Shown: piece after piece, positions 1 through 64,000 of the stretch | How the letters are laid out: each line of letters starts with the position of its first letter | Numbering within the stretch: the first letter of the stretch is position 1 | Assembly: GCF_054482595.1 (NCBI RefSeq) | Contig: NZ_JBTHVH010000004.1 | From: a plasmid | Reading direction: 5' to 3' (one strand) | Length of the DNA: 64,000 nucleotides | Translations under genes and position numbers: made by a program | The notes under the pieces: generated by a model | The model's input: only the letters and a program-made list of their open reading frames with translations | Database searches by the model: none | What the model was told of the DNA's origin: nothing

Positions 1-141
1 TACAGGTCATTTTAGCACTCATGTACCTGGTTATGAACAGGGTGGAAACAACGAAAAAGGTTGTGAAATCGTTAGGCTTAAGTGAAAAATGATATTAAGA
101 TTATCCCTGGCCAGTTGAGGCCTGTCTAAAGAAGGTTGATT

Positions 142-354
142 ATGTCTGACACAAAGCAGTCTTATTTAATGAAATTCCGTAAGTGTAGTTCGTTCGAAAC
201 GCTCGAAAAAGTATTTGAAAGGTTATGTGAAAAAAACTCGGGTGTCGCCTCTCTTGAAATTTCTGGTGCTTATGATCATCGTAAAGCCGAACTGACAATG
301 AAAAAGTTATATGACAAAGTTCCTGCGAGTGTGTGGACCTTTGTTCGCGAGTAA
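142..354 (+). CDS. hha: Hha/YmoA-family expression modulator (about 70 aa)
   Basis: ORF 136..354 with ATG at 142; translation matches the Hha pattern by eye ('YLMKFRKC..ETLEKV..DHRKAELTMKKLYDKVPASVW'). Confidence 0.7.
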   Translation: MSDTKQSYLMKFRKCSSFETLEKVFERLCEKNSGVASLEISGAYDHRKAELTMKKLYDKVPASVWTFVRE

Positions 355-714
355 TTATTAATATTGGCACAACAAAAAGACTGTGCCTAGATTTGAAAAT
401 AGTTTATGCCCCTTTCGGGGCTAAAGGCATTGTAATAGCCTGTCTTTTAAAGTTGTTTATTAAGTTCGGAGAAAAACTTTAATCATAAGCCAAGCCCACT
501 GCTAAATACATCCGATATTCTCCTTCATTTTATTAGAAGTGATAAAAGTTACTTTACCTAAACTTCTCTCTCAATATTTGTAAGGCTCTCATTTGATTTT
601 TGTCAAACATTAATCTGGAAGACGGAAAAATCATTTCTTTTAATACGTTTTACAGAAATCCTCCTCCGTTATTTCGGATATAGTTTGAATCATTATCAAA
701 AACGGGGTGCAGCC

Positions 715-1797
715 ATGCGTAAGAGTTATACATTTGGTATTCCATTTGGACTCCAGCGAGAATCAGGACTCTTTTTAGATATTACAGAGGTCAGCCGGGG
801 TATTGACTGTAACTGCATCTGCCCCGCTTGCAAAACTGATCTGTTAGCAAAGCAGGGGGAGGTCAAGCTTTGGCATTTCTCACACAGTACAGCTGTAGCC
901 GGTGACTGTGATGGTCTGATGGAAGCCATCCGGGGAAAGATTATTGAAGTCATCAACGAGCACCAGGTTCTTGGTTTCCCAAATCTTCTCGCTGGCGACG
1001 ATGGTGGGCCGGTTTCACTGAATGAGGTTAGTGGAAGCGGCAGTATGTTCGGAGGCACAGCTGATCTGTTCGTAAAGGTTAATGATTTATGTGTGGCCGT
1101 CTTTCTGGACAGGGATCGCAGCATTTCAGAGAAGTTAACCTTTGACCATCTTCATCCTTCCGAAAGAGTTGCCGCATTGCGTATCGATCTTCCTGATATT
1201 GAATATGAAATCAGTCAGGTGCAGCTCGGGCGACGTAAAACAACATACAGTGAGTGCATTGAAAGCCTGATCATTGATGAGACCAGTTCCCGGGAATGGC
1301 TATATCATCCATTAATGCATGAACTTGAATCTGAACCTCTTCAGGAGTATCGGGGACGGGAGCCTTCAGAGGAAGGGCCTCTTCTTCAGCGCCTTGCTGA
1401 CTGTAAGATGAAATTGCCTGATATCCTTCCGGGCAGTCATAACGCGCTAGTCAGGTTACAGCAGGATACGATTGTATGTCTGTGTCGGTTAACGGTTCGG
1501 GCTTATGACATCGCTCAGACCGATGAATTTCCTTTGTTCCTTCGCTATTTCAGGTTGCACTGCCTGGAAAACAGCGAACATGTCAGTTACGAAAGACTGA
1601 TCTGCTGGCAGGAAATGATTTCAAAAACCCAGGAAGGCCAGTCCTTGACACAAAACGAACTTGAATATCTTCATGAGATTGTCCGCATCGCCTTTTACAA
1701 TCACCGGCTTAACAATGTCAGTATTTCAGATGTTAAAAACCATGACACTGGAAAGAAGAGCGGCAGGGTAGAGTCACAAAATTATTCACTTTTATAA
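715..1797 (+). CDS. CoiA-like family protein (Cys-rich N-terminal zinc-finger-like motif)
   Basis: ORF 685..1797; ATG at 715 preferred over the TTG at 685. N-terminus 'CNCICPACKTDL..GEVKLWHFSHS' resembles the CoiA CxxC..HF(A/S)H signature. Confidence 0.5.
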   Translation: MRKSYTFGIPFGLQRESGLFLDITEVSRGIDCNCICPACKTDLLAKQGEVKLWHFSHSTAVAGDCDGLMEAIRGKIIEVINEHQVLGFPNLLAGDDGGPVSLNEVSGSGSMFGGTADLFVKVNDLCVAVFLDRDRSISEKLTFDHLHPSERVAALRIDLPDIEYEISQVQLGRRKTTYSECIESLIIDETSSREWLYHPLMHELESEPLQEYRGREPSEEGPLLQRLADCKMKLPDILPGSHNALVRLQQDTIVCLCRLTVRAYDIAQTDEFPLFLRYFRLHCLENSEHVSYERLICWQEMISKTQEGQSLTQNELEYLHEIVRIAFYNHRLNNVSISDVKNHDTGKKSGRVESQNYSLL

Positions 1798-1963
1798 ATA
1801 ACTTGGGCTTTGCGCATTAAACCCTTGCCGCAGGCGGTGTACCGCATATCCGGCACAGACAGTCAGTTTTTTCTGGCAGCTTAAATTTGACACTGCTTAA
1901 TATAGTGATTCATTAAACAGGTTCAGTATGCTGCCAGAACGTTTTAGTCGTAATGGGCGTCCG

Positions 1964-3463
1964 TTAGTTTTCAACTAACTGAACGACGACCAGCCTGCCG
2001 CCTTCCTCCTTTGACAGAACAAACTGAGCGTTATTCGTCAGTTCAATTTTTTCCCCAATGGCAATCTGTCGTTTATCCGGTAATGACATAAGCCCATTTA
2101 TGCCTTCATTTACTAACCACCACTGATCGTTATGGAAAACAAAATACCCAACTCGTTTCCTTTGTGCATCGGTTGTGCGCTCATTTGGCGCAATGAGGCG
2201 ATTCACATGCCACGCATAGATTGACTGCCCGCTCCACACCATCAACCGGTGGTCGTCAGGACGATAACTGCCTTCCTTTCGGGATGAATATAAATTTAGA
2301 ACCGGTAATTTACCCTTGTATGGCGTACCGCAGTAGGGACAAACCGGCTTTGTCTTACCTGAGAAAACGTACCATTTCTGTTCACACGCCTTGTTCTGGC
2401 AGGGCTGTATCAGATCGACTGTTTTAACCAGGGCACTTTCCCACTCATCGGCGGTCGGGCGTTTATTGGCATCGTGTAAGCCATCAATAAAGGCGCGTTC
2501 AAACAAAGGCGTCAAATAAGGGCCCATGATGGTGTAAGGAATTTTCTCCGGGTCAGCCCAGGGCAGTGAAAAGGAGGATAGCTGACTGACTTTGACTGCA
2601 TTGCTTTTGTCTGTCGGATGTTCAATGAAGAGTGCCTTCTCACCCATAGATAAGGTCTCATCACGTACTTCATCCGACATGTCATGTATTTTTCCGCCAC
2701 GTAGCGGATGACGGAAGAACAGATACATGTAGATAAGCACCGACAGCGCATGACGGTCAGTAGAAATGCTTGGCAATACGCGGTTCGGATCCTCTTTGGA
2801 AAGATGGCTGGTTTTCACCACTTCCGGAGCGATAAAATCCGGGGTGCCCACGACGTCGGGAGGATACTTTCCAGGGACAACCAGGCCGTCTACGTCAATG
2901 ATGCAGGCATGTCCCATTTCTGGATCGATAAGCACGTTTTTATAGCTTAGATCGCTGTGACAGAGACCTGCCGCATGCATCCTTCTGACGGCTCTTGTTA
3001 GCAGCAGACAGACCTTGAGATAGGTAAGCGTATTGCCTCGTTCACGTGGGTCGAGAAATTTATTCTGGTTGCTGGCGCTGGCAAACCATTTGCCTTCCTT
3101 TTCACGGCCTTTTATGCCAAGAAAATCATCGTTTTTAGAGCCGTATTTAAAGAAAAAGTAGCTTTTGTAGGTTGGAACCACGATGCCGATTTTATCCCCA
3201 TGCTCAACAACGTGGGTCGGCCAGCAAAACAGGTCCTTCCAGTATTCACCTCCGGACTGGCCAAAAATGTTTTGCCTGTAGCGTCCGGTGATCATATCAA
3301 TCCGATCCCGGGCCTGCTCGTTCTGCGGTTTATGATAAAAAGCGACGACGTATGATTTATCAGGCGAGAAGTAAACATCCTTCATCGAGCCCGAACCAAT
3401 TACCTCGTCAACATACTGGACTGTTTCGCCGTCCTTTGTTTTGCACGTAACAATATTTGCCAT
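1964..3463 (-). CDS. Ser/Thr protein kinase with C-terminal Cys-rich zinc-ribbon region (ter-linked TerY-P type)
   Basis: Kinase motifs in translation: Gly-rich 'IGSGSMKDVY', catalytic loop 'HSDLSYKNVLID', 'IIDVDG' in the DFG position, 'FIAPEV' (APE). C-terminal 'CQNKACEQKW...CPYCG'. ATG at 3463 (M19 of the track ORF) sits 26 bp after the upstream stop. Confidence 0.8.
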   Translation of the reverse strand: MANIVTCKTKDGETVQYVDEVIGSGSMKDVYFSPDKSYVVAFYHKPQNEQARDRIDMITGRYRQNIFGQSGGEYWKDLFCWPTHVVEHGDKIGIVVPTYKSYFFFKYGSKNDDFLGIKGREKEGKWFASASNQNKFLDPRERGNTLTYLKVCLLLTRAVRRMHAAGLCHSDLSYKNVLIDPEMGHACIIDVDGLVVPGKYPPDVVGTPDFIAPEVVKTSHLSKEDPNRVLPSISTDRHALSVLIYMYLFFRHPLRGGKIHDMSDEVRDETLSMGEKALFIEHPTDKSNAVKVSQLSSFSLPWADPEKIPYTIMGPYLTPLFERAFIDGLHDANKRPTADEWESALVKTVDLIQPCQNKACEQKWYVFSGKTKPVCPYCGTPYKGKLPVLNLYSSRKEGSYRPDDHRLMVWSGQSIYAWHVNRLIAPNERTTDAQRKRVGYFVFHNDQWWLVNEGINGLMSLPDKRQIAIGEKIELTNNAQFVLSKEEGGRLVVVQLVEN

Positions 3464-3488
3464 ATTGATCACCGAAGAAGCGTATCCC

Positions 3489-5129
3489 TTACCACAACAC
3501 CGCAATAGTGCGGTCATCGTGGTTCCCTGTGGAGAAAAAGTTAAGCCAGTCGCCTAACCTCTCAGGCGCAATACTGGCGTCTGTAAGGACAGGGATGAGC
3601 TCATCAAGGAGACGGGTCCATTTTTCGTCACTGCGAAGCCCGTTATCTGTCTCAAACAGAGGGTCTGATACGCCATCTGTCATGAGGATCAAGTGAGATA
3701 CATCATTCCATTTACCCACGCTGATGCGGCCGCTAAACGAGGGGTCTGCGATAATGCTCTGGTCAAGAAAGCGGGTTTGTCCTGCGTATTCTCCGCTATC
3801 GGGATTTCCCAGTATCCTGACTTTACCGGAAGGGCTGTATGCACCTATCGCACCATCACCAAGCCAGAATGCAGCCGCAAACAGCTCGTTATCAGTTCGT
3901 AGCGCTACAGTTGCCAGTAGGGTTGTTGAATAGGATTTCACAGGTTGTTCTGCACAAATGGCTTCGTTCTGGATACTGTTGACCGCGAGCGTAGCTGCCT
4001 GTTTAAAATGATGAAGCATGGCGTTTATGGTTGCCTGCTGATCGCTCCCTTCCCACGCCGTGATGTGCTGCTTTAGATGGACGCCTTTCAAACCACTGAG
4101 CTGATTGAAAAGGTAATCGCCAGCCGTTTGGACTGCAATCCGGGAGCCTTCCCGGGAATTTACCGCACTACCGGCCCCGTCTGCGACCAGCATGACAGAC
4201 CATCCTGTTTCCTGGCAGTGGTTGATATAGAAGTCGTCATCTCTGAAGCTCCCGGCATGCTCATGAGATCGTCCCCGGCGACTGGCGGCAGCAATACGTA
4301 TGTCACCCCTGACCAGGCCAGCAGCGTCCAGATGGGACTTAGGGTAGGAAGCGTCTGCTGGTGGCTCTACCACCTTCCACAGGCTTCTCGGATCGGGATT
4401 GACTATAAAAAGCTGTTTTGTTTCGCATTCGTCGTGCGAAGCGCATGACCAGAGTACTGAAAGCTCTATATCGCCGCTTTCGGTGGGTGTACCTGTCAGC
4501 AACTTATGCTCTTTGTCAAAGGTCAGGCCAATGTTCCTGGGAAAGACAACGTCCCTGACAGTAGCCTGCTGGCCCTCATCCAGAACTATAGCAACCGGCG
4601 AAGAGAAACGTTCGCCTGCGCGGGCGTTGGGAATAACTATTTTAGCTCTCGGGGGAACGGCAGGTGGCACAGCTAATCCGGCCCGCTGCTGGCCTGTCGG
4701 TATCTGCCCGGGTTTTAATACCAGGGAAGACAGGTTTTCGTCTTCCCTCTGTGCTGGTTTATCAAATTCGTAATAAGGCATCAGCTTCCAGAACGGAGGA
4801 TGAGGTTCATTTTCTGGCAGGGGTTGCAGTAATGGTGTATCGGTAGCGTCAATGCCCGGGTTATCAGCATCACTTACGACCGTTTGTTGCTGATCGGAAA
4901 GGCTGGATGCTGACGAGGGGGCGATCTCTGCGTCGTTATAACCTTCGCTAACCCGCGCAGATAAACCCTGTGCAAGGCTCTCAATCCGCTCTTTAAGCCG
5001 CATAATCTCTTCAGTAAGGGAAGGGTCGTGCGATAGAAGAAAAAGCCGCTCACCTTCTACAGGGTGGCCCAGCTCAGACAGCACTAAGCGGATAATCTTC
5101 TCTTCAAGTAAAACATTTTGCGACATCAA
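3489..5129 (-). CDS. PP2C-family Ser/Thr protein phosphatase with long N-terminal extension
   Basis: PP2C signatures 'MLVADGAGSAVNSREGS' and 'LILMTDGVSD'. Its stop overlaps the downstream kinase region; its start overlaps the upstream vWA stop (ATGA). Confidence 0.8.
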   Translation of the reverse strand: MMSQNVLLEEKIIRLVLSELGHPVEGERLFLLSHDPSLTEEIMRLKERIESLAQGLSARVSEGYNDAEIAPSSASSLSDQQQTVVSDADNPGIDATDTPLLQPLPENEPHPPFWKLMPYYEFDKPAQREDENLSSLVLKPGQIPTGQQRAGLAVPPAVPPRAKIVIPNARAGERFSSPVAIVLDEGQQATVRDVVFPRNIGLTFDKEHKLLTGTPTESGDIELSVLWSCASHDECETKQLFIVNPDPRSLWKVVEPPADASYPKSHLDAAGLVRGDIRIAAASRRGRSHEHAGSFRDDDFYINHCQETGWSVMLVADGAGSAVNSREGSRIAVQTAGDYLFNQLSGLKGVHLKQHITAWEGSDQQATINAMLHHFKQAATLAVNSIQNEAICAEQPVKSYSTTLLATVALRTDNELFAAAFWLGDGAIGAYSPSGKVRILGNPDSGEYAGQTRFLDQSIIADPSFSGRISVGKWNDVSHLILMTDGVSDPLFETDNGLRSDEKWTRLLDELIPVLTDASIAPERLGDWLNFFSTGNHDDRTIAVLW

Positions 5130-6166
5130 CCTCTCCCTCTGTTTACGTCGAAGTTAGTGTTTCCGCCATCATTGCTGAATGACAGACCTGTTTCACACCA
5201 CGGGCAGATCACGTCATCCGGGCCGTCAATGCACAGCAATTTTCCGCATGAGCACAGGGCAAACGCACTGGCATTACCGCAGTGAGGGCAACCCGGTACG
5301 CCATGCAGTTCGCTGGTGTTTACCTGCAAACCGGTAGCGGTGGCATCTGACCATGCAAAATAGTCTTCATCGATGGGATAGCATCCGGCAATATTAAAGC
5401 TGTTCAGGTTCAGGCTGAAATCGAGCCCGGAAATCCTTGCTGGTGGCCGTTCATACTTCATCAGATACGGACGACGGGTCTTGCTGCAACGGCCGGTAAG
5501 CGTAACGCAGTTTTCGTCGTACGCTTTTACTGGCTCGTCCTTGGCCAGCCGGACTATGTATTCAGTCTGGCTGAGCTCAGGTTGTTTGTCGTCTCCGACG
5601 CTGCGGCTGTGCGCCGTAACCGAGGCTGTGATCCATTTGATGAAGCGGGTAAAGTCCCCTTCCTGAGACTCGGTGAACAGCATGACATTCTCTGTCAGTT
5701 GCCGCAGGGTATTCAGGTCCGCTGACGGCCCCAGGCCAACGGCAATGAGATTCACTTTACTCGCGTAGTGATCCTTCCAGCGCTTCACTTCTGCGGTTGT
5801 GTCGTCAGTCGGACGTCCGTCGGTAAGGAGATACACGACGGGTTTCCAGTCGCCTTTAGCCTCATGAGTGGTTTTTCTGACCTGGGTATCAATTTGTACG
5901 GTCAGCTCACGCAATGCGGCCCCAAGGCTCGTACCGCCGCCAACGGGAAGGCGGGGAGGGTAGAACGAGGCAATTTCGTGAAGAGGTACAATCGTACGGG
6001 CTACACCGGCAAATGCGATTACCGAAACCCAGGCTGTTTCAAGTGCGTGTGGATCCTTTCTTAAATCTCCGATGATCATTTGCAGACCATCAGTCATTTT
6101 TTTCAGGTTTTCACCAATCATGGACTCTGAACAGTCCAGGACAAAAAACACGGGAAGGCGTCTCAT
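5126..6166 (-). CDS. vWA-domain protein (TerY-like) with C-terminal zinc ribbon
   Basis: MIDAS motif 'FFVLDCSESM' directly after the start 'MRRLPV' (ATG at 6166 with GAGGAAAA RBS); C-terminal 'CPHCGN..CSCG..CPWC'. The track ORF N-extension to 6370 is rejected. Confidence 0.75.
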   Translation of the reverse strand: MRRLPVFFVLDCSESMIGENLKKMTDGLQMIIGDLRKDPHALETAWVSVIAFAGVARTIVPLHEIASFYPPRLPVGGGTSLGAALRELTVQIDTQVRKTTHEAKGDWKPVVYLLTDGRPTDDTTAEVKRWKDHYASKVNLIAVGLGPSADLNTLRQLTENVMLFTESQEGDFTRFIKWITASVTAHSRSVGDDKQPELSQTEYIVRLAKDEPVKAYDENCVTLTGRCSKTRRPYLMKYERPPARISGLDFSLNLNSFNIAGCYPIDEDYFAWSDATATGLQVNTSELHGVPGCPHCGNASAFALCSCGKLLCIDGPDDVICPWCETGLSFSNDGGNTNFDVNRGRG

Positions 6167-6251
6167 AATTTTCCTCGTACGGCTGGTACGGCCAGCAGAA
6201 AACGTTGCTGTACAGAAAGGTGCTGCCCGGAAAGCAGCACCTTTCTGTCTG

Positions 6252-6893
6252 TCAGAGCACCAGCTGGATTTCTGGTGGAGGAGGGGGAAGGGTATCAGTT
6301 CCGTTATTGATCCCCGCGCTTGTGCTGCCGGAAGACACGCTGGCCGATACCCATTTAAAGAAACCTGCAAACGCGGTTGAATCTAGCGTCTCCAGAGACA
6401 CAACCTTATCGGTGAGCTGTTTTAAGTGCTCATGGCCTGCTTTAGGACCAACGGCGCAGGCAATGATGGATCCGAATCCCCGGCCGCGAATCGCTTTTAC
6501 CGCTTCACCGTACGCCAGGGCATCAGAAGGGGTTCCATCAGTCATCAGGAATACCAGAGGACGCCAGTCTCCTTTTGTATCACCATCTGAGCGACGTACA
6601 TCCCGTTCAACACACTGCATCAGACATTCAAGGGCAGCACCGGTGAACGTCCCGCCTGCGCTTGGCACAACGATGTCAGAAAACTGGAAGTCTTCCAGCG
6701 GCGTGAGAGGAATGAACTCACGCGCCTCATTGTCATAGGTGATAATGGAGATATGAACGCTTTCGAGGGCGTAGGGATCCTGGCGAAGAGCGCTAAGCAT
6801 CGCCTGAATTCCAACGTTAACGGAATGGATGGACTCACCGCGCATCGAGCCGGATGTGTCGATAACAAGGTAAACAGGCAGGCGGCGCATCAC
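6252..6893 (-). CDS. vWA-domain protein, TerY-like
   Basis: 'MMRRLPVYLVIDTSGSM' gives the DxSxS MIDAS motif at the N-terminus; 213 aa. Confidence 0.8.
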   Translation of the reverse strand: MMRRLPVYLVIDTSGSMRGESIHSVNVGIQAMLSALRQDPYALESVHISIITYDNEAREFIPLTPLEDFQFSDIVVPSAGGTFTGAALECLMQCVERDVRRSDGDTKGDWRPLVFLMTDGTPSDALAYGEAVKAIRGRGFGSIIACAVGPKAGHEHLKQLTDKVVSLETLDSTAFAGFFKWVSASVSSGSTSAGINNGTDTLPPPPPEIQLVL

Positions 6894-7531
6894 ATGTAAT
6901 TCCTCAGGTGCGAGACAAACGAATCTGATTCTGAAGGCTCACCAATTGCCCTGAGTTTCCAGCCTGTAGCCTCGCGTATCAGCTCGGCAAAAACCATGGA
7001 GCGCTGGCTGGCGAAGGCGGGTCCGCCAGAAAGATCGAATCGTGCCATTTCAATATTACGGGCATCTACTGCCCGGATGAAGGCATTCTGAACTTTACCA
7101 AAGTGCTGCTGGAGCTTTTCACCATTGTAGATCTGAACGATGAACACAATTTTCTCGTACTGAGCGTCAAGGGAATTCAGGCGCACAATAATTTGCTCAT
7201 CGTCACCATCACCGGCTCCGGTTCGGTTATCGCCCGTCAGCCAGATATTTCCTGACTTATGGCGAAGGCTGTTGAAAAAGATGATATCGCCATTCACAAG
7301 CGTTGGTTTACCATTTTCCACATTGCCGAGATCGGTCACCTTTCCGGCTGAATTACACAGGAAAGCGATCACATCAAGGTCGTATTCTTCTTCTTTTTTA
7401 CCAAAGATCCCGCCGAGGAAACCTTTCTTTTCCTCATTAATATCCCAACCCAGGCCGATAGTAACGGACGAGAGATCGTATTCATTTTTTTTCAGGCTTA
7501 CGCCCTGGCCTTTGCTCAGACTGACAGACAT
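6890..7531 (-). CDS. terX: TerD-family protein (TerX-like)
   Basis: TerD-family Ca-binding motif 'GDNRTGAGDGDDEQI'; paralogous by eye to terZ/terD/terE in this window; overlaps the downstream gene by 4 bp. Confidence 0.8.
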   Translation of the reverse strand: MSVSLSKGQGVSLKKNEYDLSSVTIGLGWDINEEKKGFLGGIFGKKEEEYDLDVIAFLCNSAGKVTDLGNVENGKPTLVNGDIIFFNSLRHKSGNIWLTGDNRTGAGDGDDEQIIVRLNSLDAQYEKIVFIVQIYNGEKLQQHFGKVQNAFIRAVDARNIEMARFDLSGGPAFASQRSMVFAELIREATGWKLRAIGEPSESDSFVSHLRNYM

Positions 7532-7553
7532 GACATCCCCTTAATTAATAAAA

Positions 7554-8192
7554 TTATAAGACCACGTTTACTTCTGGCGGCGGCGGTGGCAGGTCTTCAA
7601 GACCGATCACTTCTTTTTTGCTGGACTCCACTTTCTGACTGCCTACCGAAATGCTCGCACTGACCCATTTAAAGAAAGCTTTAATCGTCGAACTGTCAGC
7701 TGTATCGAGCTGAACCACGATTTCAGTGATTTCTTTGAGGACGCTGGTATCGGCATCATGCCCGGCTGCACATGCCACAACAACGCCGGTTCTGGCCGCT
7801 TTAAAGTCATTCAGGCCTTTACGCCAGTCATCATTCGGACTTCCATCCGTCATCAGGAATACAAGGGGACGCCAGTCACCTTTAGTGTCAGCCGTCGTTT
7901 TCTGTACTTCTTTGGCAATGGAGCTGGCCGTGAGGGAAAGCGCTTCGCCAAGAGAGGTGGTGCCGCTGGCTGTTAGTGCTGGCATCTGGAAACTCAGGAG
8001 GTCTGTCAGGGGGACTGCCTGTCGGGCTGAAGAATCAAAGGTGATCACTGACACGTAAGCCGTTTCGAGTGCATACGGATCCTGTTTCAGCGTGGTAAGC
8101 AGCGTCTGAACGCCATTCTTAACCGCTTCGATAGGCTCTCCGTGCATAGAGCCGGACGTGTCGAGTAGCAGATATACGGGTAAGCGTCTCAA
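7554..8192 (-). CDS. terY: vWA-domain protein TerY
   Basis: 'RRLPVYLLLDTSGSMHGE' MIDAS motif. Start assigned to TTG at 8192 preceded by AAGAAGGAA, matching the other vWA paralog N-termini, rather than the track GTG at 8273. Confidence 0.75.
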   Translation of the reverse strand: MRRLPVYLLLDTSGSMHGEPIEAVKNGVQTLLTTLKQDPYALETAYVSVITFDSSARQAVPLTDLLSFQMPALTASGTTSLGEALSLTASSIAKEVQKTTADTKGDWRPLVFLMTDGSPNDDWRKGLNDFKAARTGVVVACAAGHDADTSVLKEITEIVVQLDTADSSTIKAFFKWVSASISVGSQKVESSKKEVIGLEDLPPPPPEVNVVL

Positions 8193-8611
8193 ATGTAATT
8201 CCTTCTTAAGAGATCGGAAGAGGAGAGTAGTTTCAGGAAGAGGCCAGAGTTTGTAGATTTGATAAAACGGCACGACATCTGTCGGGTGGAGATTAAATAC
8301 TCAGAAGCGGCATTAAAGAAATAAGTTAACCACCATTGAATTACCGACATGTGAATGGCCTCTTATCAGAGAAAAAAATTCAGACCGTACTGGAATATAA
8401 ATTTCTGAAAAAAACTCCGGCAAAAATAAACTTTCTTATGTATGAAAATCATCATACATCACAGATCTGCATGAATGGAGTGTAAATCGCCCAAAGATTG
8501 ATGTGTAGCACAAGAGGATGTCAAGACACCAGGTTTTGTAGGCAGAAAGGCGCTGCTGACATTGCGGGAGGAGAATAGATCAAAACTCCGTCACGCAGAT
8601 ACAGAGGTGAA

Positions 8612-8641
8612 ATATGACAAAACCGGGGTTTTCACCCCGGT
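8612..8641 (-). terminator. Rho-independent terminator candidate downstream of terW
   Basis: Hairpin arms 'ACCGGGG'/'CCCCGGT' followed on the minus strand by a U-rich run; lies 15-40 bp after the terW stop. Confidence 0.5.
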
Positions 8642-8654
8642 CTGAGATTTAGCG

Positions 8655-9122
8655 TCAGGACTTTTTAGCGCTGTATTCTTTTATCAGTTCATCAACGGAG
8701 TGCAGAGCCAGCTTCTCTACCGCTTCACTTCGGGTCGAGCCACTCAGCGCAGCCAGACGGTCAATTTTTCTTAAAATCCGCATGCGTAGCGATAATGACA
8801 CGGCTGTTTTTTTATCCTTATCGAGTACGACCTTCCCTGTGGACTCACCGGTTTTCAGTTCAGCATTCTGTGCGAGCGCTTCATTCATCCGGCGAAGGGT
8901 CTTTTTATCCAGCTGGCCCGGATTAACGAGATGGTAGGAATGACCTGCCTTGCTGTATTTGATCTCCGCAGAATATGACTCGCGTAGCTCTTTGAGTGCC
9001 CGGGTTAATGTCGGCTCTGAGCATTCCAGACTGGTTATAATGTCGGCAGCGGAAACGGGCTTGCCGGTGCCCAGTAAGTTGGCAAGCTTAAAAATCCGGG
9101 CCTGTCTGGTATTTAATTGCAT
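8655..9122 (-). CDS. terW: TerW-like small regulatory/DNA-binding protein
   Basis: 155-aa ORF in the position and size of terW between the terY operon and the biosynthesis operon; the N-terminus looks helix-turn-helix-like. Identity is from recalled ter locus organisation. Confidence 0.65.
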   Translation of the reverse strand: MQLNTRQARIFKLANLLGTGKPVSAADIITSLECSEPTLTRALKELRESYSAEIKYSKAGHSYHLVNPGQLDKKTLRRMNEALAQNAELKTGESTGKVVLDKDKKTAVSLSLRMRILRKIDRLAALSGSTRSEAVEKLALHSVDELIKEYSAKKS

Positions 9123-9139
9123 CGTAAGATTTAGCCTGC

Positions 9140-10348
9140 TTAAAGGGTTAGTGGTTCAATAGGCTGAAAAATGAAGGTACTGCTCATCTTTCGAATAACC
9201 GGGTGATCGCCTAACGCTTCAACCGGATCAATGTGTTCTAAGCCTGCAAAATTTACTGACGACATCTGGCTGCGACTGCATTTGCAGGACAGGATATACT
9301 CATCCTCCAGATAGCCGGTCCGCTTACTGACCCGTTGCGTAAAGCCTGACACAATCACGTTGTCGAACGGTAGCGTATGTAAAACGATACCGACCAGGCG
9401 GAACAAGCAGCCATGGACGTGGCGGGCATAGTTTTCGCGTACGGCTTTTTGCGTCATGGCTTTTTCCGTCAGCTCCGTGCCCCGGGCATTAACGCCGTAA
9501 ATCTTATCAGGGAAATCTTCAATCTCAGCTAAATCAACATCCAGCAGGACTGCTGATAGCTCCGGCTTTACTTCAAATGCAACAAGCGTTTCACGCGGCC
9601 ATTCAGTTTCTGCCAGCACACCCGCCAGGTATGATTCGAAAAACGCGGCGTCTGTCCGGAACTGCTGCCGGGCATCTGCCTGAGCCGTGGCGAGCCGTTT
9701 TTCATGTTCTTCAGCCTCAAACTTCCAGTTTGCATACTGTTCGGCCCAGGCCGTCCGTTGTTGCTGGTACCGGTGCTGTCGAAGGGTATTCTCACGCTCC
9801 ACATCAATCAGCTCCTGCTGCCACCGGCGAAGATTTTCGGCGTGGCGCTCAGCTTTAGCTGATTCCGATTCAAACCATTTACCCAGAAAACTAATGCCTT
9901 CGCTCTCGGCAGGCTTTTCCGGCAATGCAAGATAGTCTGGCTTTTCTGGACGCACCGGTGCCGGAACCTGAAAAGGCGACGTTCTGTTATGCAGGTATAC
10001 TGCTTCCAGCTCTGCCCAGCTGATGCCTGTTTTAGGATCCGGCGTCAGCTCGTGAATATTACGGATTGCGGTCACCGCTGACATGAGATCAGCGGCTTCC
10101 TCCTCAAGCGCCTGTCTGAGCCCCGGGTCGGTAGCCGTCCGGTTCCCACCTCCGGAACGCGCGGCCCGATCAAGCCGGGTACGGTAACTCAGCCCGGTAC
10201 CGGGCAAGCCCAGATTGGCATAGGTCCCCCGGCTTCCAAAAGAAACGGAAGCACCTCTCGGCCCGACACTCAGGCTCGGTGCACCGTTACTCAGGTTGAG
10301 GCGAACACCAGGAATAATGTTGATCGACTTTCTGAATCTGAACCCCAT
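9140..10348 (-). CDS. DUF4236-like hypothetical protein
   Basis: N-terminus 'MGFRFRKSINIIPGVRLNLS' matches my recollection of the DUF4236 signature; the remainder is Gln/Glu-rich and coiled-coil-like; ATG at 10348. Confidence 0.55.
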   Translation of the reverse strand: MGFRFRKSINIIPGVRLNLSNGAPSLSVGPRGASVSFGSRGTYANLGLPGTGLSYRTRLDRAARSGGGNRTATDPGLRQALEEEAADLMSAVTAIRNIHELTPDPKTGISWAELEAVYLHNRTSPFQVPAPVRPEKPDYLALPEKPAESEGISFLGKWFESESAKAERHAENLRRWQQELIDVERENTLRQHRYQQQRTAWAEQYANWKFEAEEHEKRLATAQADARQQFRTDAAFFESYLAGVLAETEWPRETLVAFEVKPELSAVLLDVDLAEIEDFPDKIYGVNARGTELTEKAMTQKAVRENYARHVHGCLFRLVGIVLHTLPFDNVIVSGFTQRVSKRTGYLEDEYILSCKCSRSQMSSVNFAGLEHIDPVEALGDHPVIRKMSSTFIFQPIEPLTL

Positions 10349-10358
10349 TATGATTTCC

Positions 10359-11318
10359 TTAATGATGCTGGGTCACGGTAAGTAATCTGATTCCATCAGC
10401 GCTTTGCTCGTTCTGTAACCCATAAAAACGAGCTCTGTCCAGAATGCCAGCCGCCCAGCGGCGATGTGTGGCGGGTTCACACATTGCTCCCTGCGACTTA
10501 AACACGGCCTGGGTAGAGTTCAGGATCCGCAGAGCGTCAGAATGCTCACCCTGAGTGACCATCAGCGCGTTTTGAATGACCTCTATCTGACCCGGGTGAA
10601 TGGCCGTTTTCCCAACAAGCCCATGTGCCATATCAAGAGCCAGCTCTCTGGCCATTACGGCATGATCGTCAATATGCTCACATACGGGCGCGGTCAGGGC
10701 AAAATCACGCGGGCCGAAGACCGAAACGAGCATTTTGATGACGTAGCCCATCGGGCTGTCATACAGCGTCAGGTCCCGGGGACGGCGAAGCGACACAACG
10801 TTCATAAGATCGTTGCCGCCGATTCGAAGCGCAATAATGCGGTCGTGGCAGGGATGTTCCACCAGACGGGTGGCCAGCTCCCGCATCTGAACCACGTCAA
10901 AGACGTCTTCTGTTTCCAGCGTTGGCATCATGCACAGGTGAGTCCCGCCCATGATATCCCACCATTCAGCTAACGAACTGAGGGTAAATTTCGGCAACAC
11001 AAACCCGTCGACAGCGGAAAGATCATAATGCGCTTTTAACCATCTGCCCATTTCGGCATGCCGGGGGCGAATGAACACCAGAGGCCAGTCATTTTTACCC
11101 AGGCTATGCATGCTGTTACTGAGCTCGTGCAGCAGGTGCTCCAGATTTTTGAGGGCGACGGGGATGTCTGCTTCACTGACAGCATCCTCCAGGCAAATCA
11201 CCAGAGAGCGCAAACCCGGGATTTTCCCGTGCAGGACGGCATCAGCAATATCTTCCCGTGTTGCAGGCATGTATAGCGTGGCTCCCAGATTCCAGGGAGA
11301 AAGACGATTTTTCATCAA
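10359..11318 (-). CDS. HpcH/HpaI aldolase / citrate-lyase beta (CitE)-like protein
   Basis: 'VICLEDAV' and 'ALRIGGNDL' motifs typical of the CitE/HpcH TIM-barrel family; 319 aa. Confidence 0.7.
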   Translation of the reverse strand: MMKNRLSPWNLGATLYMPATREDIADAVLHGKIPGLRSLVICLEDAVSEADIPVALKNLEHLLHELSNSMHSLGKNDWPLVFIRPRHAEMGRWLKAHYDLSAVDGFVLPKFTLSSLAEWWDIMGGTHLCMMPTLETEDVFDVVQMRELATRLVEHPCHDRIIALRIGGNDLMNVVSLRRPRDLTLYDSPMGYVIKMLVSVFGPRDFALTAPVCEHIDDHAVMARELALDMAHGLVGKTAIHPGQIEVIQNALMVTQGEHSDALRILNSTQAVFKSQGAMCEPATHRRWAAGILDRARFYGLQNEQSADGIRLLTVTQHH

Positions 11319-12394
11319 AGTACCTTCTTGATAATGGTTACAGCCCGATACTGGCCGAGGGTTCCCCCCATTTCTGTAACAACTATTCCCTTTTCACGAG
11401 CAAGCCCTACAAGCAAGGCAACGTCCGGGTCGTCAATAGAACGCACAAATACATGGTCCGGTACCCGACGTAATACAGCCCGGGTTGCTTCAGCAATACC
11501 GGGTTTTATACGATTGACGCTGTCCACTTTAAATTCATCGGCCAGGAACGCGATAACGTCGCGACTTGTCTGCCATAAGATCCGGGCTGACTCCGTATTC
11601 CAGCTCAGGGGAGCGAGGGATGACGGGGTTAACTTCTTACGGAAATGAGCGACGGTATCGACAAGCATCCGGCTGCATTCGAATTCACTGAGATGCTCGC
11701 AAACCATGCACCCGTGTAATCCTTCAGAGGACCACACTGACCGGGAGATCAGGCCTGACACCGGCGCACCCATGATGCCAAAAGGAATGAGCCAGTCATC
11801 ATCACTGGCTGCAAGCCAGGAGCAGCCACAGGGATCGGCCAGGACAACCAGTCGCGGCTGCTCAGGATAGCCCGGGCGATCTTTCAGTGCGCGTACAAGC
11901 TCTCCGGTAATTGCGCCTTTACCTGTCCATCCGTCAACAAAGACAATACCGCTGGTACCATGCCGCTCTTCAATGACGTCGAGGGCTGCACCGTCAATTC
12001 CACGATCCCGGATAATGCTGATACCGTAATGCCATGAGGTTTTCCCCATGTCACGCAGGGCCTGGTGCAGCATAACGCCGAGCGGCACGCCAGCCCTGAC
12101 AAGACTGGCCAGTACAATGGGCTCATCACCAAAGCGTTTGGCCAGAGCAATAGCGAGCTGTGTGACTTCTTTTGCAAGTCTCTCTGCGCCCCGATCCAGC
12201 GCCCGGTGAAACAAATCAAGATGCCATTGTGTTGGCGCTGGCTCCTGACTGAGCATGTCCGAATAATGTTTCTTCCCTGACTGAATCAGCTCTTCTTTTT
12301 GCTCAACCGGCGTCATCTCAATGACAACCGGCTTTAGCAGAAATTCCACGTCACCGGGCTGGTATGAGCCGGTAAATGTGTCATGTGGCTGCAT
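11315..12394 (-). CDS. StiP-like protein (family annotated as cysteine protease StiP in ter-linked operons)
   Basis: About 360 aa Cys-containing ORF in the ter-linked operon position; ATG at 12394 with GGAG RBS preferred over the TTG at 12460. Family name is from recall, not motif proof. Confidence 0.5.
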   Translation of the reverse strand: MQPHDTFTGSYQPGDVEFLLKPVVIEMTPVEQKEELIQSGKKHYSDMLSQEPAPTQWHLDLFHRALDRGAERLAKEVTQLAIALAKRFGDEPIVLASLVRAGVPLGVMLHQALRDMGKTSWHYGISIIRDRGIDGAALDVIEERHGTSGIVFVDGWTGKGAITGELVRALKDRPGYPEQPRLVVLADPCGCSWLAASDDDWLIPFGIMGAPVSGLISRSVWSSEGLHGCMVCEHLSEFECSRMLVDTVAHFRKKLTPSSLAPLSWNTESARILWQTSRDVIAFLADEFKVDSVNRIKPGIAEATRAVLRRVPDHVFVRSIDDPDVALLVGLAREKGIVVTEMGGTLGQYRAVTIIKKVL

Positions 12395-12395
12395 T

Positions 12396-13169
12396 TTAAT
12401 TTTCTCCAAAAATTCGCTGTGAAATGGCATCTGCAAACTGACTCTGACGCGGGATGCCAAACCAGCTGCACAGTTTCATAAAACGATGATCGCTCAGGCT
12501 GTCGCCCAGGCCAATTACGGGGAAGACTCCGCGTTCAGCCCGAAGTTTTTCAAGCAGCCATCTGACGGCCAGCCCTTTCTCAACCGGGGTGGGAAGCCAG
12601 GCCACGTTATTACTGTTGCGGTGGATGTAGAAGCCCTCGGTCGGAAACACCGTTTCTATCTCATCTGCAATGGCATTGAGCTCGTCAAGGCGGGTGCTGT
12701 CGCGGTGCTTCATCACCATATAAACCGCCGTTTCACCGTATTCGAAGTTCAGCCTTGCCCAGGCATTGATCCCTTTTGCGTCCATCATTTCAGTGATCAG
12801 ACGCTGCATCGATGTCAGCTTTTCCTGGTAGGGAGCCAGCTGGCCAAGCATATGGGCCTTCCACTCCTCGTCGGGTTTGCCTTCAGGCGTGAGAATGACG
12901 GCCCCGTGCGTGGTGATTGCCCAGGAGTGGAAAGGGATCCGGACGCGGCTGATTTCTTCAGTTCCCCGGGCGGTAACAGGTATGAGTTCAGCCTGCTCCA
13001 GGAGCCAGTCCACCAACATGGACTGTTCTTCCGTCATAAAGCTTCGTGGATTCAGGGTGCGATCAACGGCACCGGTACGGAATGGCTCCAGGGCCAGCTC
13101 GTCCACCATTTTACGACGGGTCTGAAAGAGCGTGTCGTCAAGGTCGCTCAGAACAACGGGTTTATTCAT
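12396..13169 (-). CDS. HAD-superfamily hydrolase (phosphatase)
   Basis: HAD motif I 'VLSDLDDTLF' directly after the start 'MNKPVV' (ATG at 13169). The 112-codon N-extension in the track ORF is rejected because it overlaps the upstream PRTase gene. Confidence 0.75.
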   Translation of the reverse strand: MNKPVVLSDLDDTLFQTRRKMVDELALEPFRTGAVDRTLNPRSFMTEEQSMLVDWLLEQAELIPVTARGTEEISRVRIPFHSWAITTHGAVILTPEGKPDEEWKAHMLGQLAPYQEKLTSMQRLITEMMDAKGINAWARLNFEYGETAVYMVMKHRDSTRLDELNAIADEIETVFPTEGFYIHRNSNNVAWLPTPVEKGLAVRWLLEKLRAERGVFPVIGLGDSLSDHRFMKLCSWFGIPRQSQFADAISQRIFGEN

Positions 13170-14304
13170 AGGTAACAATCTCCACGACGGGCGCAACCTC
13201 AGCCAGGGCTTTAAGAAGCTGCGTGTCAATACTTTCTGCGGGTGTCTCAGTACACACAAGAATACGGTCAAACTGCTGGTGGGCGACGTTATAGACAAAA
13301 TTGGGGATGCCCAGCCCGTAGTTATCCGTAAAGGAAATGGCGGACTCAATGGCATAACCAACGGCGATAGGGGAGCGGGTGGTCGAACCATAAAGTGCCT
13401 GTGCTCCGGCAGCTTCGAGCCGTTCAGCAAGCAGGAACGGCTCCCAGACGAATTCCCCGGTCCCGAGAACCAGAATACGTTCCCCCTTGCGGACGGAGAC
13501 CTCATGGCCGAGATCGGCCGCAGGTGCGAGCATCCCCAGTCGACCCCAGGACTGTTTTCCCAGGATGTCCCATTCTCCGCGTGAAGTTACGTTGACTTTC
13601 GGCATGTCCGGGACAGGTGCATCAGGTAATGGGGTCCATCCCCACTGACCGCTTACAAGCGAAACCGAAGTGACGGGCAAGGATGTGCGCTCCGACAGGG
13701 CGTTGCTACTCCAGTCGGTAAGCGTAACGGCGATAACCTGTTCAATATGTTGAAGCTTGCCGGTATTACGCAGGGCAGAAAGCAGGTTAATAAAGGTATT
13801 ACCGGTGGTTGCCTCGTCATCAATCAAAACCAGCGTTCGTGCGTTGGTAACACGACGTCTTTTCTCTTCATCATCTGGCAGATAGATCAGATGATCGGTG
13901 GCGTGGCTGTGTTCTTCCTTGAACTCGCAAAGTAACGTGCCATCAACCGGGTGACGGGTAGAGGTCAGATAGACAGATTCACGATGCTGGTGGCGCACTT
14001 CATCAAACACACCGGCCCCTAGCCCAACGGCGGTTTCAGCCATACCGATAAAAAGTACGGGCCCTGCCAGCGTTGCGGGGAACTGGCTGGCAAGCTGTCT
14101 GTAGGCCTGCCGCATGACTGAGGGTGGCACGGGAATGTGCCTGCCGAGTACTTTGCTGACAAACAGAAAGGCGCGTTTCGGGTTACGTCTTTCAGCGATA
14201 TCAAACAGGTCATCGAGCGAAACATCACCCTGGTCGCGGGTTACCTGTATCGTACCGCATGAGAGGGTACGGCGATAAATCATATCTTCGAGGGTATCAG
14301 ACAT
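13162..14304 (-). CDS. Phosphoribosyltransferase-domain protein (PRTase_2/TRSP-like)
   Basis: PRPP-binding signature 'TLVLIDDEATTGNTF'; about 380 aa; ATG at 14304. Confidence 0.75.
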   Translation of the reverse strand: MSDTLEDMIYRRTLSCGTIQVTRDQGDVSLDDLFDIAERRNPKRAFLFVSKVLGRHIPVPPSVMRQAYRQLASQFPATLAGPVLFIGMAETAVGLGAGVFDEVRHQHRESVYLTSTRHPVDGTLLCEFKEEHSHATDHLIYLPDDEEKRRRVTNARTLVLIDDEATTGNTFINLLSALRNTGKLQHIEQVIAVTLTDWSSNALSERTSLPVTSVSLVSGQWGWTPLPDAPVPDMPKVNVTSRGEWDILGKQSWGRLGMLAPAADLGHEVSVRKGERILVLGTGEFVWEPFLLAERLEAAGAQALYGSTTRSPIAVGYAIESAISFTDNYGLGIPNFVYNVAHQQFDRILVCTETPAESIDTQLLKALAEVAPVVEIVTYE

Positions 14305-14313
14305 AAACACGCC

Positions 14314-15372
14314 TTAATTCAGATGGTTAGAGAGTGATTCCGGGTAAACGATGACATCTGTGATGGATCTCACTGCAACCGGAGAAAAGGTATTTCTGGC
14401 GCTCTGGATCACCGCATCTTCAGACATCAGACCGAGCTTAAAGGCAGCAAACAACCCGGGAAGGTTCACCCCGCTGTGAAGGGTATAACCCACCCCGCCT
14501 GACGGACGCATGTTGGTTTCAAGCAGCACCGGGTTGCCATTCACATCGTTTCGCGTCTGAACATTCACCAGCCCGTCGGCCTTCATAACCCGGGCGCAGT
14601 CACAAGCCAGTTCCCAGGCGCTTCCTTCGTTTACCAGATACTGGATAGCCCCTTCCTTACGGCGTCCCACGGCTGCGAGTATTTCGCCCTTATCCGCGAG
14701 GATATCGACGGAAAATTCCGGGCCTGGCAGGTACGGCATCAAAACAAGGGGTTTAAACGACTCAGAAGCCGATGCTGCTGCAATATACTGTTGCGGACTG
14801 ACCAGACGATGTTCGGGATGATTAAAGACGGCCATGGGCGAAGCACTGTCATCAAAGCGCCAGAATCCCATGCCATAGATACCCGTCACCGGCTTCACGC
14901 ATACCGGGCTGTCCGAGAACGGCGGGGCCGCGAGGTGCGTCTTTAATTCTGCCAGCGTATTCACCCGCCAGGACGGTACGACCGGGAGCCCGTTTTGCTC
15001 CATAAACTGAGCAAAAGTAACTTTTTCGTCAGCCAGAGTTAACCAGTCGACGCCTGTTGCACCGGTAGTAAGGGTGGCTCCGGTCGATTCAATGGCTGAA
15101 CGGTGTTCTTCAAACCACTGGCTGTTACGGCCAGTATGAATATGGTGGATGCCGTAGGTCTGAATGGTTTCCTGAATAAACTGAAGACGTTTTTGAGGAT
15201 CTTCAGGTTCAGTCAAAGAATAATCGGCAACGGAAAGAATTTCATGTCTTTCGTTACGGTGGGAGGCAAATACGGTAATAGCAAAATTATTTTTTTGTGC
15301 AAATGATTTTACCCCCTGAATAATATCTCGCTGGGAGGACAAACCTTCCATAAACCAAATTTTCTTGTTCAT
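14314..15372 (-). CDS. ATP-grasp family enzyme
   Basis: ATP-grasp motif 'LLETNMRPSGG'; first gene of the minus-strand operon, divergent from terZ. Confidence 0.75.
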   Translation of the reverse strand: MNKKIWFMEGLSSQRDIIQGVKSFAQKNNFAITVFASHRNERHEILSVADYSLTEPEDPQKRLQFIQETIQTYGIHHIHTGRNSQWFEEHRSAIESTGATLTTGATGVDWLTLADEKVTFAQFMEQNGLPVVPSWRVNTLAELKTHLAAPPFSDSPVCVKPVTGIYGMGFWRFDDSASPMAVFNHPEHRLVSPQQYIAAASASESFKPLVLMPYLPGPEFSVDILADKGEILAAVGRRKEGAIQYLVNEGSAWELACDCARVMKADGLVNVQTRNDVNGNPVLLETNMRPSGGVGYTLHSGVNLPGLFAAFKLGLMSEDAVIQSARNTFSPVAVRSITDVIVYPESLSNHLN

Positions 15373-15694
15373 TTTTTTTAATTATCCGGAACGCCATGCA
15401 AATTTATGATTGAGAAGTGAGTCTATGAGTGTCTACGCTACATGTCAATCATAATATGATTAATAACTTCAGTGGTTATGGAGTGCGTCAGTGTTTTTTT
15501 AGTACCTTATAACGTATTGATATTTAAATTAAAAATAGAAAAATGAACACCATGAAAAGGATTTATTTTTGTGTTTTTGAAGAAAACTACCAAAATTTCC
15601 CTTGTCAGAGAACTTCATCATGATATGATTTTCTTCGTCAGTTACTAAATATACCTTTGATTGTCTCGGTCATTACCATTTTAAGGAATAAAAC
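15373..15694. promoter_or_regulatory. AT-rich divergent control region between the biosynthesis operon and terZ
   Basis: 322-bp non-coding, strongly AT-rich gap between divergently transcribed operons; no specific promoter elements assigned. Confidence 0.4.
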
Positions 15695-16276
15695 ATGGTT
15701 TCATTAGTTAAGAACCAGACGGTATCACTCAGCAAAGAATCATCTGCATTAAGCCAGCTTCATTTCGGTCTCGGTTGGGATCCGGTTAAGAAAAAAGGTC
15801 TTCTTGGAGGATTGTTTGGAGGCAACGACTCAATCGATCTCGATGCTGGCTGCGTATTAATGGACAGCACCGGTAAAACAATTGACACCATCTGGTTCCG
15901 CAAACTGGAATCCACCTGCGGCGCTGTTGTGCACAGTGGCGATAACCTGACCGGTGAGGGTGACGGTGACGATGAGGTGATTAAGGTCAACCTCTCCCGA
16001 CTGCCTGCAAACGTTGAATACCTGGCGTTTACGGTAAACAGCTTCCGTGGTCAGTCGTTCAATGACGTCGAAAACGCGTTCTGCCGCGTTGTCGATCAAA
16101 CCGGCAAAGAGCTGGCTCGCTACAAGCTGACTGAGCAGGGCTCACATACCGGGATCGTTATTTCTTCGCTGCGCCGTAATAACGGCAACTGGGACTTTAC
16201 CGCCCTTGGCCATGCCTGTCGCGGCCGCACAATTGACGATATGCACTCCGATATCGTTTCAGCGGTTATTCGCTAA
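15695..16276 (+). CDS. terZ: Tellurite resistance protein TerZ (TerD family)
   Basis: '[15 protein letters not shown]' TerD motif; 193 aa; first gene of the Z-A-B-C-D-E order. Confidence 0.85.
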   Translation: MVSLVKNQTVSLSKESSALSQLHFGLGWDPVKKKGLLGGLFGGNDSIDLDAGCVLMDSTGKTIDTIWFRKLESTCGAVVHSGDNLTGEGDGDDEVIKVNLSRLPANVEYLAFTVNSFRGQSFNDVENAFCRVVDQTGKELARYKLTEQGSHTGIVISSLRRNNGNWDFTALGHACRGRTIDDMHSDIVSAVIR

Positions 16277-17433
16277 TGAACCTGACGCCGGGGGGCAATG
16301 CCCCCGTTCCAGCCCAGGAGTTGCGGGTCCGGATCACCTCGGGCGGCCAGGTGGATGCTTCGGCGTTTCGCCTGTATGCCGACGGGAAGGTGCAGGGTGA
16401 TGCGGACATGGTGTTTTATGGTCAGCCACGTAACGATGATGGTACCGTCAGCCTGGTCAGTGAAGGCCAGTACTCAACCTTTACTGTCGCGCTCAACCGG
16501 CTGAAACCTGATGTCCAGAAAATTGCGTTCACCGTGACCTGTGACGGTGGGCAGACGGTGTCCGGTCTTCGTAATCTTTCCATCGACGTGGAGCAAGGGG
16601 CTACCGGCCTGGTTAGCGGCAGTGTCGAACTGAGCGGCCGTCAGGAAGCAGCCTTAATTCTGGGTGAATTTTACCGTCGTAATAATGACTGGAAATTCCG
16701 CTTCGTTGCGCAGGGGTTCAACGGTGGACTTAAACCGCTGGCAGAGCATTTCGGCGTAAATATTGCCGACGAACCGGCTCCCGCAGCCCCGACTCCTCCG
16801 GTTGTAACCCCTCCGCCAGTTGAGACAAAAATCAGCCTGAGCAAGGTATCGCTGACAAAAGAGAAGCCTGCAATCAGCCTGACCAAACGGGATAACTTCG
16901 GTGAAATCCGGATCAACCTGAACTGGCACCGGGGCAGCGGCAAATCAGGCTTTGCAGGCATGTTCGGCTCCAAAGGAATCGACCTGGATCTGGGGGCCTT
17001 TGTTGAGCTTCAGGACGGGTATAAATCGGTCATTCAGGCGCTCGGTAATGCATTCGGTAATTATCGGGATGAACCGTATGTTCAGCTCAAGGGCGATGAC
17101 CGTACGGGTGATGTATCAGACGGCGAGTGGCTGCATATCAATGGACGTGAATGGAAGCATATCCGCGAAGTGCTGATTTACGCCTTTATTTATGAAGGTG
17201 TTCCCAGCTGGGACAAGACTGATGGTGTGGTCACCATTCATGTGCCGGATCAACCGCCCATTGAGACCCGCCTGACCGAAGGTGAAAACCGTCGCACATT
17301 GTGCGCCATTGCCAGACTCGTAAACGAAAACGGCGCAATTAAAGTCGAGCGAATTAACCAGTACTTCAAAGGCCAGGACGAAATGGACCGGGCATTTGGC
17401 TGGGGATTTCGCTGGAGCGCCGGTTCTAAATAA
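16276..17433 (+). CDS. terA: Tellurite resistance protein TerA
   Basis: 385 aa with two TerD-like halves; its start overlaps the terZ stop (TAATGA). Confidence 0.8.
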   Translation: MNLTPGGNAPVPAQELRVRITSGGQVDASAFRLYADGKVQGDADMVFYGQPRNDDGTVSLVSEGQYSTFTVALNRLKPDVQKIAFTVTCDGGQTVSGLRNLSIDVEQGATGLVSGSVELSGRQEAALILGEFYRRNNDWKFRFVAQGFNGGLKPLAEHFGVNIADEPAPAAPTPPVVTPPPVETKISLSKVSLTKEKPAISLTKRDNFGEIRINLNWHRGSGKSGFAGMFGSKGIDLDLGAFVELQDGYKSVIQALGNAFGNYRDEPYVQLKGDDRTGDVSDGEWLHINGREWKHIREVLIYAFIYEGVPSWDKTDGVVTIHVPDQPPIETRLTEGENRRTLCAIARLVNENGAIKVERINQYFKGQDEMDRAFGWGFRWSAGSK

Positions 17434-17455
17434 CACAGCAACAAAGGAAACAGGT

Positions 17456-17911
17456 ATGAGCTTTTTCGACAAAGTTAAAGGTGCCATTAACTCAGGCCGT
17501 GACGAACTGACCCGCCAGGTTGGCCGTTTCAAAAACAAAAAATTCATGCAGGGCACCGTTGCTGTATGTGCCCGTATTGCCGTATCGAGTGACGGCGTAA
17601 GTTCGGAAGAAAAGCAGAAAATGATGGGCTTTCTGCGCTCTTCAGAAGAGCTGAAGGTCTTCGATACCAATGAGGTGATTGAGTTCTTCAATAAACTGGT
17701 TTCAAGCTTCGATTTCGATGTTGAAATCGGCAAGGGCGAAACCATGAAATACATCCTGGCGCTGAAAGATCAGCCTGAGGCCGCTCAGCTGGCCTTACGT
17801 GTTGGTATTGCCGTTGCGAAAAGTGACGGTAACTTCGATCAGGACGAGAAACTGGCCTCCCGCGAGATCGCTATCGCGTTGGGCTTCGACCCGGCTGAAT
17901 TTGGCCTCTGA
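17456..17911 (+). CDS. terB: Tellurite resistance protein TerB
   Basis: 151 aa; ATG at 17456 with AAAGGAAACAGG RBS; the track N-extension is rejected. Confidence 0.8.
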   Translation: MSFFDKVKGAINSGRDELTRQVGRFKNKKFMQGTVAVCARIAVSSDGVSSEEKQKMMGFLRSSEELKVFDTNEVIEFFNKLVSSFDFDVEIGKGETMKYILALKDQPEAAQLALRVGIAVAKSDGNFDQDEKLASREIAIALGFDPAEFGL

Positions 17912-17933
17912 TCCACATCCCTAAGGGTAAAAT

Positions 17934-18974
17934 ATGGTTTCCACACACATCGGCTTCCCGACTGAAACGGTCATTGTTTTTATTGCGCTTTCAGTCGGTG
18001 CCATCTTTATTGACCTGTTTATGCACCGTGATGACAAGCCTATCTCGCTGAAGAGTGCGGCGCTCTGGTCCGTATTCTGGGTTGTGGTTGCGATGGCATT
18101 TGCCGGTTTCCTCTATATCCACCACGGTGCTGAGGTTGCCAGTCTGTTTGTCACGGGTTATGCGCTGGAGAAAGTGCTGTCGGTCGATAACCTGTTCGTC
18201 ATGATGGCCATCTTCTCCTGGTTCGCCGTTCCGGATCGTTATCGCCACCGTGTTCTCTACTGGGGGATCATTGGTGCCATTGTCTTCAGGGGCATCTTTG
18301 TCGCCATCGGTACGAGCCTGCTGAGTCTGGGGCCGTACGTTGAAGTTGTCTTCGCTATTATCGTTGCCTGGACAGCGGTCATGATGCTTAAAAGCGGTGA
18401 TGACGATGATGAAATTGAGGATTACTCCCAGCATCTGGCTTACCGCATGGTTAAACGCTTCTTCCCTATCTGGCCGAAGCTCAGAGGGCATGCCTTCCTG
18501 CTTAACCAGAAGGAAGTGGATGCTGAACTGGCGAAACCAGAAAACAGCGATGTCACCATTGGCCGTGGTAAAAAAGCGGCGCTGTATGCGACCCCGCTGT
18601 TCCTGTGTGTAGCTGTGGTTGAACTCTCGGACGTAATGTTCGCGTTTGACTCGGTACCGGCAATCATTGCCGTCAGTCGTGAACCGCTTATCGTCTATAG
18701 TGCCATGATGTTTGCTATCCTGGGCCTGCGTACTCTGTACTTTGTCCTTGAGGCACTGAAACAGTACCTGGTTCATCTGGAGAAGGCCGTTATCGTGCTG
18801 CTGTTCTTCATCGCGGCAAAACTCGGCCTGAATGCGACCGATCACATCTGGCATCATGGTTACAGCATCGCGGCAACAACCAGCCTGTATGTTGTACTGG
18901 GTGTACTGGCGCTGGGCATTCTCGCAAGCGTCATGTTCCCGGGCAAACCTGAATCTGAGGAAAAGGGGAGTTAA
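17934..18974 (+). CDS. terC: Tellurite resistance integral membrane protein TerC
   Basis: 346 aa with multiple hydrophobic segments, in the expected position. Confidence 0.85.
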   Translation: MVSTHIGFPTETVIVFIALSVGAIFIDLFMHRDDKPISLKSAALWSVFWVVVAMAFAGFLYIHHGAEVASLFVTGYALEKVLSVDNLFVMMAIFSWFAVPDRYRHRVLYWGIIGAIVFRGIFVAIGTSLLSLGPYVEVVFAIIVAWTAVMMLKSGDDDDEIEDYSQHLAYRMVKRFFPIWPKLRGHAFLLNQKEVDAELAKPENSDVTIGRGKKAALYATPLFLCVAVVELSDVMFAFDSVPAIIAVSREPLIVYSAMMFAILGLRTLYFVLEALKQYLVHLEKAVIVLLFFIAAKLGLNATDHIWHHGYSIAATTSLYVVLGVLALGILASVMFPGKPESEEKGS

Positions 18975-19022
18975 TCCCCTTAAGTGTTAACCTGAACAAT
19001 TACTAATCGAAGAGGTTATTTT

Positions 19023-19601
19023 ATGAGTGTTTCTCTTTCCAAAGGCGGGAACGTCTCCCTGAGTAAAGCAGCTCCGTCAATGAAAAACGTCCTGGTGGGC
19101 CTTGGCTGGGATGCGCGTTCAACAGACGGTCAGGACTTTGACCTGGATGCTTCAGCGTTCCTGCTGGCCTCAAACGGCAAAGTGCGCGGCGATTCAGATT
19201 TCATCTTCTATAACAACCTGACGTCATCTGACGGTTCCGTAACCCATACCGGTGATAACCGTACCGGTGAAGGTGATGGTGATGATGAATCGCTGAAAAT
19301 TAAACTGGACGCCGTCCCGTCTGATGTTGACAAGATCATCTTCGTTGTCACTATCCATGATGCTCAGGCTCGTCGCCAGAGCTTTGGTCAGGTATCCGGT
19401 GCGTTTATTCGCCTGGTCAATGACGATAACCAGACTGAAGTCGCTCGCTACGATCTGACCGAAGATGCGTCCACTGAGACTGCCATGCTGTTCGGCGAGC
19501 TGTATCGCCACAATGGTGAGTGGAAATTCCGCGCAGTGGGCCAGGGTTATGCTGGTGGTCTGGCATCTGTATGTGCTCAGTACGGCATTAACGCGTCCTG
19601 A
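19023..19601 (+). CDS. terD: Tellurite resistance protein TerD
   Basis: '[15 protein letters not shown]'; 192 aa. Confidence 0.85.
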
Positions 19602-19668
19602 TCGAAAAGTAACTTTTCACCCGGGGCTGTTAATGCAGCCCTCATTCAACTGTTTGCAGGAGCTAAAA

Positions 19669-20244
19669 ATGGCAGTTTCTCTCGTAAAAGGCGGCAACGT
19701 ATCTCTGACCAAAGAAGCACCAACCATGAATATCGCTATGGTTGGCCTCGGCTGGGATGCCCGTGTAACTGACGGTCAGGCTTTTGACCTGGACGCTTCC
19801 GTGTTCGCAGTAGGCGAAGACGGTAAAGTGCTGTCAGATGCGCATTTCATTTTCTTCAATAACAAAACCAGCCCTGATGGCGCGGTAGAGCACCAGGGCG
19901 ACAACCGTACCGGTGAAGGCGACGGTGACGATGAGCAGGTCAAAATCGATCTGACCAAAGTCTCAGCAGATATCAAAAAACTGGTGTTTGCCGTTACCAT
20001 CTATGATGCAGAAGCGCGTAAACAAAACTTCGGCATGGTGAGCAACAGCTTCATACGCGTTTACAACAACGACAACGGCACGGAAATTGCCCGTTTCGAT
20101 CTGTCTGAAGATGCCTCAACCGAAACCGCTATGGTCTTCGGTGAACTGTATCGTCATGGCGCTGAGTGGAAGTTTAAAGCTGTCGGTCAGGGCTTTGCCG
20201 GTGGCCTGGCGGCTCTTGCCTCCCAGCACGGCGTTAACATCTAA
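19669..20244 (+). CDS. terE: Tellurite resistance protein TerE
   Basis: '[15 protein letters not shown]'; ATG at 19669; the track N-extension is rejected. Confidence 0.85.
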
Positions 20245-20261
20245 AACAACGCTGAATCATA

Positions 20262-20287
20262 CCCCGGCAATGCCGGGGTTTTTTTTG
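20262..20287 (+). terminator. Rho-independent terminator after terE
   Basis: 'CCCCGGCAATGCCGGGG' hairpin followed by T9. Confidence 0.65.
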
Positions 20288-20672
20288 GTTGCGATCCGCT
20301 TTCAGGAGGGAGTAGTAGAAAGGGGACTGGAAATTTCAGAAAGCAGGTCATGTTAATTCAGACCTGAGCCTTTTAAAGGCAGGAAACGGATTTATCTCTG
20401 GTTGCTGGTTAAAGCCGGTATTCCGTGCCTTTTATCAACAGAATGCCCCTCTGATATATGTTACTTTTGCGGTTTATGAAGGAACGGGATCTGGAACATA
20501 AGATACCCGGTCAATCAAAATTCCAGTTCAACAGGTATAGAAACTTCAGCGTGATGAAATATGGTGTCACACCATATATACGCCTCACCAGAAATCCAGC
20601 GTCCTGAACTAAGCCTGGGGAACATATATAAGCGCTGCGCTTTAAAAATAATCAAAAATCAGGAGAGTTAAT

Positions 20673-21914
20673 GTGAATCTACAATCCGGACAAAACATAC
20701 CGCTTCAGCAATCTGCGATCAGGCTGAATCTTCAGTACCCTGCCAAATCCGGCTTTAAAGGCGAACCCGATACCTGCCTCTTCCTGCTTAATGCTCAGGG
20801 AAAGGTAACCGGCGATTCTGACTTTATCTTTTATAATAATCTGTCTTCTCCTGAAGGGGCAGTAAAGCTCGTTACCGGTTCTCAGCAGTCCAGCATTGAG
20901 ATAGCACTGGATCGTGTTCCGGCGAACGTCAGTAAGATTGCGATCACCGTTGTCATTGATGGTGAAGATACTATCAGTGGGCTCAGTTTATTGAGCATTC
21001 AGGCTCCTGGTATCGCTGATTTTCAGGCTGAGACTCAGGGCCGCAGTGAGAAAGCAATCATCCTGGGTGAAGTATATCGGCACAATGGCGCCTGGAAGCT
21101 TCGTGCGCTCGGGCAGGGTTTCAACGGTGGTCTTGAGCCTCTGGCCATTAGCTTTGGCGTTGATGTCGCACAGCCAGCTCCGCAGCCAGCAAAGCCTGCT
21201 CGTATCAGTCTGGAAAAGAAACTTGAAACCAGATCTCCGCGCCTCGTAAGCCTCGCTAAAAAAGCCTCGGTCAGTCTCACTAAAAATAAACTGGACACCC
21301 TTGAGGCAGCGGTTGCATTTGTACTTGACGCATCCGGCTCAATGAGTGGCCAGTTCAGTAAGGGCAACGTTCAGTCTGTGCTGGACCGCATCGCCGTTCT
21401 TGCCGCCCAGTTCGACGACGACGGTGAAATGGATGTCTGGGGATTTGGAGAGAAGCACAAGAAGTATCCAAACGTCACACTGGACAACCTGGACACATAT
21501 ATTCAGTCCATTCGCGGGTCTGGAAAGCGTTCAGCCTGGGAGAACCTGCCGGGACTTGGTGGGACAAACAATGAGCCCCCTGTGATGGAAGAAATTGTCG
21601 ACTACTTTAAGGACTCGAAAATCCCGGTATATGTTGTATTTATTACCGATGGCGGGATCAGCAAGACCCGGGCGATTAAAGATGCAATCCGGCGTTCTGC
21701 CAACTACCCCATCTTCTGGAAGTTTGTCGGCCTGGGTGGTTCAAGCTACGGTATCCTCAAAAATCTGGATGACTTTACTGACCGCCGGGTTGATAACACC
21801 CACTTCTTTGCCATGGATGATTTCGGTTCGATCAGCGATGAAAAGTTATATGATAATTTACTGGAAGAATTCAGACCGTGGATCGATGAAACAAAAAGGT
21901 TAGGCATCCTGTAA
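20673..21914 (+). CDS. terF: TerF: TerD-like N-terminal domain fused to a C-terminal vWA domain
   Basis: GTG start at 20673 with AGGAGAG RBS; C-terminal half has MIDAS '[12 protein letters not shown]'. Confidence 0.8.
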
Positions 21915-21942
21915 TACGCACAGTTTTCGCATGGTTAAAGGA

Positions 21943-21970
21943 GCTCTACAGCAGCTTAATACTGTAGAGC
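21943..21970 (+). terminator. Hairpin (terminator candidate) after terF
   Basis: 9-bp arms 'GCTCTACAG'/'CTGTAGAGC' with a 10-nt loop; downstream T-tract is weak. Confidence 0.4.
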
Positions 21971-22004
21971 CTTTGTTCACTGGAAATCGTACAGGGAGGA
22001 GCAT

Positions 22005-22136
22005 ATGGACCGCATCAAGTACCTGAAATGGATAGCTGAAGAATCACCAACTGATGATGAAATCGACAACTACGATAGTATCATTAGTCGGGGCGCAGAA
22101 AGGGCCGAGAAGGTTCAGTTGTCTTTAAGACGTTAA
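22005..22136 (+). CDS. Small hypothetical protein (43 aa)
   Basis: ATG preceded by a strong GGGAGGAG RBS; not in the ORF track (<60 aa); translation 'MDRIKYLKWIAEESPTDDEIDNYDSIISRGAERAEKVQLSLRR'. Confidence 0.3.
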   Translation: MDRIKYLKWIAEESPTDDEIDNYDSIISRGAERAEKVQLSLRR

Positions 22137-22476
22137 TATACGGGAGTTTAAATGTTCGCAGAAATCAAAGATAATTATTCGTTAGGTGGATAAAGAAAGG
22201 TTGCCATTACCAGCTTTCGACGAGTCGAAAATAAAAACCTTATTTATAGTGACAGGGAGTATGAGCTGACGCTTGCCAATGGAACAATAATTAAAAATGT
22301 ACTTAGAAAAGAAGAGTGGGAACTGTTAGAAAGCAATTCAATTAAGGTTATATTATAACGAAAATATATTTACAGTTTTGGATAGGTTTCAAACGAGTCC
22401 GGACATTTGTACCTGAAGTATCTGACATTACAGTTAAGTGACGATTATGTCAGCACGTCTGTTGCTGGCAGCTTAG

Positions 22477-22758
22477 CTATCGGTCTAAAAGCTGATCCAT
22501 TAATAATTCTTCGTAAAGCCCAGAGGTATCGGGCTTTATTACAATATCCGTTATTTCGAAGCGTTCAAGTACAAATTGCAGATATTCCGGAGTAACGTAG
22601 TAGGGATCAGGTTCAGCCAGATTAGTATAGAGTGGGTCTTCTGCTGCATTAATGTCATAATCAATGCACATATGAAACCACTGCAAAGGTGGATCCCAGC
22701 CTAACATCACCTGAACAATTCCCTGATTGCTTTTCACCTCATACCAGTGCTGGCTCAT
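22477..22758 (-). CDS. Hypothetical protein (93 aa)
   Basis: ORF with no recognisable motif; last of three co-oriented minus-strand small genes. Confidence 0.4.
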   Translation of the reverse strand: MSQHWYEVKSNQGIVQVMLGWDPPLQWFHMCIDYDINAAEDPLYTNLAEPDPYYVTPEYLQFVLERFEITDIVIKPDTSGLYEELLMDQLLDR

Positions 22759-22807
22759 ACTTAGTCCTTAAGAAAATTTGTCATCGGAAAATAACACGAA
22801 GCCTGCA

Positions 22808-22999
22808 TCATCGAGGCGCATAACCTTCTTCCCTTAACGCCTGTTGTAATTTATCAACTGCGCTTTTCATTACCCAGGCTTCTTCGTCACTCACAGCACA
22901 ACCACGTAGATCGCTCCAGCTCAGACGTTTAACAAATTGAGCAAGGGCCATAGTTTCGTTCTCATCAAGCCGCAAACTCAGTGTCTCAATACCTTCCAC
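22808..22999 (-). CDS. Hypothetical small protein (63 aa)
   Basis: ORF in a minus-strand run of small genes; no family recognised. Confidence 0.35.
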   Translation of the reverse strand: MEGIETLSLRLDENETMALAQFVKRLSWSDLRGCAVSDEEAWVMKSAVDKLQQALREEGYAPR

Positions 23000-23090
23000 T
23001 ATCTAACCTCCCTTATAATGAAAAATGGCGCTTTACTTCTGACCAGATGCCGAAGCCTTGAATGCAGCCGGAACTGTCGTTGTTTCTACT

Positions 23091-23462
23091 TTACAGAAAT
23101 GGAATTAAAAAGTGGTGATGCTGGGCACGTTTCTTTTCCAGCCGGGGTTTAAGCCAGAGCTGAAACTCATTCAACTTCTCAGCAGCCAAAACCGCTTCAA
23201 CGGGGAAAACTTTATATTTACCCTGTTGCTGAGGTTCACCCAGCCATCGCCTGATGGCTCCGTCAGTCCATAAACGAGTCTCTTTTAGCCTAGTTACAGT
23301 GACCCATTTTCTGGACCATTCATCAAATTGTCGCTGGCGATCCCGATAACGTTGTTCTTCCTGCTGCCGAAGCCACTCGCGATCAACAGCAAATTTTCGG
23401 TATCCAACAAAGAGCCCTTGTACTTTGGCCATGTCATATTCCGGTTGCTTAGAGTTACTCAT
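23091..23462 (-). CDS. Hypothetical protein (123 aa, Arg/Gln-rich)
   Basis: ORF; first gene of the minus-strand small-gene run. Confidence 0.4.
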   Translation of the reverse strand: MSNSKQPEYDMAKVQGLFVGYRKFAVDREWLRQQEEQRYRDRQRQFDEWSRKWVTVTRLKETRLWTDGAIRRWLGEPQQQGKYKVFPVEAVLAAEKLNEFQLWLKPRLEKKRAQHHHFLIPFL

Positions 23463-23804
23463 TCAACCAAAACCTAAACGTCGATACAAACTCTGTTTCA
23501 TAACCAGGGTTTTATCCTTACCGCGACAGTAAGTAACAGGGGCTGCATAAACCGGTCATTTAGTCCGTTATGCAAAAATTATTGAGGATCCGGGCTGTTA
23601 AACTGTTCTTCCTCTTTCGCTTCCGGTGAAAAGGGGAGGTGTCACCCTGCGAGCCCGTGTAGTGAAAGGGATTCGTCGTAATACAGGCCAAAGGCTAACA
23701 TGACCGCAAAGGACGCCCGGGCGACCGGATACCTGCCGGGTTGTGCGATGTAAAATCCGGAAGCAGTGATAACACAAACAGGCCCCTACAGAGTAAGGAT
23801 TGTG

Positions 23805-24197
23805 ATGGACGATAAAGAGCAGTTTACGAATCTTGTGGCAAAGCATGCCTCCGGACTCACCGAAGAGCAGCTGGCCGGGTACGATGCCTGTTCCCTGGAT
23901 GGTGAATGCGTCACGCCTTCATACGAGGTTTTCCGGGGGTATCGTACCCGCCACACACTGGATGAATTTCTGGAGATGGCCATATCGCTGAATGCCATCC
24001 ACCCGGATGAATATTTAACGGATATGCTGCTGAAGCCTCATGAGGTGATCGGCGCTCTGGCCGATGAAGGCGACCAGCTGAACAACGCCACCCCGGTTTA
24101 TTTCTTTCCGGATACCGGCGTCTATGCAGCGGCCGTTAGTGAAACCCGGGTGCTCGATGCCTGGCTTTGCTGGCCATGCTACCCGGCGAACTGGTAA
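23805..24197 (+). CDS. Hypothetical protein (about 130 aa)
   Basis: ORF 23766..24197; internal Met (MDDKEQ) is the likely start; no family recognised. Confidence 0.35.
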   Translation: MDDKEQFTNLVAKHASGLTEEQLAGYDACSLDGECVTPSYEVFRGYRTRHTLDEFLEMAISLNAIHPDEYLTDMLLKPHEVIGALADEGDQLNNATPVYFFPDTGVYAAAVSETRVLDAWLCWPCYPANW

Positions 24198-24265
24198 CGC
24201 GGCCGTTGGAATTGCACCGGCCGGATACGAATTTAACCGACCCCGTGGCGGGAAGGCTATCAGAG

Positions 24266-24518
24266 TTGCATGTCCTCATCCCTCAAGCCCCCTGCCAGGC
24301 CCCAACGTGCTGTCAGGCTTCGCCTGATTCCCGATCTGCGCCGATACTTCAGCCGATAACTTTTTGTTTTCTTTTTATTTTCTTCCCATTTCCTCAAAAA
24401 TCGCGGGCGGCGTGGACAGGGCACCATTGCCGCATGTGGGGTCTTAATAAGGGCAGGGTGGTCAGTTTTGCTCGATGCCAGGGGTAGGCCCTCCCCTTCA
24501 TGGGATGAGGACATGCAA
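24266..24518. repeat. 17-bp perfect inverted-repeat pair bracketing about 219 bp
   Basis: 'TTGCATGTCCTCATCCC' at about 24266..24282 and its exact reverse complement at about 24502..24518. Confidence 0.6.
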
Positions 24519-24669
24519 GTAAGCTAACTATCTGAAATGACGAAGGTTAATTTGGTGAATGTCGCTTCATATTAATGTTGTGTCACTTATGATCGTATGT
24601 AGCTGGTTGCAAAGAGGAGCGATGAGACAATAAAGTTGTATCGCTAACAAGATTTATGCTGCCACATAG

Positions 24670-24771
24670 TAACAGCCTAAAAGTTGTACGCCCTATTTAA
24701 CAGCTTTTAGGCTGTTAATTTGATATTACAGCTTTTAGGGTGTATGTTTAGGAAACAGCCTGCAAGGTGTA
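24670..24771. promoter_or_regulatory. Array of four operator-like palindromes upstream of hipB
   Basis: Four related sites at about 24670, 24698, 24726 and 24753 (28-bp spacing), consensus ACAGC-N6-8-GTGT(A); the second is a perfect palindrome AACAGC-TTTTAG-GCTGTT. Confidence 0.55.
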
Positions 24772-24797
24772 TCAGAGGAAACTACTGAGGCCAGCTT

Positions 24798-25094
24798 ATG
24801 ATCAATAATGATTACCCGTTAAACACGCTCAACCAGCTGCGTCCCTTGCTCATTGGTTTTCGCAAGGCGAATGGCCTGACGCAAAAAGACCTGTCCGAAA
24901 GGTTAGGCGTCACTCAACAGACATACTCACGTCTGGAAGCCAACCCTGCCAGTGCGAGCATTGAACGGCTATTCAAGGTGTTTTCCATCCTGGGCGTAAA
25001 AATCAGCTTCTCCTCGGCAACCACCTCTTCAGAGAGGAAGCAGACGGAAGAAATGCTTAAATCAAACTCACCTGCACGACAGGAGGATTGGTAA
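24798..25094 (+). CDS. hipB: HipB-like antitoxin (XRE-family HTH)
   Basis: HTH 'LTQKDLSERLGVTQQTYSRLE'; directly upstream of the hipA-like gene. Confidence 0.8.
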   Translation: MINNDYPLNTLNQLRPLLIGFRKANGLTQKDLSERLGVTQQTYSRLEANPASASIERLFKVFSILGVKISFSSATTSSERKQTEEMLKSNSPARQEDW

Positions 25095-25098
25095 CGAT

Positions 25099-26424
25099 AT
25101 GAGCCGGAAACAGCAACGTCTGGTAATTTGGATGAACGGCATCAAAGTCGGGTACTGGGAAAAAAGCAAAGGGGTAGACAGCTTAGAATACCTTCCTGAA
25201 TGGGTTGCTGACGAACAGGGAAGGCCGCTGTCATTGTCCCTTCCTTTTACTCCCGGGAACCAGGTCTGGCGTGGAAATGTGGTACGTGACTATTTTGATA
25301 ATTTACTGCCGGACAGCGAAGGCATACGCAGACGTCTGGCAATGCGTTACAAGGCCGATAGCCTGGAGCCTTTTGATCTGCTGACGGAGCTGGGAAAAGA
25401 CTGCGTGGGCGCGATACAGCTGCTTCATGACGGAGATGAACCCACTGATTTATATTCCGTGAAGTATCACCCGCTTACTGAATCAGAAATTGCGGCAACT
25501 TTGCGTAATACCACGGAGACATTGCTACCGGGCAGGCCAGAAGATAACGACGACTTACGTTTATCTATTGCCGGTGCTCAGGAGAAAACAGCCCTACTGT
25601 GGCATGAAGATCGGTGGTGTATGCCGGAGGGTAATACACCAACGACGCATATATTCAAGCTACCGCTCGGACTTGTGGGGAACATGAAAGCCGACATGAG
25701 CTCGTCGGTTGAAAATGAATGGCTCTGCTCGGTACTTCTCGGCCAGTACGGGCTCCCCGTGGCAAGAACGCAGATTGCTCACTTTGAAGATCAGAAAGCG
25801 CTGGTGGTAGAACGTTTTGACCGAAAATGGTCAGGAGACGGACAATGGATCATTCGTTTACCCCAGGAGGATATGTGTCAGGCCCTGGGCGTTTCGCCAT
25901 TACGAAAATATCAGGCGGACGGCGGGCCAGGTATATCGGAAATTATGGAGGTTCTGAGTAATTCAGACCGTGCTGAGCGTGACAAAGCGCAGTTTTTTAT
26001 GACGCAGATAATTTTCTGGATGATGGCCGCAACAGATGGCCACGCTAAAAATTTCAGTATTTCTATTGGGCCACAGGGACGTTATCACCTTACACCAAAC
26101 TATGATGTGTTGTCGGCATGGCCGGTGATCGGTCATGGGAACAATCAGATATCCTGGCAGAAGTGCAAATTGGCGATGGCCGTACGTGGCAGTAGCAACT
26201 ATTACCAGATATATCGAATACAACGACGCCACTGGATCAGGCATGGTGAGATAACCGGCCTGAGTAAACAGCAGACAGAGGCGATGATAGAGGAAATCAT
26301 CGCCAGAACCCCAGGTGTCATTGAACGTGTTAGCGGGCTTCTTCCGGACCAGTTCCCCCAGCAGCTTGCGGAAAGTATTTTTGATGGAATGAGGCAGCAA
26401 TGCAGGCGCCTGGCTGAGAAATGA
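25099..26424 (+). CDS. hipA: HipA-family toxin kinase
   Basis: 441 aa; N-terminal region aligns by eye with E. coli HipA ('VGYW..YLPEWVA..RPLSLSLP..DNLLPDS..FDLL..G.DCVGA'); AGGAGGA RBS. Confidence 0.85.
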   Translation: MSRKQQRLVIWMNGIKVGYWEKSKGVDSLEYLPEWVADEQGRPLSLSLPFTPGNQVWRGNVVRDYFDNLLPDSEGIRRRLAMRYKADSLEPFDLLTELGKDCVGAIQLLHDGDEPTDLYSVKYHPLTESEIAATLRNTTETLLPGRPEDNDDLRLSIAGAQEKTALLWHEDRWCMPEGNTPTTHIFKLPLGLVGNMKADMSSSVENEWLCSVLLGQYGLPVARTQIAHFEDQKALVVERFDRKWSGDGQWIIRLPQEDMCQALGVSPLRKYQADGGPGISEIMEVLSNSDRAERDKAQFFMTQIIFWMMAATDGHAKNFSISIGPQGRYHLTPNYDVLSAWPVIGHGNNQISWQKCKLAMAVRGSSNYYQIYRIQRRHWIRHGEITGLSKQQTEAMIEEIIARTPGVIERVSGLLPDQFPQQLAESIFDGMRQQCRRLAEK

Positions 26425-26484
26425 CAGCCGCAATTTATAGTGTGCATGTTTTCAGAATAGCTGATGTAAGCGTGAGGATTCAGT

Positions 26485-26691
26485 ATGACTGAAGAACAAA
26501 AAAGAATAGAGCGGGCTATTGAGTTGGCTTGTCGTTACGGCGGAACCGATGAAATGCATCATCTGCAATGGGTCGTGGATCAGATGGTAAGAGAACTTGC
26601 TGGAGAACGTTATGCACAGATTGTAGCTGATGCCACCAGCGGAGAAGATGGGCCTGATACTTACAAATGGAGTGTTGGGATCGCGCCTTAA
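26485..26691 (+). CDS. Hypothetical small protein (68 aa)
   Basis: ORF only. Confidence 0.3.
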   Translation: MTEEQKRIERAIELACRYGGTDEMHHLQWVVDQMVRELAGERYAQIVADATSGEDGPDTYKWSVGIAP

Positions 26692-26792
26692 CAGCTGTCG
26701 GTCTGGGGGTGAAAACGTATTCTTCATTCAGCGAATTCCCAGGCTTCACATTAAGACTAAAGCGGCGGCCGCAGTAACGTAAGAGAAAATAA

Positions 26793-27203
26793 ATGGCTAT
26801 TTTAGCAATCATTGCAGTTATCGCCCTGGGTGGGTACGCCTACGGATTTATTAAAACCCGTGAGCTGAGCGCTTTGCGTAAAGAAATGAAACTATACGTG
26901 GATCGCATGGAAGCGGCGGAGCTGGACTTACACGCAATCAGAAGTGTAGCGGAGCACCGGTTGCACGGTGCAGGTAAACAGTTTGCCGACCTTTACAGCC
27001 GTATCGACGGTGCAACTGTGACGCTGACACCCGAAGATCAGCTGTTACTGGCAACGATGCCATTTAATATTCAGGATGTAGAAGACATCGTAAACGAGCG
27101 CGGTCCAAAGACAATTAGCGGCCGTCCATTCTGGGAAGTTGAGCCAGGCCCGCATGATTATGAATATGGCCCGCAATATCCGTATTTCCCAGACCAGCGC
27201 TAG
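26793..27203 (+). CDS. Hypothetical membrane-anchored protein (136 aa)
   Basis: ORF with an N-terminal hydrophobic segment. Confidence 0.4.
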   Translation: MAILAIIAVIALGGYAYGFIKTRELSALRKEMKLYVDRMEAAELDLHAIRSVAEHRLHGAGKQFADLYSRIDGATVTLTPEDQLLLATMPFNIQDVEDIVNERGPKTISGRPFWEVEPGPHDYEYGPQYPYFPDQR

Positions 27204-27215
27204 GAAGAGATCAAG

Positions 27216-27461
27216 ATGAGAGAGCCAAGACCACGCCATACCTTGCAGGTCATTCGTGTACCTTCTCTGGAGGTTCAGGACCTGGGGCTGACCAGCTTTG
27301 ATAGCTGGCTTGACGAGCACGGGTATGACAAAACGAATGCCAGAAATAACCGTACCATCTGGGCGAGAGAAGGCGGATGGCATCTGAAACGTTGCAGAAA
27401 TCTTGAAACTGGCACGGACGATTTCTGGTTTATCGCTTTCGATGGTAAAGGCGGGAAGATT
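27216..27461 (+). pseudogene. Hypothetical gene truncated at its 3' end by IS26
   Basis: The reading frame runs directly into the IS26 terminal inverted repeat at 27462. Confidence 0.4.
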
Positions 27462-28281
27462 GGCACTGTTGCAAAGTTAGCGATGAGGCAGCCTTTTGTC
27501 TTATTCAAAGGCCTTACATTTCAAAAACTCTGCTTACCAGGCGCATTTCGCCCAGGGGATCACCATAATAAAATGCTGAGGCCTGGCCTTTGCGTAGTGC
27601 ACGCATCACCTCAATACCTTTGATGGTGGCGTAAGCCGTCTTCATGGATTTAAATCCCAGCGTGGCGCCGATTATCCGTTTCAGTTTGCCATGATCGCAT
27701 TCAATCACGTTGTTCCGGTACTTAATCTGTCGGTGTTCAACGTCAGACGGGCACCGGCCTTCGCGTTTGAGCAGAGCAAGCGCGCGACCATAGGCGGGCG
27801 CTTTATCCGTGTTGATGAATCGCGGGATCTGCCACTTCTTCACGTTGTTGAGGATTTTACCCAGAAACCGGTATGCAGCTTTGCTGTTACGACGGGAGGA
27901 GAGATAAAAATCGACAGTGCGGCCCCGGCTGTCGACGGCCCGGTACAGATACGCCCAGCGGCCATTGACCTTCACGTAGGTTTCATCCATGTGCCACGGG
28001 CAAAGATCGGAAGGGTTACGCCAGTACCAGCGCAGCCGTTTTTCCATTTCAGGCGCATAACGCTGAACCCAGCGGTAAATCGTGGAGTGATCGACATTCA
28101 CTCCGCGTTCAGCCAGCATCTCCTGCAGCTCACGGTAACTGATGCCGTATTTGCAGTACCAGCGTACGGCCCACAGAATGATGTCACGCTGAAAATGCCG
28201 GCCTTTGAATGGGTTCATGTGCAGCTCCATCAGCAAAAGGGGATGATAAGTTTATCACCACCGACTATTTGCAACAGTGCC
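27462..28281 (-). mobile_element. IS26 copy 1 (820 bp)
   Basis: 14-bp terminal inverted repeats GGCACTGTTGCAAA at both ends; internal transposase identical in all five copies; no target-site duplication. Confidence 0.95.
27514..28218 (-). CDS. tnpA: IS26 transposase (234 aa)
   Basis: 'MNPFKGRHFQRDIILWAVRWYCKYGISYRELQEM...'; the track ORF includes a 6-codon upstream extension. Confidence 0.95.
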   Translation of the reverse strand: MNPFKGRHFQRDIILWAVRWYCKYGISYRELQEMLAERGVNVDHSTIYRWVQRYAPEMEKRLRWYWRNPSDLCPWHMDETYVKVNGRWAYLYRAVDSRGRTVDFYLSSRRNSKAAYRFLGKILNNVKKWQIPRFINTDKAPAYGRALALLKREGRCPSDVEHRQIKYRNNVIECDHGKLKRIIGATLGFKSMKTAYATIKGIEVMRALRKGQASAFYYGDPLGEMRLVSRVFEM

Positions 28282-28304
28282 GTTGATCGTGCTATGATCG
28301 ACTG

Positions 28305-29108
28305 ATGTCATCAGCGGTGGAGTGCAATGTCGTGCAATACGAATGGCGAAAAGCCGAGCTCATCGGTCAGCTTCTCAACCTTGGGGTTACCCCCGGCGGT
28401 GTGCTGCTGGTCCACAGCTCCTTCCGTAGCGTCCGGCCCCTCGAAGATGGGCCACTTGGACTGATCGAGGCCCTGCGTGCTGCGCTGGGTCCGGGAGGGA
28501 CGCTCGTCATGCCCTCGTGGTCAGGTCTGGACGACGAGCCGTTCGATCCTGCCACGTCGCCCGTTACACCGGACCTTGGAGTTGTCTCTGACACATTCTG
28601 GCGCCTGCCAAATGTAAAGCGCAGCGCCCATCCATTTGCCTTTGCGGCAGCGGGGCCACAGGCAGAGCAGATCATCTCTGATCCATTGCCCCTGCCACCT
28701 CACTCGCCTGCAAGCCCGGTCGCCCGTGTCCATGAACTCGATGGGCAGGTACTTCTCCTCGGCGTGGGACACGATGCCAACACGACGCTGCATCTTGCCG
28801 AGTTGATGGCAAAGGTTCCCTATGGGGTGCCGAGACACTGCACCATTCTTCAGGATGGCAAGTTGGTACGCGTCGATTATCTCGAGAATGACCACTGCTG
28901 TGAGCGCTTTGCCTTGGCGGACAGGTGGCTCAAGGAGAAGAGCCTTCAGAAGGAAGGTCCAGTCGGTCATGCCTTTGCTCGGTTGATCCGCTCCCGCGAC
29001 ATTGTGGCGACAGCCCTGGGTCAACTGGGCCGAGATCCGTTGATCTTCCTGCATCCGCCAGAGGCGGGATGCGAAGAATGCGATGCCGCTCGCCAGTCGA
29101 TTGGCTGA
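28305..29108 (+). CDS. aac(3)-IV: Aminoglycoside 3-N-acetyltransferase AAC(3)-IV (apramycin/gentamicin resistance)
   Basis: Translation matches the recalled AAC(3)-IV sequence ('YEWRKAELIGQLLNLGVTPGGVLLVHSSFRSV...'); starts 23 bp after the IS26 end. Confidence 0.85.
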   Translation: MSSAVECNVVQYEWRKAELIGQLLNLGVTPGGVLLVHSSFRSVRPLEDGPLGLIEALRAALGPGGTLVMPSWSGLDDEPFDPATSPVTPDLGVVSDTFWRLPNVKRSAHPFAFAAAGPQAEQIISDPLPLPPHSPASPVARVHELDGQVLLLGVGHDANTTLHLAELMAKVPYGVPRHCTILQDGKLVRVDYLENDHCCERFALADRWLKEKSLQKEGPVGHAFARLIRSRDIVATALGQLGRDPLIFLHPPEAGCEECDAARQSIG

Positions 29109-29336
29109 GCTCATGAGCGGAGAACGAGATGACGTTGGAGGGGCAAGGTCGCGCTGATTGCTGGGGCAACACGTGGAGCGGATCGGGGATTGTCTTTCTT
29201 CAGCTCGCTGATGATATGCTGACGCTCAATGCCGTTTGGCCTCCGACTAACGAAAATCCCGCATTTGGACGGCTGATCCGATTGGCACGGCGGACGGCGA
29301 ATGGCGGAGCAGACGCTCGTCCGGGGGCAATGAGAT

Positions 29337-30362
29337 ATGAAAAAGCCTGAACTCACCGCGACGTCTGTCGAGAAGTTTCTGATCGAAAAGTTCGACAGCG
29401 TCTCCGACCTGATGCAGCTCTCGGAGGGCGAAGAATCTCGTGCTTTCAGCTTCGATGTAGGAGGGCGTGGATATGTCCTGCGGGTAAATAGCTGCGCCGA
29501 TGGTTTCTACAAAGATCGTTATGTTTATCGGCACTTTGCATCGGCCGCGCTCCCGATTCCGGAAGTGCTTGACATTGGGGAATTCAGCGAGAGCCTGACC
29601 TATTGCATCTCCCGCCGTGCACAGGGTGTCACGTTGCAAGACCTGCCTGAAACCGAACTGCCCGCTGTTCTGCAGCCGGTCGCGGAGGCCATGGATGCGA
29701 TCGCTGCGGCCGATCTTAGCCAGACGAGCGGGTTCGGCCCATTCGGACCGCAAGGAATCGGTCAATACACTACATGGCGTGATTTCATATGCGCGATTGC
29801 TGATCCCCATGTGTATCACTGGCAAACTGTGATGGACGACACCGTCAGTGCGTCCGTCGCGCAGGCTCTCGATGAGCTGATGCTTTGGGCCGAGGACTGC
29901 CCCGAAGTCCGGCACCTCGTGCACGCGGATTTCGGCTCCAACAATGTCCTGACGGACAATGGCCGCATAACAGCGGTCATTGACTGGAGCGAGGCGATGT
30001 TCGGGGATTCCCAATACGAGGTCGCCAACATCTTCTTCTGGAGGCCGTGGTTGGCTTGTATGGAGCAGCAGACGCGCTACTTCGAGCGGAGGCATCCGGA
30101 GCTTGCAGGATCGCCGCGGCTCCGGGCGTATATGCTCCGCATTGGTCTTGACCAACTCTATCAGAGCTTGGTTGACGGCAATTTCGATGATGCAGCTTGG
30201 GCGCAGGGTCGATGCGACGCAATCGTCCGATCCGGAGCCGGGACTGTCGGGCGTACACAAATCGCCCGCAGAAGCGCGGCCGTCTGGACCGATGGCTGTG
30301 TAGAAGTACTCGCCGATAGTGGAAACCGACGCCCCAGCACTCGTCCGAGGGCAAAGGAATAG
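29337..30362 (+). CDS. hph: Hygromycin B phosphotransferase APH(4)-Ia
   Basis: 'MKKPELTATSVEKFLIEKFDSVSDLMQLSEGEESRAFSFDVGGRGYVLRVN...' matches recalled Hph. Confidence 0.9.
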   Translation: MKKPELTATSVEKFLIEKFDSVSDLMQLSEGEESRAFSFDVGGRGYVLRVNSCADGFYKDRYVYRHFASAALPIPEVLDIGEFSESLTYCISRRAQGVTLQDLPETELPAVLQPVAEAMDAIAAADLSQTSGFGPFGPQGIGQYTTWRDFICAIADPHVYHWQTVMDDTVSASVAQALDELMLWAEDCPEVRHLVHADFGSNNVLTDNGRITAVIDWSEAMFGDSQYEVANIFFWRPWLACMEQQTRYFERRHPELAGSPRLRAYMLRIGLDQLYQSLVDGNFDDAAWAQGRCDAIVRSGAGTVGRTQIARRSAAVWTDGCVEVLADSGNRRPSTRPRAKE

Positions 30363-30367
30363 AGTAG

Positions 30368-30729
30368 ATGCCGACCGAACAAGAGCTGATTTCGAGAACG
30401 CCTCAGCCAGCAACTCGCGCGAGCCTAGCAAGGCAAATGCGAGAGAACGGCCTTACGCTTGGTGGCACAGTTCTCGTCCACAGTTCGCTAAGCTCGCTCG
30501 GCTGGGTCGCGGGAGGGCCGGTCGCAGTGATTCAGGCCCTTCTGGATTGTGTTGGTCCCCAGGGCACGATTGTCATGCCCACGCACTCGGGTGATCTGAC
30601 TGATCCCGCAGATTGGAGATCGCCGCCCGTGCCTGCCGATTGGGTGCAGATCTTGCGCAACGAGATGCCGGCATACGATCCGCAAACCACACCAACTCGG
30701 AACATGGGTGCAGTGGCTGAATTGTTCCG
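30368..30729 (+). pseudogene. 3'-truncated AAC(3)-family acetyltransferase gene
   Basis: First 120 codons resemble the AAC(3) N-terminus ('GGTVLVHSSLSSLG...GTIVMPTHSGDLTDP'); the frame is cut by the IS6-family element at about 30730. Confidence 0.5.
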
Positions 30730-31619
30730 GGCGTGTCGCAAACACTTTTGGAGGCAGCTATCACCCAGCCAAGGCCGGTATTTTCATGCTTTGTTAACCT
30801 TTTGCAGTCCGAAGAGGCGCGCAAGCAAATCATTCTGGTCATTGACGGTCCAGCCGCCTGAAAAGCCAAAGCCCTTCCGCAGCCACAGCATCGCCTCGAA
30901 ACCCGCGATGGTTCGCCGCGCCGTGTTAAAGGATTGGAAACCGCCGATCTTCGGCATGTTCTTCTTCACCCGGAAATGGTCGCTCTCAATCCCCTGCTGG
31001 AGATGTTTGGTCACATAATGCACGGGATCGGGATGGAGAAGCCCATCATCAACCGACGTTTTGATCGTTGACGGGAAGGTGTTGGCCCCGTCCGTCCCAA
31101 TCCTGTTCGGCGACAACAAGGGTTCATCTTTAAGCATCTTTCGGAAGAACCGCTTGGCAGCGTCGAGATCGCGCTTAGCGGTCAGCAGGAAATCCACCGG
31201 ATTGCCATGCTTATCGATGGCTCGGTACAGATAGCGCCATTTGCCGCGGATCTTGACATAGGTCTCATCAATCCGGACCGAGCCGCAATGGGGTCGACGA
31301 AACTGCCGCAGCCGTTTCTCGATGACAGGTGCATAAGCCAATACCCAGCGGTTGATCGTGCTATGATCGACCTCGAAGCCCCGCTCGCGAAACATCTCTT
31401 CCAAGTCACGATAGCTGAGCGGGTAGCGCAAGTACCAGGCAACCGCCTGTACAATCAGCCAGGCCTCGAAATGCCTGCCCTTGAAATCATCCTTCGACTG
31501 GCGCTTCAGCTTTTCGGCAATGGTATTCAAAATCATCGGCTCGCTCCGCAATATCAGGAGCGGCAACTTCTCTCCCCATGGTCAACATCGAGTTAACCTG
31601 AAGAATTTGCGACAAGGCC
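30730..31619 (-). mobile_element. IS6-family insertion sequence, distinct from IS26 (about 890 bp)
   Basis: Imperfect terminal repeats GGCGTGTCGCAAA (left) and GGCCTTGTCGCAAA (right, reverse complement) flanking a 260-aa IS6-type transposase; exact IS name not determined. Confidence 0.7.
30784..31566 (-). CDS. IS6-family transposase (260 aa)
   Basis: Same domain layout as IS26 Tnp ('FKGRHFEAWLIVQAVAWYLRYPLSYRDLEEM...') but divergent in sequence. Confidence 0.8.
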   Translation of the reverse strand: MPLLILRSEPMILNTIAEKLKRQSKDDFKGRHFEAWLIVQAVAWYLRYPLSYRDLEEMFRERGFEVDHSTINRWVLAYAPVIEKRLRQFRRPHCGSVRIDETYVKIRGKWRYLYRAIDKHGNPVDFLLTAKRDLDAAKRFFRKMLKDEPLLSPNRIGTDGANTFPSTIKTSVDDGLLHPDPVHYVTKHLQQGIESDHFRVKKNMPKIGGFQSFNTARRTIAGFEAMLWLRKGFGFSGGWTVNDQNDLLARLFGLQKVNKA

Positions 31620-33121
31620 ATGCGTTCCGCTCCGGAGATGTCTGGCTTACTAGGTCCCGGCGCTATGGCGATCTGAAACACGCACTCGTTCCGGCACAAT
31701 CCATCGCGGAAGGCGGTCGTCTCGCTGTGCCATTGCGGCCGGAGGAATGGCTGGCAGACCGGCAAGCTCGCCTCGACATGCGGTTGCGCGAGCTTGGCCG
31801 TGCCGCTCGCGCAGGCACGATCCCGGGCGGGTCGATTGAAAACGGCGTTCTGCATATCGAGAAACTCGAAGCCGCCGCGCCGACAGGCGCCGAAGATCTG
31901 GTGCTCGATCTCTACAAGCAGATCCCGCCCACGCGCATCACCGATCTCCTGCTGGAGGTGGATGCGGCGACCGGCTTCACCGAAGCGTTCACCCATCTGC
32001 GCACAGGAGCACCCTGCGCTGACCGGATCGGGCTAATGAACGTTATCTTGGCGGAAGGGATCAACCTCGGCTTGCGCAAAATGGCGGATGCGACAAACAC
32101 CCACACCTTCTGGGAATTGATCCGCATTGGACGGTGGCATGTCGAGGGCGAAGCCTATGACCGGGCGCTGGCCATGGTGGTCGAGGCACAGGCAGCGTTA
32201 CCCATGGCCCGGTTCTGGGGCATGGGCACGTCGGCTTCGAGCGACGGACAGTTCTTCGTCGCTACAGAGCAAGGTGAGGCCATGAACCTGGTCAACGCGA
32301 AATATGGCAATACCCCGGGCCTGAAAGCCTATAGCCACGTCTCCGACCAATATGCGCCGTTCGCAACCCAGGTGATTCCTGCAACGGCAAGCGAAGCGCC
32401 TTACATCCTCGATGGCCTGCTGATGAACGATGCTGGACGCCATATCCGCGAGCAGTTCACCGACACGGGCGGCTTCACCGATCACGTCTTTGCCGCATGT
32501 GCCATTCTCGGCTACCGGTTCGCTCCGCGCATCCGCGACCTGCCATCCAAACGGCTCTACGCGTTCAATCCGTCGGCCGCCCCGGCGCACCTGCGAGCGT
32601 TGATCGGCGGAAAGGTCAACCAAGCCATGATCGAGCGCAATTGGCCCGACATCCTGCGCATCGCCGCCACCATTGCTGCCGGGACCGTCGCGCCAAGCCA
32701 GATTCTGCGGAAACTCGCCTCCTATCCGCGGCAGAACGAGCTCGCGACAGCCCTGCGGGAAGTCGGTCGCGTCGAGCGCACCCTGTTCATGATCGACTGG
32801 ATTCTGGATGCCGAACTCCAACGGCGTGCCCAGATCGGGCTCAACAAAGGCGAAGCTCATCATGCGCTGAAGCGGGCAATCAGCTTCCACCGCCGCGGTG
32901 AAATCCGCGACCGTTCCGCCGAAGGCCAGCATTACCGCATCGCCGGCATGAATCTGCTCGCCGCCATCATCATCTTCTGGAACACCATGAAGCTCGGCGA
33001 GGTCGTTGCAAACCAGAAACGCGATGGAAAGCTGCTATCGCCCGATCTCTTGGCCCATGTTTCGCCGCTCGGATGGGAACACATCAATCTCACCGGAGAA
33101 TATCGCTGGCCAAAGCCTTAG
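31620..33121 (+). pseudogene. tnpA: 5'-truncated Tn3-family transposase gene (Tn5393-type tnpA, C-terminal about 500 codons)
   Basis: Homologous by eye to the C-terminal half of the 995-aa TnpA at 50492..53479 ('...SPLGWEHINLTGEYRW'); the track ORF start lies inside the IS6 element so the 5' end is missing. Confidence 0.7.
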
Positions 33122-33153
33122 CGTAGGATTCCGCCCCCTCCCGCAAACGACCC
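33073..33153. repeat. Tn5393-type 81-bp terminal inverted repeat (tnpA end)
   Basis: Reverse complement reads 'GGGGTCGTTTGCGGGAGGGGGCGGAATCCTACGCTAAGGCTTTGGCCAGCGATATTCTCCGG...', matching the recalled Tn5393 IR; overlaps the tnpA 3' end. Confidence 0.6.
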
Positions 33154-33154
33154 C

Positions 33155-34066
33155 GTGATGACCCTGCAGGCATCCCCTGAGACCCGGTTAATGCGCGCCG
33201 AGGTGCAGCGGCATTATCCGCACATCTGGCAGGAGCTGGAGGGGCTGGCGCAGGGACTGGAGGCCACTGTTGATCAGGTCTTTGCCTGGAACTGCCGTGG
33301 CGATCTGGTGCGCTCAACGTCGGATGGCTGTACGACGGTGGCCGGGGTAAACGCCGCAGGCGAGCGGATTATCGCGCATAATGAAGACGGTTTTCCTCAG
33401 TTACGGGATGAATGCTTGCTGGCTACCATTACTCCGAGTCGCGGTCTGAGCTTTACGAGTTTTGCCTATCCGGGGTCGATTTGCGGCCACACCTTTGCGG
33501 TAAATGAAAAAGGTATCGTTAACACGGTGAATAACATCCGTGCAGTGTATCGTCCGCAGGGATTACCGCGTCAGATCCTGGCTCGCGCCTCGCTGAATGC
33601 GAACACCCTCGACGAGGCCATCACTATACTTACCGGCCAGCCGCGATCCGGGGCGTTTCACCATACGCTCGGGCAGCTGGGCGATGCGCGGCTGTTCAGC
33701 GTTGAGGCCACCGGTCAAGGCTGTTCCGTTCTACCCCTGACGACGGTAACCGGGCATGCCAACCATCTGGTGCATGCGGCACTGGCTGGCGTTGAGCAGA
33801 TCGTTACCGACAGTTCAGCGTCGCGGCAGTTACGCCTCGTGCAGTGGCGGGAAACGCAACCTCCGTTTGACGCCGCGGCGGCAAAAACCATTCTCTCAGA
33901 TACCCATGACGCAGAACTGCCAATTTACCGGCTGGCTGCCGACGATCCGGATGAGGAGAACACCCTCGCCACGGCAGTTTTCACCCTCGATGCCAACCAC
34001 GTCAGGTGGCAAATTTTCGACATTAACCGCGACGATGCTAAATTTCATGGAGAAGTGCGTGGGTGA
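33155..34066 (+). CDS. Hypothetical Ntn-hydrolase / peptidase C45-like protein (303 aa)
   Basis: ORF with 'DGCTT' candidate nucleophile context; family assignment is tentative. Confidence 0.45.
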   Translation: MMTLQASPETRLMRAEVQRHYPHIWQELEGLAQGLEATVDQVFAWNCRGDLVRSTSDGCTTVAGVNAAGERIIAHNEDGFPQLRDECLLATITPSRGLSFTSFAYPGSICGHTFAVNEKGIVNTVNNIRAVYRPQGLPRQILARASLNANTLDEAITILTGQPRSGAFHHTLGQLGDARLFSVEATGQGCSVLPLTTVTGHANHLVHAALAGVEQIVTDSSASRQLRLVQWRETQPPFDAAAAKTILSDTHDAELPIYRLAADDPDEENTLATAVFTLDANHVRWQIFDINRDDAKFHGEVRG

Positions 34067-34219
34067 AATAGCCGGTCGTCAGTCATAAAGGGCAGGGGAG
34101 TACCGTTGGCCCGGCGTTCGATAGTACCGTCCGGATACTGCCAGATATCGGCGTCCAGGGAGATGTCCTGAAGCGCGGTGTCCGGAATTTCAGGTTTGTG
34201 TCTCTACAAAGACTAACTA

Positions 34220-35035
34220 TCAGAAAAACTCATCGAGCATCAAATGAAACTGCAATTTATTCATATCAGGATTATCAATACCATATTTTTGAAAAAGCCG
34301 TTTCTGTAATGAAGGAGAAAATTCACCGAGGCAGTTCCATAGGATGGCAAGATCCTGGTATCGGTCTGCGATTCCGACTCGTCCAACATCAATACAACCT
34401 ATTAATTTCCCCTCGTCAAAAATAAGGTTATCAAGTGAGAAATCACCATGAGTGACGACTGAATCCGGTGAGAATGGCAAAAGCTTATGCATTTCTTTCC
34501 AGACTTGTTCAACAGGCCAGCCATTACGCTCGTCATCAAAATCACTCGCATCAACCAAACCGTTATTCATTCGTGATTGCGCCTGAGCGAGACGAAATAC
34601 GCGATCGCTGTTAAAAGGACAATTACTAACAGGAATCGAATGCAACCGGCGCAGGAACGCTGCCAGCGCATCAACAATATTTTCACCTGAATCAGGATAT
34701 TCTTCTAATACCTGGAATGCTGTTTTCCCGGGGAGCGCAGTGGTGAGTAACCATGCATCATCAGGAGTACGGATAAAATGCTTGATGGTCGGAAGAGGCA
34801 TAAATGCCGTCAGCCAGTTTAGTCTGACCATCTCATCTGTAACATCATTGGCAACGCTACCTTTGCCATGTTTCAGAAACAACTCTGGCGCATCGGGCTT
34901 CCCATACAATCGATAGATTGTCGCACCTGATTGCCCGACATTATCGCGAGCCCATTTATACCCATATAAATCAGCATCCAGGTTGGAATTTAATCGCGGC
35001 CTCGAGCAAGACGTTTCCCGTTGAATATGGCTCAT
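34220..35035 (-). CDS. aph(3')-Ia: Aminoglycoside 3'-phosphotransferase APH(3')-Ia (kanamycin/neomycin resistance)
   Basis: 'MSHIQRETSCSRPRLNSNLDADLYGYKWARDNVGQSGATIYRLYGKPDAPELFLKHGKG...' matches recalled Tn903 AphA1. Confidence 0.9.
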   Translation of the reverse strand: MSHIQRETSCSRPRLNSNLDADLYGYKWARDNVGQSGATIYRLYGKPDAPELFLKHGKGSVANDVTDEMVRLNWLTAFMPLPTIKHFIRTPDDAWLLTTALPGKTAFQVLEEYPDSGENIVDALAAFLRRLHSIPVSNCPFNSDRVFRLAQAQSRMNNGLVDASDFDDERNGWPVEQVWKEMHKLLPFSPDSVVTHGDFSLDNLIFDEGKLIGCIDVGRVGIADRYQDLAILWNCLGEFSPSLQKRLFQKYGIDNPDMNKLQFHLMLDEFF

Positions 35036-35139
35036 AACACCCCTTGTATTACTGTTTATGTAAGCAGACAGTTTTATTGTTCATGATGATATATTTTTAT
35101 CTTGTGCAATGTAACATCAGAGATTTTGAGACACAACGT

Positions 35140-35264
35140 GGATTTGTTGAATAAATCGAACTTTTGCTGAGTTGAAGGATCAGATCACGCATCTTCCCGA
35201 CAACGCAGACCGTTCCGTGGCAAAGCAAAAGTTCAAAATCACCAACTGGCCCACCTACAATAAA
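35140..35264. mobile_element. IS903 end remnant (about 125 bp) upstream of aph(3')-Ia
   Basis: 'GGATTTGTTGAATAAATCGAACTTTTGCTGAGTTGAAGGATCAGATCACGC...' resembles the IS903 terminal repeat and adjoining sequence of Tn903; cut by the Tn5393 IR. Confidence 0.5.
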
Positions 35265-35345
35265 GGGGTCGTTTGCGGGAGAGGGCGAAATCCTACGCTA
35301 AGGCTTTGGCCAACGATATTCTCCGGTAAGATTGATGTGTTCCCA
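35265..35345. repeat. Tn5393-type 81-bp terminal inverted repeat (strB end)
   Basis: 'GGGGTCGTTTGCGGGAGAGGGCGAAATCCTACGCTAAGGCTTTGGCCAACGATATTCTCCGG...' immediately downstream of strB. Confidence 0.6.
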
Positions 35346-35370
35346 GGGGATAGGAGAAGTCGCTTGATAT

Positions 35371-36207
35371 CTAGTATGACGTCTGTCGCACCTGCTTGAT
35401 CGCGGCCGCGATAGCTAGATCGCGTTGCTCCTCTTCTCCATCCGCGTTCCAAGCTGCGGAAAGGCACCCATAAGCGTACGCCTGGTCGAGCAGGCGACGC
35501 GGATCGACGTCCAGCGCACGAGAGAATGCGTCCGCCATCTGTGCAATGCGTCTAGGATCGAGACAAAGGTCGTCTCTGTCAGCCGGATCGTAGAACATAT
35601 TGGCGGCGCCAAAGCCCACTTCACCGACCAGACCGACGGGATCTATCACCAGCCAGCCGCGACTGGAGAACATGATGTTTTCATGATGCAGATCGCCATG
35701 TAGCCCACGCAGTTCCGAGGCATTGCTCATCATTTGATCGGCTATAATCGCCGCGTGGACGTAGTCAGTTTGACAACCTGCGTTTTGATCATCGCGCGCC
35801 CGCTGAAACAAAGCTGCAAAGCGATCCCGGATCGGGAGAAGGGCAGAAGGCAGGGGTTCCTCAGATGCGGCATACAGCTTCGCCATTAGTTCCGCTGCAA
35901 TTTCGGTCGCCTGGTAGTCGCCGTGCTCGGCAACGATGTGAGAGAGCATTCGCTCCCCGGCATATTCGAGCAACATCAGATTGTTCTCACGACCGAGCAA
36001 CCGGACTGCTCCCCTCCCATTGCGCCATACCAGATAGTCGGCCCCGCGCAGTTCATCAGCAATGTCTTCTATAGGTTTCAATTCCTTGACGATTGCAGGA
36101 GTCCCGTCTGGCAATGAAACTTTCCAAACGAGGCTGGAAAAGGTGTCCGCAATGAGAACAGGTTGCGAAACGTGCCAATGAGCAGGAAAAACAGGCGGCA
36201 TGAACAT
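35371..36207 (-). CDS. strB: Streptomycin phosphotransferase APH(6)-Id
   Basis: 'MFMPPVFPAHWHVSQPVLIADTFSSLVWKVSLPDGTPAIVK...' matches recalled StrB; its ATG shares one base with the strA stop. Confidence 0.9.
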   Translation of the reverse strand: MFMPPVFPAHWHVSQPVLIADTFSSLVWKVSLPDGTPAIVKELKPIEDIADELRGADYLVWRNGRGAVRLLGRENNLMLLEYAGERMLSHIVAEHGDYQATEIAAELMAKLYAASEEPLPSALLPIRDRFAALFQRARDDQNAGCQTDYVHAAIIADQMMSNASELRGLHGDLHHENIMFSSRGWLVIDPVGLVGEVGFGAANMFYDPADRDDLCLDPRRIAQMADAFSRALDVDPRRLLDQAYAYGCLSAAWNADGEEEQRDLAIAAAIKQVRQTSY

Positions 36208-37010
36208 CAACCCCAAGTCAGAGGGTCCAATCGCAGATAGAAGGCAAGGCGTTCGCGGTCGGGGGCTTCGATCCCCAATACATTGAATAGGACAGCGAAG
36301 GCGCGCTCTGCTTCATCTGGCGCTGCCCAGTTCTCTTCGGCGTTAGCAATCATGAGTGCCAAATCGGCATAGCGATCTGCTGTTCCGAGCCGCCCAAGGT
36401 CGATCAGACCCGTGCATTGAAGAGTTTTAGGGTCCACCATGAAGTTCGGCATGCAGGGATCACCATGGCAAACAACCATATCGGTGCGCTCTTGGTCGAG
36501 CCGCACCGGTAGCTCTCGTTCGACACGAGCCAAAAGATCGAGCTGCGGCGTACTCTTGTCCTCGTCCGGTAAGAAGTCGGGATTGACGGCATTGCGGGAC
36601 ACCACATCAACGGCGCGTCCGAACATTCGCGACAGCCTGCGCTCAAACGGACATTGATCAACCGATAGGCTGTGAACAGCGCCAAGTTGCTGCCCCATTG
36701 ACGGCCACGCTTTGAGCAAATCCGCTCCAGACAGATCAGCCGCCGGTACTCCCGGAATTGCCGTTATCACCAAGCATGCACCCTCCTGTTCCTCCTGCCA
36801 GTTGATCACCTCGGGGCAAGCCACACCTCGACCTTTGAGCCAAATGAGGCGGTCACGCTCTCCAGCGAGCTCACCGCGGCGGGAAGCAGGTGCGATTTTC
36901 GCGAAGGCATGCCCGTCACCACGTCGAAAAACAAAATCACCAGATTCTCCGCCTCTGACAGGCAACCAGTCAGAATGCGATTCACCAAAAAAAATATTAG
37001 TTCGATTCAA
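36207..37010 (-). CDS. strA: Streptomycin phosphotransferase APH(3'')-Ib
   Basis: '(M/L)NRTNIFFGESHSDWLPVRGGESGDFVFRRGDGHAFAKIAP...' matches recalled StrA; TTG start at 37010 with GAAGGA RBS. Confidence 0.9.
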   Translation of the reverse strand: MNRTNIFFGESHSDWLPVRGGESGDFVFRRGDGHAFAKIAPASRRGELAGERDRLIWLKGRGVACPEVINWQEEQEGACLVITAIPGVPAADLSGADLLKAWPSMGQQLGAVHSLSVDQCPFERRLSRMFGRAVDVVSRNAVNPDFLPDEDKSTPQLDLLARVERELPVRLDQERTDMVVCHGDPCMPNFMVDPKTLQCTGLIDLGRLGTADRYADLALMIANAEENWAAPDEAERAFAVLFNVLGIEAPDRERLAFYLRLDPLTWG

Positions 37011-37302
37011 TGGAGGTTCCTTCAGTTTTCTGATGAAGCGCGGAGGTGGCTCAACCTGCGAAAAGAAACGAGTTGCTATGGACTTGCACCGGTTGTGTTC
37101 CGGTCTATCTCTCATTTTAAGCGGCTTTTTTCTCAAATGCCACCGGCGATTTCCAGCCGAGTGTTGAATGTCTTCGGCGTGGATTATAAAAGCCATTTAC
37201 CCATATAATGCGCCTACTTATCAGCCTTTGGGACGTTGGGACGGTATTTTTCACTATATACCCCCAAGTTTTTAGACATGAAAAAAGGGTAATGACTCCA
37301 AC

Positions 37303-37806
37303 TTATTGATAGTGTTTTATGTTCAGATAATGCCCGATGACTTTGTCATGCAGCTCCACCGATTTTGAGAACGACAGCGACTTCCGTCCCAGCCGTGCCA
37401 GGTGCTGCCTCAGATTCAGGTTATGCCGCTCAATTCGCTGCGTATATCGCTTGCTGATTACGTGCAGCTTTCCCTTCAGGCGGGATTCATACAGCGGCCA
37501 GCCATCCGTCATCCATATCACCACGTCAAAGGGTGACAGCAGGCTCATAAGACGCCCCAGCGTCGCCATAGTGCGTTCACCGAATACGTGCGCAACAACC
37601 GTCTTCCGGAGCCTGTCATACGCGTAAAACAGCCAGCGCTGGCGCGATTTAGCCCCGACGTATCCCCACTGTTCGTCCATTTCCGCGCAGACGATGACGT
37701 CACTGCCCGGCTGTATGCGCGAGGTTACCGACTGCGGCCTGAGTTTTTTAAGTGACGTAAAATCGTGTTGAGGCCAACGCCCATAATGCGGGCTGTTGCC
37801 CGGCAT
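37303..37806 (-). CDS. insB: IS1 InsB (expressed as InsAB' by frameshift)
   Basis: 167-aa ORF overlapping insA in the -1 frame, as in IS1. Confidence 0.85.
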
Positions 37807-38000
37807 CCAACGCCATTCATGGCCATATCAATGATTTTCTGGTGCGTACCGGGTTGAGAAGCGGTGTAAGTGAACTGCAGTTGCCATGTTTTACGGCAGT
37901 GAGAGCAGAGATAGCGCTGATGTCCGGCGGTGCTTTTGCCGTTACGCACCACCCCGTCAGTAGCTGAACAGGAGGGACAGCTGATAGAAACAGAAGCCAC
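37725..38000 (-). CDS. insA: IS1 InsA
   Basis: '[43 protein letters not shown]...'. Confidence 0.9.
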
Positions 38001-38055
38001 TGGAGCACCTCAAAAACACCATCATACACTAAATCAGTAAGTTGGCAGCATCACC

Positions 38056-38234
38056 CGACGCACTTTGCGCCGAATAAATACCTGTGACGGAAGATCACTT
38101 CGCAGAATAAATAAATCCTGGTGTCCCTGTTGATACCGGGAAGCCCTGGGCCAACTTTTGGCGAAAATGAGACGTTGATCGGCACGTAAGAGGTTCCAAC
38201 TTTCACCATAATGAAATAAGATCACTACCGGGCG
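38056..38234. other. Tn9 remnant: catA1 upstream/promoter region without the cat gene
   Basis: 'CGACGCACTTTGCGCCGAATAAATACCTGTGACGGAAGATCACTTCGCAG...TTTCACCATAATGAAATAAGATCACTACCGGGCG' is the recalled sequence between IS1 and cat in Tn9/pACYC184-type DNA. Confidence 0.65.
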
Positions 38235-38793
38235 CTGAGAGATCCCCTCATAATTTCCCCAAAGCGTAACCATGTGTGAATAAATTTTGAGCTAGTAGGG
38301 TTGCAGCCACGAGTAAGTCTTCCCTTGTTATTGTGTAGCCAGAATGCCGCAAAACTTCCATGCCTAAGCGAACTGTTGAGAGTACGTTTCGATTTCTGAC
38401 TGTGTTAGCCTGGAAGTGCTTGTCCCAACCTTGTTTCTGAGCATGAACGCCCGCAAGCCAACATGTTAGTTGAAGCATCAGGGCGATTAGCAGCATGATA
38501 TCAAAACGCTCTGAGCTGCTCGTTCGGCTATGGCGTAGGCCTAGTCCGTAGGCAGGACTTTTCAAGTCTCGGAAGGTTTCTTCAATCTGCATTCGCTTCG
38601 AATAGATATTAACAAGTTGTTTGGGTGTTCGAATTTCAACAGGTAAGTTAGTTGCTAGAACCCATGGCTCCTTTGCCGACGCTGAGTAGATTTTAGGTGA
38701 CGGGTGGTGACAATGAGTCCGTGTCGAGCGCTGATTTTTTCGGCCTTTAGAGCGAGATTTATACAATAGAATTTGGCATGAGATTGGATTGCT
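38235..38793 (-). mobile_element. IS10 fragment (terminal about 560 bp, transposase C-terminus), truncated by IS26
   Basis: Starts with the IS10 end 'CTGAGAGATCCCCTCATAATTTCCCCAAAGCGTAACC'; the encoded C-terminal fragment ends '...LFTHGYALGKL'. Confidence 0.7.
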
Positions 38794-39613
38794 GGCACTG
38801 TTGCAAAGTTAGCGATGAGGCAGCCTTTTGTCTTATTCAAAGGCCTTACATTTCAAAAACTCTGCTTACCAGGCGCATTTCGCCCAGGGGATCACCATAA
38901 TAAAATGCTGAGGCCTGGCCTTTGCGTAGTGCACGCATCACCTCAATACCTTTGATGGTGGCGTAAGCCGTCTTCATGGATTTAAATCCCAGCGTGGCGC
39001 CGATTATCCGTTTCAGTTTGCCATGATCGCATTCAATCACGTTGTTCCGGTACTTAATCTGTCGGTGTTCAACGTCAGACGGGCACCGGCCTTCGCGTTT
39101 GAGCAGAGCAAGCGCGCGACCATAGGCGGGCGCTTTATCCGTGTTGATGAATCGCGGGATCTGCCACTTCTTCACGTTGTTGAGGATTTTACCCAGAAAC
39201 CGGTATGCAGCTTTGCTGTTACGACGGGAGGAGAGATAAAAATCGACAGTGCGGCCCCGGCTGTCGACGGCCCGGTACAGATACGCCCAGCGGCCATTGA
39301 CCTTCACGTAGGTTTCATCCATGTGCCACGGGCAAAGATCGGAAGGGTTACGCCAGTACCAGCGCAGCCGTTTTTCCATTTCAGGCGCATAACGCTGAAC
39401 CCAGCGGTAAATCGTGGAGTGATCGACATTCACTCCGCGTTCAGCCAGCATCTCCTGCAGCTCACGGTAACTGATGCCGTATTTGCAGTACCAGCGTACG
39501 GCCCACAGAATGATGTCACGCTGAAAATGCCGGCCTTTGAATGGGTTCATGTGCAGCTCCATCAGCAAAAGGGGATGATAAGTTTATCACCACCGACTAT
39601 TTGCAACAGTGCC
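38794..39613 (-). mobile_element. IS26 copy 2
   Basis: Identical terminal repeats and transposase; boundary set by the fixed 52/45-bp offsets from the tnp ORF; no target-site duplication. Confidence 0.95.
38846..39550 (-). CDS. tnpA: IS26 transposase
   Basis: Identical to copy 1. Confidence 0.95.
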   Translation of the reverse strand: MNPFKGRHFQRDIILWAVRWYCKYGISYRELQEMLAERGVNVDHSTIYRWVQRYAPEMEKRLRWYWRNPSDLCPWHMDETYVKVNGRWAYLYRAVDSRGRTVDFYLSSRRNSKAAYRFLGKILNNVKKWQIPRFINTDKAPAYGRALALLKREGRCPSDVEHRQIKYRNNVIECDHGKLKRIIGATLGFKSMKTAYATIKGIEVMRALRKGQASAFYYGDPLGEMRLVSRVFEM

Positions 39614-39664
39614 ACTTGACCTGATAGTTTGGCTGTGAGCAATTATGTGCTTAGTGCATCTAAC
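39614..39664 (-). other. Class 1 integron 3'-conserved-segment start (51 bp), truncated by IS26
   Basis: Reverse complement 'GTTAGATGCACTAAGCACATAATTGCTCACAGCCAAACTATCAGGTCAAGT' is the recalled beginning of the 3'-CS upstream of qacEdelta1. Confidence 0.6.
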
Positions 39665-39702
39665 GTCAAAATCAGCGGCGCGTTTTTATGCGTCCGCTGG
39701 AT

Positions 39703-40524
39703 TTACTTGTTGTGCGGCGTCGCAGACTCATTGAACAACCTTTTTGCCTGCGCAATTACAGTTCTCGGAAGCTCGATATTCAGAGGTTCTGTCACGCTCT
39801 TGAACAATTCGAGACTCCACGTCCACGTTTGATGATAGGCTGCACATAGTGCTCTTGGTTCTGCACTGCTTGTGCATGCCAGATAGCGATTATACGAGTC
39901 CTCCGAGATATCCTTTTCGAGCGCGCGTGAAGGTGTCGGCCAGTGGTCTGTTGCCCCTTCGTGGAGTCGAACCAGCTTGAGTAGGTTTTCATGTGCTTTG
40001 CTGAGCAAAGCCCAGGCGCGAGCGTACTCTCCCCGATTTAAAAGATTGGCCCCAAAGAGCATCAGGCTGATGAGGTTCAACACAAGCCCTTCCACCAGCG
40101 GCGCGCCTTCACGTATCGGGGGACCGCCCACGAGAGCGCTTGCGTACCTTGACAACTCTCCTGATCGGTCCAACAAAACAGCCGCCTCAAGCGAGGGAAA
40201 CCACCCATAGCCTTGCCAAGTGGAAATGACCGGTATGTCCGATTTTCGCATGAAATGGAATTCACCGCGAATGCCGTTTTCAAAAAGTGCGGTGTGGTGG
40301 CCGAAGTCGTCCGGAAAGTAAGCAGCAACCGGACTTACGGCATTAAGCCACGAGCGCTGATCGAAATTTTCAAAATGGTCATCCTGGATGAACACTGCGA
40401 ATTCGATATCAGAGAACTCGTCACCCTCTCCGATAGCAAATGAGCCGAACATCAATGCCGCGATTATTCGTGCATCCTCATGACAACCTTCCTTGAAGAG
40501 TTCGATCATTTTCAGTTGAAGCAT
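39703..40524 (-). CDS. lnu(F): Lincosamide nucleotidyltransferase Lnu(F)
   Basis: 273 aa 'MLQLKMIELFKEGCHEDARIIAALMFGSFAIGEGDEFSDIEFAVFIQDD...' matches recalled Lnu(F); second cassette position. Confidence 0.8.
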   Translation of the reverse strand: MLQLKMIELFKEGCHEDARIIAALMFGSFAIGEGDEFSDIEFAVFIQDDHFENFDQRSWLNAVSPVAAYFPDDFGHHTALFENGIRGEFHFMRKSDIPVISTWQGYGWFPSLEAAVLLDRSGELSRYASALVGGPPIREGAPLVEGLVLNLISLMLFGANLLNRGEYARAWALLSKAHENLLKLVRLHEGATDHWPTPSRALEKDISEDSYNRYLACTSSAEPRALCAAYHQTWTWSLELFKSVTEPLNIELPRTVIAQAKRLFNESATPHNK

Positions 40525-40589
40525 AGAAATATCCTTTTATTGAAGCCACAGATTATGAGGAAAGGTATACGCAGATTTTTGTTTTTTTT

Positions 40590-40655
40590 CGTCAGCACAA
40601 CGCCGGAGTTAAGCCGCCGCGCGTAGCGCGGTCGGCTTGAACGAATTGTTAGACA
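40590..40655 (-). other. attC (59-base element) of the aadA2 cassette (approximate)
   Basis: Imperfect palindromic region 'GTCTAACAATTCGTTCAAGCCGACCGCGCTACGCGCGGCGGCTTAACTCCGGCGTT' between the aadA2 stop and lnu(F). Confidence 0.5.
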
Positions 40656-41447
40656 TTATTTGCCGATTACCTTGGTGATCTCGCCTTTCACGTAGTGGAC
40701 AAATTCTTCCAACTGATCTGCGCGCGAGGCCAAGCGATCTTCTTCTTGTCCAAGATAAGCCTGTCTAGCTTCAAGTATGACGGGCTGATACTGGGCCGGC
40801 AGGCGCTCCATTGCCCAGTCGGCAGCGACATCCTTCGGCGCGATTTTGCCGGTTACTGCGCTGTACCAAATGCGGGACAACGTAAGCACTACATTTCGCT
40901 CATCGCCAGCCCAGTCGGGCGGCGAGTTCCATAGCGTTAAGGTTTCATTTAGCGCCTCAAATAGATCCTGTTCAGGAACCGGATCAAAGAGTTCCTCCGC
41001 CGCTGGACCTACCAAGGCAACGCTATGTTCTCTTGCTTTTGTCAGCAAGATAGCCAGATCAATGTCGATCGTGGCTGGCTCGAAGATACCTGCAAGAATG
41101 TCATTGCGCTGCCATTCTCCAAATTGCAGTTCGCGCTTAGCTGGATAACGCCACGGAATGATGTCGTCGTGCACAACAATGGTGACTTCTACAGCGCGGA
41201 GAATCTCGCTCTCTCCAGGGGAAGCCGAAGTTTCCAAAAGGTCGTTGATCAAAGCTCGCCGCGTTGTTTCATCAAGCCTTACGGTCACCGTAACCAGCAA
41301 ATCAATATCGCTGTATGGCTTCAGGCCGCCATCCACTGCGGAGCCGTACAAATGCACGGCCAGCAACGTTGATTCCAGATGGCGCTCAATGACGCTTAGC
41401 ACCTCTGATAGTTGGTTCGAAATTTCGATGGTCACCGCTACCCTCAT
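40656..41447 (-). CDS. aadA2: Aminoglycoside 3''-adenylyltransferase AadA2
   Basis: 'MRVAVTIEISNQLSEVLSVIERHLESTLLAVHLYGSAVDGGLKPYSDIDLL...'; preceded by the 5'-CS sequence '...AAAACAAAGTTAGACATCATGAGGGTAGCGGTGAC'. Confidence 0.9.
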   Translation of the reverse strand: MRVAVTIEISNQLSEVLSVIERHLESTLLAVHLYGSAVDGGLKPYSDIDLLVTVTVRLDETTRRALINDLLETSASPGESEILRAVEVTIVVHDDIIPWRYPAKRELQFGEWQRNDILAGIFEPATIDIDLAILLTKAREHSVALVGPAAEELFDPVPEQDLFEALNETLTLWNSPPDWAGDERNVVLTLSRIWYSAVTGKIAPKDVAADWAMERLPAQYQPVILEARQAYLGQEEDRLASRADQLEEFVHYVKGEITKVIGK

Positions 41448-41595
41448 GATGTCTAACTTTGTTTTAGGGCGACTGCCCTGCTGCGTAACATCGTTGCTGC
41501 TCCATAACATCAAACATCGACCCACGGCGTAACGCGCTTGCTGCTTGGATGCCCGAGGCATAGACTGTACCCCAAAAAAACAGTCATAACAAGCC

Positions 41596-41716
41596 ATGAA
41601 AACCGCCACTGCGCCGTTACCACCGCTGCGTTCGGTCAAGGTTCTGGACCAGTTGCGTGAGCGCATACGCTACTTGCATTACAGCTTACGAACCGAACAG
41701 GCTTATGTCCACTGGG
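41596..41716 (+). pseudogene. intI1: intI1 truncated after about 40 codons by IS26
   Basis: '[40 protein letters not shown]' then the IS26 inverted repeat. Confidence 0.85.
41683..41711 (-). promoter_or_regulatory. Integron cassette promoter Pc (weak variant: -35 TGGACA, -10 TAAGCT, 17-bp spacer)
   Basis: Reverse complement reads 'TGGACATAAGCCTGTTCGGTTCGTAAGCT'; the -35 lies 5 bp from the IS26 end. Confidence 0.65.
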
Positions 41717-42536
41717 GGCACTGTTGCAAATAGTCGGTGGTGATAAACTTATCATCCCCTTTTGCTGATGGAGCTGCACATGAACCCATTCAAAGGCCGG
41801 CATTTTCAGCGTGACATCATTCTGTGGGCCGTACGCTGGTACTGCAAATACGGCATCAGTTACCGTGAGCTGCAGGAGATGCTGGCTGAACGCGGAGTGA
41901 ATGTCGATCACTCCACGATTTACCGCTGGGTTCAGCGTTATGCGCCTGAAATGGAAAAACGGCTGCGCTGGTACTGGCGTAACCCTTCCGATCTTTGCCC
42001 GTGGCACATGGATGAAACCTACGTGAAGGTCAATGGCCGCTGGGCGTATCTGTACCGGGCCGTCGACAGCCGGGGCCGCACTGTCGATTTTTATCTCTCC
42101 TCCCGTCGTAACAGCAAAGCTGCATACCGGTTTCTGGGTAAAATCCTCAACAACGTGAAGAAGTGGCAGATCCCGCGATTCATCAACACGGATAAAGCGC
42201 CCGCCTATGGTCGCGCGCTTGCTCTGCTCAAACGCGAAGGCCGGTGCCCGTCTGACGTTGAACACCGACAGATTAAGTACCGGAACAACGTGATTGAATG
42301 CGATCATGGCAAACTGAAACGGATAATCGGCGCCACGCTGGGATTTAAATCCATGAAGACGGCTTACGCCACCATCAAAGGTATTGAGGTGATGCGTGCA
42401 CTACGCAAAGGCCAGGCCTCAGCATTTTATTATGGTGATCCCCTGGGCGAAATGCGCCTGGTAAGCAGAGTTTTTGAAATGTAAGGCCTTTGAATAAGAC
42501 AAAAGGCTGCCTCATCGCTAACTTTGCAACAGTGCC
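41717..42536 (+). mobile_element. IS26 copy 3
   Basis: Terminal repeats at both ends; opposite orientation to copies 1 and 2. Confidence 0.95.
41780..42484 (+). CDS. tnpA: IS26 transposase
   Basis: Identical to the other copies. Confidence 0.95.
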   Translation: MNPFKGRHFQRDIILWAVRWYCKYGISYRELQEMLAERGVNVDHSTIYRWVQRYAPEMEKRLRWYWRNPSDLCPWHMDETYVKVNGRWAYLYRAVDSRGRTVDFYLSSRRNSKAAYRFLGKILNNVKKWQIPRFINTDKAPAYGRALALLKREGRCPSDVEHRQIKYRNNVIECDHGKLKRIIGATLGFKSMKTAYATIKGIEVMRALRKGQASAFYYGDPLGEMRLVSRVFEM

Positions 42537-42964
42537 GTAAAGGCGGCCTTATCCACCATTTCCCGAACAAGCAGGCGCTAATATTCGCCCTGTTCGCGCG
42601 TCTGCTGGCAATCATGGAAGAAGCGATTACCGCGCTGATGCAACAGGATGGCGTGAGCTATGGCCGGTTTACCCGCGCCTATCTGAACTATCTGGCGGAT
42701 CTCACGGACACCCATGAAAGCCGCCAGCTTATGGTTTTGTCGCTGGCAATGCCCGATGAACCGGTGCTGCGCAAATGCTGGCGCGACTGGATGCTGGAGA
42801 AACTGGCGCAGGGCGATGAGCTGGATAACAGCCCAACCGGCACGCTGGTGCGCTACGCCGCTGACGGCATCTGGCTTTCGGAGTTGACGGAAGGGATCAC
42901 CATGAGCGCCGACCACCGTCGCGCGCTGGTTGACTCCCTGAATAAAATGACGCTTCCCGCGTGA
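42537..42964 (+). pseudogene. 5'-truncated TetR-family regulator gene (C-terminal ligand-binding part only)
   Basis: The reading frame continues from inside the IS26 end; no N-terminal HTH remains. Confidence 0.5.
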
Positions 42965-42983
42965 AGCACAGACTGAGGCCGCG

Positions 42984-43772
42984 ATGCGCTACAACATCAA
43001 TGCCCGTTTTATCTACGACGCCACCGACGGAACCCTGACGCTGCCGCAAAGCGATGAACCGGACAGCCAGCTATCCCTCACCGCCAGCGCCCTGTTTAAC
43101 TATTTTCTGCGCCATACCGAGATTGTCAGCCGGGAAGATGTTCTGAAAAAAGTCTGGGATGACAATGGATTAACCTCATCCAACAGCAATCTGAATCAGT
43201 ATCTCAGCATGCTGCGGAAGACCTTTCGCCATTACGGCGTCGATAACATCATCGTCACCGTCTCGCGCGGCTATTTGCAGCTTAATCCCGAGGTCATTAT
43301 CGAAGCGCTGGACGACGCGCCGCCGGTTTCACCACAACAGACGCCTGCCGAACCGCCGCCCGTTACGACAACGCCAGACGCACCGCGCTCCGCACATGCT
43401 CGCGGGATGTGCTGGTACATGGCCGGAGCCTGCTTGCTCACCATTGCCCTGCTTCTGGTTGCCTTCAGTCTGGTCGGCATCAGTGAATCCCAGCCTATCG
43501 CGCTGACCCGCCTCAGCCATAGCCAGTGCGAACTGCTGGCCAGCGATGAAATGCGACGTTCGGTCAGTGAAGAGTCCTACGGCAAAAACTTCGATGAGGT
43601 ACGCCAGCGGCTGAATATTGCCTGTAAACCCGGTGAACGTTTTCTTTTCTTCTACGGCGATCGGCTCGAAACCAACGGGCTGGGGCGCGTGTTCCTTGCC
43701 CACTGCGCCATGCATGAAGATAACCCGTTCAGCTATTGCGATAACTACTTTTACTACTCCTGGAAGCCGTAA
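42984..43772 (+). CDS. Membrane-anchored winged-helix (CadC/OmpR-like) transcriptional regulator
   Basis: N-terminal DNA-binding-like domain, Pro-rich linker and one hydrophobic segment ('MCWYMAGACLLTIALLLVAF'). Confidence 0.5.
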   Translation: MRYNINARFIYDATDGTLTLPQSDEPDSQLSLTASALFNYFLRHTEIVSREDVLKKVWDDNGLTSSNSNLNQYLSMLRKTFRHYGVDNIIVTVSRGYLQLNPEVIIEALDDAPPVSPQQTPAEPPPVTTTPDAPRSAHARGMCWYMAGACLLTIALLLVAFSLVGISESQPIALTRLSHSQCELLASDEMRRSVSEESYGKNFDEVRQRLNIACKPGERFLFFYGDRLETNGLGRVFLAHCAMHEDNPFSYCDNYFYYSWKP

Positions 43773-44290
43773 TGAGACTCGCGCCGCGTCCGTTCTTTGC
43801 CCTCTGCGTTCTGGTATTTATTGCCGCCGCCGCGTTTAGCGCCTGGCGGCTGCTGCCTGCCGACAACGCGGGTGTCATGAGCTGTTCCACTAAGGGCATC
43901 ATGCGCTTTGAGAACATGGACAAAGAGAACGTTAACGGCAATATTCACTTCAATTTTGGCGCGCAGGGTAAAGGCTCGATGGTGGTCGAAGGTTACACCG
44001 ACTCCGCCGCCGGCTGGCTCTACCTGCAACGCTACGTGAAGTTTACCTACAGCAGCAAACGCATCTCGGCCACCGAGCGTCATTACCGCATCAATCAGTG
44101 GGAATCGAGCGCCTCCTCGATTGATGAATCGCCGAACGTGATTTTCGACTACTTTATGCGCGAGATGTCCGACAGCCACGACGGGCTGTTTCTCAACGCT
44201 CAGAAGCTCAACGAAAAGGCTATCTTGCTCAGCTCTATCAATTCACCGCTGTGGATCTGCACGTTGAAATCCGGCAGTAAGCTGAACTAA
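43772..44290 (+). CDS. Hypothetical exported/membrane protein (172 aa)
   Basis: ORF with an N-terminal hydrophobic segment; start overlaps the upstream stop. Confidence 0.45.
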   Translation: MRLAPRPFFALCVLVFIAAAAFSAWRLLPADNAGVMSCSTKGIMRFENMDKENVNGNIHFNFGAQGKGSMVVEGYTDSAAGWLYLQRYVKFTYSSKRISATERHYRINQWESSASSIDESPNVIFDYFMREMSDSHDGLFLNAQKLNEKAILLSSINSPLWICTLKSGSKLN

Positions 44291-44294
44291 CCCG

Positions 44295-44711
44295 TCAATC
44301 AAAAAAGACCATCCCCTTGTAGGGGCGTTCGCGACAGGCGGCCAGCCGCTGCGCCAGATTCCCCACATGCAGCTCCAGCTTATGGCCGTCAGGGTCGAGA
44401 AAATAGTAAGACGCCCCTTCACTGCGGTTATCTTTCCATACCTCAGCCCCCGCCTGCGCCAGCAGAGCCACCACCCCGGCAAACTCTTCTTCCGCCACGC
44501 TGAAGGCGTAGTGGGTATAGTCGCTTTCCTGAGGGGGCGTTTTACGCCGCTGCTCATCCAGCGACAAGCACAGCCACAGCGCCCCACAGGAGAGATAGGC
44601 TCCGCTATCCCAGCTGGCGTGCAGGCGCATTCCAGGTAACTGCTGATAAAATGCCAGGCTTGACGCCAGATCGCTGACCGCCAGCGTCAGATGATTCAAT
44701 CCCTGCAGCAT
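44295..44711 (-). CDS. fosA3: Fosfomycin thiol transferase FosA3
   Basis: 138 aa '[54 protein letters not shown]...' matches recalled FosA3; ATG at 44711. Confidence 0.9.
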
Positions 44712-45033
44712 GACTTTTCCTCCCGTTATCAAACCCTGTTGTAAACTGTGATCGGCGACGCATCCCCTCCCGGCCTCACCTCATCACCGGCTAAAAAGCG
44801 CATTTTTTGCGTTTAGCCTGCCATCGGAAACCTGCGCCTCGCCACACTAATCCCCGCTCTATGTTACCCCTTTTTTGAAATCATTTAGCAATCCAATAAC
44901 ATTTCATCCCCCCGGAAAAAGCGGGCTAAAAATCGCCTTATTGAAGACCAAATCAGCACCGACATTACAGCATAAAGACATAAATAAACGCCCTAAAAAG
45001 ACTAAATCACAGAGCTATATCCTAAATAATTAC

Positions 45034-46594
<1,561 letters not shown>

Positions 46595-46703
46595 CTGTCA
46601 GACCAAGTTTACTCATATATACTTTAGATTGATTTAAAACTTCATTTTTAATTTAAAAGGATCTAGGTGAAGATCCTTTTTGATAATCTCATGACCAAAA
46701 TCC

Positions 46704-46741
46704 CTTAACGTGAGTTTTCGTTCCACTGAGCGTCAGACCCC
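46704..46741. repeat. Tn2/Tn3 38-bp terminal inverted repeat
   Basis: 'CTTAACGTGAGTTTTCGTTCCACTGAGCGTCAGACCCC' downstream of blaTEM. Confidence 0.85.
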
Positions 46742-47355
46742 GTATATCGCTTGCTGATTACGTGCAGCTTTCCCTTCAGGCGGGATTCATACAGCGGCCA
46801 GCCATCCGTCATCCATATCACCACGTCAAAGGGTGACAGCAGGCTCAGAAGACGCTCCAGTGTGGCCAGAGTGCGTTCACCGAAAACGTGCGCCACAACT
46901 GTCCTCCGTATCCTGTCATACGCGTAAAACAGCCAGCGCTGACGTGATTTAGCACCGACGTAGCCCCACTGTTCGTCCATTTCAGCGCAGACAATCACAT
47001 CACTGCCCGGTTGTATGCGCGAGGTTACCGACTGCGGCCTGAGTTTTTTAAGTGACGTAAAACCGTGTTGAGGCCAACGCCCATAATGCGGGCAGTTGCC
47101 CGGCATCCAACGCCATTCATGGCCATATCAATGATTTTCTGGTGCGTACCGGGTTGAGAAGCGGTGTAAGTGAACTGCAGTTGCCATGTTTTACGGCAGT
47201 GAGAGCAGAGATAGCGCTGGTGTCCGGCAGTGCTTTTGCCGTTACGCACCACCCCGTCAGTAGCTGAACAGGAGGGACAGCTGATAGAAACAGAAGCCAC
47301 TGGAGCACCTCAAAAACACCATCATACACTAAATCAGTAAGTTGGCAGCATCACC
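46742..47355 (-). mobile_element. IS1, truncated (about 614 bp; insA intact, insB 3'-truncated)
   Basis: Matches the full IS1 at 37288..38055 from an internal point to the insA-proximal end '...GTTGGCAGCATCACC'; abuts the Tn2 IR. Confidence 0.85.
47025..47300 (-). CDS. insA: IS1 InsA
   Basis: Near-identical to insA at 37725..38000. Confidence 0.85.
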
Positions 47356-47401
47356 CGATGCAGCTTTCGTCAATCATGACAGTTATGAGTTTTCCGGTTA
47401 C

Positions 47402-47725
47402 TTATCCATTTTTGCCAGCGTGTTCCGCAACATCTGTTTTACTGTTTACACAGCACTCTTCACGTAAGAATTCGATGATAGCTTCCAGTATTTCGTATTG
47501 AGAGACACACATGAGCGTTCGACTCTCCCGGTTTTGTGTGACGAGCCCTACTGATACCAGGGCTGAAATATGATGACTTAACGTTGATGAGGGAATGCCA
47601 AGCTGCTTTTGCAATTCACCTACAGGCAAACCTTGTTCTCCAGCTTTTACAAGATGTTTGAATATGAACAAACGGGTCGGGTGACCCAGCTCTTTTAGTG
47701 CTTTAGCTACTTCTTCCAGTTGCAT
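47402..47725 (-). CDS. ArsR/SmtB-family metalloregulatory transcriptional repressor
   Basis: 107 aa with HTH 'LPVGELQKQLGIPSSTLSHHISAL' and C-terminal Cys pair 'ECCVN'. Confidence 0.7.
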   Translation of the reverse strand: MQLEEVAKALKELGHPTRLFIFKHLVKAGEQGLPVGELQKQLGIPSSTLSHHISALVSVGLVTQNRESRTLMCVSQYEILEAIIEFLREECCVNSKTDVAEHAGKNG

Positions 47726-47830
47726 GTGACAACCCTCTGTCTAATGATATTTCGATAATACCAGAAATATCTTGACCAGAATTATATTTCGATTATTCTA
47801 GAAACGTAGATTTTGTCAAGAGGGTTTAGT

Positions 47831-48964
47831 ATGAATAGTTGGATTTCTATGCTGCAAGATGCCGCAGAGATGTTTTTGTTTTTGGCCGTCGAGCTATCTT
47901 TGCTGTTTATTGTCATCAGTGCCGGTGTGAGCCTGATAAGGCAAAAGGTCCCGGACCATAAAATCCAGCAATTGATAGGGGCGAAAAAAGGAAAAGGCTA
48001 CCTGCTGGCCTCGTTGTTGGGAGCCGTTACCCCTTTCTGTAGTTGCTCAACAATTCCAATGCTACGAGGGTTGTTGTCGGCGAAAGCAGGGTTTGGTCCG
48101 ACACTCACTTTTTTGTTTGTTTCACCGTTGCTTAATCCCATTATCGTGGGGTTAATGTGGGTTACCTTTGGCTGGAAAGTAACTTTGTTGTACGCGATCA
48201 TCGCTGCCGGTGTCTCAGTCCTTGCCAGTATCGTATTGGATTTACTAGGATTTGAACGTCATATTGTTGATCACAAAAACTCAGCATCAAGTGGTTGCAC
48301 CACGAAATGCGATGATTCCGAAGCTTCGGTAAAAACGTCGGCGGGTTCCAGTTGTTGCAGCACTAGCTCGACTCAATTGCCTTTAAAAACGAGTTGCTGT
48401 ACTTCATCAGCGAACCCCATAATTAACTTAAGGACGGTAAAGAACGAGCAGAACGTATCAGCGTGTTGTTCATCAATATCATCTGAACAACCAGCTGTTA
48501 GCTGTTGCAGCAGCGAGAATCTGGGCAATGTGAATCTCACAACGAATACCACCTCTGGCCCAATAAAGTTAGCTATGAAAGATGCCTTACAGCAGTTTAA
48601 GGATGTTCTGCCTTATCTTTTGTTAAGTGTATTAATAGGTTCATTTATTTATGGCTTTATCCCTTCAGAGTGGATTGCAGCTCATGCCGGAGCAGATAAT
48701 CCCTTAGCCATACCGCTGAGTGCAGTTGTTGGTATTCCGTTGTATATCCGCGCAGAGGCAGTGATACCACTTGCATCAGTGCTGATGACTAAAGGAATGG
48801 GCCTGGGGGCATTAATGGCCTTGATAATCGGTAGTGCTGGAGCGAGTTTGACAGAAGTAATACTGCTTAAATCAATGTTCAGAATGCCTATGATAGTCGC
48901 TTTTCTGACAGTAATCCTGGGTATGGCCATACTTATGGGGTATCTGACCCAATTGCTTTTTTAA
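47831..48964 (+). CDS. Permease with conserved 'TPFCSCS' motif (ArsP-like) and Cys/Ser-rich central loop
   Basis: Multi-TM protein; 'VTPFCSCSTIP' motif; divergent from the arsR-like gene; ATG at 47831 preferred over TTG at 47813. Confidence 0.6.
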   Translation: MNSWISMLQDAAEMFLFLAVELSLLFIVISAGVSLIRQKVPDHKIQQLIGAKKGKGYLLASLLGAVTPFCSCSTIPMLRGLLSAKAGFGPTLTFLFVSPLLNPIIVGLMWVTFGWKVTLLYAIIAAGVSVLASIVLDLLGFERHIVDHKNSASSGCTTKCDDSEASVKTSAGSSCCSTSSTQLPLKTSCCTSSANPIINLRTVKNEQNVSACCSSISSEQPAVSCCSSENLGNVNLTTNTTSGPIKLAMKDALQQFKDVLPYLLLSVLIGSFIYGFIPSEWIAAHAGADNPLAIPLSAVVGIPLYIRAEAVIPLASVLMTKGMGLGALMALIIGSAGASLTEVILLKSMFRMPMIVAFLTVILGMAILMGYLTQLLF

Positions 48965-48988
48965 TAATAATAGTAAGGGTCTTCTGGT

Positions 48989-49808
48989 GGCACTGTTGCA
49001 AATAGTCGGTGGTGATAAACTTATCATCCCCTTTTGCTGATGGAGCTGCACATGAACCCATTCAAAGGCCGGCATTTTCAGCGTGACATCATTCTGTGGG
49101 CCGTACGCTGGTACTGCAAATACGGCATCAGTTACCGTGAGCTGCAGGAGATGCTGGCTGAACGCGGAGTGAATGTCGATCACTCCACGATTTACCGCTG
49201 GGTTCAGCGTTATGCGCCTGAAATGGAAAAACGGCTGCGCTGGTACTGGCGTAACCCTTCCGATCTTTGCCCGTGGCACATGGATGAAACCTACGTGAAG
49301 GTCAATGGCCGCTGGGCGTATCTGTACCGGGCCGTCGACAGCCGGGGCCGCACTGTCGATTTTTATCTCTCCTCCCGTCGTAACAGCAAAGCTGCATACC
49401 GGTTTCTGGGTAAAATCCTCAACAACGTGAAGAAGTGGCAGATCCCGCGATTCATCAACACGGATAAAGCGCCCGCCTATGGTCGCGCGCTTGCTCTGCT
49501 CAAACGCGAAGGCCGGTGCCCGTCTGACGTTGAACACCGACAGATTAAGTACCGGAACAACGTGATTGAATGCGATCATGGCAAACTGAAACGGATAATC
49601 GGCGCCACGCTGGGATTTAAATCCATGAAGACGGCTTACGCCACCATCAAAGGTATTGAGGTGATGCGTGCACTACGCAAAGGCCAGGCCTCAGCATTTT
49701 ATTATGGTGATCCCCTGGGCGAAATGCGCCTGGTAAGCAGAGTTTTTGAAATGTAAGGCCTTTGAATAAGACAAAAGGCTGCCTCATCGCTAACTTTGCA
49801 ACAGTGCC
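48989..49808 (+). mobile_element. IS26 copy 5, flanked by an 8-bp target-site duplication CTTCTGGT
   Basis: Identical 8-mer at 48981..48988 and 49809..49816 directly abutting the inverted repeats; the only IS26 copy with a duplication. Confidence 0.95.
49052..49756 (+). CDS. tnpA: IS26 transposase
   Basis: Identical to the other copies. Confidence 0.95.
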   Translation: MNPFKGRHFQRDIILWAVRWYCKYGISYRELQEMLAERGVNVDHSTIYRWVQRYAPEMEKRLRWYWRNPSDLCPWHMDETYVKVNGRWAYLYRAVDSRGRTVDFYLSSRRNSKAAYRFLGKILNNVKKWQIPRFINTDKAPAYGRALALLKREGRCPSDVEHRQIKYRNNVIECDHGKLKRIIGATLGFKSMKTAYATIKGIEVMRALRKGQASAFYYGDPLGEMRLVSRVFEM

Positions 49809-49919
49809 CTTCTGGTTTCATGTTGAACAAAGAAGACCCTTTAGCTTCTGTAATCCATTTAATCAGTCTGAATGAAATAGATTATAAATTCTGCTCTGCA
49901 TACCTGCTTAACCAAAGTC

Positions 49920-50314
49920 TCATGATTCTGATTGTCGGTACAGTGCCTGAATGTGGCATATCTGGGAGGTGCTGTACCCTGTTGCATCTGCCGTTTCTTT
50001 CTTGACCTGCCGGTAGTAAAGTACCTTTTGATGCCGTTCCTGAGCGACCTGTTTTCCCTGATATTTACCCAGCGTATGTGCGAGTTCAACTCCCTGCTTT
50101 TGGCGCTGGCGGTCAATTTGCTCGACCAGCAAAATATCATTGCGGTGACTGTCCATCAGTAAGCGACCCAGTTCCGGTCGGTCAAGTTTTGTACCGCTGA
50201 TATTCTCCCGGTAGTAACTGGCTATTTTATGCCCCCGCTCCTAAACAAACTGCTCCAGCATCTCTTTTGCCCGATCGGTGAACTGATCTTCCGTCTATGC
50301 CCTTAAATAAGTGC
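49920..50314 (-). pseudogene. Serine recombinase (resolvase/invertase-like) pseudogene
   Basis: Conceptual translation 'MFISTYLRA*TEDQ...LEQFV*ERGHKIASYYRENISGTKLDRPELGRLL...TGYSTSQICHIQALYR': two in-frame TAG codons, the first at the expected catalytic-Ser position (Y.R.S.T.DQ), and a shortened central region. Confidence 0.55.
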
Positions 50315-50491
50315 TGATGAACATTTTTTCACCGCATTACCGCATTTAGGTTATTGCATTTAATCTATCGCATATAGGCTATGTCGTTCATTGTGTGCCG
50401 TCACGTTTAGATTATGGTGTCAGGGTATACCCTTATGCGATAACCATTTTTGTTAAAAATAACGCATCGAATAATTTATGAGGAAAACTAT

Positions 50492-53479
50492 ATGGCAAGG
50501 AGGCAGATTCTTTCTCTGTCGGAAAGAGAATCATTACTGGCATTACCGGACGATGAGTTAACGCTGACCCGAATGGCCTATTTCAGTGAGCATGATCTGG
50601 CGCTTATCAGTGCTCACCGTAAACCCGCCAGCCGTTTTGGTTTTGCCGTCCTTCTTTGCTATCTGAAAAATGTCGGCTTTGCCCCGGATAAAAAAATCTC
50701 TCCCTCTGATGCGCTGCTGAAGCATATCGCCAGCAGGCTAAAGCTTACCGGGGATCTCTGGCCTGCTTACCTTTCCGGCCGGGATACGACCCTGCGTGAG
50801 CATTTAACCGAACTGTACCGCTATCTTGGCGTAAAGGCGTTCACCGGCAAAATACAGCAGGACTGTATTACGCACCTGTTATCGATGGCGACGCGCACCG
50901 ATAAAGGCATTCTCCTAGCCGAAGAGTTACTTGTCTATCTCCGGCAGAACAACGTGATAATCCCCGCGATTGATGTCGTGGAGCGTACCTGTGCTGAAGT
51001 CATGGCAGGCGGCGATAAAATCGTATTTCAGACCCTGAATGCCCCGTTAACTCCGGCTCACAGGGATGCCCTGGATCATTTACTTGAGTCATCAGATAAT
51101 CAGCCTTCCAGGCTGACATGGCTTCTGCAACCGCCGGGTAAAATCAATGGTAAGAACGTGCTGCAACATCTTGATCGGCTCAGCAGCATTGAATCGCTGG
51201 CATTACCTGAAGGTATAGATCGTACCATTCACCAGAACCGGTTGCTGAAACTGGCGCGGGAAGGCCGAAAGATGAGTAGCCGGGATTTGACCCGATTTTC
51301 AGCTGCCCGGCGTCATGCGATCCTGGTGTGCGTGCTGGAAGAAGCCAGAGCCACACTGACAGACGAAGTGATTGAGCTGCATGAGCGAATGCTGAATAGT
51401 CTTTTCAGCAAAGCCAAACGAACACAGGCTGAGCGCCTTCAGCAGACCGGAAAGCTGATCCAGTCAAAACTGAGGCAGTACATCGATGTCGGTCAGGCGC
51501 TGTCTGATGCCCGTGATTCCGGTGGCGATCCCTGGCTCGCAATAGAAAACATACTCCCATGGGCTGAATTTGTCGCCAGTCTGGATGAAACACGCCATCT
51601 CGCCAGAAAAAATAATTTTGACCCGCTGCATATTATTACCGAGAAATACAGCACATTACGGAAATATGCCCCACGCATGTTGTCCGCTTTACAGTTAGTC
51701 GCAACCCCGGCAGCGCAACCTCTGGCTGATGCACTGGTTGTGATCAAGGATATGTACCGGAAGCAGTCACGTAAAGTTCCGGCGGCAGCGCCGCTTGAGT
51801 TTGTCCCTGAAAGCTGGCGCAAGGTGGTGATTACACCTGTGGGTATTGACCGGCAGTACTATGAGTTTTGTGCACTCAGCGAGCTTAAGGGGGCGTTGCG
51901 CTCCGGGGATATCTGGGTTAAAGGCTCGCGCCGCTACAAAAATTTTGATGATTACCTCATACCCGAGAAGGACTTTGACAAACTCACACCGGCACTGCCA
52001 CTGCCCGTATCTGCTGATTATCATGAGTACATTACCAGCCGTATGACCCTGCTTCAGTCCAGACTTGAAGAGGTCAATGCCATGGCTGCCCTTGGTGAAC
52101 TGCCCGATGTGGAAATATCCGACAGGGGCGTAAAAGTCTCTCCGCTGGATAACTGCGTTCCGGCGCAGGTTTCACCGCTGGCAGAGCTGGTTTACAGCAT
52201 GCTACCGCGACCTAAAATCACGGAAATTCTCGATGAGGTAAACAGCTGGACGACGTTTACCCGACATTTTTCGCATATAAAAAATGACATTACCCGTCCC
52301 GATACCCGCTTGCTCCTCACCACCATTCTTGCGGATGGCATCAATCTTGGCCTGACCAAAATGGCAGAAGCCTGCCCCGGGAGCACCAAATCATCACTCG
52401 AAGATATTCAGGCATGGTACATCCGTGACGAAACCTATTCAGCCGCTCTTGCAGAGCTGGTAAATGCGCAGGGGAAAAGACCGTTGGCGGCATTTTGGGG
52501 AGACGGAACAACGTCATCATCAGATGGACAAAATTTCAGAACCGGCAGCTCAGGCCGCTACGCAGGGCAGGTTAACCCGAAATATGGGCAAGAGCCTGGA
52601 CGTCAGTTTTATACCCATATTTCGGATCAATACAGCCCGTTTTACACCTGCATAATCAGTCGGGTCAGGGATTCAACCCATGTTCTCGATGGCTTGCTGT
52701 ACCACGAAAGCGACCTGGAAATCAGGGAACATTACACCGATACCGCTGGTTTCACCGATCATGTCTTTGCCCTGATGCATCTGTTGGGATTTGCGTTCTG
52801 TCCGCGAATCAGGGATCTCCACGACAAAAAACTGTTTATCAAAGGGAAAGCAGAGAAATACCCGGCGCTTCAGTCACTGATATCAACGACCAGCCTGAAT
52901 CTGAAAGAGATCGAAATCCACTGGCGTGAAGTGCTGCGTCTGGCAACCTCGATAAAGCAGGGAACCGTGACGGCATCCCTGATGCTGAAAAAGCTTGCCA
53001 GCTATCCCAAGCAAAACGGACTTGCCAAAGCACTGAGAGAAATTGGCCGCATTGAGCGAACCCTGTTTATGCTCGACTGGTTCCGCGACCCGGCTCTGCG
53101 TCGGCGGGTACAGGCGGGGCTGAATAAAGGCGAAGCCCGTAACGCGCTGGCGCGTGCGGTATTTATGCACCGACTGGGAGAAATCAGGGACAGAAAACCG
53201 GAAAATCAGAGCTATCGCGCCAGTGGACTGACGCTGCTGACGGCTGCCATATCCCTGTGGAATACCGTCTATATGGAAAGAGCGGTCGATGCCCTGAAGC
53301 GTAAAGGGGTGAAGATCAACGAGCAACTGCTGTCGCATTTGTCGCCGTTGGGCTGGGAACACATCAATCTGACAGGTGATTATATCTGGAAAAGCAACCG
53401 GATACCGGCTTCTGGTAAGTTTCGTCGGCTAAGACCAGCTAAAGTCGAAAGGTCAAAAAACAGCCTTAACGTACAATAA
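50492..53479 (+). CDS. tnpA: Tn3-family transposase TnpA (995 aa)
   Basis: Full-length; conserved C-terminal '...HYTDTAGFTDHVFALMHLLGF...LSPLGWEHINLTGDYIW'; ATG at 50492 with AGGAAAAC RBS. Confidence 0.85.
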   Translation: MARRQILSLSERESLLALPDDELTLTRMAYFSEHDLALISAHRKPASRFGFAVLLCYLKNVGFAPDKKISPSDALLKHIASRLKLTGDLWPAYLSGRDTTLREHLTELYRYLGVKAFTGKIQQDCITHLLSMATRTDKGILLAEELLVYLRQNNVIIPAIDVVERTCAEVMAGGDKIVFQTLNAPLTPAHRDALDHLLESSDNQPSRLTWLLQPPGKINGKNVLQHLDRLSSIESLALPEGIDRTIHQNRLLKLAREGRKMSSRDLTRFSAARRHAILVCVLEEARATLTDEVIELHERMLNSLFSKAKRTQAERLQQTGKLIQSKLRQYIDVGQALSDARDSGGDPWLAIENILPWAEFVASLDETRHLARKNNFDPLHIITEKYSTLRKYAPRMLSALQLVATPAAQPLADALVVIKDMYRKQSRKVPAAAPLEFVPESWRKVVITPVGIDRQYYEFCALSELKGALRSGDIWVKGSRRYKNFDDYLIPEKDFDKLTPALPLPVSADYHEYITSRMTLLQSRLEEVNAMAALGELPDVEISDRGVKVSPLDNCVPAQVSPLAELVYSMLPRPKITEILDEVNSWTTFTRHFSHIKNDITRPDTRLLLTTILADGINLGLTKMAEACPGSTKSSLEDIQAWYIRDETYSAALAELVNAQGKRPLAAFWGDGTTSSSDGQNFRTGSSGRYAGQVNPKYGQEPGRQFYTHISDQYSPFYTCIISRVRDSTHVLDGLLYHESDLEIREHYTDTAGFTDHVFALMHLLGFAFCPRIRDLHDKKLFIKGKAEKYPALQSLISTTSLNLKEIEIHWREVLRLATSIKQGTVTASLMLKKLASYPKQNGLAKALREIGRIERTLFMLDWFRDPALRRRVQAGLNKGEARNALARAVFMHRLGEIRDRKPENQSYRASGLTLLTAAISLWNTVYMERAVDALKRKGVKINEQLLSHLSPLGWEHINLTGDYIWKSNRIPASGKFRRLRPAKVERSKNSLNVQ

Positions 53480-53502
53480 TTTTCGATATCCAAACTGACC
53501 CC
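53465..53502. repeat. Tn3-family 38-bp terminal inverted repeat overlapping the tnpA stop
   Basis: 'CTTAACGTACAATAATTTTCGATATCCAAACTGACCCC' shares the CTTAACGT..GACCCC ends of the Tn3 IR; no partner left IR found in the window. Confidence 0.55.
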
Positions 53503-53832
53503 GAATACAAGGACAATGCCGGTACCGCCTGATTACTTCTGGCGTCGTCTACAATGTTACTCCAGGCATATGCTGCGTCGTCCGGGGTTTGTTTTGGATC
53601 TATGTCCAATGTCGGCCAGACGTGGCCCTGATGATTCTTGCCCTTTGTACAGGAAGTGATTAAGTGTACTGAGCGTTCAGAGAACATTATCTTCCTTACA
53701 TACCCATAGAACAGCTTTCTAAGAACGGTGGGCTCGGCTGAAAATTACAAATCAGCCCCTTTCACGGCATCATTTTGATTCTTCGCGTCTGCCCCAGTAA
53801 GATGACCGGTTTTCTGCATGACAGTGTTATTC

Positions 53833-54126
53833 CTAACAAACGCAACACAAAACCACGCCAGCCAGAGCAAATTTTTTCATTTGCTGCGTAAAGAGCCTAT
53901 TGTTTTCTCTTTTAAGCTTCGCCCACTCGTTACAGAGGGTAACATCATCAAGCGCTGTTATATGCTTCGCCTCACCTTCGACGATAACGGTATGGATACC
54001 GTATGCTGTAAATCTCATACTATTTTCCAGAACCCAGTTGCGGTATTCGTCGAGTCCACCTTCGGAACCGGTAGCTCTGCGCCACATTTCAATTTGCTTG
54101 TGTGATGGGTCAAGTGTACTTGTCAT
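53833..54126 (-). CDS. Hypothetical protein (97 aa)
   Basis: ORF only. Confidence 0.3.
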   Translation of the reverse strand: MTSTLDPSHKQIEMWRRATGSEGGLDEYRNWVLENSMRFTAYGIHTVIVEGEAKHITALDDVTLCNEWAKLKRENNRLFTQQMKKFALAGVVLCCVC

Positions 54127-54394
54127 TGAAGCCTCGTCTCAGCGATAACGCTTGAAATAGCCCGCTTTGGTCATCATGAAATTAGCCATCTGACTGGCGA
54201 TTTGATTGTATCTTACTCATAGTGCCCTACCTATAGGTTAAAAAGGGGCATTTTCGCTTTATAGCGTGTTCAGCAGCATCAATCCTCCCAAGAAAGGCTG
54301 GCTTATTAAGCCGGTCCATCATTTTCTGTATATCTCTCATCAATTTTTATATCCGCCCTGGAGTGCACCGTTCAAGCACACCGATTAGGCAGAT

Positions 54395-54680
54395 AGTCAC
54401 TAGTTAACTCTTTACTAGTGACTAAATTCCATTGATATACGTGACAACGTCACGTCATGAAAGCTTTTAAATGCCTATTTTTCATACAATGGGATTTAAT
54501 TAGGAGTAAATCCCATAGGCTTACATAAGGATGACAATTAAAAGCGTTAAATATCAACCAGATAGAATGATTACCCCCAATTAATGGGCTCATCACATTA
54601 TTTCACTGGCTGGGGTTATTGCTGGCATATCTGAAAGTGCTAATATGTTAGTCATTAGTAATTAGTAAAGCCTTTACTAA
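54395..54680. promoter_or_regulatory. Palindrome-rich intergenic region (candidate operator / partition-type sites)
   Basis: Palindromes 'AGTCACTAGT..ACTAGTGACT' (about 54395..54424), 'ACGTGACAACGTCACGT' (about 54439..54455), 'TTAGTAAAGCCTTTACTAA' (about 54662..54680), plus repeated 'TAGTG(C/T)CCTACCT' at about 54217 and 54709. Confidence 0.45.
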
Positions 54681-54768
54681 ACGCGTTTCTACGTAAATTC
54701 TATAGGTTTTATAGTGTCCTACCTTTGCTCAAATCAAAATGTTCTGACATACCAAAATGGAGTGTAAA

Positions 54769-55587
54769 ATGACTCAAAACCAGGGTTCTGAGCCAGTACC
54801 GGCGAGCCGGACAGGGCAGCTCATCAGCGCCCGGGATATGGCCATGCAGAAATTCGAAGAAGGGATGCGGTTAATCTCGGAAGCGTCGGAACTGTGCGGT
54901 CTCTCTCTCTTCACCAGCAGAATTATGCAGCCCAACGCATTTGGTCTTCCGTCGTCACTGGATCGCACCATCGAGGAGGGGCGTAAGGAAATTGACCGTA
55001 AAACGTGGAAAAGGCTCTTTGAAGAAACAGGTATGGACCGGTACTGGAACCATAAGCAAAAAGAAGCCTTTAACGAATCCCTTCGTACGGATCCGCCCGT
55101 CGCTTCCCTGGAGATTGTTAAGGGAACATTACAGCATGCACTGGCTAACAGACGAGACACCCTTGCAGAAGGTTTCGTTGATGTTCTCAACAAGCTTGAC
55201 CGAAGTTTCAAAAGCAATGCCAGGCAATATACAATGCCAAAAAAGCTTGTTCTTCGGGGGATTTTTCCTGGTGTGAACGTGCTGAGGTACAACGGTTTCT
55301 CGCAGGACAATCACTTTTGTTTACGCGACTTTGAGAATATTGTATGCATCTGTTCTGATACTCCAACACCTGCAACCGGCGGTGGGCTGAGTATGGTCGA
55401 CAGGCTGACGGCCATGAGAAATACAGAATTCACAGGCGAGGTCAGTGATGAGAATGGCTGGCGGTGTCGCCTGTTTGAGAATGGAAACGTTCATATTTGC
55501 ATCGACAGTATCTCGCTTCTGAATGCTCTGAACGATCTTATCAGCATATATTTTGCAAACCAGCTTCCGGCCGCAGGAAAAAAATGA
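54769..55587 (+). CDS. Hypothetical protein (about 272 aa)
   Basis: ATG at 54769 with GGAGTG RBS; its stop overlaps the next start (ATGA), indicating translational coupling. Confidence 0.5.
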   Translation: MTQNQGSEPVPASRTGQLISARDMAMQKFEEGMRLISEASELCGLSLFTSRIMQPNAFGLPSSLDRTIEEGRKEIDRKTWKRLFEETGMDRYWNHKQKEAFNESLRTDPPVASLEIVKGTLQHALANRRDTLAEGFVDVLNKLDRSFKSNARQYTMPKKLVLRGIFPGVNVLRYNGFSQDNHFCLRDFENIVCICSDTPTPATGGGLSMVDRLTAMRNTEFTGEVSDENGWRCRLFENGNVHICIDSISLLNALNDLISIYFANQLPAAGKK

Positions 55588-56789
55588 TGATTGAAAATGA
55601 TAAAGAAAAAAGCCTGAACGATGCTACCCCGCCAGAGGTGCAGAATGACATCCGCAGCGAATCCACTGAAAAATCAAAGGAAATGGGTCGTTCAAGGTAC
55701 TCATCTATCGCGATGATCGATTACTTCAATGCAATCGAACGTCTGTGCAAAGAGAAAGAAATTAACCCGGAAAATATCGATCTGAGCTTCAAAGTTCACT
55801 GGCTCAGAAACGCTGTTGGCGGCTCGTTTGCAAGGTCACAGGAGATGTTCGCGGAGTACCAGAAGTATGTTAAAGAGGTTCCTGAAGAGGCCCGTTACCT
55901 GGATATACCCGATGAGGTAAAGGTTGCACTCGGCGATATTATCTCGTACATCACCTGGCACTACCGTAGAAGCTATACCGCAATACAGAATGATAGTGTT
56001 AAAAAAGCTGAAGCACGTAGCATGCAGCTGGAGGAGGAGGTAACGCAGCTGTTACAGCGGCTTGAGCAAAGCGCTACCGATATGGATGAGCTGAAACTTG
56101 AGAATCAGGCACTACAGGGTCGATTAGAGATCCGGGACAGTACCGTCAAGGAGTTAGAAACAAGGCTGAATGTTGCCGAAGCAGAACTCGAAACCTGCCA
56201 TCACCAGTTAGATAGCACACGGCATGAATTGAGCCTCGCACAGCAGTCAAATGACTCACTCTCCCAGCAACTGGCTGAACGTAAAACAGAGATCGCTGGT
56301 CACCTTGAATATCAAAAAAAGCTGAACGAAGAGATCAACACGCAGCGTTCTGATAACGCCGGTCTTTCCAGACAATGCGACCAGTTAAGTCAGACTGTGT
56401 CAGATACAAAGGCAGAGAGGGACAGGTTTGAACAGGAATTGATTGCTGCACAGAACCTTTGTACTGAGCTGAAAAGTGCACTGTCCGGGAAAGAGGGTGA
56501 CCTGGTGGCGGTGAATGCCGAGCTTACTGAACTCCATAAACTAAACGAGTCGCTGAGCGCCGACCTGAATAAAGTAACTTTGGTCAGCCAGGGCTATGAA
56601 GCGGAAGTGGCTGAACAAAGCAATGAACTCAAAACGCTCCAGGCCAAAGTAATGAAGCTGGAAGCTACCCTGGAGGCGGAGAAAACAATCTCAGAATCCC
56701 TAAAAGGCACCATTGATACATTAACTGGTGCAATGGCAGGGGGAGGTACTGGAAAGTCAAAACAGCCGCGTAGCAGAAAAACATCATGA
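55584..56789 (+). CDS. KfrA-like DNA-binding protein with long coiled-coil C-terminal region
   Basis: N-terminal 'HWLRNAVGGSFARSQEMFAEYQ' resembles the KfrA N-domain GGGSF motif; the C-terminal about 250 aa is heptad-like and Glu/Leu/Gln-rich. Confidence 0.5.
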   Translation: MMIENDKEKSLNDATPPEVQNDIRSESTEKSKEMGRSRYSSIAMIDYFNAIERLCKEKEINPENIDLSFKVHWLRNAVGGSFARSQEMFAEYQKYVKEVPEEARYLDIPDEVKVALGDIISYITWHYRRSYTAIQNDSVKKAEARSMQLEEEVTQLLQRLEQSATDMDELKLENQALQGRLEIRDSTVKELETRLNVAEAELETCHHQLDSTRHELSLAQQSNDSLSQQLAERKTEIAGHLEYQKKLNEEINTQRSDNAGLSRQCDQLSQTVSDTKAERDRFEQELIAAQNLCTELKSALSGKEGDLVAVNAELTELHKLNESLSADLNKVTLVSQGYEAEVAEQSNELKTLQAKVMKLEATLEAEKTISESLKGTIDTLTGAMAGGGTGKSKQPRSRKTS

Positions 56790-56852
56790 TAAATGAAGCC
56801 AGGTTGATACACTTCTCTGCATCCCCTGGCACATAAGAACTTCTGCGGACAT

Positions 56853-57056
56853 TCAGCCCGTCCGCAGGAGTTTTCGTCCTTCAGTCAACAAATGCACTAC
56901 CTTTTTTGAGTCTCCACTTTCCAGAGCAGAAAACACGTTACCGATTCTACCAACAGCTTGTATCTGAGTGATAACCCCAGTCTTGTAATCATCTAGGATC
57001 CCTGACAGGAAAGCGTTCAGTTTTGTCTGTTCGCTTAGCGAAAGCATGTAGGACAT
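56853..57056 (-). CDS. Hypothetical small protein (67 aa)
   Basis: ORF at the 3' end of the minus-strand methyltransferase operon. Confidence 0.3.
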   Translation of the reverse strand: MSYMLSLSEQTKLNAFLSGILDDYKTGVITQIQAVGRIGNVFSALESGDSKKVVHLLTEGRKLLRTG

Positions 57057-57068
57057 TTTTTCTCCATT

Positions 57069-58388
57069 TTAAGCAGGTGTGTCAGTTGAAAGAGGTTTGC
57101 GTGATTCTGGAAAATGAGGCAGCACCATAGTTTCAGATGCTGTGGTCGCATCCCAGTGCCACCATCCATAAGGCCCATATTCACGGTTGTAATAATCTTT
57201 TTTGAGTTGCTTTCGGGCCAGATAAGCAGGAGTGGCCATACCAAATACTTCCATCGGGAACGGCTTATCGCTTTTTGTGTCGAGCAGGTAGAAGTCAGGG
57301 AACACCTCACTAATACTCGCATCATAACGCATGGGCTTAACGTACTGCCGGTGCTCTGCATCCAGCTTTTCTGCAACAACCGCCTCATAGGAGGAGTCCA
57401 GAGGTATCCAGTTCTCGCTAACGTGCATCAGCACAATTTGATGAGCTCTTACAGAAGGGCCTCTGCCGGTTACCGCAGCTGGTGACGTCAACGCAAAGAC
57501 AACTATTTTCGCCCCGGATTTCCATGCTGCGTACTCCGATGAAAATCGTTTCTTTACGCTATCCCAATGGACTTCTGAATTGAAAAAAATCAGCGGTAGC
57601 CCCCCAAAATTCCGCAGGGGTAAAAATTTAAGTGGCTTCTCATGCTTTTCAGCATCGTAGCGAGGTAAAACTGACAGGAGCATGAGACGTTTATCACTCA
57701 TCGCCTGTGATGAAAGACGCTGAATTTGCGACTGAGCGACAGGTTGTTTCGGGTCAGGTACACCAATGAATAAATGGTCACCTATGCAGGCTCTGCCGGT
57801 ACGAATTTGTTTAGCGGTTTCAAGCAGACGATACCGTACCAGTGAATCGTTACGTTTCCCTGCCATTTTCGGGTACCAGACATTCAGACCAGACTCTGTC
57901 CACAAAAGACTAAGCAAGCCCAGGAGGGTCATTGAGGCCTGACCTCCTTCTGGTCGCTGAACATGGGGCAGGGGAGGCACTTCTGATTTTTCAGGAGGAT
58001 CTTTCTCTGTCATACCGATACCGAGCCTTACAGCCATATCACCTTCGGTTGTAATCCGGACCACACCACTCGCATATCCTTTCAGGCCGGTATGCCGGGC
58101 ATCAAGGGAGAAGAATACACAGGAAGGATCATGCTCAATGCCCGTGTTAGCGGCTTTGACGAGAATAAAGGCATCACCGTTCGGTAAAGCACGAACATAA
58201 AGTCGCTTTTCTCCTTTTCCACGACATCCGCAGGTGATGACTGATTTTTGACCTGAGGTGTGGTGTGCCTTTTTAAGAGCCGACTGCCACCCTTTAGCAA
58301 ACTCATCCTGCGTTTGAAAGTCAGGTGAATACCTTTTGACGTTTGGATCGTCGTCGTAAGCAATCATCACTGCGAATTTTTGGCTCAT
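57069..58388 (-). CDS. Hypothetical protein (439 aa; possibly DUF1173-like)
   Basis: Long ORF co-oriented with and downstream of the C5-methyltransferase; contains 'CGCRG' and 'PDFYLLDTK' segments; family uncertain. Confidence 0.5.
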   Translation of the reverse strand: MSQKFAVMIAYDDDPNVKRYSPDFQTQDEFAKGWQSALKKAHHTSGQKSVITCGCRGKGEKRLYVRALPNGDAFILVKAANTGIEHDPSCVFFSLDARHTGLKGYASGVVRITTEGDMAVRLGIGMTEKDPPEKSEVPPLPHVQRPEGGQASMTLLGLLSLLWTESGLNVWYPKMAGKRNDSLVRYRLLETAKQIRTGRACIGDHLFIGVPDPKQPVAQSQIQRLSSQAMSDKRLMLLSVLPRYDAEKHEKPLKFLPLRNFGGLPLIFFNSEVHWDSVKKRFSSEYAAWKSGAKIVVFALTSPAAVTGRGPSVRAHQIVLMHVSENWIPLDSSYEAVVAEKLDAEHRQYVKPMRYDASISEVFPDFYLLDTKSDKPFPMEVFGMATPAYLARKQLKKDYYNREYGPYGWWHWDATTASETMVLPHFPESRKPLSTDTPA

Positions 58389-58410
58389 AGTAGTCTCCTA
58401 AACAGGAAGT

Positions 58411-58578
58411 TTAATATCCCAACCAGAGCAACACTTCCTGAGCGTCATACTGTTCCTTTACGCCCATGTCGCTAAAGAATTCTTCGAAATCTGTTTCGGG
58501 AACGCAATGCCTGGACAGTTCTTGTAATGCTCGTTCTTTAGATACCGTCTCACCTTCAGCTGATTCGAAATACGTCAT
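58411..58578 (-). CDS. Hypothetical small acidic protein (55 aa)
   Basis: Not in the ORF track (<60 aa); 'MTYFESAEGETVSKERALQELSRHCVPETDFEEFFSDMGVKEQYDAQEVLLWLGY'; sits between the methyltransferase and the 439-aa gene. Confidence 0.25.
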   Translation of the reverse strand: MTYFESAEGETVSKERALQELSRHCVPETDFEEFFSDMGVKEQYDAQEVLLWLGY

Positions 58579-58638
58579 GGTTGACCTCTGACATTATTAC
58601 AACAATCTTAAGCATTTAAATTGATGAAGGAGCTCAGG

Positions 58639-60108
58639 TCAGCTGACTTCGTCGTAAAACTGCCGCAAGCGCTGGGAGGCTGCAAATTCAATTCGTGACT
58701 TCAGCAGTTTGGCGACGGCCGCAAAGACATCAACGACCACGGAGTTCCCAAACTGTCTGTAAGCCTGTGTATTGGACACAGGGATACGGAAAACACTTTC
58801 CCCGGGTTTATCGAAGCCCATTAGCCTGCTGCATTCACGTGGCGTTAGCATGCGTGGCCGACGGTCCATGTTGTATGTGTTATGGAAATCAGTTTCTCCC
58901 AGTTCATGAGACCAGCCCCGATCAATAAGAATTTCAGATCCGTCTTTCATATAGCGGCTTGAGAGGGTTATGGTGACACTATTAACATTGGAAGGATCTA
59001 CTAGTCCAAAACCAAAACCATTGCCTTTTGCCGCATGTTTCTTTGCATAGTTGTATAAGTACTCCCAGAGTTTAGGGGAGAGGATGTATTTACTATCTAC
59101 GCTCGGATCCAGTAAATCTGAGAGAGAAGGGCGCTTGTCCGGATAAAAGTCTTTAATGTCTCTCAGAGTAAAACCGTCTTTCAGACGTAGGTCGCGGCGA
59201 AAACCAATAAGGACGATACGTTCACGGTGCTGGGGTCGGAAATGACGGCCATCGATGACTTTAGGATCATCCGCGCCCGTGCTTTCGCTGTTTGCGACGT
59301 CGTAGCCAAGCTCATCGAGCGTTTTCATGATGATGTTAAAGGTATTACCCTTATCGTGACTCTTCAGATTTTTTACGTTTTCCAGAACAAAAATTGCAGG
59401 TTGTTTTGCCCGGATGATCCTGGCCACATCAAAGAAGAGCGTACCCTGAGTGTCGCACTCGAAACCGTGTTTGCGACCCATAGAGTTCTTTTTACTGACA
59501 CCGGCGATGCTGAATGGCTGGCATGGAAATCCCGCAAGAAGAACATCATGATCCGGGATAGAGGCATCGATAAATTTGTATGCCTCGTCATCAGTAACCT
59601 CGGGCCGGTTGCTAAGAGTGATGTCACGGATGTCTGAATTGAAGCGGTGCTCGTTCTCATCGCAATACCAGTTCGCCCGGTAAGTACGGCTGGAATAAGT
59701 ATTCCATTCGCTCGTGAAAAGACATTTACCACCGATGGCATCAAATCCGCTTCGCAGTCCACCTATCCCTGCAAACAGATCGATAAAGCTAAAGTGCCTG
59801 TCCTCATAATCAGCAGGTCGTGAAGGTATTAAAGTCTGTAGATAGCGTCCATCTGCGATACTCAGCTCACAATGCTCAGGTATGCATGTAACCTGACGTT
59901 TAAGGGATGCACGGGACCAATTACTGCCATTTTCATCATTTAATACCTGAGCCAGATATTTCAGGTCATAAATGGTCGAAGCTGTTAACAAAGTTTTGTG
60001 GATCAGAGATGGTGTTTTATCCACATCATTCAGGTCTGTCTCAAGATCATGAGTGTAACGTTTCATCCAAACTCTCTCAGGAATAATATCTTTGAGATAG
60101 ATTAACAC
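58639..60108 (-). CDS. DNA (cytosine-5)-methyltransferase
   Basis: C5-MTase motifs '[15 protein letters not shown]' (I), '[11 protein letters not shown]' (IV), 'VLENVKNL' (VI); start is either GTG at 60108 or ATG at 60066. Confidence 0.8.
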
Positions 60109-60277
60109 GCTTAATTTGGATTATTTTTTGGTTCAGGTTCTAAATTTATTGTGATTATTCTGCCTTTAAGTTGCAAAAAGATTGGTTTTAAGCCCGCCCA
60201 TGAAATAATGACTTGTTAAAATACTGCCTGTAAATAGGCTTGTGGATACATGTCTGTACTCAACAAATCAAGGTGAA

Positions 60278-60796
60278 ATGATGTTTTTTTTAACAAAGTT
60301 ACTTTTGCCCATCATGATTGTTGTATTCCCAGTGGCGTCCTGGGGGAACTCAACAACTTTTGAGGCAAAGGTGGTTAAGATTGTTGACGGTGACACCATA
60401 ACTGCGTTGGATGCTCAAAACACAACCATCAAAATACGGATGTATGGTATAGACGCTCCTGAATCTAAACAGGCTTTTGGCCAAAAAGCAAAACAGGCCT
60501 TAACCACAGCTATAGCAACTAAAATCGTTACCGTGATAGACCATGGTACGGATATCTATGGCCGTATGTTAGGTACCATCTGGTTAGATGGATATGATAT
60601 CAATGCCTCTATGGTGGACAGTGGATATGCGTGGGTTTATCGGTTCGAAGATAACGCCATTGTCCCTGGCTATATCAAATATGAATCCGCAGCACAAAAG
60701 GAGGCAAAAGGGTTATGGGCAGACACCAACCCTGTCCCACCATGGCAGTGGAGACAGGCAAACGAAAAGCCCAGAAAGGTGAAAGAGAAGAAATAA
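60278..60796 (+). CDS. Thermonuclease (staphylococcal-nuclease-like) family protein with signal peptide
   Basis: N-terminal hydrophobic signal; 'VVKIVDGDTI...IRMYGIDAPES' SNase-like core; ATG at 60278 with AAGGTGA RBS. Confidence 0.7.
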   Translation: MMFFLTKLLLPIMIVVFPVASWGNSTTFEAKVVKIVDGDTITALDAQNTTIKIRMYGIDAPESKQAFGQKAKQALTTAIATKIVTVIDHGTDIYGRMLGTIWLDGYDINASMVDSGYAWVYRFEDNAIVPGYIKYESAAQKEAKGLWADTNPVPPWQWRQANEKPRKVKEKK

Positions 60797-60798
60797 CC

Positions 60799-61695
60799 AT
60801 GATGAAAGAGCCTCATCCGTTACTTCAGTTGGTACTAAACGATTCCGGTCGTCTAACCATGCCTGTTTATTATAGAGATCAACAGTATTGCCCGACTTGC
60901 CTTACAAAGGTGTTGAAGAGTGAGGATGGAAGTTTGGCGCACCTCGGGGAAATAAATCAAAATACATGTAGACCTTCTATTTCAGTAGTTGTGACAAAAG
61001 CAATTATTGAAATGTTATGTGACGGGGAAAAAATATATGTAAATCCAATACGACACCGAGGCCGGGTGCTGGCACCCTCAGTAATTTTTTCTCCCGACAC
61101 TCACACTTTCAAACCGTTTATAAATACAGACTATCAGCCTGTGGGAGCAAACTGGAAAAGTGAAAAGGGATATAAACTCGGTCTGTTTTATCTCAAAGAT
61201 CGAGCCAACTCTATCAATAAAGAGGAATTTGATTTCATTGCCGTTATAGACCCTGAGGCAATGCAGAAAGAATTTATTTCGGCCTGGTCTGAGGTTGATG
61301 AAAAAAATCCATTGGAAACGCTGAAGCAGATCTTACGATCTAAAAACAACTCTTCTTTATGGGTAAAATGGCCTGGCAAAATTGAGCATGCGCAAAAAGG
61401 AAATTACAACGAAAATTACTGGTTCGATTATCAATCTGATAATCAGGAAGTGAACTGTACGGTCTCTGTTGTAGGTATCGAAGGTAACAGTTCCGGTGAG
61501 ACAATTTATAGATTGCAAACTTTGCTAAAGCGTAAGCTCAATGAATATCAACTGGTTCGGTCTTTAGGGACTATTATGCTTCTTGATAATACCGGGAATA
61601 TGATTCCATCAAACCATCCTTATTTTGAAGTCATCTCAAAAGCATGTATAAATGGAGTGCGTGACTTTGTTCGTCAAAACCCGTGGGTAGTCTGA
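60799..61695 (+). CDS. Hypothetical protein (298 aa) with 'CPTC' motif
   Basis: ATG at 60799, 3 bp after the upstream stop; AT-rich codon usage. Confidence 0.45.
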   Translation: MMKEPHPLLQLVLNDSGRLTMPVYYRDQQYCPTCLTKVLKSEDGSLAHLGEINQNTCRPSISVVVTKAIIEMLCDGEKIYVNPIRHRGRVLAPSVIFSPDTHTFKPFINTDYQPVGANWKSEKGYKLGLFYLKDRANSINKEEFDFIAVIDPEAMQKEFISAWSEVDEKNPLETLKQILRSKNNSSLWVKWPGKIEHAQKGNYNENYWFDYQSDNQEVNCTVSVVGIEGNSSGETIYRLQTLLKRKLNEYQLVRSLGTIMLLDNTGNMIPSNHPYFEVISKACINGVRDFVRQNPWVV

Positions 61696-61742
61696 CGGTC
61701 AACTATAAAGCATAATATAATTAGTAATAACAAGGAACAGAC

Positions 61743-62150
61743 ATGAATGAAAACTCAGTAATCTTAATAAGTTTATTTTGGTTTTTTTTGGGATCGAGTG
61801 TTGTAGCTGGTTTTATGGATGCATCATTATATTGCTGGATTTTTGCAGCCATAAGCGCATTGTTTCTTCTTTCGGTGATACAAACACCAAAGGAGTTAAC
61901 GGTATCTATTAGTCATATGACAAGCAAAACGCTGATCTCAAAGACAGATGATGGATACACATTTAGCATTTCACCTTACGGAGACGGGTACCGCTTATCA
62001 GTCTCGCCTGAAAATCGTCACAATGGTACCCAAAGCTTTGACGGCTGGTTCCCACGTTTTTTTTCCGAACCACAGTATGCCAAATCATCTTTAACTAAAT
62101 TTCTCGGTGAGTCCTTAGTATGGGAAGAAGATTCAAGTAATGCTCTATGA
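61743..62150 (+). CDS. Hypothetical membrane protein (135 aa)
   Basis: ORF with two N-terminal hydrophobic segments. Confidence 0.4.
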   Translation: MNENSVILISLFWFFLGSSVVAGFMDASLYCWIFAAISALFLLSVIQTPKELTVSISHMTSKTLISKTDDGYTFSISPYGDGYRLSVSPENRHNGTQSFDGWFPRFFSEPQYAKSSLTKFLGESLVWEEDSSNAL

Positions 62151-62195
62151 GATTACTTATTATAAATTTTTCTATTAATCTCCATGGAGTGATAT

Positions 62196-62450
62196 ATGAA
62201 TTTGGCCTATTTTTTATTTTTGTCTATAACTGTTATGCTTACGAGCTTTATTATTAAATCACTTGTCGTATTGGTAAAGTTCAAATTACTTCGTGATGAA
62301 CGTCTCGAATATACCAGCAATAAAAATATTGATGAGATGTACGATTTAATGAATGCGAAGGAAGAAATCCTCATAAGGCATCATAAGCAGATGTTGGCAT
62401 TGCATCTTTCACTATTAATATTCGTTCTATTTATTGCTTACATTTACTAA
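62196..62450 (+). CDS. Hypothetical small membrane protein (84 aa)
   Basis: ORF with hydrophobic N- and C-termini. Confidence 0.35.
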   Translation: MNLAYFLFLSITVMLTSFIIKSLVVLVKFKLLRDERLEYTSNKNIDEMYDLMNAKEEILIRHHKQMLALHLSLLIFVLFIAYIY

Positions 62451-62487
62451 AAATAATTTTATTCAACATTTCAACAAAGGGTTTTCA

Positions 62488-62775
62488 ATGGAAAGCTTCG
62501 AAACTGAACAAATGATTCAATATGCTTTCTACATAAATATCGTAATAACGACTGGTTTGGCATGGTTTTGCTTGCGGTCAGGATTGCATTACAATTTTTT
62601 CAGAAAAGCAGAGAGTGCCAGAACAAAAGGGCTGAGTAGTACCTCTACTGAACACGGTCCAGCAATAGTGAGACTAAAGAAGCTACAAGCATTAGTAGAT
62701 TTTATTAGTAACTGTGCTTTTCTAATCCTTTCAATTGGCACAGCTTATATTTTGTATGTTTGGAGCCACAGTTAA
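62488..62775 (+). CDS. Hypothetical small membrane protein (about 95 aa)
   Basis: Internal ATG of ORF 62434..62775; two hydrophobic segments. Confidence 0.3.
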   Translation: MESFETEQMIQYAFYINIVITTGLAWFCLRSGLHYNFFRKAESARTKGLSSTSTEHGPAIVRLKKLQALVDFISNCAFLILSIGTAYILYVWSHS

Positions 62776-62841
62776 CTCATACGAGGTAACTTCGGCAGGT
62801 AACAACTTCTAATGCAGGACTTTAATAACTCTAAGGGATTC

Positions 62842-63042
62842 TACATGAAAAAAGACGATCTAATTACGCGTTGTAAATTACTTAAAGGCGAACGCGATGA
62901 GTCTATCTTTACCATATTAATTGGGATAGTAGTAAAGCTGGGGCTGGTAGGCCTGGCATTCTATCTGTTGCTTGGTTCCACGATTGATTGGTCAAGCTGG
63001 AAAACTTATGCCGCCATGTTGATCTTGGGAGCATTTCTCTAA
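62842..63042 (+). CDS. Hypothetical small membrane protein (about 66 aa)
   Basis: Internal ATG of ORF 62812..63042; C-terminal hydrophobic segment. Confidence 0.3.
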   Translation, partial: YMKKDDLITRCKLLKGERDESIFTILIGIVVKLGLVGLAFYLLLGSTIDWSSWKTYAAMLILGAFL

Positions 63043-63378
63043 AATCTTGAACCTTTTTTCACTCATTACAAGCCATGACCTAGTGCGTAGATCATACGAT
63101 CTTTAAACCTTATGTCATTGATTTATAAGTACATATAACAAAGATTATGTTAAATACTGTATGTATGTACAGCATCAACAGTTGCCCCCCTCATATTGAG
63201 GTAATTGCTACATTCATACCACTATTCTTCTTATAGTATCGACATCCTGAATTATTGCACCCTACTGCTTTGTCTTTAGCTGTTCCGAATTAAAATTCAT
63301 TGCTCAATTTGGATCACATGACGATCAGCGTATTCCTTTGCTTTATCAAAGTTAAGTTTTTAAAACATAAGATATGTA

Positions 63379-63840
63379 ATGACAAATTCTCAATCTGATT
63401 TTCCTTTGAACGATCAAAATTTTCAGGCAGATTTGCTGAAAATCAAAAAGGTTTTCGCCGACCTTATAACGCAGGCATCAGATGGTAAGATACCCATAAG
63501 GTCTTCTCATGTACACGGCTTACACCATTTCGAGGAGCTCTACATCCGGGCAAGAGCAGGCATGTGTTCGGTCCTGGGATATCCGGTCATGGTTGTTTCA
63601 ACTATCTCAGTTAAAGAGCCCGGCACAGGCATTTTTAGAGCGCTTCTTGCAGAATTGAAATGTATTGCAGATGAACAAAATTACATTTTGAAAATTGAAA
63701 ATGTACTGCCTCCCCTATTCCGCAAATACCTTATTCAAGAAGGTTTTGTTTTCCCAGGTGAACCTTGGATGTGTGGTTCCGGCTATTGGTTTAAGAACCC
63801 ACAAGTACTTCATGAAAATATTGAGTTATTATCTGTTTAA
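63379..63840 (+). CDS. Hypothetical protein (153 aa)
   Basis: ORF only. Confidence 0.4.
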   Translation: MTNSQSDFPLNDQNFQADLLKIKKVFADLITQASDGKIPIRSSHVHGLHHFEELYIRARAGMCSVLGYPVMVVSTISVKEPGTGIFRALLAELKCIADEQNYILKIENVLPPLFRKYLIQEGFVFPGEPWMCGSGYWFKNPQVLHENIELLSV

Positions 63841-63869
63841 GTCGATCTAACAATTTCACTGGAGCTAAC

Positions 63870-64000
63870 ATGTCCCCGGAATTGGTATCAGACATTGCAA
63901 GAGTGGCGCATGAAAAGCTACTTTCAATTTTAACGGAGTGCGGCATAGAGAAGACGGCAGGCACTTGCCTTTTTGCAAGCTATCTTGTGTGTTATTTAGC
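63870..64000 (+). CDS. Hypothetical protein, 5' part only (runs off the window end)
   Basis: ATG at 63870 with GGAG RBS; open to the window edge. Confidence 0.3.
   Translation, partial: MSPELVSDIARVAHEKLLSILTECGIEKTAGTCLFASYLVCYL

What the first reader, a model, noticed from the sequence alone, without database searches (positions are those of the whole stretch)
30730..31619. Second IS6-family element with imperfect ends, distinct from IS26
A 260-aa IS6-type transposase is flanked by related but non-identical 13-14 bp ends (GGCGTGTCGCAAA / GGCCTTGTCGCAAA), with no target-site duplication seen. It truncates both the AAC(3)-like gene and the Tn5393-type tnpA.
Basis: seen in the sequence. Interest (0 to 1): 0.3.

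Follow-up and report, generated by a model that had tools for sequence, protein, structure and literature searches.

The report
ISEc59, a known IS6-family insertion sequence
This is ISEc59, an already catalogued 891-bp jumping gene that sits beside the apramycin and hygromycin resistance genes in hundreds of plasmids, so the finding is correct but ordinary.

Summary
The element runs 30729..31619 (891 bp), not 30730..31619. It has one minus-strand gene for an IS6-family DDE transposase, most likely 250 aa from the ATG at 31536; 260 aa is the maximal TTG ORF. The 14-bp ends match 12/14, and 17/23 over 23 bp. Length and TIR score equal the ISfinder values for ISEc59 tabulated by Harmer & Hall 2019 (clade VI). 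The 2,447 bp between IS26 and this element equals a published description.

There is no target-site duplication. The left flank is an AAC(3)-family gene lacking its C-terminus. The right flank is Tn5393 tnpA lacking its first 1,384 nt.

The identical element occurs in 659 PLSDB plasmids. Its left junction is conserved in 652 records and its right junction in 647. The whole 5.2-kb unit is in 173 complete E. coli genomes. It therefore looks like a frozen passenger of an IS26-bounded resistance unit.

Both ends are fixed by 99.8-99.9% identical copies in other contexts. All close relatives are alphaproteobacterial.

Side observations: none of 43 other full-length copies has a TSD, although their flanks show a target preference 8-11 bp out.

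Verdict: already known, low interest.

The parts
30729..31619 (-). ISEc59, complete 891-bp IS6/IS26-family (clade VI) insertion sequence
   Evidence: It is 100% identical over 891 bp in 659 PLSDB plasmids. Homology to independent copies L092, L087 and L088 begins at 30729 and ends at 31619. Length 891 and TIR 17/23 equal the ISfinder values for ISEc59. The 2,447-bp IS26-ISEc59 interval matches PMC6906374.
31606..31619 (-). Left terminal inverted repeat (IRL, upstream of tnp), GGCCTTGTCGCAAA; extended similarity reaches 31597
   Evidence: The same end abuts 11 different flanks in metagenome contigs and in an A. tumefaciens plasmid.
30729..30742 (+). Right terminal inverted repeat (IRR, downstream of tnp), GGGCGTGTCGCAAA; extended similarity reaches 30751
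   Evidence: The same end abuts 4 other flanks in L092, L087 (two copies) and L088. It aligns with the IRR of the A. rubi relative.
30784..31536 (-). tnp, a DDE transposase of 250 aa plus stop (the maximal ORF from TTG 31566 gives 260 aa)
   Evidence: Pfam PF13610 at 3e-54. NCBIfam NF033587 at 252 bits. Motifs present: F-x4-F at residue 18, D90-E-T, D149, E184 (34 residues between D149 and E184), ESDHFRVK. PGAP CDS WP_000602738.1.
30368..30728 (+). 5' fragment (120 codons) of an AAC(3)-family acetyltransferase gene, cut by the IRR end of ISEc59
   Evidence: Pfam Antibiotic_NAT profile positions 1-84 of 232 only. PGAP pseudogene 'missing C-terminus'. No intact counterpart above 69% identity in the protein database.
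31620..33154 (+). Tn5393 remnant: 3' 1,502 nt of tnpA (to 33121) plus the terminal sequence to 33154, cut by the IRL end of ISEc59
   Evidence: 99.9% identity to intact Tn5393-type tnpA in L005 from nt 1385 of 2886 onward. Pfam DDE_Tnp_Tn3. PGAP pseudogene 'missing N-terminus'. No 5' part of Tn5393 is found elsewhere in the window.
27462..28281 (.). IS26 copy that bounds the other side of the aac(3)-IVa/aph(4)-Ia segment
   Evidence: Perfect 14-bp IS26 TIRs spaced 820 bp apart. PGAP annotation of the identical unit.
28332..30362 (+). aac(3)-IVa (28332-29108) and aph(4)-Ia (29337-30362), the resistance genes carried between IS26 and ISEc59
   Evidence: ORFs. PGAP names in the identical E. coli record. 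Published unit IS26-aac(3)-IV-aph(4)-Ia-ISEc59.

Best explanation
The element at 30729..31619 is ISEc59. It is a complete 891-bp insertion sequence of the IS6/IS26 family, in the alphaproteobacteria-dominated clade VI of Harmer & Hall.

Shown: it encodes one intact DDE transposase with all family signature residues, and it is bounded by 14-bp imperfect terminal inverted repeats of the family type.

Inferred from the family (IS26, IS257, IS1216): it moves by replicative 'copy-in' cointegrate formation. That route only leaves a TSD around a single copy if the cointegrate is later resolved.

In this window ISEc59 is a single copy at a junction between two unrelated truncated genes with no TSD. 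The junction therefore reflects at least one ISEc59-mediated rearrangement rather than a simple insertion. Candidates are cointegrate formation, adjacent deletion, or recombination between two copies; which one is inferred, not shown.

That junction arose once. It has since been inherited unchanged as part of the unit IS26-aac(3)-IVa-aph(4)-Ia-deltaAAC(3)-ISEc59-deltaTn5393. IS26 and conjugative plasmids now spread this unit among Enterobacterales, Proteus and Acinetobacter. In these hosts ISEc59 behaves as a passenger, with no sign of new insertions. Its natural hosts appear to be Hyphomicrobiales (Agrobacterium, Nitratireductor and relatives).
For: Family membership:
- Pfam DDE_Tnp_IS240 at 3e-54 and NCBIfam IS6 equivalog at 252 bits.
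- DD(34)E spacing, E-DH---K, D-E-T and F-x4-F motifs are present, as defined in PMC6807381.
- Both TIRs have GG at positions 1-2, G at 7 and G at 10.

Identity as ISEc59:
- 891 bp and TIR 17/23 equal the ISfinder values.
- The ISfinder reference KX246266 is pHNAH67, an aac(3)-IV plasmid.
- The 2,447 bp between IS26 and ISEc59 is as published.
- Papers label this exact context ISEc59.
- The element is 100% identical in CP046044, which one of those papers cites.

Ends:
- Three full copies at 99.8-99.9% identity and eight further right ends sit in different contexts and stop at exactly the same bases.
- Two 891-bp assembly contigs consist of a relative alone (L011, L042).

Frozen context:
- 659 plasmids carry the element at >=99% identity. 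The left junction is intact in 652 records and the right junction in 647.
- 173 complete E. coli genomes hold the whole 5.2-kb unit.

Rearrangement behaviour: in L087 the IS abuts a breakpoint relative to the collinear Nitratireductor plasmid.

Origin: the best 80 of 254 relatives in species-representative genomes are alphaproteobacterial, except two.
Against: - I could not align directly to the ISfinder entry or to KX246266, which is not in the collections. The name therefore rests on matching length, TIR score, context and published labels.
- Harmer & Hall list the ISEc59 transposase as 240 aa, whereas PGAP and the relatives give 250 aa.
- No transposition assay exists for ISEc59 or any clade VI member that I found, so the mechanism is inferred from other clades.
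- No TSD was seen in this copy or in 43 other copies. The 8-bp duplication typical of the family is therefore unverified for this clade.
- The reciprocal junction expected from a cointegrate into Tn5393 is absent from PLSDB.
Confidence: 0.93

Rival explanations
1. The element is a truncated or chimeric IS whose real ends lie elsewhere, and the 12/14 inverted repeat is a chance match.
For: Megablast hits to rhizobial relatives stop about 50 bp short of the left end (query positions 52-55). The two ends differ at 2 of 14 positions.
Against: - Global alignment with the A. rubi copy shows homologous TIRs at both ends. Only the non-coding spacer after the stop codon has diverged.
- Copies at 99.8-99.9% identity in three unrelated contexts align from exactly 30729 to 31619.
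- 40 relatives of 883-892 bp carry GGGCYTGTCGCAAA at both ends.
- The motif occurs only twice in the window, against 0.15 expected.
Confidence: 0.02
2. It is a divergent isoform of IS26 or IS6100 rather than a separate IS.
For: It belongs to the same family, has the same 14-bp TIR architecture, and lies among five IS26 copies.
Against: - It shares only 45% amino-acid identity with Tnp26 and no significant DNA similarity.
- It is 891 bp against 820 bp for IS26.
- ISfinder's isoform rule needs >95% nt identity or >98% aa similarity.
- It is placed in clade VI, not clade I.
Confidence: 0.01
3. The TSD-less junction was not made by ISEc59 itself. Instead it arose by RecA-dependent homologous recombination between two ISEc59 copies, one inserted in the AAC(3)-like gene and one in Tn5393 tnpA, each originally with its own TSD.
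For: This is a standard route to hybrid flanks for any multicopy IS. Relatives are multicopy in their natural hosts, for example five copies on pRL7. No cross-copy TSD signature of cointegrates was found among 40 relatives.
Against: - Neither parental insertion (TSD-flanked ISEc59 in an intact AAC(3)-like gene or in Tn5393) was found. The reciprocal Tn5393 junction is absent from PLSDB, and no intact AAC(3)-like gene exists in the protein database.
- 0 of 43 other copies has a TSD, so TSD-flanked parents seem rare in this clade.
- This rival concerns only how the junction formed, not what the element is.
Confidence: 0.25

Closest known systems
ISEc59 (ISfinder; reference KX246266, plasmid pHNAH67)
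   Same: The length is 891 bp, the TIR is 17/23, and the TSD is not determined. It is an IS6 family clade VI element. It has the same neighbours (aph(4)-Ia/aac(3)-IV on one side, truncated Tn5393 on the other) and the same 2,447-bp distance to IS26.
   Different: Nothing detectable. The only discrepancy is the tabulated transposase length (240 aa) against 250 aa here and in PGAP.
ISRle7 / ISRle6 / ISRle39A of Rhizobium (pRL7, NC_008382) and other clade VI elements (ISMno28, ISMex25)
   Same: They are 888-894 bp long with a 250-aa transposase, which is 90-95% identical in amino acids for the pRL7 copies. TIRs are GGGCYTGTCGCAAA. No TSD is recorded.
   Different: Nucleotide identity is only 80-86% for the pRL7 copies and at most 92% for the closest relative found. 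These are therefore separate ISs under the ISfinder rule. ISEc59 has C instead of G at IRL position 3.
IS26
   Same: It is in the same family, with a DDE transposase carrying the DD(34)E and E-DH---K motifs. It has 14-bp TIRs starting GG with G at position 7. It frequently lacks TSDs in resistance regions; only 1 of 5 IS26 copies in this window has one.
   Different: Amino-acid identity is 45%. IS26 is 820 bp and clade I, with perfect TIRs GGCACTGTTGCAAA. IS26 is demonstrably active in Enterobacterales, whereas ISEc59 shows one fixed context there.

Membership tests
IS6/IS26 family (sensu Harmer & Hall 2019, clades I-VI) | Single DDE transposase recognised by the family profiles | tested here: met
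   Pfam PF13610 DDE_Tnp_IS240 at 3e-54. NCBIfam NF033587 at 252.5 bits against a cut-off of 125, covering the full profile 1-202.
IS6/IS26 family (sensu Harmer & Hall 2019, clades I-VI) | Catalytic signatures: D-E-T at the first D, 34 residues between the second D and E, E-DH---K motif | tested here: met
   D90-E-T, D149, E184 and ESDHFRVK are present. Criteria are taken from PMC6807381 section 12.
IS6/IS26 family (sensu Harmer & Hall 2019, clades I-VI) | N-terminal F-x4-F/Y segment followed by an H-HTH DNA-binding domain | tested here: met
   FKGRHF lies at residues 18-23. Residues 16-75 align with Tnp26 residues 6-65 across the H-HTH region. The helices themselves were not modelled.
IS6/IS26 family (sensu Harmer & Hall 2019, clades I-VI) | 14-bp terminal inverted repeats close to GGTTCTGTTGCAAA, with GG at positions 1-2 and G at position 7 (G at 10 usual) | tested here: met
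   The ends are GGGCGTGTCGCAAA and GGCCTTGTCGCAAA. Both have G1, G2, G7 and G10. Their differences are at positions 3 and 5.
IS6/IS26 family (sensu Harmer & Hall 2019, clades I-VI) | 8-bp target-site duplication after simple insertion | tested here: inconclusive
   There is no TSD here (ATTGTTCC / ATGCGTTC). There is also none in 3 other ISEc59 copies or 40 relatives. ISfinder records 'nd' for every clade VI member and for most of the family. Absence is expected when a copy sits at a rearrangement junction. A flank preference 8-11 bp from the ends hints at an 8-bp stagger.
IS6/IS26 family (sensu Harmer & Hall 2019, clades I-VI) | Transposition exclusively through cointegrates (copy-in, and targeted conservative) | not testable with these tools
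   This needs a mating-out or cointegrate assay. The only indirect support is that the IS copies sit at breakpoints.
ISEc59 (specific IS, ISfinder isoform rule >95% nt identity) | Length, TIR score and genetic context equal to the reference entry | tested here: met
   891 bp and 17/23 (my count on 30729-30751 against the reverse complement of 31597-31619). The 2,447-bp spacer to IS26 matches. The element is 100% identical in plasmids whose published maps label it ISEc59, for example CP046044.
ISEc59 (specific IS, ISfinder isoform rule >95% nt identity) | Direct alignment to the ISfinder/KX246266 sequence | not testable with these tools
   KX246266 is not in the accessible collections and ISfinder is not available.
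Clade VI of the IS6/IS26 family | Conserved ~14-aa N-terminal extension, ~250-aa transposase, ~890-bp IS, closest relatives in Alphaproteobacteria | tested here: met
   The 250-aa protein has 15 residues N-terminal to where the alignment with Tnp26 begins. It is 77-98% identical in amino acids over residues 1-250 to elements from Rhizobiaceae, Phyllobacteriaceae, Methylobacterium and others, including the pRL7 copies. It is listed as clade VI.

The most novel reading that the evidence does not exclude
ISEc59 is an immigrant from Hyphomicrobiales (Agrobacterium/Nitratireductor-type plasmids). It belongs to a clade whose members essentially never end up as TSD-flanked simple insertions: 0 of 44 full-length copies have a TSD. 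Yet every end carries a target signature (A-G-R-S at -11 to -8) consistent with an 8-bp staggered attack.

This would mean that clade VI elements act almost only as replicon-fusing or rearranging agents. It would also mean that the apramycin/hygromycin unit was assembled in, or passed through, a soil, plant or marine alphaproteobacterium before IS26 captured it.
Probability: 0.3. Interest if true: 0.3.

Novelty: already known. Interest (0 to 1): 0.08.

Why it matters
For annotating this window it matters only as a correct label and correct coordinates. ISEc59 marks the right-hand limit of the widely disseminated IS26-aac(3)-IVa-aph(4)-Ia module, and it explains why the two adjacent genes are pseudogenes.

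The broader points are modest. The IS is static in Enterobacterales, so it is a useful lineage marker for this resistance module. Its near-identical copies in Agrobacterium and Nitratireductor-type DNA point to an environmental alphaproteobacterial step in the module's history.

Tried and rejected
- Fetching the ISfinder reference accession KX246266 failed because it is not in the collections. Identity was established indirectly instead.
- An exact 34-mer of the left end gave no metagenome hit. Environmental copies carry C instead of T at the base corresponding to 30748. The right-end 28-mer then worked.
- I searched for the reciprocal junction expected from an ISEc59 cointegrate into Tn5393 (upstream tnpA + ATGCGTTC + IRR). 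No PLSDB record covers it.
- I searched for an intact version of the truncated AAC(3)-like gene. Nothing above 69% identity turned up; all 100% hits are the same truncated fragment.
- I looked for TSDs of 1-12 bp, for 8-bp near-matches, and for cross-copy direct or inverted TSD pairs among 40 relatives. None were found.
- The promoter/terminator scan of the element gave nothing above shuffled expectation.
- I considered that megablast hits stopping at query position ~52 meant a false left end. This was rejected after global alignment and the independent copies.
- I did not examine the four ISEc59 matches reported in Acinetobacter schindleri plasmid CP094838.1 beyond the first, which lies in the usual unit.

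Full report
**1. What is in the sequence**

Between 30729 and 31619 lies an 891-bp unit with one long minus-strand ORF (30784..31566, 260 aa from TTG).
- The product matches Pfam DDE_Tnp_IS240 (E 3e-54).
- It also matches the NCBIfam equivalog 'IS6 family transposase' over the full profile (252 bits against a cut-off of 125).
- PGAP annotates the 250-aa form that starts at the ATG at 31536 (WP_000602738.1).
- That start is preceded by GGAG, and 80 relatives align over residues 1-250. I therefore take 250 aa as the real product and 260 aa as the maximal ORF.

The ends are GGGCGTGTCGCAAA (30729-30742) and the reverse complement of 31606-31619, GGCCTTGTCGCAAA. They match 12 of 14, and 17 of 23 if extended. 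They are the top inverted repeat in the region. They are also the only two matches to the degenerate motif in the 64-kb window, against 0.15 expected by chance.

**2. Where exactly it ends**

The finding starts one base too far in.
- A metagenome scan with the right-end 28-mer returned ten contigs.
- Three of them (L092, L087, L088) hold full copies at 99.8-99.9% identity in unrelated surroundings. Their homology to the window begins at exactly 30729 and ends at exactly 31619.
- Counting a 390-bp fragment at 99.7% identity in Agrobacterium tumefaciens pAtCFBP6624, the right end abuts 11 other flanks. The left end abuts 4 other flanks.
- A 92%-identical copy in A. rubi has homologous TIRs at the same positions.
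- Forty relatives of 883-892 bp carry GGGCYTGTCGCAAA at both ends.
- Two assembly contigs of exactly 891 bp consist of such an IS alone (L011, L042).

**3. Its name**

Harmer & Hall's curated ISfinder table lists ISEc59 as 891 bp, TIR 17/23, TSD not determined, clade VI, reference KX246266 (PMC6807381).
- Both numbers equal what I measure.
- KX246266 is pHNAH67, an aac(3)-IV/aph(4)-Ia plasmid (PMC7083131).
[quoted passage not shown] In the window, 28282..30728 is exactly 2,447 bp.
- Several papers draw the same order, IS26-aac(3)-IVa-aph(4)-Ia-ISEc59-deltaTn5393.
- I could not align to the reference itself, so the name rests on these concordant indirect tests.

**4. Family membership**

All sequence criteria of the IS6/IS26 family as set out in PMC6807381 are met.
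- Protein: F-x4-F near the N-terminus, D-E-T at the first D, 34 residues between D149 and E184, and ESDHFRVK for the E-DH---K motif.
- TIRs: GG at positions 1-2, G at 7 and G at 10.
- Amino-acid identity to the Tnp26 encoded in the same window is 45% over 210 residues, and there is no significant DNA similarity. It is therefore a separate IS, not an IS26 isoform.

**5. Flanks**

There is no TSD: ATTGTTCC on the left and ATGCGTTC on the right.
- *Left.* The flank is the first 120 codons of an AAC(3)-family gene. It covers Pfam profile positions 1-84 of 232 and is a PGAP pseudogene missing its C-terminus.
- *Right.* The flank is Tn5393-type tnpA from nt 1385 of 2886 to its end, plus the transposon terminus to 33154. 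It is 99.9% identical to an intact copy and is a PGAP pseudogene missing its N-terminus.
- The missing 5' part of Tn5393 is nowhere else in the window.

One insertion cannot truncate two unrelated genes. The junction therefore records an IS-associated rearrangement. I cannot tell whether it was a cointegrate, an adjacent deletion or IS-IS recombination. The reciprocal Tn5393 junction is absent from PLSDB, and no intact AAC(3)-like gene above 69% identity exists in the protein database.

**6. Distribution**

- The 891 bp occur at >=99% identity in 659 PLSDB plasmids, mostly Salmonella, Escherichia and Klebsiella.
- The left junction is intact in 652 records and the right junction in 647.
- The whole 5.2-kb unit is 100% identical in many records, and 173 complete E. 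coli genomes hold at least 80% of it.
- I saw no evidence of ISEc59 at new sites in these hosts. The module is bounded by IS26, which has five copies in the window, and it is IS26 that the literature credits with moving it.

**7. Origin**

- A scan of one genome per species found 254 relatives. The best 80 (77-98% aa identity) are all Alphaproteobacteria, chiefly Hyphomicrobiales, except one Pseudomonas putida and one Marinicella.
- Metagenome contig L087 carries two ISEc59 copies around a 10.4-kb segment. That segment is 99.98% identical to a Nitratireductor rhodophyticola plasmid, in which the IS is absent and the sequence continues differently.
- Together with the Agrobacterium fragment, this places genuine ISEc59 in Hyphomicrobiales.

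**8. Side observation on TSDs**

- None of 40 full-length relatives with both flanks available has a TSD of any length >=4. The Hamming distances of their 8-bp flanks look random, and no cross-copy pairs exist.
- The three environmental ISEc59 copies also lack TSDs.
- The method does detect the TSD CTTCTGGT around the IS26 at 48989-49808.
- Across 80 distinct end-flanks there is a clear bias 8-11 bp from the IS end: A in 40/80 at -11, G in 44/80 at -10, purine in 61/80 at -9, and C/G in 59/80 at -8.
- That is what an 8-bp staggered attack with a preferred outer context would leave at each end separately.
- It fits a clade that mostly makes cointegrates and intramolecular rearrangements. It is not proof, and ISfinder records 'nd' for all clade VI members anyway.

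**9. Verdict**

The finding is accurate apart from a one-base shift and the protein length, and its interpretation is supported. The element is the catalogued ISEc59 in its usual, widely published context. Novelty: already known. Interest: low.

Noticed in passing
L087:1273-2163 and 12698-12776; L092:142-1032; L088:100-989; L003:2261-2650: Near-identical ISEc59 copies (99.7-99.9%) exist outside the resistance unit. They occur in metagenome contigs and as a 390-bp fragment in A. tumefaciens pAtCFBP6624. L087 shares 10.4 kb at 99.98% identity with a Nitratireductor rhodophyticola plasmid. All close relatives in species-representative genomes are alphaproteobacterial, so an IS named for E. coli is probably native to Hyphomicrobiales.
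   Followed up: partly
L008-L081 (40 full-length relatives) and L087, L088, L092: No copy of ISEc59 or its clade VI relatives has a target-site duplication (0 of 43 outside the window). However, 80 distinct end-flanks show a significant base preference at -11 to -8 (A, G, purine, C/G). This is consistent with an 8-bp staggered target cut made separately at each end.
   Followed up: partly
window 30368-30728: The truncated AAC(3)-family gene downstream of aph(4)-Ia has no intact counterpart above 69% identity among 5.8 billion proteins. Every 100% hit is the same fragment fused to ISEc59 sequence. The source organism of the aac(3)-IVa/aph(4)-Ia/AAC(3)-like cluster (58-60% GC against 50% for the window) remains unidentified.
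   Followed up: partly
window 48989-49808 (and IS26 at 27462, 38794, 41717, 45034): Of the five IS26 copies in the window, only the one at 48989-49808 is flanked by an 8-bp direct repeat (CTTCTGGT). The other four have unrelated flanks.
   Followed up: no
window 30724-30728 and 31624-31628: The pentamer GTTCC ends the left flank of ISEc59 and recurs 4 bp into the right flank (ATGCGTTCC). It is not positioned as a TSD and is probably coincidence.
   Followed up: no
window 30748: The copy in the resistance unit has T where the four environmental left ends (the three full copies and the second, partial copy in L087) have C (GGGCGTGTCGCAAACACTTT against ...CACTTC). This is why an exact left-end search of metagenomes returned nothing.
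   Followed up: yes
window 33155-34066: Immediately beyond the Tn5393 terminus lies an ORF that PGAP names a C45 family autoproteolytic acyltransferase/hydrolase. In E. coli p1540-3 it is followed directly by IS26, whereas in this window the next IS26 is 4.7 kb further on.
   Followed up: no
PMC6807381 Table 3 against window 30784-31536: The published table gives the ISEc59 transposase as 240 aa. PGAP, the conserved ATG with its GGAG, and the clade VI entries of similar (886-894 bp) length give 250 aa (ISRle6 is listed at 256 aa), so the tabulated value looks like a start-codon or transcription discrepancy.
   Followed up: partly

What the first reader, a model, noticed from the sequence alone, without database searches (positions are those of the whole stretch)
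31620..35345. Two Tn5393-type terminal repeats face each other across a 2.1-kb insert
The tnpA-end 81-bp repeat (about 33073..33153) and the strB-end repeat (about 35265..35345) point toward one another, enclosing the C45-like gene, aph(3')-Ia and an IS903 end remnant. That arrangement is not a simple Tn5393 insertion; it implies two partial copies or an inversion/recombination, with the aphA1 segment captured between transposon ends.
Basis: partly seen in the sequence, partly recalled or inferred. Interest (0 to 1): 0.5.

Follow-up and report, generated by a model that had tools for sequence, protein, structure and literature searches.

The report
Two broken Tn5393 copies flanking aphA1
Two intact 81-bp ends of the streptomycin-resistance transposon Tn5393 really do face each other here, because two truncated copies of that transposon sit side by side around a 2.1-kb kanamycin-resistance fragment from Klebsiella michiganensis; this is an ordinary scar seen in many resistance plasmids.

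Summary
IRL (33074-33154, holding the tnpA stop codon) and IRR (35265-35345, next to strB) are base-for-base the two ends of complete Tn5393 copies. Their tips abut a 2,110-bp block X (33155-35264).

X is not a passenger. It is chromosomal-type Klebsiella michiganensis DNA. It holds a C45 peptidase gene lacking its first 38 codons, aphA1 with its promoter, and the first 125 nt of an IS903B-like element. Both edges of X are cut exactly at Tn5393 tips, with different 5-bp flanks (GTGAT, ATAAA).

Both Tn5393 pieces keep the orientation they have in an intact element, so this is not an inversion. Longer relatives (p14408_M1, pCFS3292-2) show two copies that overlap in content, one with IS1133 and one without.

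In the window both copies are dead. ISEc59 removed the 5' half of tnpA. tnpR and res are gone, and IS1133, IS1, IS10 and IS26 debris follows strA.

The identical 6.5-kb arrangement occurs in at least 81 PLSDB plasmids, and every plasmid copy of this C45 fragment that I found begins at the same IRL junction. The order of events that built the tandem cannot be resolved.

Verdict: real, well explained, known kind, low interest.

The parts
27462..28281 (-). IS26, left boundary of the IS26-bounded resistance segment, followed by aac(3)-IVa and aph(4)-Ia
   Evidence: 14-bp IS26 terminal repeats at 27462 and 28281. It is a 100% direct repeat of 38794-39613. Annotation comes from the colinear pTB-nb4.
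30729..31619 (-). IS6-family element (ISEc59 according to the literature) that truncates the left Tn5393 copy; the left end coordinate is approximate
   Evidence: NCBIfam transpos_IS6, E 2.7e-75. Ends read. Venturini et al. 2019 (PMC6906374) describe Tn5393 truncated by ISEc59 next to aph(4)-Ia/aac(3)-IV/IS26.
31617..33121 (+). 3' half of Tn5393 tnpA (left copy); the N-terminal half is missing
   Evidence: blastn to complete Tn5393 gives 31617-33154 = reference 5168-6705 with 1 mismatch. NCBIfam transpos_Tn3 covers profile positions 450-954 of 954.
33074..33154 (-). Tn5393 IRL (tnpA-end 81-bp terminal repeat); tip at 33154, abutting X
   Evidence: Identical to IRL of L005, L006 and L050. The tnpA stop codon lies inside it.
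33155..34066 (+). C45 family peptidase gene lacking its first 38 codons (left end of block X)
   Evidence: 98.2% identical to K. michiganensis DSM 25444 (L007). The native ORF starts 114 bp upstream of the ATG at 33158, 111 bp before the cut at 33155. NCBIfam C45_proenzyme covers profile 42-312 of 313.
34220..35035 (-). aphA1 / aph(3')-Ia, kanamycin-neomycin resistance
   Evidence: NCBIfam APH_3p_Ia, 643.6 bits against a cut-off of 625. AMRFinder annotation gives 100%.
35036..35139 (-). native aphA1 upstream region with candidate promoter TTGTGT-17-TACATT (35131-35136 and 35108-35113, minus strand)
   Evidence: Read from the sequence. The promoter motif is the one proposed by Moran & Hall 2025.
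35140..35264 (+). first 125 nt of an IS903B-like element (right end of block X), cut by Tn5393 IRR
   Evidence: 124 of 125 identical to the intact IS end in p101EVA-1 (L050). PGAP annotates a partial IS5/IS1182 transposase here.
35265..35345 (+). Tn5393 IRR (strB-end 81-bp terminal repeat); tip at 35265, abutting X
   Evidence: Identical to IRR of L005, L006 and L050.
35371..36207 (-). strB / aph(6)-Id (one-residue variant), right Tn5393 copy
   Evidence: NCBIfam APH_6, 384 bits. 99.64% to aph(6)-Id.
36207..37010 (-). strA / aph(3'')-Ib, right Tn5393 copy
   Evidence: NCBIfam APH_3pp_Ib, 637.7 bits.
37011..37199 (.). end of the right copy: 68 bp upstream of strA, running up to the tnpR stop codon at the IS1133 insertion site, then the first ~121 bp of IS1133; homology to Tn5393 stops at 37199
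   Evidence: blastn to the reference copies and to L046/L050. IS1133 end and CTA target duplication read.
37284..38051 (-). IS1A, followed by a short Tn9-like stretch and a truncated IS10
   Evidence: IS1 end read at 37284. Annotation of the colinear pTB-nb4.
38794..39613 (-). IS26, right boundary, in direct orientation with 27462-28281

Best explanation
The two facing repeats are the inner ends of two directly oriented Tn5393 copies that once lay in tandem around a 2.1-kb block X. X was never an insert. It is a contiguous piece of Klebsiella michiganensis-type DNA (C45 peptidase gene, aphA1 and its promoter) carrying an IS903B-like element at its aphA1-proximal end.

Tn5393 transposase made both edges of X, because each edge sits exactly at a repeat tip. 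One cut lies inside the C45 gene (flank GTGAT). The other lies at nt 125 of the IS (flank ATAAA). These are two different target sites, so two joining events occurred.

Inferred, not shown: the two events were either two insertions, or one insertion followed by an intramolecular replicative event. The second route would give a Tn5393+X circle that re-entered a Tn5393 copy by homologous recombination.

A tandem of this kind is normally collapsed by the TnpR resolvase acting at two res sites. It survived because IS elements removed one res/tnpR early.

In this window further erosion has killed both copies:
- ISEc59 removed everything left of the 3' half of tnpA.
- The right copy ends about 121 bp into IS1133.
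- No tnpR or res remains.

What still works is the resistance cargo: aphA1 from its native promoter, and strA-strB. The whole segment now moves only as part of an IS26-bounded mosaic on an IncHI2 plasmid.
For: - Repeat identity: both repeats are identical to the ends of complete Tn5393 copies.
- Orientation: both pieces are oriented as in an intact element.
- Two copies: window 31617-37199 is colinear (99.95%, no gaps) with p14408_M1. There the left copy runs from 36 bp upstream of strA through a complete tnpR to IRL without IS1133. The right copy runs from IRR through IS1133 into tnpR, so a 376-bp segment is present twice. pCFS3292-2 has a complete tnpR on the left and 558 bp of tnpR on the right.
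- Nature of X: it is colinear with K. michiganensis-type chromosome at about 98%. The native C45 ORF continues 38 codons upstream of the cut. The IS remnant continues in intact IS903B-like copies.
- Controls: true simple insertions show 5-bp duplications, TGCTC in L006 and TTTAT in L050. The pair here has GTGAT versus ATAAA.
- IncX1 plasmids keep a 23-bp IRL tip to the right of X in direct orientation. The simplest reading is a deletion inside a once-complete right copy.
- Literature: Moran & Hall 2025 show that aphA1 with the adjacent C45 peptidase gene is native to K. michiganensis. Venturini et al. 2019 describe the ISEc59 truncation of Tn5393.
Against: - No outer end of either copy survives next to the missing halves of C45 or of the IS. 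The predicted junctions were not found in PLSDB, in 5,426 complete E. coli genomes, or as exact strings in JGI metagenomes. The metagenome scans had no positive control.
- The full tandem inside an aphA1 unit is therefore inferred, and the order and mechanism of the two joining events cannot be resolved.
- Tn5393 copies have clearly recombined with one another. The right copy carries IS1133 at two different sites in different lineages, yet the X junctions are identical. The overlap seen in the longer relatives could in principle have been added later by recombination.
- Tn3-family target immunity (general knowledge, not tested for Tn5393) makes two nearby insertions on one molecule unlikely.
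Confidence: 0.8

Rival explanations
1. A single Tn5393 copy, circularly permuted. A non-replicating circle or small replicon made of one Tn5393 plus X was opened inside tnpR/IS1133 by an IS26 and inserted as an IS26-bounded unit. What look like two partial copies are then the two halves of one copy.
For: In the window and in p12690-2 the two pieces do not overlap. They cover reference 5168-6705 plus 1-1960, and 3553-6705 plus 1-1928. IS26 abuts the left piece in p12690-2. The outer junctions expected for two insertions were never found.
Against: p14408_M1, pSE08-00436-1 and pCFS3292-2 have pieces that overlap (tnpR present twice), and only one of the two copies carries IS1133. The breakpoints on the two sides never coincide and involve different IS elements. 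The IncX1 form keeps a second IRL tip to the right of X.
Confidence: 0.12
2. An inversion, mediated by IS26 or by the transposon itself, of part of one Tn5393 brought its two ends face to face.
For: Inversions are common in IS26-rich regions, and the window holds five IS26 copies.
Against: tnpA(+) and strB/strA(-) keep the same relative orientation as in intact Tn5393. An inversion would flip one relative to the other. Intramolecular Tn3-type inversion would place two ends of the same kind facing each other, not IRL and IRR. No reverse-complement flanks are seen.
Confidence: 0.02
3. X is a mobile element that inserted between abutted Tn5393 ends, for example at a tandem-dimer junction.
For: X sits exactly between the two tips.
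Against: The ends of X are internal points of a chromosomal gene (C45 codon 38) and of an IS (nt 125). X has no terminal repeats of its own and no target duplication. Tn3-family elements are not known to form abutted-end junctions (general knowledge).
Confidence: 0.03
4. Assembly artefact or chimera.
For: Repeat-rich regions are prone to misassembly.
Against: The identical 6.5-kb arrangement occurs in at least 81 independently sequenced complete plasmids from several genera and countries.
Confidence: 0.01

Closest known systems
Tn5393 (Tn3-family streptomycin-resistance transposon; variants with and without IS1133)
   Same: The 81-bp IRL and IRR, the tnpA 3' half, strA-strB and the IS1133 end are 99.9-100% identical to complete copies.
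   Different: Neither copy is complete. There is no tnpR or res and no tnpA N-terminal half. The two ends belong to different copies, point at each other and share no 5-bp duplication.
Tn5393e (Tn5393 carrying the IS26-aphA1 transposon Tn6023 in the tnpR-strA region; Cain & Hall 2011) and the similar region of pTP10
   Same: aphA1 is physically linked to Tn5393 strAB. The aphA1 flanking sequence is the same type.
   Different: There aphA1 is an IS26-bounded insert inside one Tn5393. Here it lies outside, between two copies, with Tn5393 tips as both boundaries and no IS26 at the junctions.
TnaphA1-pIE545 and Tn903 (IS903-group compound transposons carrying aphA1 captured from K. michiganensis; Moran & Hall 2025)
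   Same: Same chromosomal passenger type: aphA1, its TTGTGT-17-TACATT promoter and the adjacent C45 peptidase gene. An IS903-group element lies upstream of aphA1.
   Different: Only 125 nt of one IS remain. The IS end lies 104 bp from the aphA1 start, against 116 bp reported for IS102 in pIE545. The C45 gene is cut by Tn5393, and glnQ and the second IS are absent.
Unresolved Tn3-family cointegrate, or tandem copies flanking intervening DNA
   Same: Two directly repeated copies have IRL of one and IRR of the other facing across the intervening DNA. The structure is stable only when one res or tnpR is lost, and in every relative examined the right copy lacks res.
   Different: The intervening DNA is not a whole donor replicon, and its two flanks are not a matching duplication. 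A single classical cointegrate event does not explain it.
IS26-bounded mosaic resistance regions of IncHI2 ST3-type plasmids (IS26-aac(3)-IV-aph(4)-Ia-ISEc59-truncated Tn5393)
   Same: The left boundary of the finding is exactly this published configuration.
   Different: The published descriptions I could read do not discuss the IRL-X-IRR core.

Membership tests
Tn5393 (Tn3 family) | 81-bp terminal inverted repeats with a GGGGTCGTTTGCGGGAG tip | tested here: met
   Both repeats are identical over 81 bp to IRL and IRR of complete copies in L005, L006 and L050.
Tn5393 (Tn3 family) | tnpA ends inside IRL; strA-strB read towards IRR | tested here: met
   The tnpA stop at 33119-33121 lies within 33074-33154. 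The strB stop lies 25 bp from IRR.
Tn5393 (Tn3 family) | One element bounded by IRL and IRR with tips outward and a 5-bp target duplication | tested here: not met
   The tips face inward across X. The flanks are GTGAT and ATAAA. Controls L006 (TGCTC) and L050 (TTTAT) show true duplications.
Tn5393 (Tn3 family) | Complete transposition module (full tnpA, tnpR, res) | tested here: not met
   tnpA covers only profile positions 450-954 of 954. No tnpR or res sequence is present in 31617-37199.
IS903-group aphA1 compound transposon (Tn903 / TnaphA1-pIE545 type) | aphA1-containing K. michiganensis passenger segment | tested here: met
   X is colinear at about 98% with K. michiganensis-type contigs L007 and L008. 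The origin is established by Moran & Hall 2025.
IS903-group aphA1 compound transposon (Tn903 / TnaphA1-pIE545 type) | Two complete IS903-group copies bounding the passenger, with a 9-bp duplication | tested here: not met
   Only 125 nt of one IS are present. None of the best-ranked PLSDB records carrying the C45 3' end, aphA1 and the IS extends past the IRR junction.
Tandem / cointegrate-like pair of Tn3-family copies | Two copies in direct orientation with overlapping content | tested here: met
   Not visible in the window itself. Met in the colinear relatives L046, L045 and L053.
Tandem / cointegrate-like pair of Tn3-family copies | Outer ends of both copies with their own target duplications | tested here: inconclusive
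   The outer ends are deleted in every relative fetched. Predicted junctions are absent from PLSDB, E. coli genomes and JGI metagenomes. Only a 23-bp outer IRL tip survives, in IncX1 plasmids.
IS26 pseudo-compound transposon (wider context) | Directly oriented IS26 copies bounding the segment | tested here: met
   IS26 at 27462-28281 and 38794-39613 are in the same orientation.
IS26 pseudo-compound transposon (wider context) | 8-bp target duplication flanking the pair | tested here: not met
   The flanks are ggaagatt and acttgacc.

The most novel reading that the evidence does not exclude
The unit Tn5393-X-Tn5393 (or a Tn5393+X circle derived from it) was itself the vehicle that carried aphA1 plus the C45 fragment out of a K. 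michiganensis context and into unrelated plasmids. It would have moved either as a compound Tn3-family transposon using the outermost ends, or by recombination into resident Tn5393 copies. That would be a further, Tn5393-linked route of aphA1 spread beside the IS903-group and IS26 routes listed by Moran & Hall 2025.

Points in favour:
- All 146 PLSDB records carrying this K. michiganensis-type C45 sequence begin it at the same IRL junction. Every best-ranked record carrying the C45 3' end with aphA1 and the IS remnant ends at the same IRR junction.
- The outer junctions in C45 and in the IS are never seen.
- The unit sits in at least three unrelated outer contexts: the IncHI2 mosaic, IncF with a Tn10-bearing Tn5393, and the IncX1 backbone at TTCTA.
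- The interior of the right copy differs between lineages while the junctions stay identical.
Probability: 0.2. Interest if true: 0.4.

Novelty: already known. Interest (0 to 1): 0.18.

Why it matters
The value is mostly practical. The IRL|GTGAT-C45 and IS903B|IRR junctions are single-origin markers. They let a widespread aphA1-strAB module be traced across IncHI2, IncF and IncX1 plasmids of E. coli, Salmonella, Klebsiella and Shigella from animals, food and people.

The finding also adds one more context to the recently established K. michiganensis origin of aphA1. Here the native C45 neighbour is retained but cut by Tn5393. It is also a clear example of how a tandem of Tn3-family copies can be frozen once IS elements remove res and tnpR.

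It reveals no new mechanism, gene or element type.

Tried and rejected
1. Outer junctions expected for two simple insertions into one aphA1 unit (C45 upstream part-GTGAT|IRR, and IRL|ATAAA-rest of IS903B). I searched with chimeric queries in PLSDB and in complete E. coli genomes, and as exact strings in JGI metagenomes. None was found. The only near hit turned out to be a separate simple insertion of Tn5393 at another site of an IS903B-like element, with TSD TTTAT.

2. An intact C45 5' part on plasmids. It was absent. The only full-length matches are native homologues at 87-91% in Phytobacter and a Plautia symbiont.

3. An intact IS903B next to aphA1 together with the C45 3' end. None was found: the best-ranked records all stop at the IRR junction.

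4. pTP10 of Corynebacterium striatum looked like an old example. It is instead an IS26-aphA1-IS26 insertion inside one Tn5393, of the Tn5393e type.

5. The Serratia plasmid CP048042 holds a single Tn5393 with a group II intron and no X.

6. An apparent 25-bp deletion upstream of strA was an alignment effect caused by IS1133 sitting at a different site.

7. Five full-text literature searches ran; two further attempts were rejected because of term syntax. They found the component descriptions but no paper that discusses the IRL-X-IRR core.

8. The genome-collection scan found the native locus. It gave no chromosome carrying Tn5393 in the C45 gene.
Full report
OBSERVATION

The region was read directly and scanned for repeats. 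One long inverted pair stands out, with arms 33061-33159 and 35260-35358 and 2,100 nt between them. They match each other at 77 of 81 positions.

This imperfection is the normal state of Tn5393. The left repeat is identical to IRL, and the right repeat to IRR, of complete Tn5393 copies fetched from three plasmids:
- pSE74-1357 (L005)
- pEclE4-1 (L006, flanked by the 5-bp duplication TGCTC)
- p101EVA-1 (L050, flanked by TTTAT)

. The tnpA frame stops inside the left repeat, and strB lies just inside the right one.

It is not an assembly artefact. Window 31000-37500 is 100% identical in at least 81 PLSDB plasmids, mostly IncHI2 plasmids of 230-290 kb from E. coli, Salmonella and Klebsiella. It is also present in 50 of 5,426 complete E. 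coli genomes.

LAYOUT

The window is colinear with the IncHI2 plasmid pTB-nb4. The order of features is:
- IS26, 27462-28281
- aac(3)-IVa
- aph(4)-Ia
- an IS6-family element ending at 31619
- the 3' half of tnpA, 31617-33121
- IRL
- block X, 33155-35264
- IRR
- strB
- strA
- 68 bp of Tn5393 sequence upstream of strA, then about 121 bp of IS1133, ending at 37199
- IS1A
- a truncated IS10
- IS26, 38794-39613

NCBIfam scans support these assignments. The tnpA fragment covers Tn3-transposase profile positions 450-954 of 954. The middle ORF is a C45 proenzyme covering profile positions 42-312 of 313. APH(3')-Ia, APH(6)-I and APH(3'')-Ib score above their cut-offs.

The junction of Tn5393 with the IS6-family element next to aph(4)-Ia/aac(3)-IV/IS26 is a published configuration. 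In that description the element is named ISEc59 (Venturini et al. 2019, PMC6906374).

WHAT BLOCK X IS

Moran and Hall (2025, PMC12670165) showed that aphA1 originated in Klebsiella michiganensis, and that in one chromosomal configuration a C45 peptidase gene lies next to it.

A scan of species-representative genomes found the native locus:
- X matches the K. michiganensis type strain at 98.2% over the C45 gene.
- X matches a second contig (L008) at about 98% over C45 plus aphA1, with one 55-bp indel.

In all native loci the C45 ORF starts 38 codons upstream of the point where the window sequence begins. Tn5393 IRL therefore sits inside the gene, and the next bases are GTGAT.

At the other side, 35140-35264 is the first 125 nt of an IS903B-like element (124 of 125 identical to the intact end in L050). 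It lies 104 bp upstream of the aphA1 start codon. That 104-bp spacer contains the TTGTGT-17-TACATT promoter proposed by Moran and Hall. IRR cuts this IS after ...CTACAATAAA.

Both edges of X are therefore internal points of other features, and both lie exactly at Tn5393 tips. X is flanking or target DNA lying outside both transposon pieces. It is not a passenger.

TWO COPIES, NOT AN INVERSION

In intact Tn5393, drawn in the window's orientation, the order is IRR, strB(-), strA(-), tnpR(-), res, tnpA(+), IRL. The window has tnpA(+)-IRL, then X, then IRR-strB(-)-strA(-). Both pieces keep their normal orientation, so the order is a circular permutation. This excludes an inversion.

To separate two copies from one permuted copy, I looked for longer relatives.
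- Window 31617-37199 is colinear with p14408_M1 (L046) at 99.95% without gaps.
- In L046 the left copy extends from 36 bp upstream of strA through a complete tnpR, res and tnpA to IRL, and has no IS1133.
- In L046 the right copy extends from IRR through strB, strA and a complete IS1133 into tnpR, where IS26 cuts it.
- A 376-bp segment is therefore present in both copies.
- pSE08-00436-1 has the same left copy.
- pCFS3292-2 has a complete tnpR on the left and 558 bp of tnpR on the right.

The window form is a more eroded derivative of such a tandem. In all these relatives only the left copy retains res. This explains why resolvase has not collapsed the tandem. That last step is an inference from the known biology of Tn3-family resolution.

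HOW THE TANDEM AROSE

This part is inferred. The two flanks differ (GTGAT versus ATAAA), so the two inner junctions come from two target sites 2.1 kb apart. Two routes fit.
- Route (a): two insertions occurred, on one molecule or on two molecules later joined by recombination within X.
- Route (b): one insertion was followed by an intramolecular replicative event of the deletion type. This yields a Tn5393+X circle, which then re-entered a Tn5393 copy by homologous recombination.

The two routes cannot be told apart from the flanks of X.

I looked for the outer junctions predicted if both copies sat in one aphA1 unit. Neither was found in PLSDB, in complete E. coli genomes, or as exact strings in JGI metagenomes (no positive control was possible).

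Conversely, both inner junctions appear fixed:
- All 146 PLSDB records with this K. michiganensis-type C45 sequence begin at the IRL junction.
- All the best-ranked records carrying the C45 3' end, aphA1 and the IS end at the IRR junction.

Every mobile copy sampled therefore descends from one ancestral IRL-X-IRR unit.

SPREAD OF THE UNIT

The unit occurs in several outer contexts:
- IncHI2 mosaics.
- IncF plasmids, where the right copy carries Tn10 inserted in IS1133, as in the R64-type variant listed in a review.
- IncX1 plasmids.

The right copy carries IS1133 at two different sites in different lineages. The target duplication is CCA in one and CTA in the other, 25 bp apart, while the X junctions are identical. 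Homologous exchange between Tn5393 variants has therefore reshuffled the interiors of the copies.

The same fact weakens any argument about origin that rests on IS1133 presence or absence. It also leaves a small chance that the overlap in the long relatives is secondary.

In IncX1 plasmids the order is: 151 bp of tnpA tail plus IRL, then X shortened to 55 nt of the IS, then a 23-bp IRL tip in direct orientation, then backbone starting TTCTA. A sister plasmid has only the 151 bp directly joined to TTCTA. Empty IncX1 backbones have 407 bp between the two flanks.

The simplest reading is that a complete right copy once ended at TTCTA in the IncX1 backbone. The two present forms would then arise by deletions.

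WHAT IT DOES NOW

Nothing in 31617-37199 can transpose by itself. The tnpA fragment lacks its N-terminal half, tnpR and res are absent, and the two intact ends point at each other.

The working parts are aphA1 with its native promoter, and strA-strB.

The segment lies between directly oriented IS26 copies without an 8-bp duplication. This is typical of IS26-built mosaics, and IS26 together with the conjugative IncHI2 plasmid is now the vehicle.

COMPARISON WITH KNOWN ELEMENTS AND VERDICT

All components are known elements at 98-100% identity, and the kind of structure is familiar: eroded tandem transposon copies in a resistance mosaic.

It differs from Tn5393e and from pTP10. In those, an IS26-bounded aphA1 unit sits inside one Tn5393.

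It differs from TnaphA1-pIE545. There IS102 lies 116 bp from aphA1, and the C45 gene and glnQ are intact.

I found no paper in the searchable library that discusses the IRL-X-IRR core itself.

Interest is low. The main value is as a lineage marker and as one more aphA1 context.

Noticed in passing
L002 6850-9056 (pYUYZPE67-4, IncX1) and L051 550-702 (p40EC-5): IncX1 plasmids carry a short form: 151 bp of tnpA tail plus IRL, then the C45-aphA1 block with only about 55 nt of the IS, then a 23-bp IRL tip in direct orientation, then backbone starting TTCTA. The junction of IS to tip shares a CGC microhomology. A sister plasmid has the 151 bp joined directly to TTCTA with no aphA1 block. Empty IncX1 backbones have 407 bp between the two flanks.
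   Followed up: partly
L050 7188-13892 (p101EVA-1): A complete Tn5393 with IS1133 is inserted in an IS903B-like element at a different site and in the opposite orientation, with a clean 5-bp duplication TTTAT. It is an independent Tn5393 hit on the same IS family.
   Followed up: yes
window 37075-37090; L005, L003, L046, L050: IS1133 occupies two different sites in Tn5393, 25 bp apart. The target duplication is CCA in pSE74-1357/p12690-2 and CTA in the window, p14408_M1 and p101EVA-1. The terminal bases also differ slightly (TGGTCT versus TGGACT). So there are two distinct IS1133-bearing Tn5393 variants of the same total length, 6,705 bp.
   Followed up: partly
L005 2448 and 9152 (pSE74-1357): This complete Tn5393 has no 5-bp duplication (CAGTA before IRR, TAACC after IRL). 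The methyltransferase/endonuclease genes on its IRL side also lie beyond the truncated Tn10 to the right of the aphA1 unit in p12690-2 (L052). This suggests a shared earlier context.
   Followed up: no
window 37200-37283: 84 bp between the IS1133 remnant and IS1A matched none of the fetched loci in the blastn comparisons that covered this stretch (L046, L045, L050, L005 and L003). The colinear pSCE516-1 (L001) carries the same stretch. Its origin is unknown.
   Followed up: no
window 38052-38234: The stretch between IS1A and the truncated IS10 reads like the catA1 promoter region of Tn9 (recognised from memory only). It would be a Tn9 remnant without the cat gene.
   Followed up: no
window 34111-34215: About 105 bp between the C45 stop and the aphA1 stop match E. 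coli chromosomes at 94.3% (hits H64-H68), in stretches with no annotated feature. This may be a conserved gene remnant next to the native aphA1 locus.
   Followed up: no
L007 (K. michiganensis DSM 25444) around 6050: The type strain has the C45 gene, but homology to the window stops at 34206, just before the aphA1 stop. Within the 10.9-kb locus fetched, no aphA1 homology was found. This fits the distinct chromosomal configurations reported by Moran & Hall.
   Followed up: partly
L008, L018, L044: Contigs labelled Acinetobacter idrijaensis, uncultured Collinsella and Anaerobiospirillum carry this Klebsiella-type C45 and/or aphA1 DNA at 95.5% (L008), 100% (L018) and 99% (L044) overall. These are probably contamination, mis-binning or plasmid-borne copies.
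   Followed up: no
window 27462-49808: Five IS26 copies lie within 22 kb (27462, 38794, 41717, 45034, 48989). The pair bounding the finding is in direct orientation without an 8-bp duplication.
   Followed up: partly
window 35371-36207: strB encodes a one-residue variant of APH(6)-Id (WP_049195390.1, 99.64%) in this IncHI2 lineage. The longer relatives carry the standard allele.
   Followed up: no
one search hits H126-H148: Many plasmid records match the IRL query at 80 of 81 positions over an isolated 81-bp stretch. I guessed, without checking, that these are repeats next to strB in RSF1010-type sul2-strAB regions, which would then be closer to IRL than the IRR of complete Tn5393 is (77 of 81).
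   Followed up: no

What the first reader, a model, noticed from the sequence alone, without database searches (positions are those of the whole stretch)
33155..34066. Ntn-hydrolase / C45-like gene as unexplained passenger in the resistance region
A 303-aa ORF with an N-terminal 'DGCTT' context sits immediately outside a Tn5393-type repeat and next to aph(3')-Ia. It is not a known resistance determinant; C45-type acyltransferases act on beta-lactam-like or peptide substrates, so a modifying role is conceivable but unproven.
Basis: inference. Interest (0 to 1): 0.45.

Follow-up and report, generated by a model that had tools for sequence, protein, structure and literature searches.

The report
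Truncated hitchhiker gene beside aphA1
The 303-codon C45/Ntn-hydrolase ORF is a beheaded piece of a Klebsiella michiganensis chromosomal gene that was carried onto plasmids with its neighbour, the kanamycin-resistance gene aphA1, so it is ordinary passenger debris and not a hidden resistance gene.

Summary
An ORF runs from 33155 to 34066 (+). It matches the C45/AAT family and keeps the DGCTT nucleophile motif. It starts at the first base after an 81-bp Tn5393 terminal repeat and lies 153 bp from aph(3')-Ia, in convergent orientation.

The ORF is not an intact gene. Window 33155-35141 is 98.4-98.8% identical to K. michiganensis chromosomal DNA. There the orthologue is 340 aa and is the last gene of a conserved rpiR-aminotransferase-orf183-glnHPQ-C45 cluster, with aphA1 next to it or a few kb away.

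The Tn5393 end cut the gene at codon 38. That removed the promoter, the ribosome-binding site and 37 conserved N-terminal residues: the first beta-strand, the first helix and most of the second. Every K. michiganensis-type copy in the plasmid database (about 140 near-full matches) starts at this same base, so one truncation event was inherited by all.

Moran and Hall (JAC 2025, PMC12670165) already showed that aphA1 came from K. michiganensis. They also showed that a putative C45 peptidase gene travels with it in TnaphA1-pIE545.

The family call is right and the passenger is now explained. An antibiotic-modifying role is unsupported. Interest is low.

The parts
31481..33121 (+). 3' part of the Tn5393 (Tn3-family) transposase gene tnpA; its 5' end is removed by the IS6-family element to the left
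   Evidence: NCBIfam NF033527 transpos_Tn3, E=1.2e-195. It matches only model positions 449-954 of 954. The same gene is annotated 'Tn3 family transposase' and is intact in L001.
33074..33154 (.). 81-bp terminal inverted repeat of Tn5393 (tnpA end); its last base marks the break in the C45 gene
   Evidence: Its inverted partner at 35265-35345 is 95% identical over 81 nt. Homology to the K. michiganensis chromosome begins at 33155.
33155..34066 (+). 5'-truncated C45-family (AAT/Ntn-hydrolase) gene remnant: codons 38-340 of the 340-codon K. michiganensis gene
   Evidence: Family matches. 98% amino-acid identity to P0001 (340 aa, K. michiganensis). 6 nt differences in 912 nt from L002-L009. NCBIfam model positions 1-41 are absent, whereas the full-length gene covers 1-312.
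33329..33331 (+). Codon of the conserved nucleophile Cys (ORF Cys59 = Cys96 of the full-length protein), within DGCTT
   Evidence: It aligns with Cys103 of P. chrysogenum IAT (2x1d; the C103A precursor 2x1c has Ala here). It is invariant in 39 homologues.
34067..34219 (.). K. michiganensis intergenic DNA between the convergent C45 and aphA1 genes (configuration of locus L002, matching the YZUMF202001 arrangement described in the paper)
   Evidence: Alignment with L002 is contiguous apart from an 11-bp indel. In L003/L009 the match breaks at 34206|34219.
34220..35035 (-). aph(3')-Ia (aphA1), the kanamycin/neomycin phosphotransferase and the selected cargo
   Evidence: NCBIfam NF051474 APH_3p_Ia, 643.6 bits against a cut-off of 625. 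AMRFinder annotation in L001/L025.
35036..35141 (-). Native K. michiganensis sequence upstream of aphA1, with a promoter-like site
   Evidence: 100% identical to L002 over 106 nt. A promoter-like site lies on the - strand at 35115..35086.
35140..35264 (.). About 125-bp end fragment of an IS903-group (IS5-family) insertion sequence, cut by the second Tn5393 repeat
   Evidence: 97.7-100% identical to ends annotated 'IS5-like element IS903B family transposase'. The junction with aphA1 upstream DNA is at the same position as in Tn903.
35265..35345 (.). Second Tn5393 terminal inverted repeat (strB end)
   Evidence: It is followed by strB, aph(6)-Id, at 35371-36216 on the - strand.

Best explanation
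The ORF is an inert, 5'-truncated relic of a Klebsiella michiganensis chromosomal gene. In that species a 340-aa C45-family proenzyme is the last gene of a conserved rpiR-aminotransferase-orf183-glnH-glnP-glnQ-C45 cluster. In some strains the intrinsic aphA1 gene lies convergently right next to it. An IS903-group element inserted about 105 bp upstream of aphA1, and the gene was mobilised together with flanking chromosomal DNA (inferred). Later a Tn5393 end landed inside the C45 gene at codon 38 and another landed in the IS903 copy. That left a 1,987-bp K. michiganensis island (33155-35141) between two outward-facing Tn5393 repeats. The C45 remnant persists only because it is physically linked to the selected genes aphA1 and strAB. 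It has lost its promoter, its ribosome-binding site and the first 37 residues, which form the first beta-strand, the first helix and most of the second. It is therefore not expected to fold, to self-cleave at Gly95|Cys96 or to have any activity. What is shown: the truncation, the source, the shared junction and the synteny. What is inferred: the order of events and the lack of expression or activity.
For: - **Breakpoint.** Homology to K. michiganensis contigs starts at 33155, the base after the Tn5393 repeat, and runs to 35141: 98.4% over 1,987 bp contiguous in L002, and 98.8% in two blocks in L003-L009.
- **Length of the native gene.** Full-length orthologues are 340 aa and are named K. michiganensis, including type strain DSM 25444. 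The window ORF corresponds to residues 38-340.
- **Missing N-terminus.** The NCBIfam C45_proenzyme model is matched only from position 42, but from position 1 in the full-length gene. The missing residues include the invariant positions M1, K2, G8, S9, G14, L17, G18, G21, A24, W25, L34 and W35. The G-S/T-P-F-E-I-G motif among them is shared even with fungal IAT.
- **Structure.** In the AF2 model (pLDDT 91) residues 2-8 form a strand, and residues 10-27 and 33-39 form helices, all at pLDDT 95-98. The fold is that of IAT (TM 0.8, E=2e-20).
- **No expression signals.** No promoter-like site lies upstream on the + strand. There is no purine-rich Shine-Dalgarno sequence in CCCTCCCGCAAACGACCCCGTGATG.
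- **One shared junction.** Every K. michiganensis-type copy in PLSDB begins at the same nucleotide, and none carries the 5' 111 bp or glnQ. The exact 302-aa product occurs on at least 998 contigs.
- **The fragment is dispensable.** Other aphA1 contexts keep 0, about 100 or about 230 bp of the gene, or lack it altogether.
- **Native context.** Synteny of the 7-gene cluster is conserved across Klebsiella, Pantoea, Enterobacter and Pseudomonas, and APH occurs only in K. michiganensis-type loci.
Against: - The 912-nt frame is still open and the nucleophile and beta-subunit residues are intact, so a truncated polypeptide is not impossible.
- tnpA is transcribed toward the ORF and no terminator was predicted between them, so read-through transcription is plausible.
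- Lack of expression and lack of activity are inferred, not measured.
- The excess of nonsynonymous over synonymous differences from the nearest chromosomal allele (4:2, including H169Y at a 94%-conserved His) is not significant (p=0.18). It therefore does not show relaxed selection.
- The order of the IS903 and Tn5393 events is not resolved, and there is no target-site duplication (GTGAT against ATAAA).
Confidence: 0.9

Rival explanations
1. One reading: the ORF encodes a working C45 acyltransferase/amidase that modifies a beta-lactam-like or peptide antibiotic and is kept in the resistance region for that reason.
For: Strong family match and a conserved DGCTT nucleophile. The frame is open and the ORF is very widespread on resistance plasmids. 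Read-through from tnpA is possible.
Against: It lacks 37 N-terminal residues, including 12 invariant ones and the first strand and helix. It has no ribosome-binding site or promoter. Every copy shares one junction, so its spread is explained by linkage to aphA1/strAB. Tn903-type and other aphA1 contexts carry shorter C45 fragments or none, so aphA1 spreads without this ORF. The native gene sits in an amino-acid transporter/aminotransferase cluster, not a resistance context. It matches no resistance-gene model.
Confidence: 0.03
2. The ORF is a complete gene with a naturally shorter N-terminus that belongs to the plasmid or transposon, not a truncated chromosomal gene.
For: RefSeq annotates it as an ordinary CDS, WP_000174819.1 'C45 family peptidase', without a pseudogene flag.
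Against: In K. michiganensis the same DNA continues upstream in frame for 37 more codons, to an ATG 19 nt after glnQ. The 39 aligned homologues are 337-344 aa and all carry a conserved N-terminus. Homology ends exactly at the Tn5393 repeat. Some sources label the 302-aa product 'partial'.
Confidence: 0.01
3. The fragment is retained because it acts in cis for aphA1, as a native 3' flank or spacer that stabilises the aphA1 transcript or shields it from antisense read-through out of tnpA.
For: The 153-bp intergenic region and the C45 3' end are the native convergent neighbour of aphA1. tnpA points toward aphA1 in antisense orientation.
Against: No terminator-like structure was found in 32900-35400. 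Tn903-type elements keep only about 60 bp of a different downstream sequence (passenger lengths in PMC12670165 Table 1), and from established knowledge Tn903 and Tn4352 confer kanamycin resistance without this flank. Variants with internal deletions of the fragment exist (H41).
Confidence: 0.05

Closest known systems
TnaphA1-pIE545 passenger segment (Moran & Hall, J Antimicrob Chemother 2025, PMC12670165)
   Same: It is K. michiganensis chromosomal DNA in which aphA1 directly abuts a putative C45 family peptidase gene (the YZUMF202001-type configuration). It was captured by an IS903-group element upstream of aphA1, and the C45 gene is a co-mobilised bystander.
   Different: In pIE545 the C45 gene is complete and is followed by glnQ and a partial glnP (3,312 bp), bounded by two IS102 copies with a 9-bp duplication, and the IS lies 116 bp from the aphA1 start. 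Here only 1,987 bp remain and C45 is cut at codon 38 by a Tn5393 end. The IS903-type end lies about 105 bp from the start and is itself cut by a second Tn5393 end. No duplication flanks the segment. A direct sequence comparison was not possible because PV671756 is not in the collections.
Tn903 (IS903-aphA1-IS903)
   Same: The IS903/aphA1-upstream junction is at the same position, and the resistance gene family is the same.
   Different: The Tn903 passenger is 980 bp and contains no C45 sequence. Its sequence downstream of aphA1 is of the other chromosomal type (as in locus L003; TAA stop). The aphA1 allele differs at 7 nt, giving 5 amino-acid changes.
Acyl-CoA:isopenicillin N acyltransferase (IAT/PenDE) of Penicillium chrysogenum, PDB 2X1C/2X1D/2X1E; MEROPS family C45
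   Same: The full-length K. michiganensis orthologue has the same fold (TM 0.78-0.81, E about 1e-20) and the same Gly|Cys autoprocessing motif, DG|CTT. The N-terminal GxPFEIG motif is also shared.
   Different: Identity is only about 17%. The bacterial gene lies in an amino-acid ABC-transporter/aminotransferase cluster, not a penicillin pathway. The window copy lacks the first 37 residues of the alpha-segment.
Chromosomal flank fragments carried with other mobilised resistance genes (for example K. pneumoniae DNA around blaSHV in IS26-bounded TnSHV, cited in PMC12670165)
   Same: Bystander genes or gene fragments from the source chromosome travel with the resistance gene and serve as markers of its origin.
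   Different: The source species, insertion sequences and genes differ.

Membership tests
C45 family autoproteolytic acyltransferase/hydrolase (Pfam PF03417 AAT; NCBIfam NF040521) | Profile match above the curated threshold | tested here: met
   NF040521 scores 236.6 bits against a cut-off of 85, E=4.3e-70. PF03417 E=9.4e-36.
C45 family autoproteolytic acyltransferase/hydrolase (Pfam PF03417 AAT; NCBIfam NF040521) | Conserved Gly-Cys autoprocessing site and N-terminal nucleophile Cys | tested here: met
   DGCTT at ORF residues 57-61. It aligns with Cys103 of IAT and is invariant in 39 homologues.
C45 family autoproteolytic acyltransferase/hydrolase (Pfam PF03417 AAT; NCBIfam NF040521) | Complete proenzyme, including the N-terminal (alpha/pro) segment | tested here: not met
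   Model positions 1-41 are absent, while the full-length orthologue covers 1-312. Residues 1-37, which include 12 invariant positions, strand 2-8 and helix 10-27, are missing.
C45 family autoproteolytic acyltransferase/hydrolase (Pfam PF03417 AAT; NCBIfam NF040521) | Ntn-hydrolase alpha-beta-beta-alpha fold | tested here: inconclusive
   This is met for the full-length K. michiganensis orthologue (pLDDT 91; 2x1d TM 0.8). Whether the truncated product can fold was not tested, and prediction could not settle it reliably.
C45 family autoproteolytic acyltransferase/hydrolase (Pfam PF03417 AAT; NCBIfam NF040521) | Autoproteolysis and acyltransferase/amidase activity | not testable with these tools
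   This needs protein expression and an assay.
aphA1 passenger segments derived from the K. michiganensis chromosome (PMC12670165) | Near-identity over a contiguous stretch of the K. michiganensis chromosome that includes aphA1 | tested here: met
   98.4% over 1,987 bp contiguous to L002, and 98.8% to L003-L009 in two blocks. Orthologues are named K. michiganensis, including DSM 25444.
aphA1 passenger segments derived from the K. michiganensis chromosome (PMC12670165) | Bounded by two copies of one IS (compound or pseudo-compound transposon) with a target-site duplication | tested here: not met
   Only one truncated IS903-group end is present (35140-35264). The other boundary is a Tn5393 repeat. 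The flanking 5-mers GTGAT and ATAAA differ.
Acquired antibiotic-resistance determinant | Match to a curated resistance-gene model or annotation | tested here: not met
   The only NCBIfam hit is the generic C45_proenzyme model. The AMRFinder/RGI tracks of L001 and L025 flag the neighbouring genes but not this ORF.

The most novel reading that the evidence does not exclude
The truncated ORF is translated from the ATG at 33158 on read-through transcripts from Tn5393 tnpA. Despite lacking residues 1-37 it still folds, self-processes at Gly|Cys and hydrolyses or acylates some amide-containing compound such as an antibiotic, giving the aphA1-strAB island an extra selectable trait.
Probability: 0.02. 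Interest if true: 0.55.

Novelty: already known. Interest (0 to 1): 0.08.

Why it matters
- **Candidate removed.** This takes one candidate 'cryptic resistance gene' off the list. The ORF marks where aphA1 came from; it is not a new function.
- **Annotation.** RefSeq names the 302-aa product as an ordinary 'C45 family peptidase' on about a thousand or more contigs across many genera. It would be better flagged as a partial gene or pseudogene.
- **Epidemiology.** The exact Tn5393|C45 junction at 33154/33155 is a convenient single-event marker for tracing this particular aphA1-strAB island, for example on IncHI2 and IncX1 plasmids from livestock-associated Salmonella and E. coli.
- **Small extension of the published work.** The 1,987-bp K. 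michiganensis segment is not among the passenger segments listed in Table 1 of Moran & Hall. It combines the upstream IS903 junction of Tn903 with the YZUMF202001-type downstream arrangement.

Tried and rejected
- **Target-site duplication.** I looked for one around the two Tn5393 ends and found none (GTGAT against ATAAA). The island is therefore not simply a Tn5393 target cut open, and the order of events stays unresolved.
- **The other half of the gene.** I searched the whole window for the 5' 111 bp of C45, glnQ or any other K. michiganensis DNA, and found nothing beyond 33155-35141.
- **Relaxed selection.** Nonsynonymous:synonymous differences are 4:2 against the nearest chromosomal allele, compared with 43:89 between species. 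Fisher p=0.18, so this is not usable as evidence.
- **Expression signals.** The promoter/terminator scan found nothing upstream of the ORF and no terminator. This is a weak negative.
- **pIE545.** I tried to fetch PV671756 for a direct comparison, but it is not in the collections.
- **Prior descriptions.** I checked an IncHI2 paper (PMC5955447) for this configuration. It describes a different aphA1a region, Tn6363/ISKpn21.
- **Full-length copies on plasmids.** Only natural homologues at about 87-91% identity turned up (Phytobacter and Plautia-symbiont plasmids), which are not the mobile segment.

Full report
**Observation.** The ORF is real. It runs from 33155 to 34066 on the + strand and encodes 303 aa from a GTG. 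Annotators of identical plasmid DNA call it from the ATG three bases later, as the 302-aa WP_000174819.1 'C45 family peptidase'. It matches Pfam AAT PF03417 (E=9.4e-36) and NCBIfam NF040521 'C45 family autoproteolytic acyltransferase/hydrolase' (236.6 bits against a cut-off of 85). The DGCTT motif is at ORF residues 57-61. To the left lies an 81-bp Tn5393-type terminal repeat (33074-33154), preceded by the 3' part of a Tn3-family transposase gene. To the right, 153 bp away and convergent, is aph(3')-Ia at 34220-35035.

**What it is.** The NCBIfam match covers only model positions 42-312, which suggested a missing N-terminus. The protein search found a 340-aa relative at 98% identity named Klebsiella michiganensis (P0001), and essentially all other homologues are 337-344 aa. 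The window ORF equals residues 38-340 of P0001, and its 'GTG ATG' are the codons for V38 and M39. P0001 is encoded on large chromosomal contigs. Window 33155-35141 aligns to these at 98.4-98.8% identity, and the alignment begins at 33155, the base after the last base of the Tn5393 repeat. The genome scan places the closest full-length gene in K. michiganensis, including type strain DSM 25444. K. indica follows at 86%, and Pantoea and Enterobacter at about 70%. So a Tn5393 end cut a K. michiganensis chromosomal gene at codon 38.

**Native context.** In the chromosomal loci the C45 gene is the last gene of a cluster: an rpiR-type regulator, a class-III aminotransferase, a 183-aa ORF, glnH, glnP and glnQ, then C45 starting 19 nt after glnQ. 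The same seven-gene arrangement is kept in K. indica, Pantoea and Enterobacter, and in partly rearranged form in a Pseudomonas. This points to a role in uptake and catabolism of some amino-acid-like compound. It does not point to antibiotic modification, though that is an inference.

A 271-aa gene scoring above the APH(3')-Ia cut-off sits convergently next to C45 in L002. It lies about 2.2 kb away in L009 and about 6.3 kb away in L003, L004 and L007, and it is partly or wholly deleted in L005, L006 and L008. The window has the L002 arrangement: the C45-aphA1 junction abuts the aphA1 stop codon.

**Published explanation.** Moran and Hall (J Antimicrob Chemother 2025, PMC12670165) showed that aphA1 was mobilised at least three times from K. 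michiganensis chromosomes with different surrounding configurations. They also showed that the 3,312-bp passenger segment of TnaphA1-pIE545 contains 'a putative C45 family peptidase', glnQ and a partial glnP, matching strain YZUMF202001. The 'unexplained passenger' is therefore the known chromosomal neighbour of aphA1, here in beheaded form.

**Why it is probably non-functional.**
- The missing residues 1-37 contain 12 positions that are invariant in 39 diverse homologues: M1, K2, G8, S9, G14, L17, G18, G21, A24, W25, L34 and W35.
- The GSPFEIG motif among them is shared even with the fungal isopenicillin-N acyltransferase (IAT).
- In a confident AlphaFold model of the full-length protein (pLDDT 91, pTM 0.92), these residues form the first beta-strand (2-8), the first long helix (10-27) and most of the next helix (33-39), at pLDDT 95-98.
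- That model has the IAT fold (2x1d, TM about 0.8, E=2e-20). From established knowledge of IAT, both the small alpha and the large beta fragments are needed for activity, and correct folding of the precursor is needed for self-cleavage.
- The truncation also removed the operon promoter and the native translation start. The 20 nt before the ATG (CCCTCCCGCAAACGACCCCGTG) contain no Shine-Dalgarno-like sequence, and no promoter-like site lies upstream on the + strand.

Read-through from tnpA cannot be excluded, since no terminator was found. Non-expression is therefore an inference.

**Why it persists.**
- About 140 plasmid records in PLSDB carry the fragment at 100% or near-100% identity.
- A query spanning glnQ and the 5' end of C45 shows that every K. 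michiganensis-type plasmid copy starts at the same nucleotide (query position 854 = codon 38). None carries the 5' 111 bp.
- The exact 302-aa product is seen on at least 998 contigs.
- This pattern indicates one truncation event spread by linkage, not repeated selection.
- Other aphA1 contexts keep about 230, 108, 93 or 49 bp of the downstream DNA, about 100 bp of C45 (L024), or a different downstream sequence altogether, as in Tn903. aphA1 therefore spreads without this ORF.
- The open frame is not evidence of constraint, because the plasmid copies are essentially identical to each other.
- Against the nearest chromosomal allele there are 6 differences in 912 nt, 4 of them nonsynonymous, including H169Y at a His kept in 113 of 120 homologues. 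The excess is not significant (p=0.18).

**Structure of the island.**

| Window coordinates | Feature |
|---|---|
| 31481-33121 (+) | 3' part of Tn5393 tnpA |
| 33074-33154 | Tn5393 terminal repeat |
| 33155-34066 (+) | Truncated C45 gene |
| 34067-34219 | Native intergenic DNA |
| 34220-35035 (-) | aphA1 |
| 35036-35141 | Native aphA1 upstream region |
| 35140-35264 | IS903-group end fragment, about 125 bp |
| 35265-35345 | Second Tn5393 terminal repeat |
| 35371-36216 (-) | strB, followed by strA |

The 5-mers outside the two repeats differ (GTGAT and ATAAA), so there is no shared target duplication. No other K. michiganensis DNA occurs in the window. The most economical history is this: IS903-group capture of aphA1 with downstream chromosomal DNA, followed by two Tn5393-end junctions from separate events or separate copies, with later loss of the outer parts. 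The order of these events is inferred, not shown.

The IS903/aphA1 junction is at the same position as in Tn903. However, the aphA1 allele differs at 7 nt (5 aa), and the downstream configuration is the other chromosomal type. This 1,987-bp passenger segment is not one of those tabulated by Moran and Hall. That is a modest extension of their result and not a new phenomenon.

**Verdict.**
- Observation: confirmed.
- Family assignment: correct.
- 'Unexplained passenger': now explained, and already in the literature in essence.
- Antibiotic-modifying role: unsupported, with probability about 0.02-0.03.
- Novelty: already known.
- Interest: low, about 0.08.

The practical value lies in correcting the annotation (partial gene or pseudogene) and in using the junction as a lineage marker.

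Noticed in passing
window 34220-35264, compared with L028 (Tn903) and L002/L003: The IS903-group junction upstream of aphA1 is at the same position as in Tn903. However, the aphA1 allele differs at 7 nt (5 aa: M/L, E/A, I/L, V/A, C/S), the stop codon is TGA instead of TAA, and the downstream DNA is the other K. michiganensis configuration. This 1,987-bp passenger is not in Table 1 of PMC12670165. It could be a recombinant or a further capture.
   Followed up: partly
window 30368-30780 (+): Directly downstream of hph (aph(4)-Ia) lies the N-terminal part, about 120 aa, of a divergent AAC(3)-type acetyltransferase. It scores 76 bits on NF033082 against a cut-off of 270, covering model positions 2-106 of 262, and is cut off by the IS6-family element at 30784-31536. 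This is another truncated bystander gene, and it is not annotated in the matching plasmid record.
   Followed up: partly
window 30784-31536 (-): The IS6-family transposase here is not the standard IS26 protein. It is annotated WP_000602738.1 'IS6 family transposase' (250 aa), whereas the flanking IS26 copies carry WP_001067855.1. It truncates the Tn5393 tnpA gene.
   Followed up: no
L026 (E. coli IncX1 plasmid pMS1718-4, NZ_CP097715.1) 1105-3311: This is a compact variant of the same island in an IncX1 backbone: 150 bp of the Tn5393 tnpA end plus the repeat, the truncated C45, aphA1 and only about 62 bp of IS903. These are followed by a direct copy of the last 23 bp of the Tn5393 repeat instead of the inverted strB-side repeat.
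   Followed up: partly
L002-L009 (K. michiganensis chromosomal contigs): The aphA1 locus is highly polymorphic within the species. aphA1 is adjacent to C45 in L002, about 2.2 kb away in L009, and about 6.3 kb away, behind TetR/MFS/Fe-ADH/LysR genes, in L003/4/7. It is 5'-truncated in L005 and absent apart from 181 bp of upstream DNA in L006/L008.
   Followed up: partly
L011 (JQCU01000494.1, labelled Acinetobacter idrijaensis MII) 2204-8459: An 18.7-kb contig labelled Acinetobacter carries the complete Klebsiella-type aminotransferase-glnHPQ-C45 cluster with aphA1 adjacent, at 95.5% nt identity to the window segment. It probably reflects contamination or a mislabelled Klebsiella-like source, and it may represent a more divergent lineage with the C45-aphA1 adjacency.
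   Followed up: no
L021 (uncultured Collinsella MAG contig) and L024 (Anaerobiospirillum sp. contig): L021 ends in 631 bp that are 100% identical to window 33293-33923, which is probably plasmid DNA mis-binned into a Gram-positive MAG. L024 carries aphA1 with only the last ~100 bp of C45 (window 33967-35039, 99%), a different truncation point.
   Followed up: no
window 53354-53370: A 17-nt exact match to the inner end of the Tn5393 terminal repeat. It could be chance or a further Tn3-family repeat remnant elsewhere in the window.
   Followed up: no

Follow-up and report, generated by a model that had tools for sequence, protein, structure and literature searches.

The segment at positions 37288-38793 of the window (the whole stretch of plasmid DNA that was analysed, 64,000 nucleotides) is very probably a non-functional scar left by successive mobile-element events in the multiresistance region of an IncHI2 plasmid. 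It is composed of a complete IS1, a 179-bp relic of the catA1 leader region and a fragment of IS10 that is cut by IS26. A first-pass annotation of this DNA had proposed a record of at least three successive events, and the IS1-cat module, the IS10 insertion and the IS26 truncation are indeed all evidenced. The alignment that it had suggested as a check was carried out with plasmid R100 as reference, and it proved right for every component and within 1 bp for every boundary. The arrangement itself is ordinary and already known, from dozens of database plasmids and from published maps of IncHI2/ST3 plasmids. It is only mildly new that the spacer between IS1 and IS10 is a cat leader, and that the reciprocal IS10 junction of this leader survives in IncF plasmids.

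Components of the segment

The features of the segment and of its flanks are listed below (window coordinates, strand, description).

37197-37287, strand not assigned: 91-bp scrap abutting the left end of IS1, with which it travels in other plasmids
37288-38055, minus: complete IS1, 768 bp, insA-proximal end (IRL) toward the cat-leader relic
37303-37806, minus: insB', 167 aa, within IS1
37725-38000, minus: insA, 91 aa, within IS1
38056-38234, plus: relic of the IS1-catA1 spacer of Tn9/Tn2670, 179 bp, with the promoter region of cat and the beginning of the leader
38062-38066, plus: ACTTT, target of Tn7051, unoccupied in the window (from PMC8920835 and comparison with pNDM33-1)
38226-38234, plus: TACCGGGCG, the 9-bp IS10 target copy beside the IS10 inside end, i.e. 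the last 9 bp of the relic
38235-38793, minus: IS10 fragment, 559 bp, nucleotides 1-559 counted from the inside end
38248-38793, minus: truncated IS10 transposase gene, last 181 of 402 codons plus the stop codon (the full gene of R100 has 1209 nt)
38794-39613, minus: complete IS26, 820 bp, tnp26 on the minus strand, cutting the IS10 stub
39614-39665, strand not assigned: start of the 3'-conserved segment of a class 1 integron, 52 bp joined to IS26

Members of the IS1 family are about 768 bp long and have imperfect terminal inverted repeats of about 23 bp. The copy in the window was rightly called complete: it measures 768 bp, its ends GGTAATGACTCCAACTTATTGAT and GGTGATGCTGCCAACTTACTGAT pair as terminal inverted repeats, the insA and insB' frames are intact, and the A6C frameshift motif (AAAAAAC) is present at nucleotide 307. 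PGAP annotates it in identical plasmids as a programmed-frameshift IS1A transposase. Compared base by base, it is 99.5% identical to IS1b of R100, with four mismatches all located inside IS1 (37752, 37755, 37758 and 37794), and it differs from IS1A of E. coli K-12 by three mismatches. No 9-bp target duplication surrounds this IS1, as its flanks ACATGAAAAAAG and CGACGCACTTTG differ, and the wider context (...ATGAAAAAAG, IS1, CGACGCACT...) contains no duplication of 8-9 bp either. This absence is expected, the right flank being the interior of a Tn9-type composite. The copy is a member of the IS1 family, but it is no simple insertion. The other IS1-type sequence of the window (46741-47367) is partial, 95-96% identical, and adjoins blaTEM-1.

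The layering extends to the left of IS1, where the interval up to strA contains the 91-bp scrap and a 121-bp end of IS1133. The scrap is 100% identical and adjoins IS1 in the three related plasmids compared, with different DNA further left in pSCE516-1. In p_dm600b_NDM1, the same 91 bp are located toward the 3' end of an ORF annotated as resolvase-type. On the left of the scrap, the retained right end of IS1133, about 121 bp long, is preceded by the Tn5393 sequence that lies upstream of strA.

To the right of IS1, BLAST aligned window positions 37288-38234 with positions 21992-21046 of R100 (NC_002134), that is, with IS1b and the 179 bp before catA1, over 947 bp at 99.58% identity and without gaps. 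The relic alone (38056-38234) is identical to R100 21224-21046 at 179 of 179 positions in a base-by-base comparison, in which the reference was R100/Tn2670 rather than a Tn9 record. The assignment of these 179 bp to the region upstream of catA1 in Tn9 thus stands, and judging from the bases the relic appears to fit Tn9 proper and the Tn2670/R100 r-determinant equally, the IS1-cat junction being common to both. Perfect identity across the 179 bp of the relic and the 559 bp of the IS10 fragment excludes a chance match. The relic stops 44 nt short of the position of the cat ATG, so that the ribosome-binding site and the cat gene are gone; no catA1 sequence is found anywhere in the 64-kb window, nor is a second, directly repeated IS1 that would bracket the relic. 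When a 271-bp probe spanning the relic/IS10 junction was used, hundreds of ordinary Tn9-type cat loci matched up to 38234 only, and ordinary IS10 copies matched from 38235 only, or from 38232 when the IS10 was part of Tn10. The match of engineered cat cassettes in phage records to the relic likewise ends at 38234.

The IS10 fragment is 100% identical to IS10-right of R100 over 559 bp and begins exactly at the inside terminus CTGAGAGATCC. At all seven sites that separate IS10-right from IS10-left it is of the right type. By BLAST, window positions 38232-38793 correspond to R100 43947-44508 (IS10-right), with a lone mismatch at 38234, outside IS10. The fragment had previously been described as the terminal 560 bp of IS10; it is an IS10 end fragment, but its length is 559 bp. 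The surviving end is the inside end, with the 3' end of the transposase gene. Nucleotides 560-1329 are missing, and with them the promoter, the start codon, pIN/pOUT, the first 221 codons and the outside end. No IS10 sequence beyond nucleotides 1-559 is found elsewhere in the 64-kb window, which therefore holds neither a two-ended IS10 of 1329 bp nor a transposase of 402 aa. In identical plasmids, PGAP annotates the stub as a partial ISVsa5/IS4-like transposase. Being one-ended and without transposase, it is predicted to be unable to move or to supply transposase.

The relic/IS10 junction reads ...gatcac TACCGGGCG followed directly by CTGAGAGATCC or, with longer flanks, ...GATCACTACCGGGCG and then CTGAGAGATCCCC.... 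The join lies exactly at the terminus of IS10, which is the signature of a joining made by transposase. Microhomology, or bases internal to Tn10, at this join was considered and rejected, since the 3-bp overrun of the BLAST match holds a mismatch (GCG in the window, GCA in R100). The uninterrupted leader of R100 contains TACCGGGCG once (...gatcacTACCGGGCGtattttttgag...). The window has one copy of this 9-bp target, and the other copy, beside an outside end of IS10, comes from other plasmids only.

On its right side, the IS10 fragment is abutted at 38794 by a complete IS26, in agreement with the initial reading that IS26 had cut it. This IS26 has the size expected, an intact tnp26 (annotated by PGAP as IS26 transposase) and perfect 14-bp inverted repeats, GGCACTGTTGCAAA at both ends. 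It is identical to four other copies in the window, which has five in all. No 8-bp target duplication is present around it (flanks GGATTGCT vs. ACTTGACC), in contrast with the copy at 48989-49808, which has CTTCTGGT on both sides. The lack of a duplication indicates that cat, the second 9-bp copy and the remainder of IS10 disappeared either in a deletion mediated by IS26 or by recombination of IS26 copies with each other; both are standard behaviours of IS26 (reviewed in PMC9330008). With a probe made of IS26, GGATTGCT and IS10 from nucleotide 560 onward, the best matches listed were IS26 cuts at other positions of IS10. A 10-mer common to the flanks of two IS26 copies was discarded as a clue, given that about 5% of random flank sets drawn from this repeat-rich window share one. 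Beyond IS26, positions 39614-39665 are 100% identical to R100 13431-13482, located between aadA1 and qacEdelta1, and next come the minus-strand cassettes lnu(F) and aadA2, as annotated in identical plasmids.

The reciprocal junction in IncF plasmids

The partner junction predicted from an insertion of IS10 in the cat leader was then used as a query in PLSDB; in it, the outside end of IS10 is followed by TACCGGGCG, the remainder of the cat leader, and catA1. This reciprocal junction was found in 20 PLSDB plasmids (IncF), and all 15 among the matches listed were single-piece matches with 100% coverage. We read the junction directly in pMG336 and p13C1079T-1, where ...GGGGATTCATCAG is followed by TACCGGGCG and by tattttttgag... 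up to the ATG of catA1; with the following leader, it reads ...GGGGATTCATCAG, TACCGGGCG, TATTTTTTGAG.... The same 9 bp are therefore present in the same orientation relative to cat, next to the inside end of IS10 in the window and next to its outside end in the IncF plasmids.

The outside part of IS10 is left-type in 14 of the 15 reciprocal-junction plasmids listed, pMG336 alone being right-type. In pMG336, the IS10 beside cat is left-type at nucleotides 30-81 and right-type at nucleotides 427-1306. On the basis of these diagnostic sites, such a hybrid would be the expected product of a crossover between a solo IS10 of the right type and the IS10-left of Tn10. The left-type outside parts nevertheless speak against one right-type ancestor, as they could be reached from it only by gene conversion or by a crossover in the terminal 23 bp.

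The cat gene of the reciprocal-junction plasmids lies in a Tn2670/Tn21 context, so the ancestral cat module was probably of the Tn2670 type. It is probable that one shared insertion lies behind both junctions. More specifically, we somewhat favour the view that the inside-end half of the IncHI2/ST3 plasmids and the outside-end half with catA1 of the IncF plasmids derive from one ancient IS10 insertion, with TACCGGGCG as the marker of their shared ancestry from a single Tn2670::IS10 progenitor, the segments of which would have been exchanged by IS10/IS26 recombination. The intact intermediate, with IS1, relic, complete IS10 and cat in one molecule, was not found in PLSDB. Among 5,426 complete E. 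coli genomes, none has the relic joined to IS10 past nucleotide 559, the best coverage (81%) corresponding to IS10 alone. Plasmid pZM3 of Salmonella Wien was examined as a candidate intermediate and rejected: the IS10-right of its Tn10 is cut by the IS1 of a cat module, which is a different and unrelated junction. No description of IS10 in the catA1 leader was found in the literature searched. Near its outside end, IS10 has an outward promoter, Pout, by which neighbouring genes can be activated (PMC9330008). From its position, Pout may read into cat in the IncF plasmids, and the persistence of the outside-end half may be explained in this way.

Proposed history and competing explanations

From these components and boundaries, we infer the following order of events. 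An IS1-catA1 module of Tn9/Tn2670 type would have been in place at the start. A single IS10 of the right type would then have inserted in the cat leader, 44 nt before the ATG, with duplication of TACCGGGCG and with its inside end toward IS1 and its outside end toward cat. Lastly, an IS26-associated event, either an intramolecular replicative transposition or an insertion followed by recombination between IS26 copies, would have eliminated cat, the second 9-bp copy and all of IS10 past nucleotide 559, and would have joined the stub to the aadA2/lnu(F) integron. The first-pass annotation had IS10 replacing cat. The cat gene is gone and IS10 is in place, but according to the proposed history IS10 inserted in the leader, and it was the IS26 event that would have removed cat.

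The main competitor of a single shared insertion is that IS10 hit the same 9-bp site of the cat leader twice independently, because the site is a hot spot or because insertions there are selected through the outward promoter. IS10 has a strong target preference. The right type of the stub in the window, set against the left type of 14 of the 15 IncF junctions listed, also points this way, as do the position of the IncF IS10 as the left arm of Tn10 and the capacity of Pout to activate a neighbouring gene (PMC9330008). Nevertheless, the two junctions are exactly reciprocal, sharing the 9 bp as well as the orientation relative to cat. Moreover, TACCGGGCG fits only three of the six specified positions of the IS10 target consensus NGCTNAGCN. 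An insertion of the whole Tn10 in the leader would also predict the relic joined to an outside end of IS10 (CTGATGAATCC), for which PLSDB has 0 records, and the hybrid IS10 of pMG336 fits recombination with a solo copy of the right type. We thus regard two independent hits as unlikely, although they retain some weight. With one hit or with two, an IS10 insertion in the cat leader is part of the history of this locus. A second competitor dispenses with a solo insertion altogether and derives the relic/IS10 join from an inside-out deletion or inversion promoted by Tn10. The end found at the relic is the inside end, inside ends are those used in Tn10-promoted deletions and inversions, and Tn10 and Tn9-type cat modules co-occur on plasmids such as pZM3 and R100. 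Such a rearrangement should, however, leave an inside end at the reciprocal junction too, where an outside end with the same 9 bp was found, and the join holds no bases internal to Tn10 (GCG in the window vs. GCA in R100). This origin of the join therefore seems quite improbable.

A chimeric assembly across repeated insertion sequences would be conceivable in such a repeat-dense region, with five identical IS26 and two IS1-type sequences in the window. However, the IS1/relic, relic/IS10 and IS10/IS26 junctions all involve unique sequence, 47 PLSDB plasmids and 35 E. coli replicons, obtained by many laboratories from many hosts, show them base for base, and positions 27462-41716 are 100% identical over 14,255 bp to pXD35001. 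An artefact is hardly credible under these conditions. The scar could also be functional today if the retained cat promoter drove a downstream gene or an antisense RNA. The relic still holds what is conventionally annotated as the cat promoter region, and this would presumably point rightward into the IS10 stub. On the plus strand, however, it meets only the antisense of the truncated transposase gene and then IS26, and the genes that come next, tnp26, lnu(F) and aadA2, are without exception minus-strand genes. A simple consensus scan, which misses the cat promoter, detected no sigma-70-like site on the plus strand of the relic; over 37950-38900, the one hit of the scan for consensus promoters and terminators was a minus-strand site inside IS1. 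In addition, derived plasmids tolerate a 13.9-kb transposon inside the relic (PMC8920835). A working promoter thus appears very improbable. Present function would be limited to the intact IS1 and the intact IS26, the scrap of cat promoter apparently serving no gene.

Distribution and comparison with known elements

The relic/IS10 junction was detected in 47 PLSDB plasmids, and the IS26 junction was directly matched in 45 of them; in the other two the reading was not clean, as the match is split in one and truncated by the record end in the other. The relic/IS10 junction was also detected in 34 of the 5,426 complete E. coli genomes (RefSeq), on 35 replicons in total. According to the records examined and the papers linked to them, the carriers are nearly all IncHI2 plasmids and come mainly from China. 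They were carried by E. coli, Salmonella, Klebsiella and E. fergusonii, isolated from pigs, poultry, ducks, wild birds, sewage and patients. The plasmid pXD35001, which shares the 14,255 bp at 27462-41716, is itself an IncHI2 plasmid. The gene hipA lies upstream of the resistance region in the window, and this position matches the published location of the IncHI2 resistance region (PMC8398143). In the identical plasmids, the neighbouring annotation comprises aph(4)-Ia, aph(3')-Ia, strA-strB, lnu(F), aadA2 and blaTEM-1.

The locus has been published in IncHI2/ST3 plasmids as IS1 ... deltaIS10-IS26-lnu(F)-aadA2, and the maps name the spacer only as "between IS1 and IS10R" (PMC8920835). In a sub-lineage, the IS3000-bounded transposon Tn7051, which carries blaNDM-5, is inserted at this place with duplication of the 5 bp ACTTT (PMC8920835). 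In pNDM33-1, the end of IS3000 is followed by ACTTT and then by the relic, and in 10-12 PLSDB records the match starts at window position 38061.

Two common insertion sequences are all that the segment encodes, and its biological weight is small. Its relic/IS10 and IS10/IS26 junctions are specific markers of this IncHI2 lineage. As the relic is the documented landing site of Tn7051, a PCR across 38056-38234 tells an empty site from an occupied one. Once the spacer is recognised as a cat leader, the presence of IS1 and IS10 debris in these plasmids, which have neither cat nor tet(B), is explained. If the single event is true, the IncF reciprocal junction shows, cleanly and on a small scale, how recombination can disperse both halves of one insertion.

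Compared with Tn9 and with the IS1b-catA1 end of Tn2670 (R100/NR1), the window has the same succession of IS1 and the identical 179 bp that precede catA1, but it lacks cat, its ribosome-binding site and the second IS1 in direct repeat, and is therefore a remnant and no transposon. Compared with the IS10-right of Tn10, the stub is identical over nucleotides 1-559, inside terminal inverted repeat included. The Tn10-catA1-Tn21 regions of IncF plasmids (pMG336, p13C1079T-1 and the pPCN033 plasmid, among others) hold the reciprocal half of the IS10 insertion site. They differ from the window in that their IS10 is complete, mostly left-type and part of Tn10 as its left arm, with catA1, ybjA and Tn21 after it and with IS1 and the relic absent on the IS10 side. 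Relative to the IncHI2/ST3 plasmids, the window represents the form without Tn7051, and its resistance region outside 27462-41716 is arranged unlike that of pXD35001; the segment itself is nevertheless the same base for base in pTB-nb4, pXD35001, pSCE516-1 and the pre-Tn7051 form of pNDM33-1, and the hipA landmark is shared.

Remnants on either side of the complete IS1

Two further scraps lie in the interval between strA and the complete IS1, and a second IS1-type sequence lies further along the window.

Window 37079-37287: two scraps, strA to IS1 interval
Window 46741-47367: partial, divergent IS1-type sequence adjoining blaTEM-1

The first scrap is the right end of IS1133 (about 121 bp), and its position upstream of strA is that seen in Tn5393 with IS1133. 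The second, 91 bp long, also occurs in p_dm600b_NDM1, in the 3' portion of a resolvase-type ORF. In pSCE516-1, an IncHI2/ST3 plasmid with the same IS1-relic-IS10-IS26 structure, these 91 bp are still joined to IS1, although the sequence farther left carries aac(3)-IVa rather than strA. The sequence beside blaTEM-1 is 95-96% identical to the complete IS1 and does not form a Tn9 pair with it; in identical plasmids it is annotated as an IS1-family transposase, frameshifted and truncated.

IS26 flanks and the aadA2-type cassette

Among the five IS26 copies of the window, only the one at 48989-49808 is flanked on both sides by the same 8-bp target duplication (CTTCTGGT), and it therefore results from a simple insertion. 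This duplication is also mentioned for IncHI2 plasmids (PMC8920835). In addition, the 10-mer GTAAAGGCGG occurs twice in the window, at 27445-27454, 7 bp short of where the IS26 at 27462 has its left end, and at 42537-42546, directly after the IS26 at 41717-42536. Since about 5% of random flank sets drawn from the window have a 10-mer in common, the sharing of this motif by two IS26 flanks may be due to chance.

Window 40656-41666: aadA2-type cassette with an open reading frame (336 aa, an upstream extension being counted in)

In the otherwise identical plasmids pTB-nb4 and pXD35001 the aadA gene is flagged as frameshifted by PGAP, whereas the frame is open here; this may be a true difference or may stem from a sequencing error in the two records.

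Tn10 and catA1 in IncF plasmids

The left IS10 of Tn10 lies beside catA1 in two IncF plasmids.

pMG336 (NZ_MK878891.1) 16968-18296: left IS10 of Tn10, by catA1
p13C1079T-1 3971-5299: left IS10 of Tn10, by catA1

This left IS10 is inserted 44 nt upstream of catA1; the insertion parts cat from its own promoter and sets the outward promoter of IS10 ahead of it. In pMG336 this IS10 is a left/right hybrid, with a crossover between nt 81 and 427 from the inside end. In pZM3 (NZ_MK797990.1, 6001-7476), an IncF plasmid of Salmonella Wien, it is the IS1 of the catA1 module that truncates the IS10-right of Tn10, at a distance of about 530 bp from the inside terminus. This junction is a separate, independent collision between Tn10 and Tn9.
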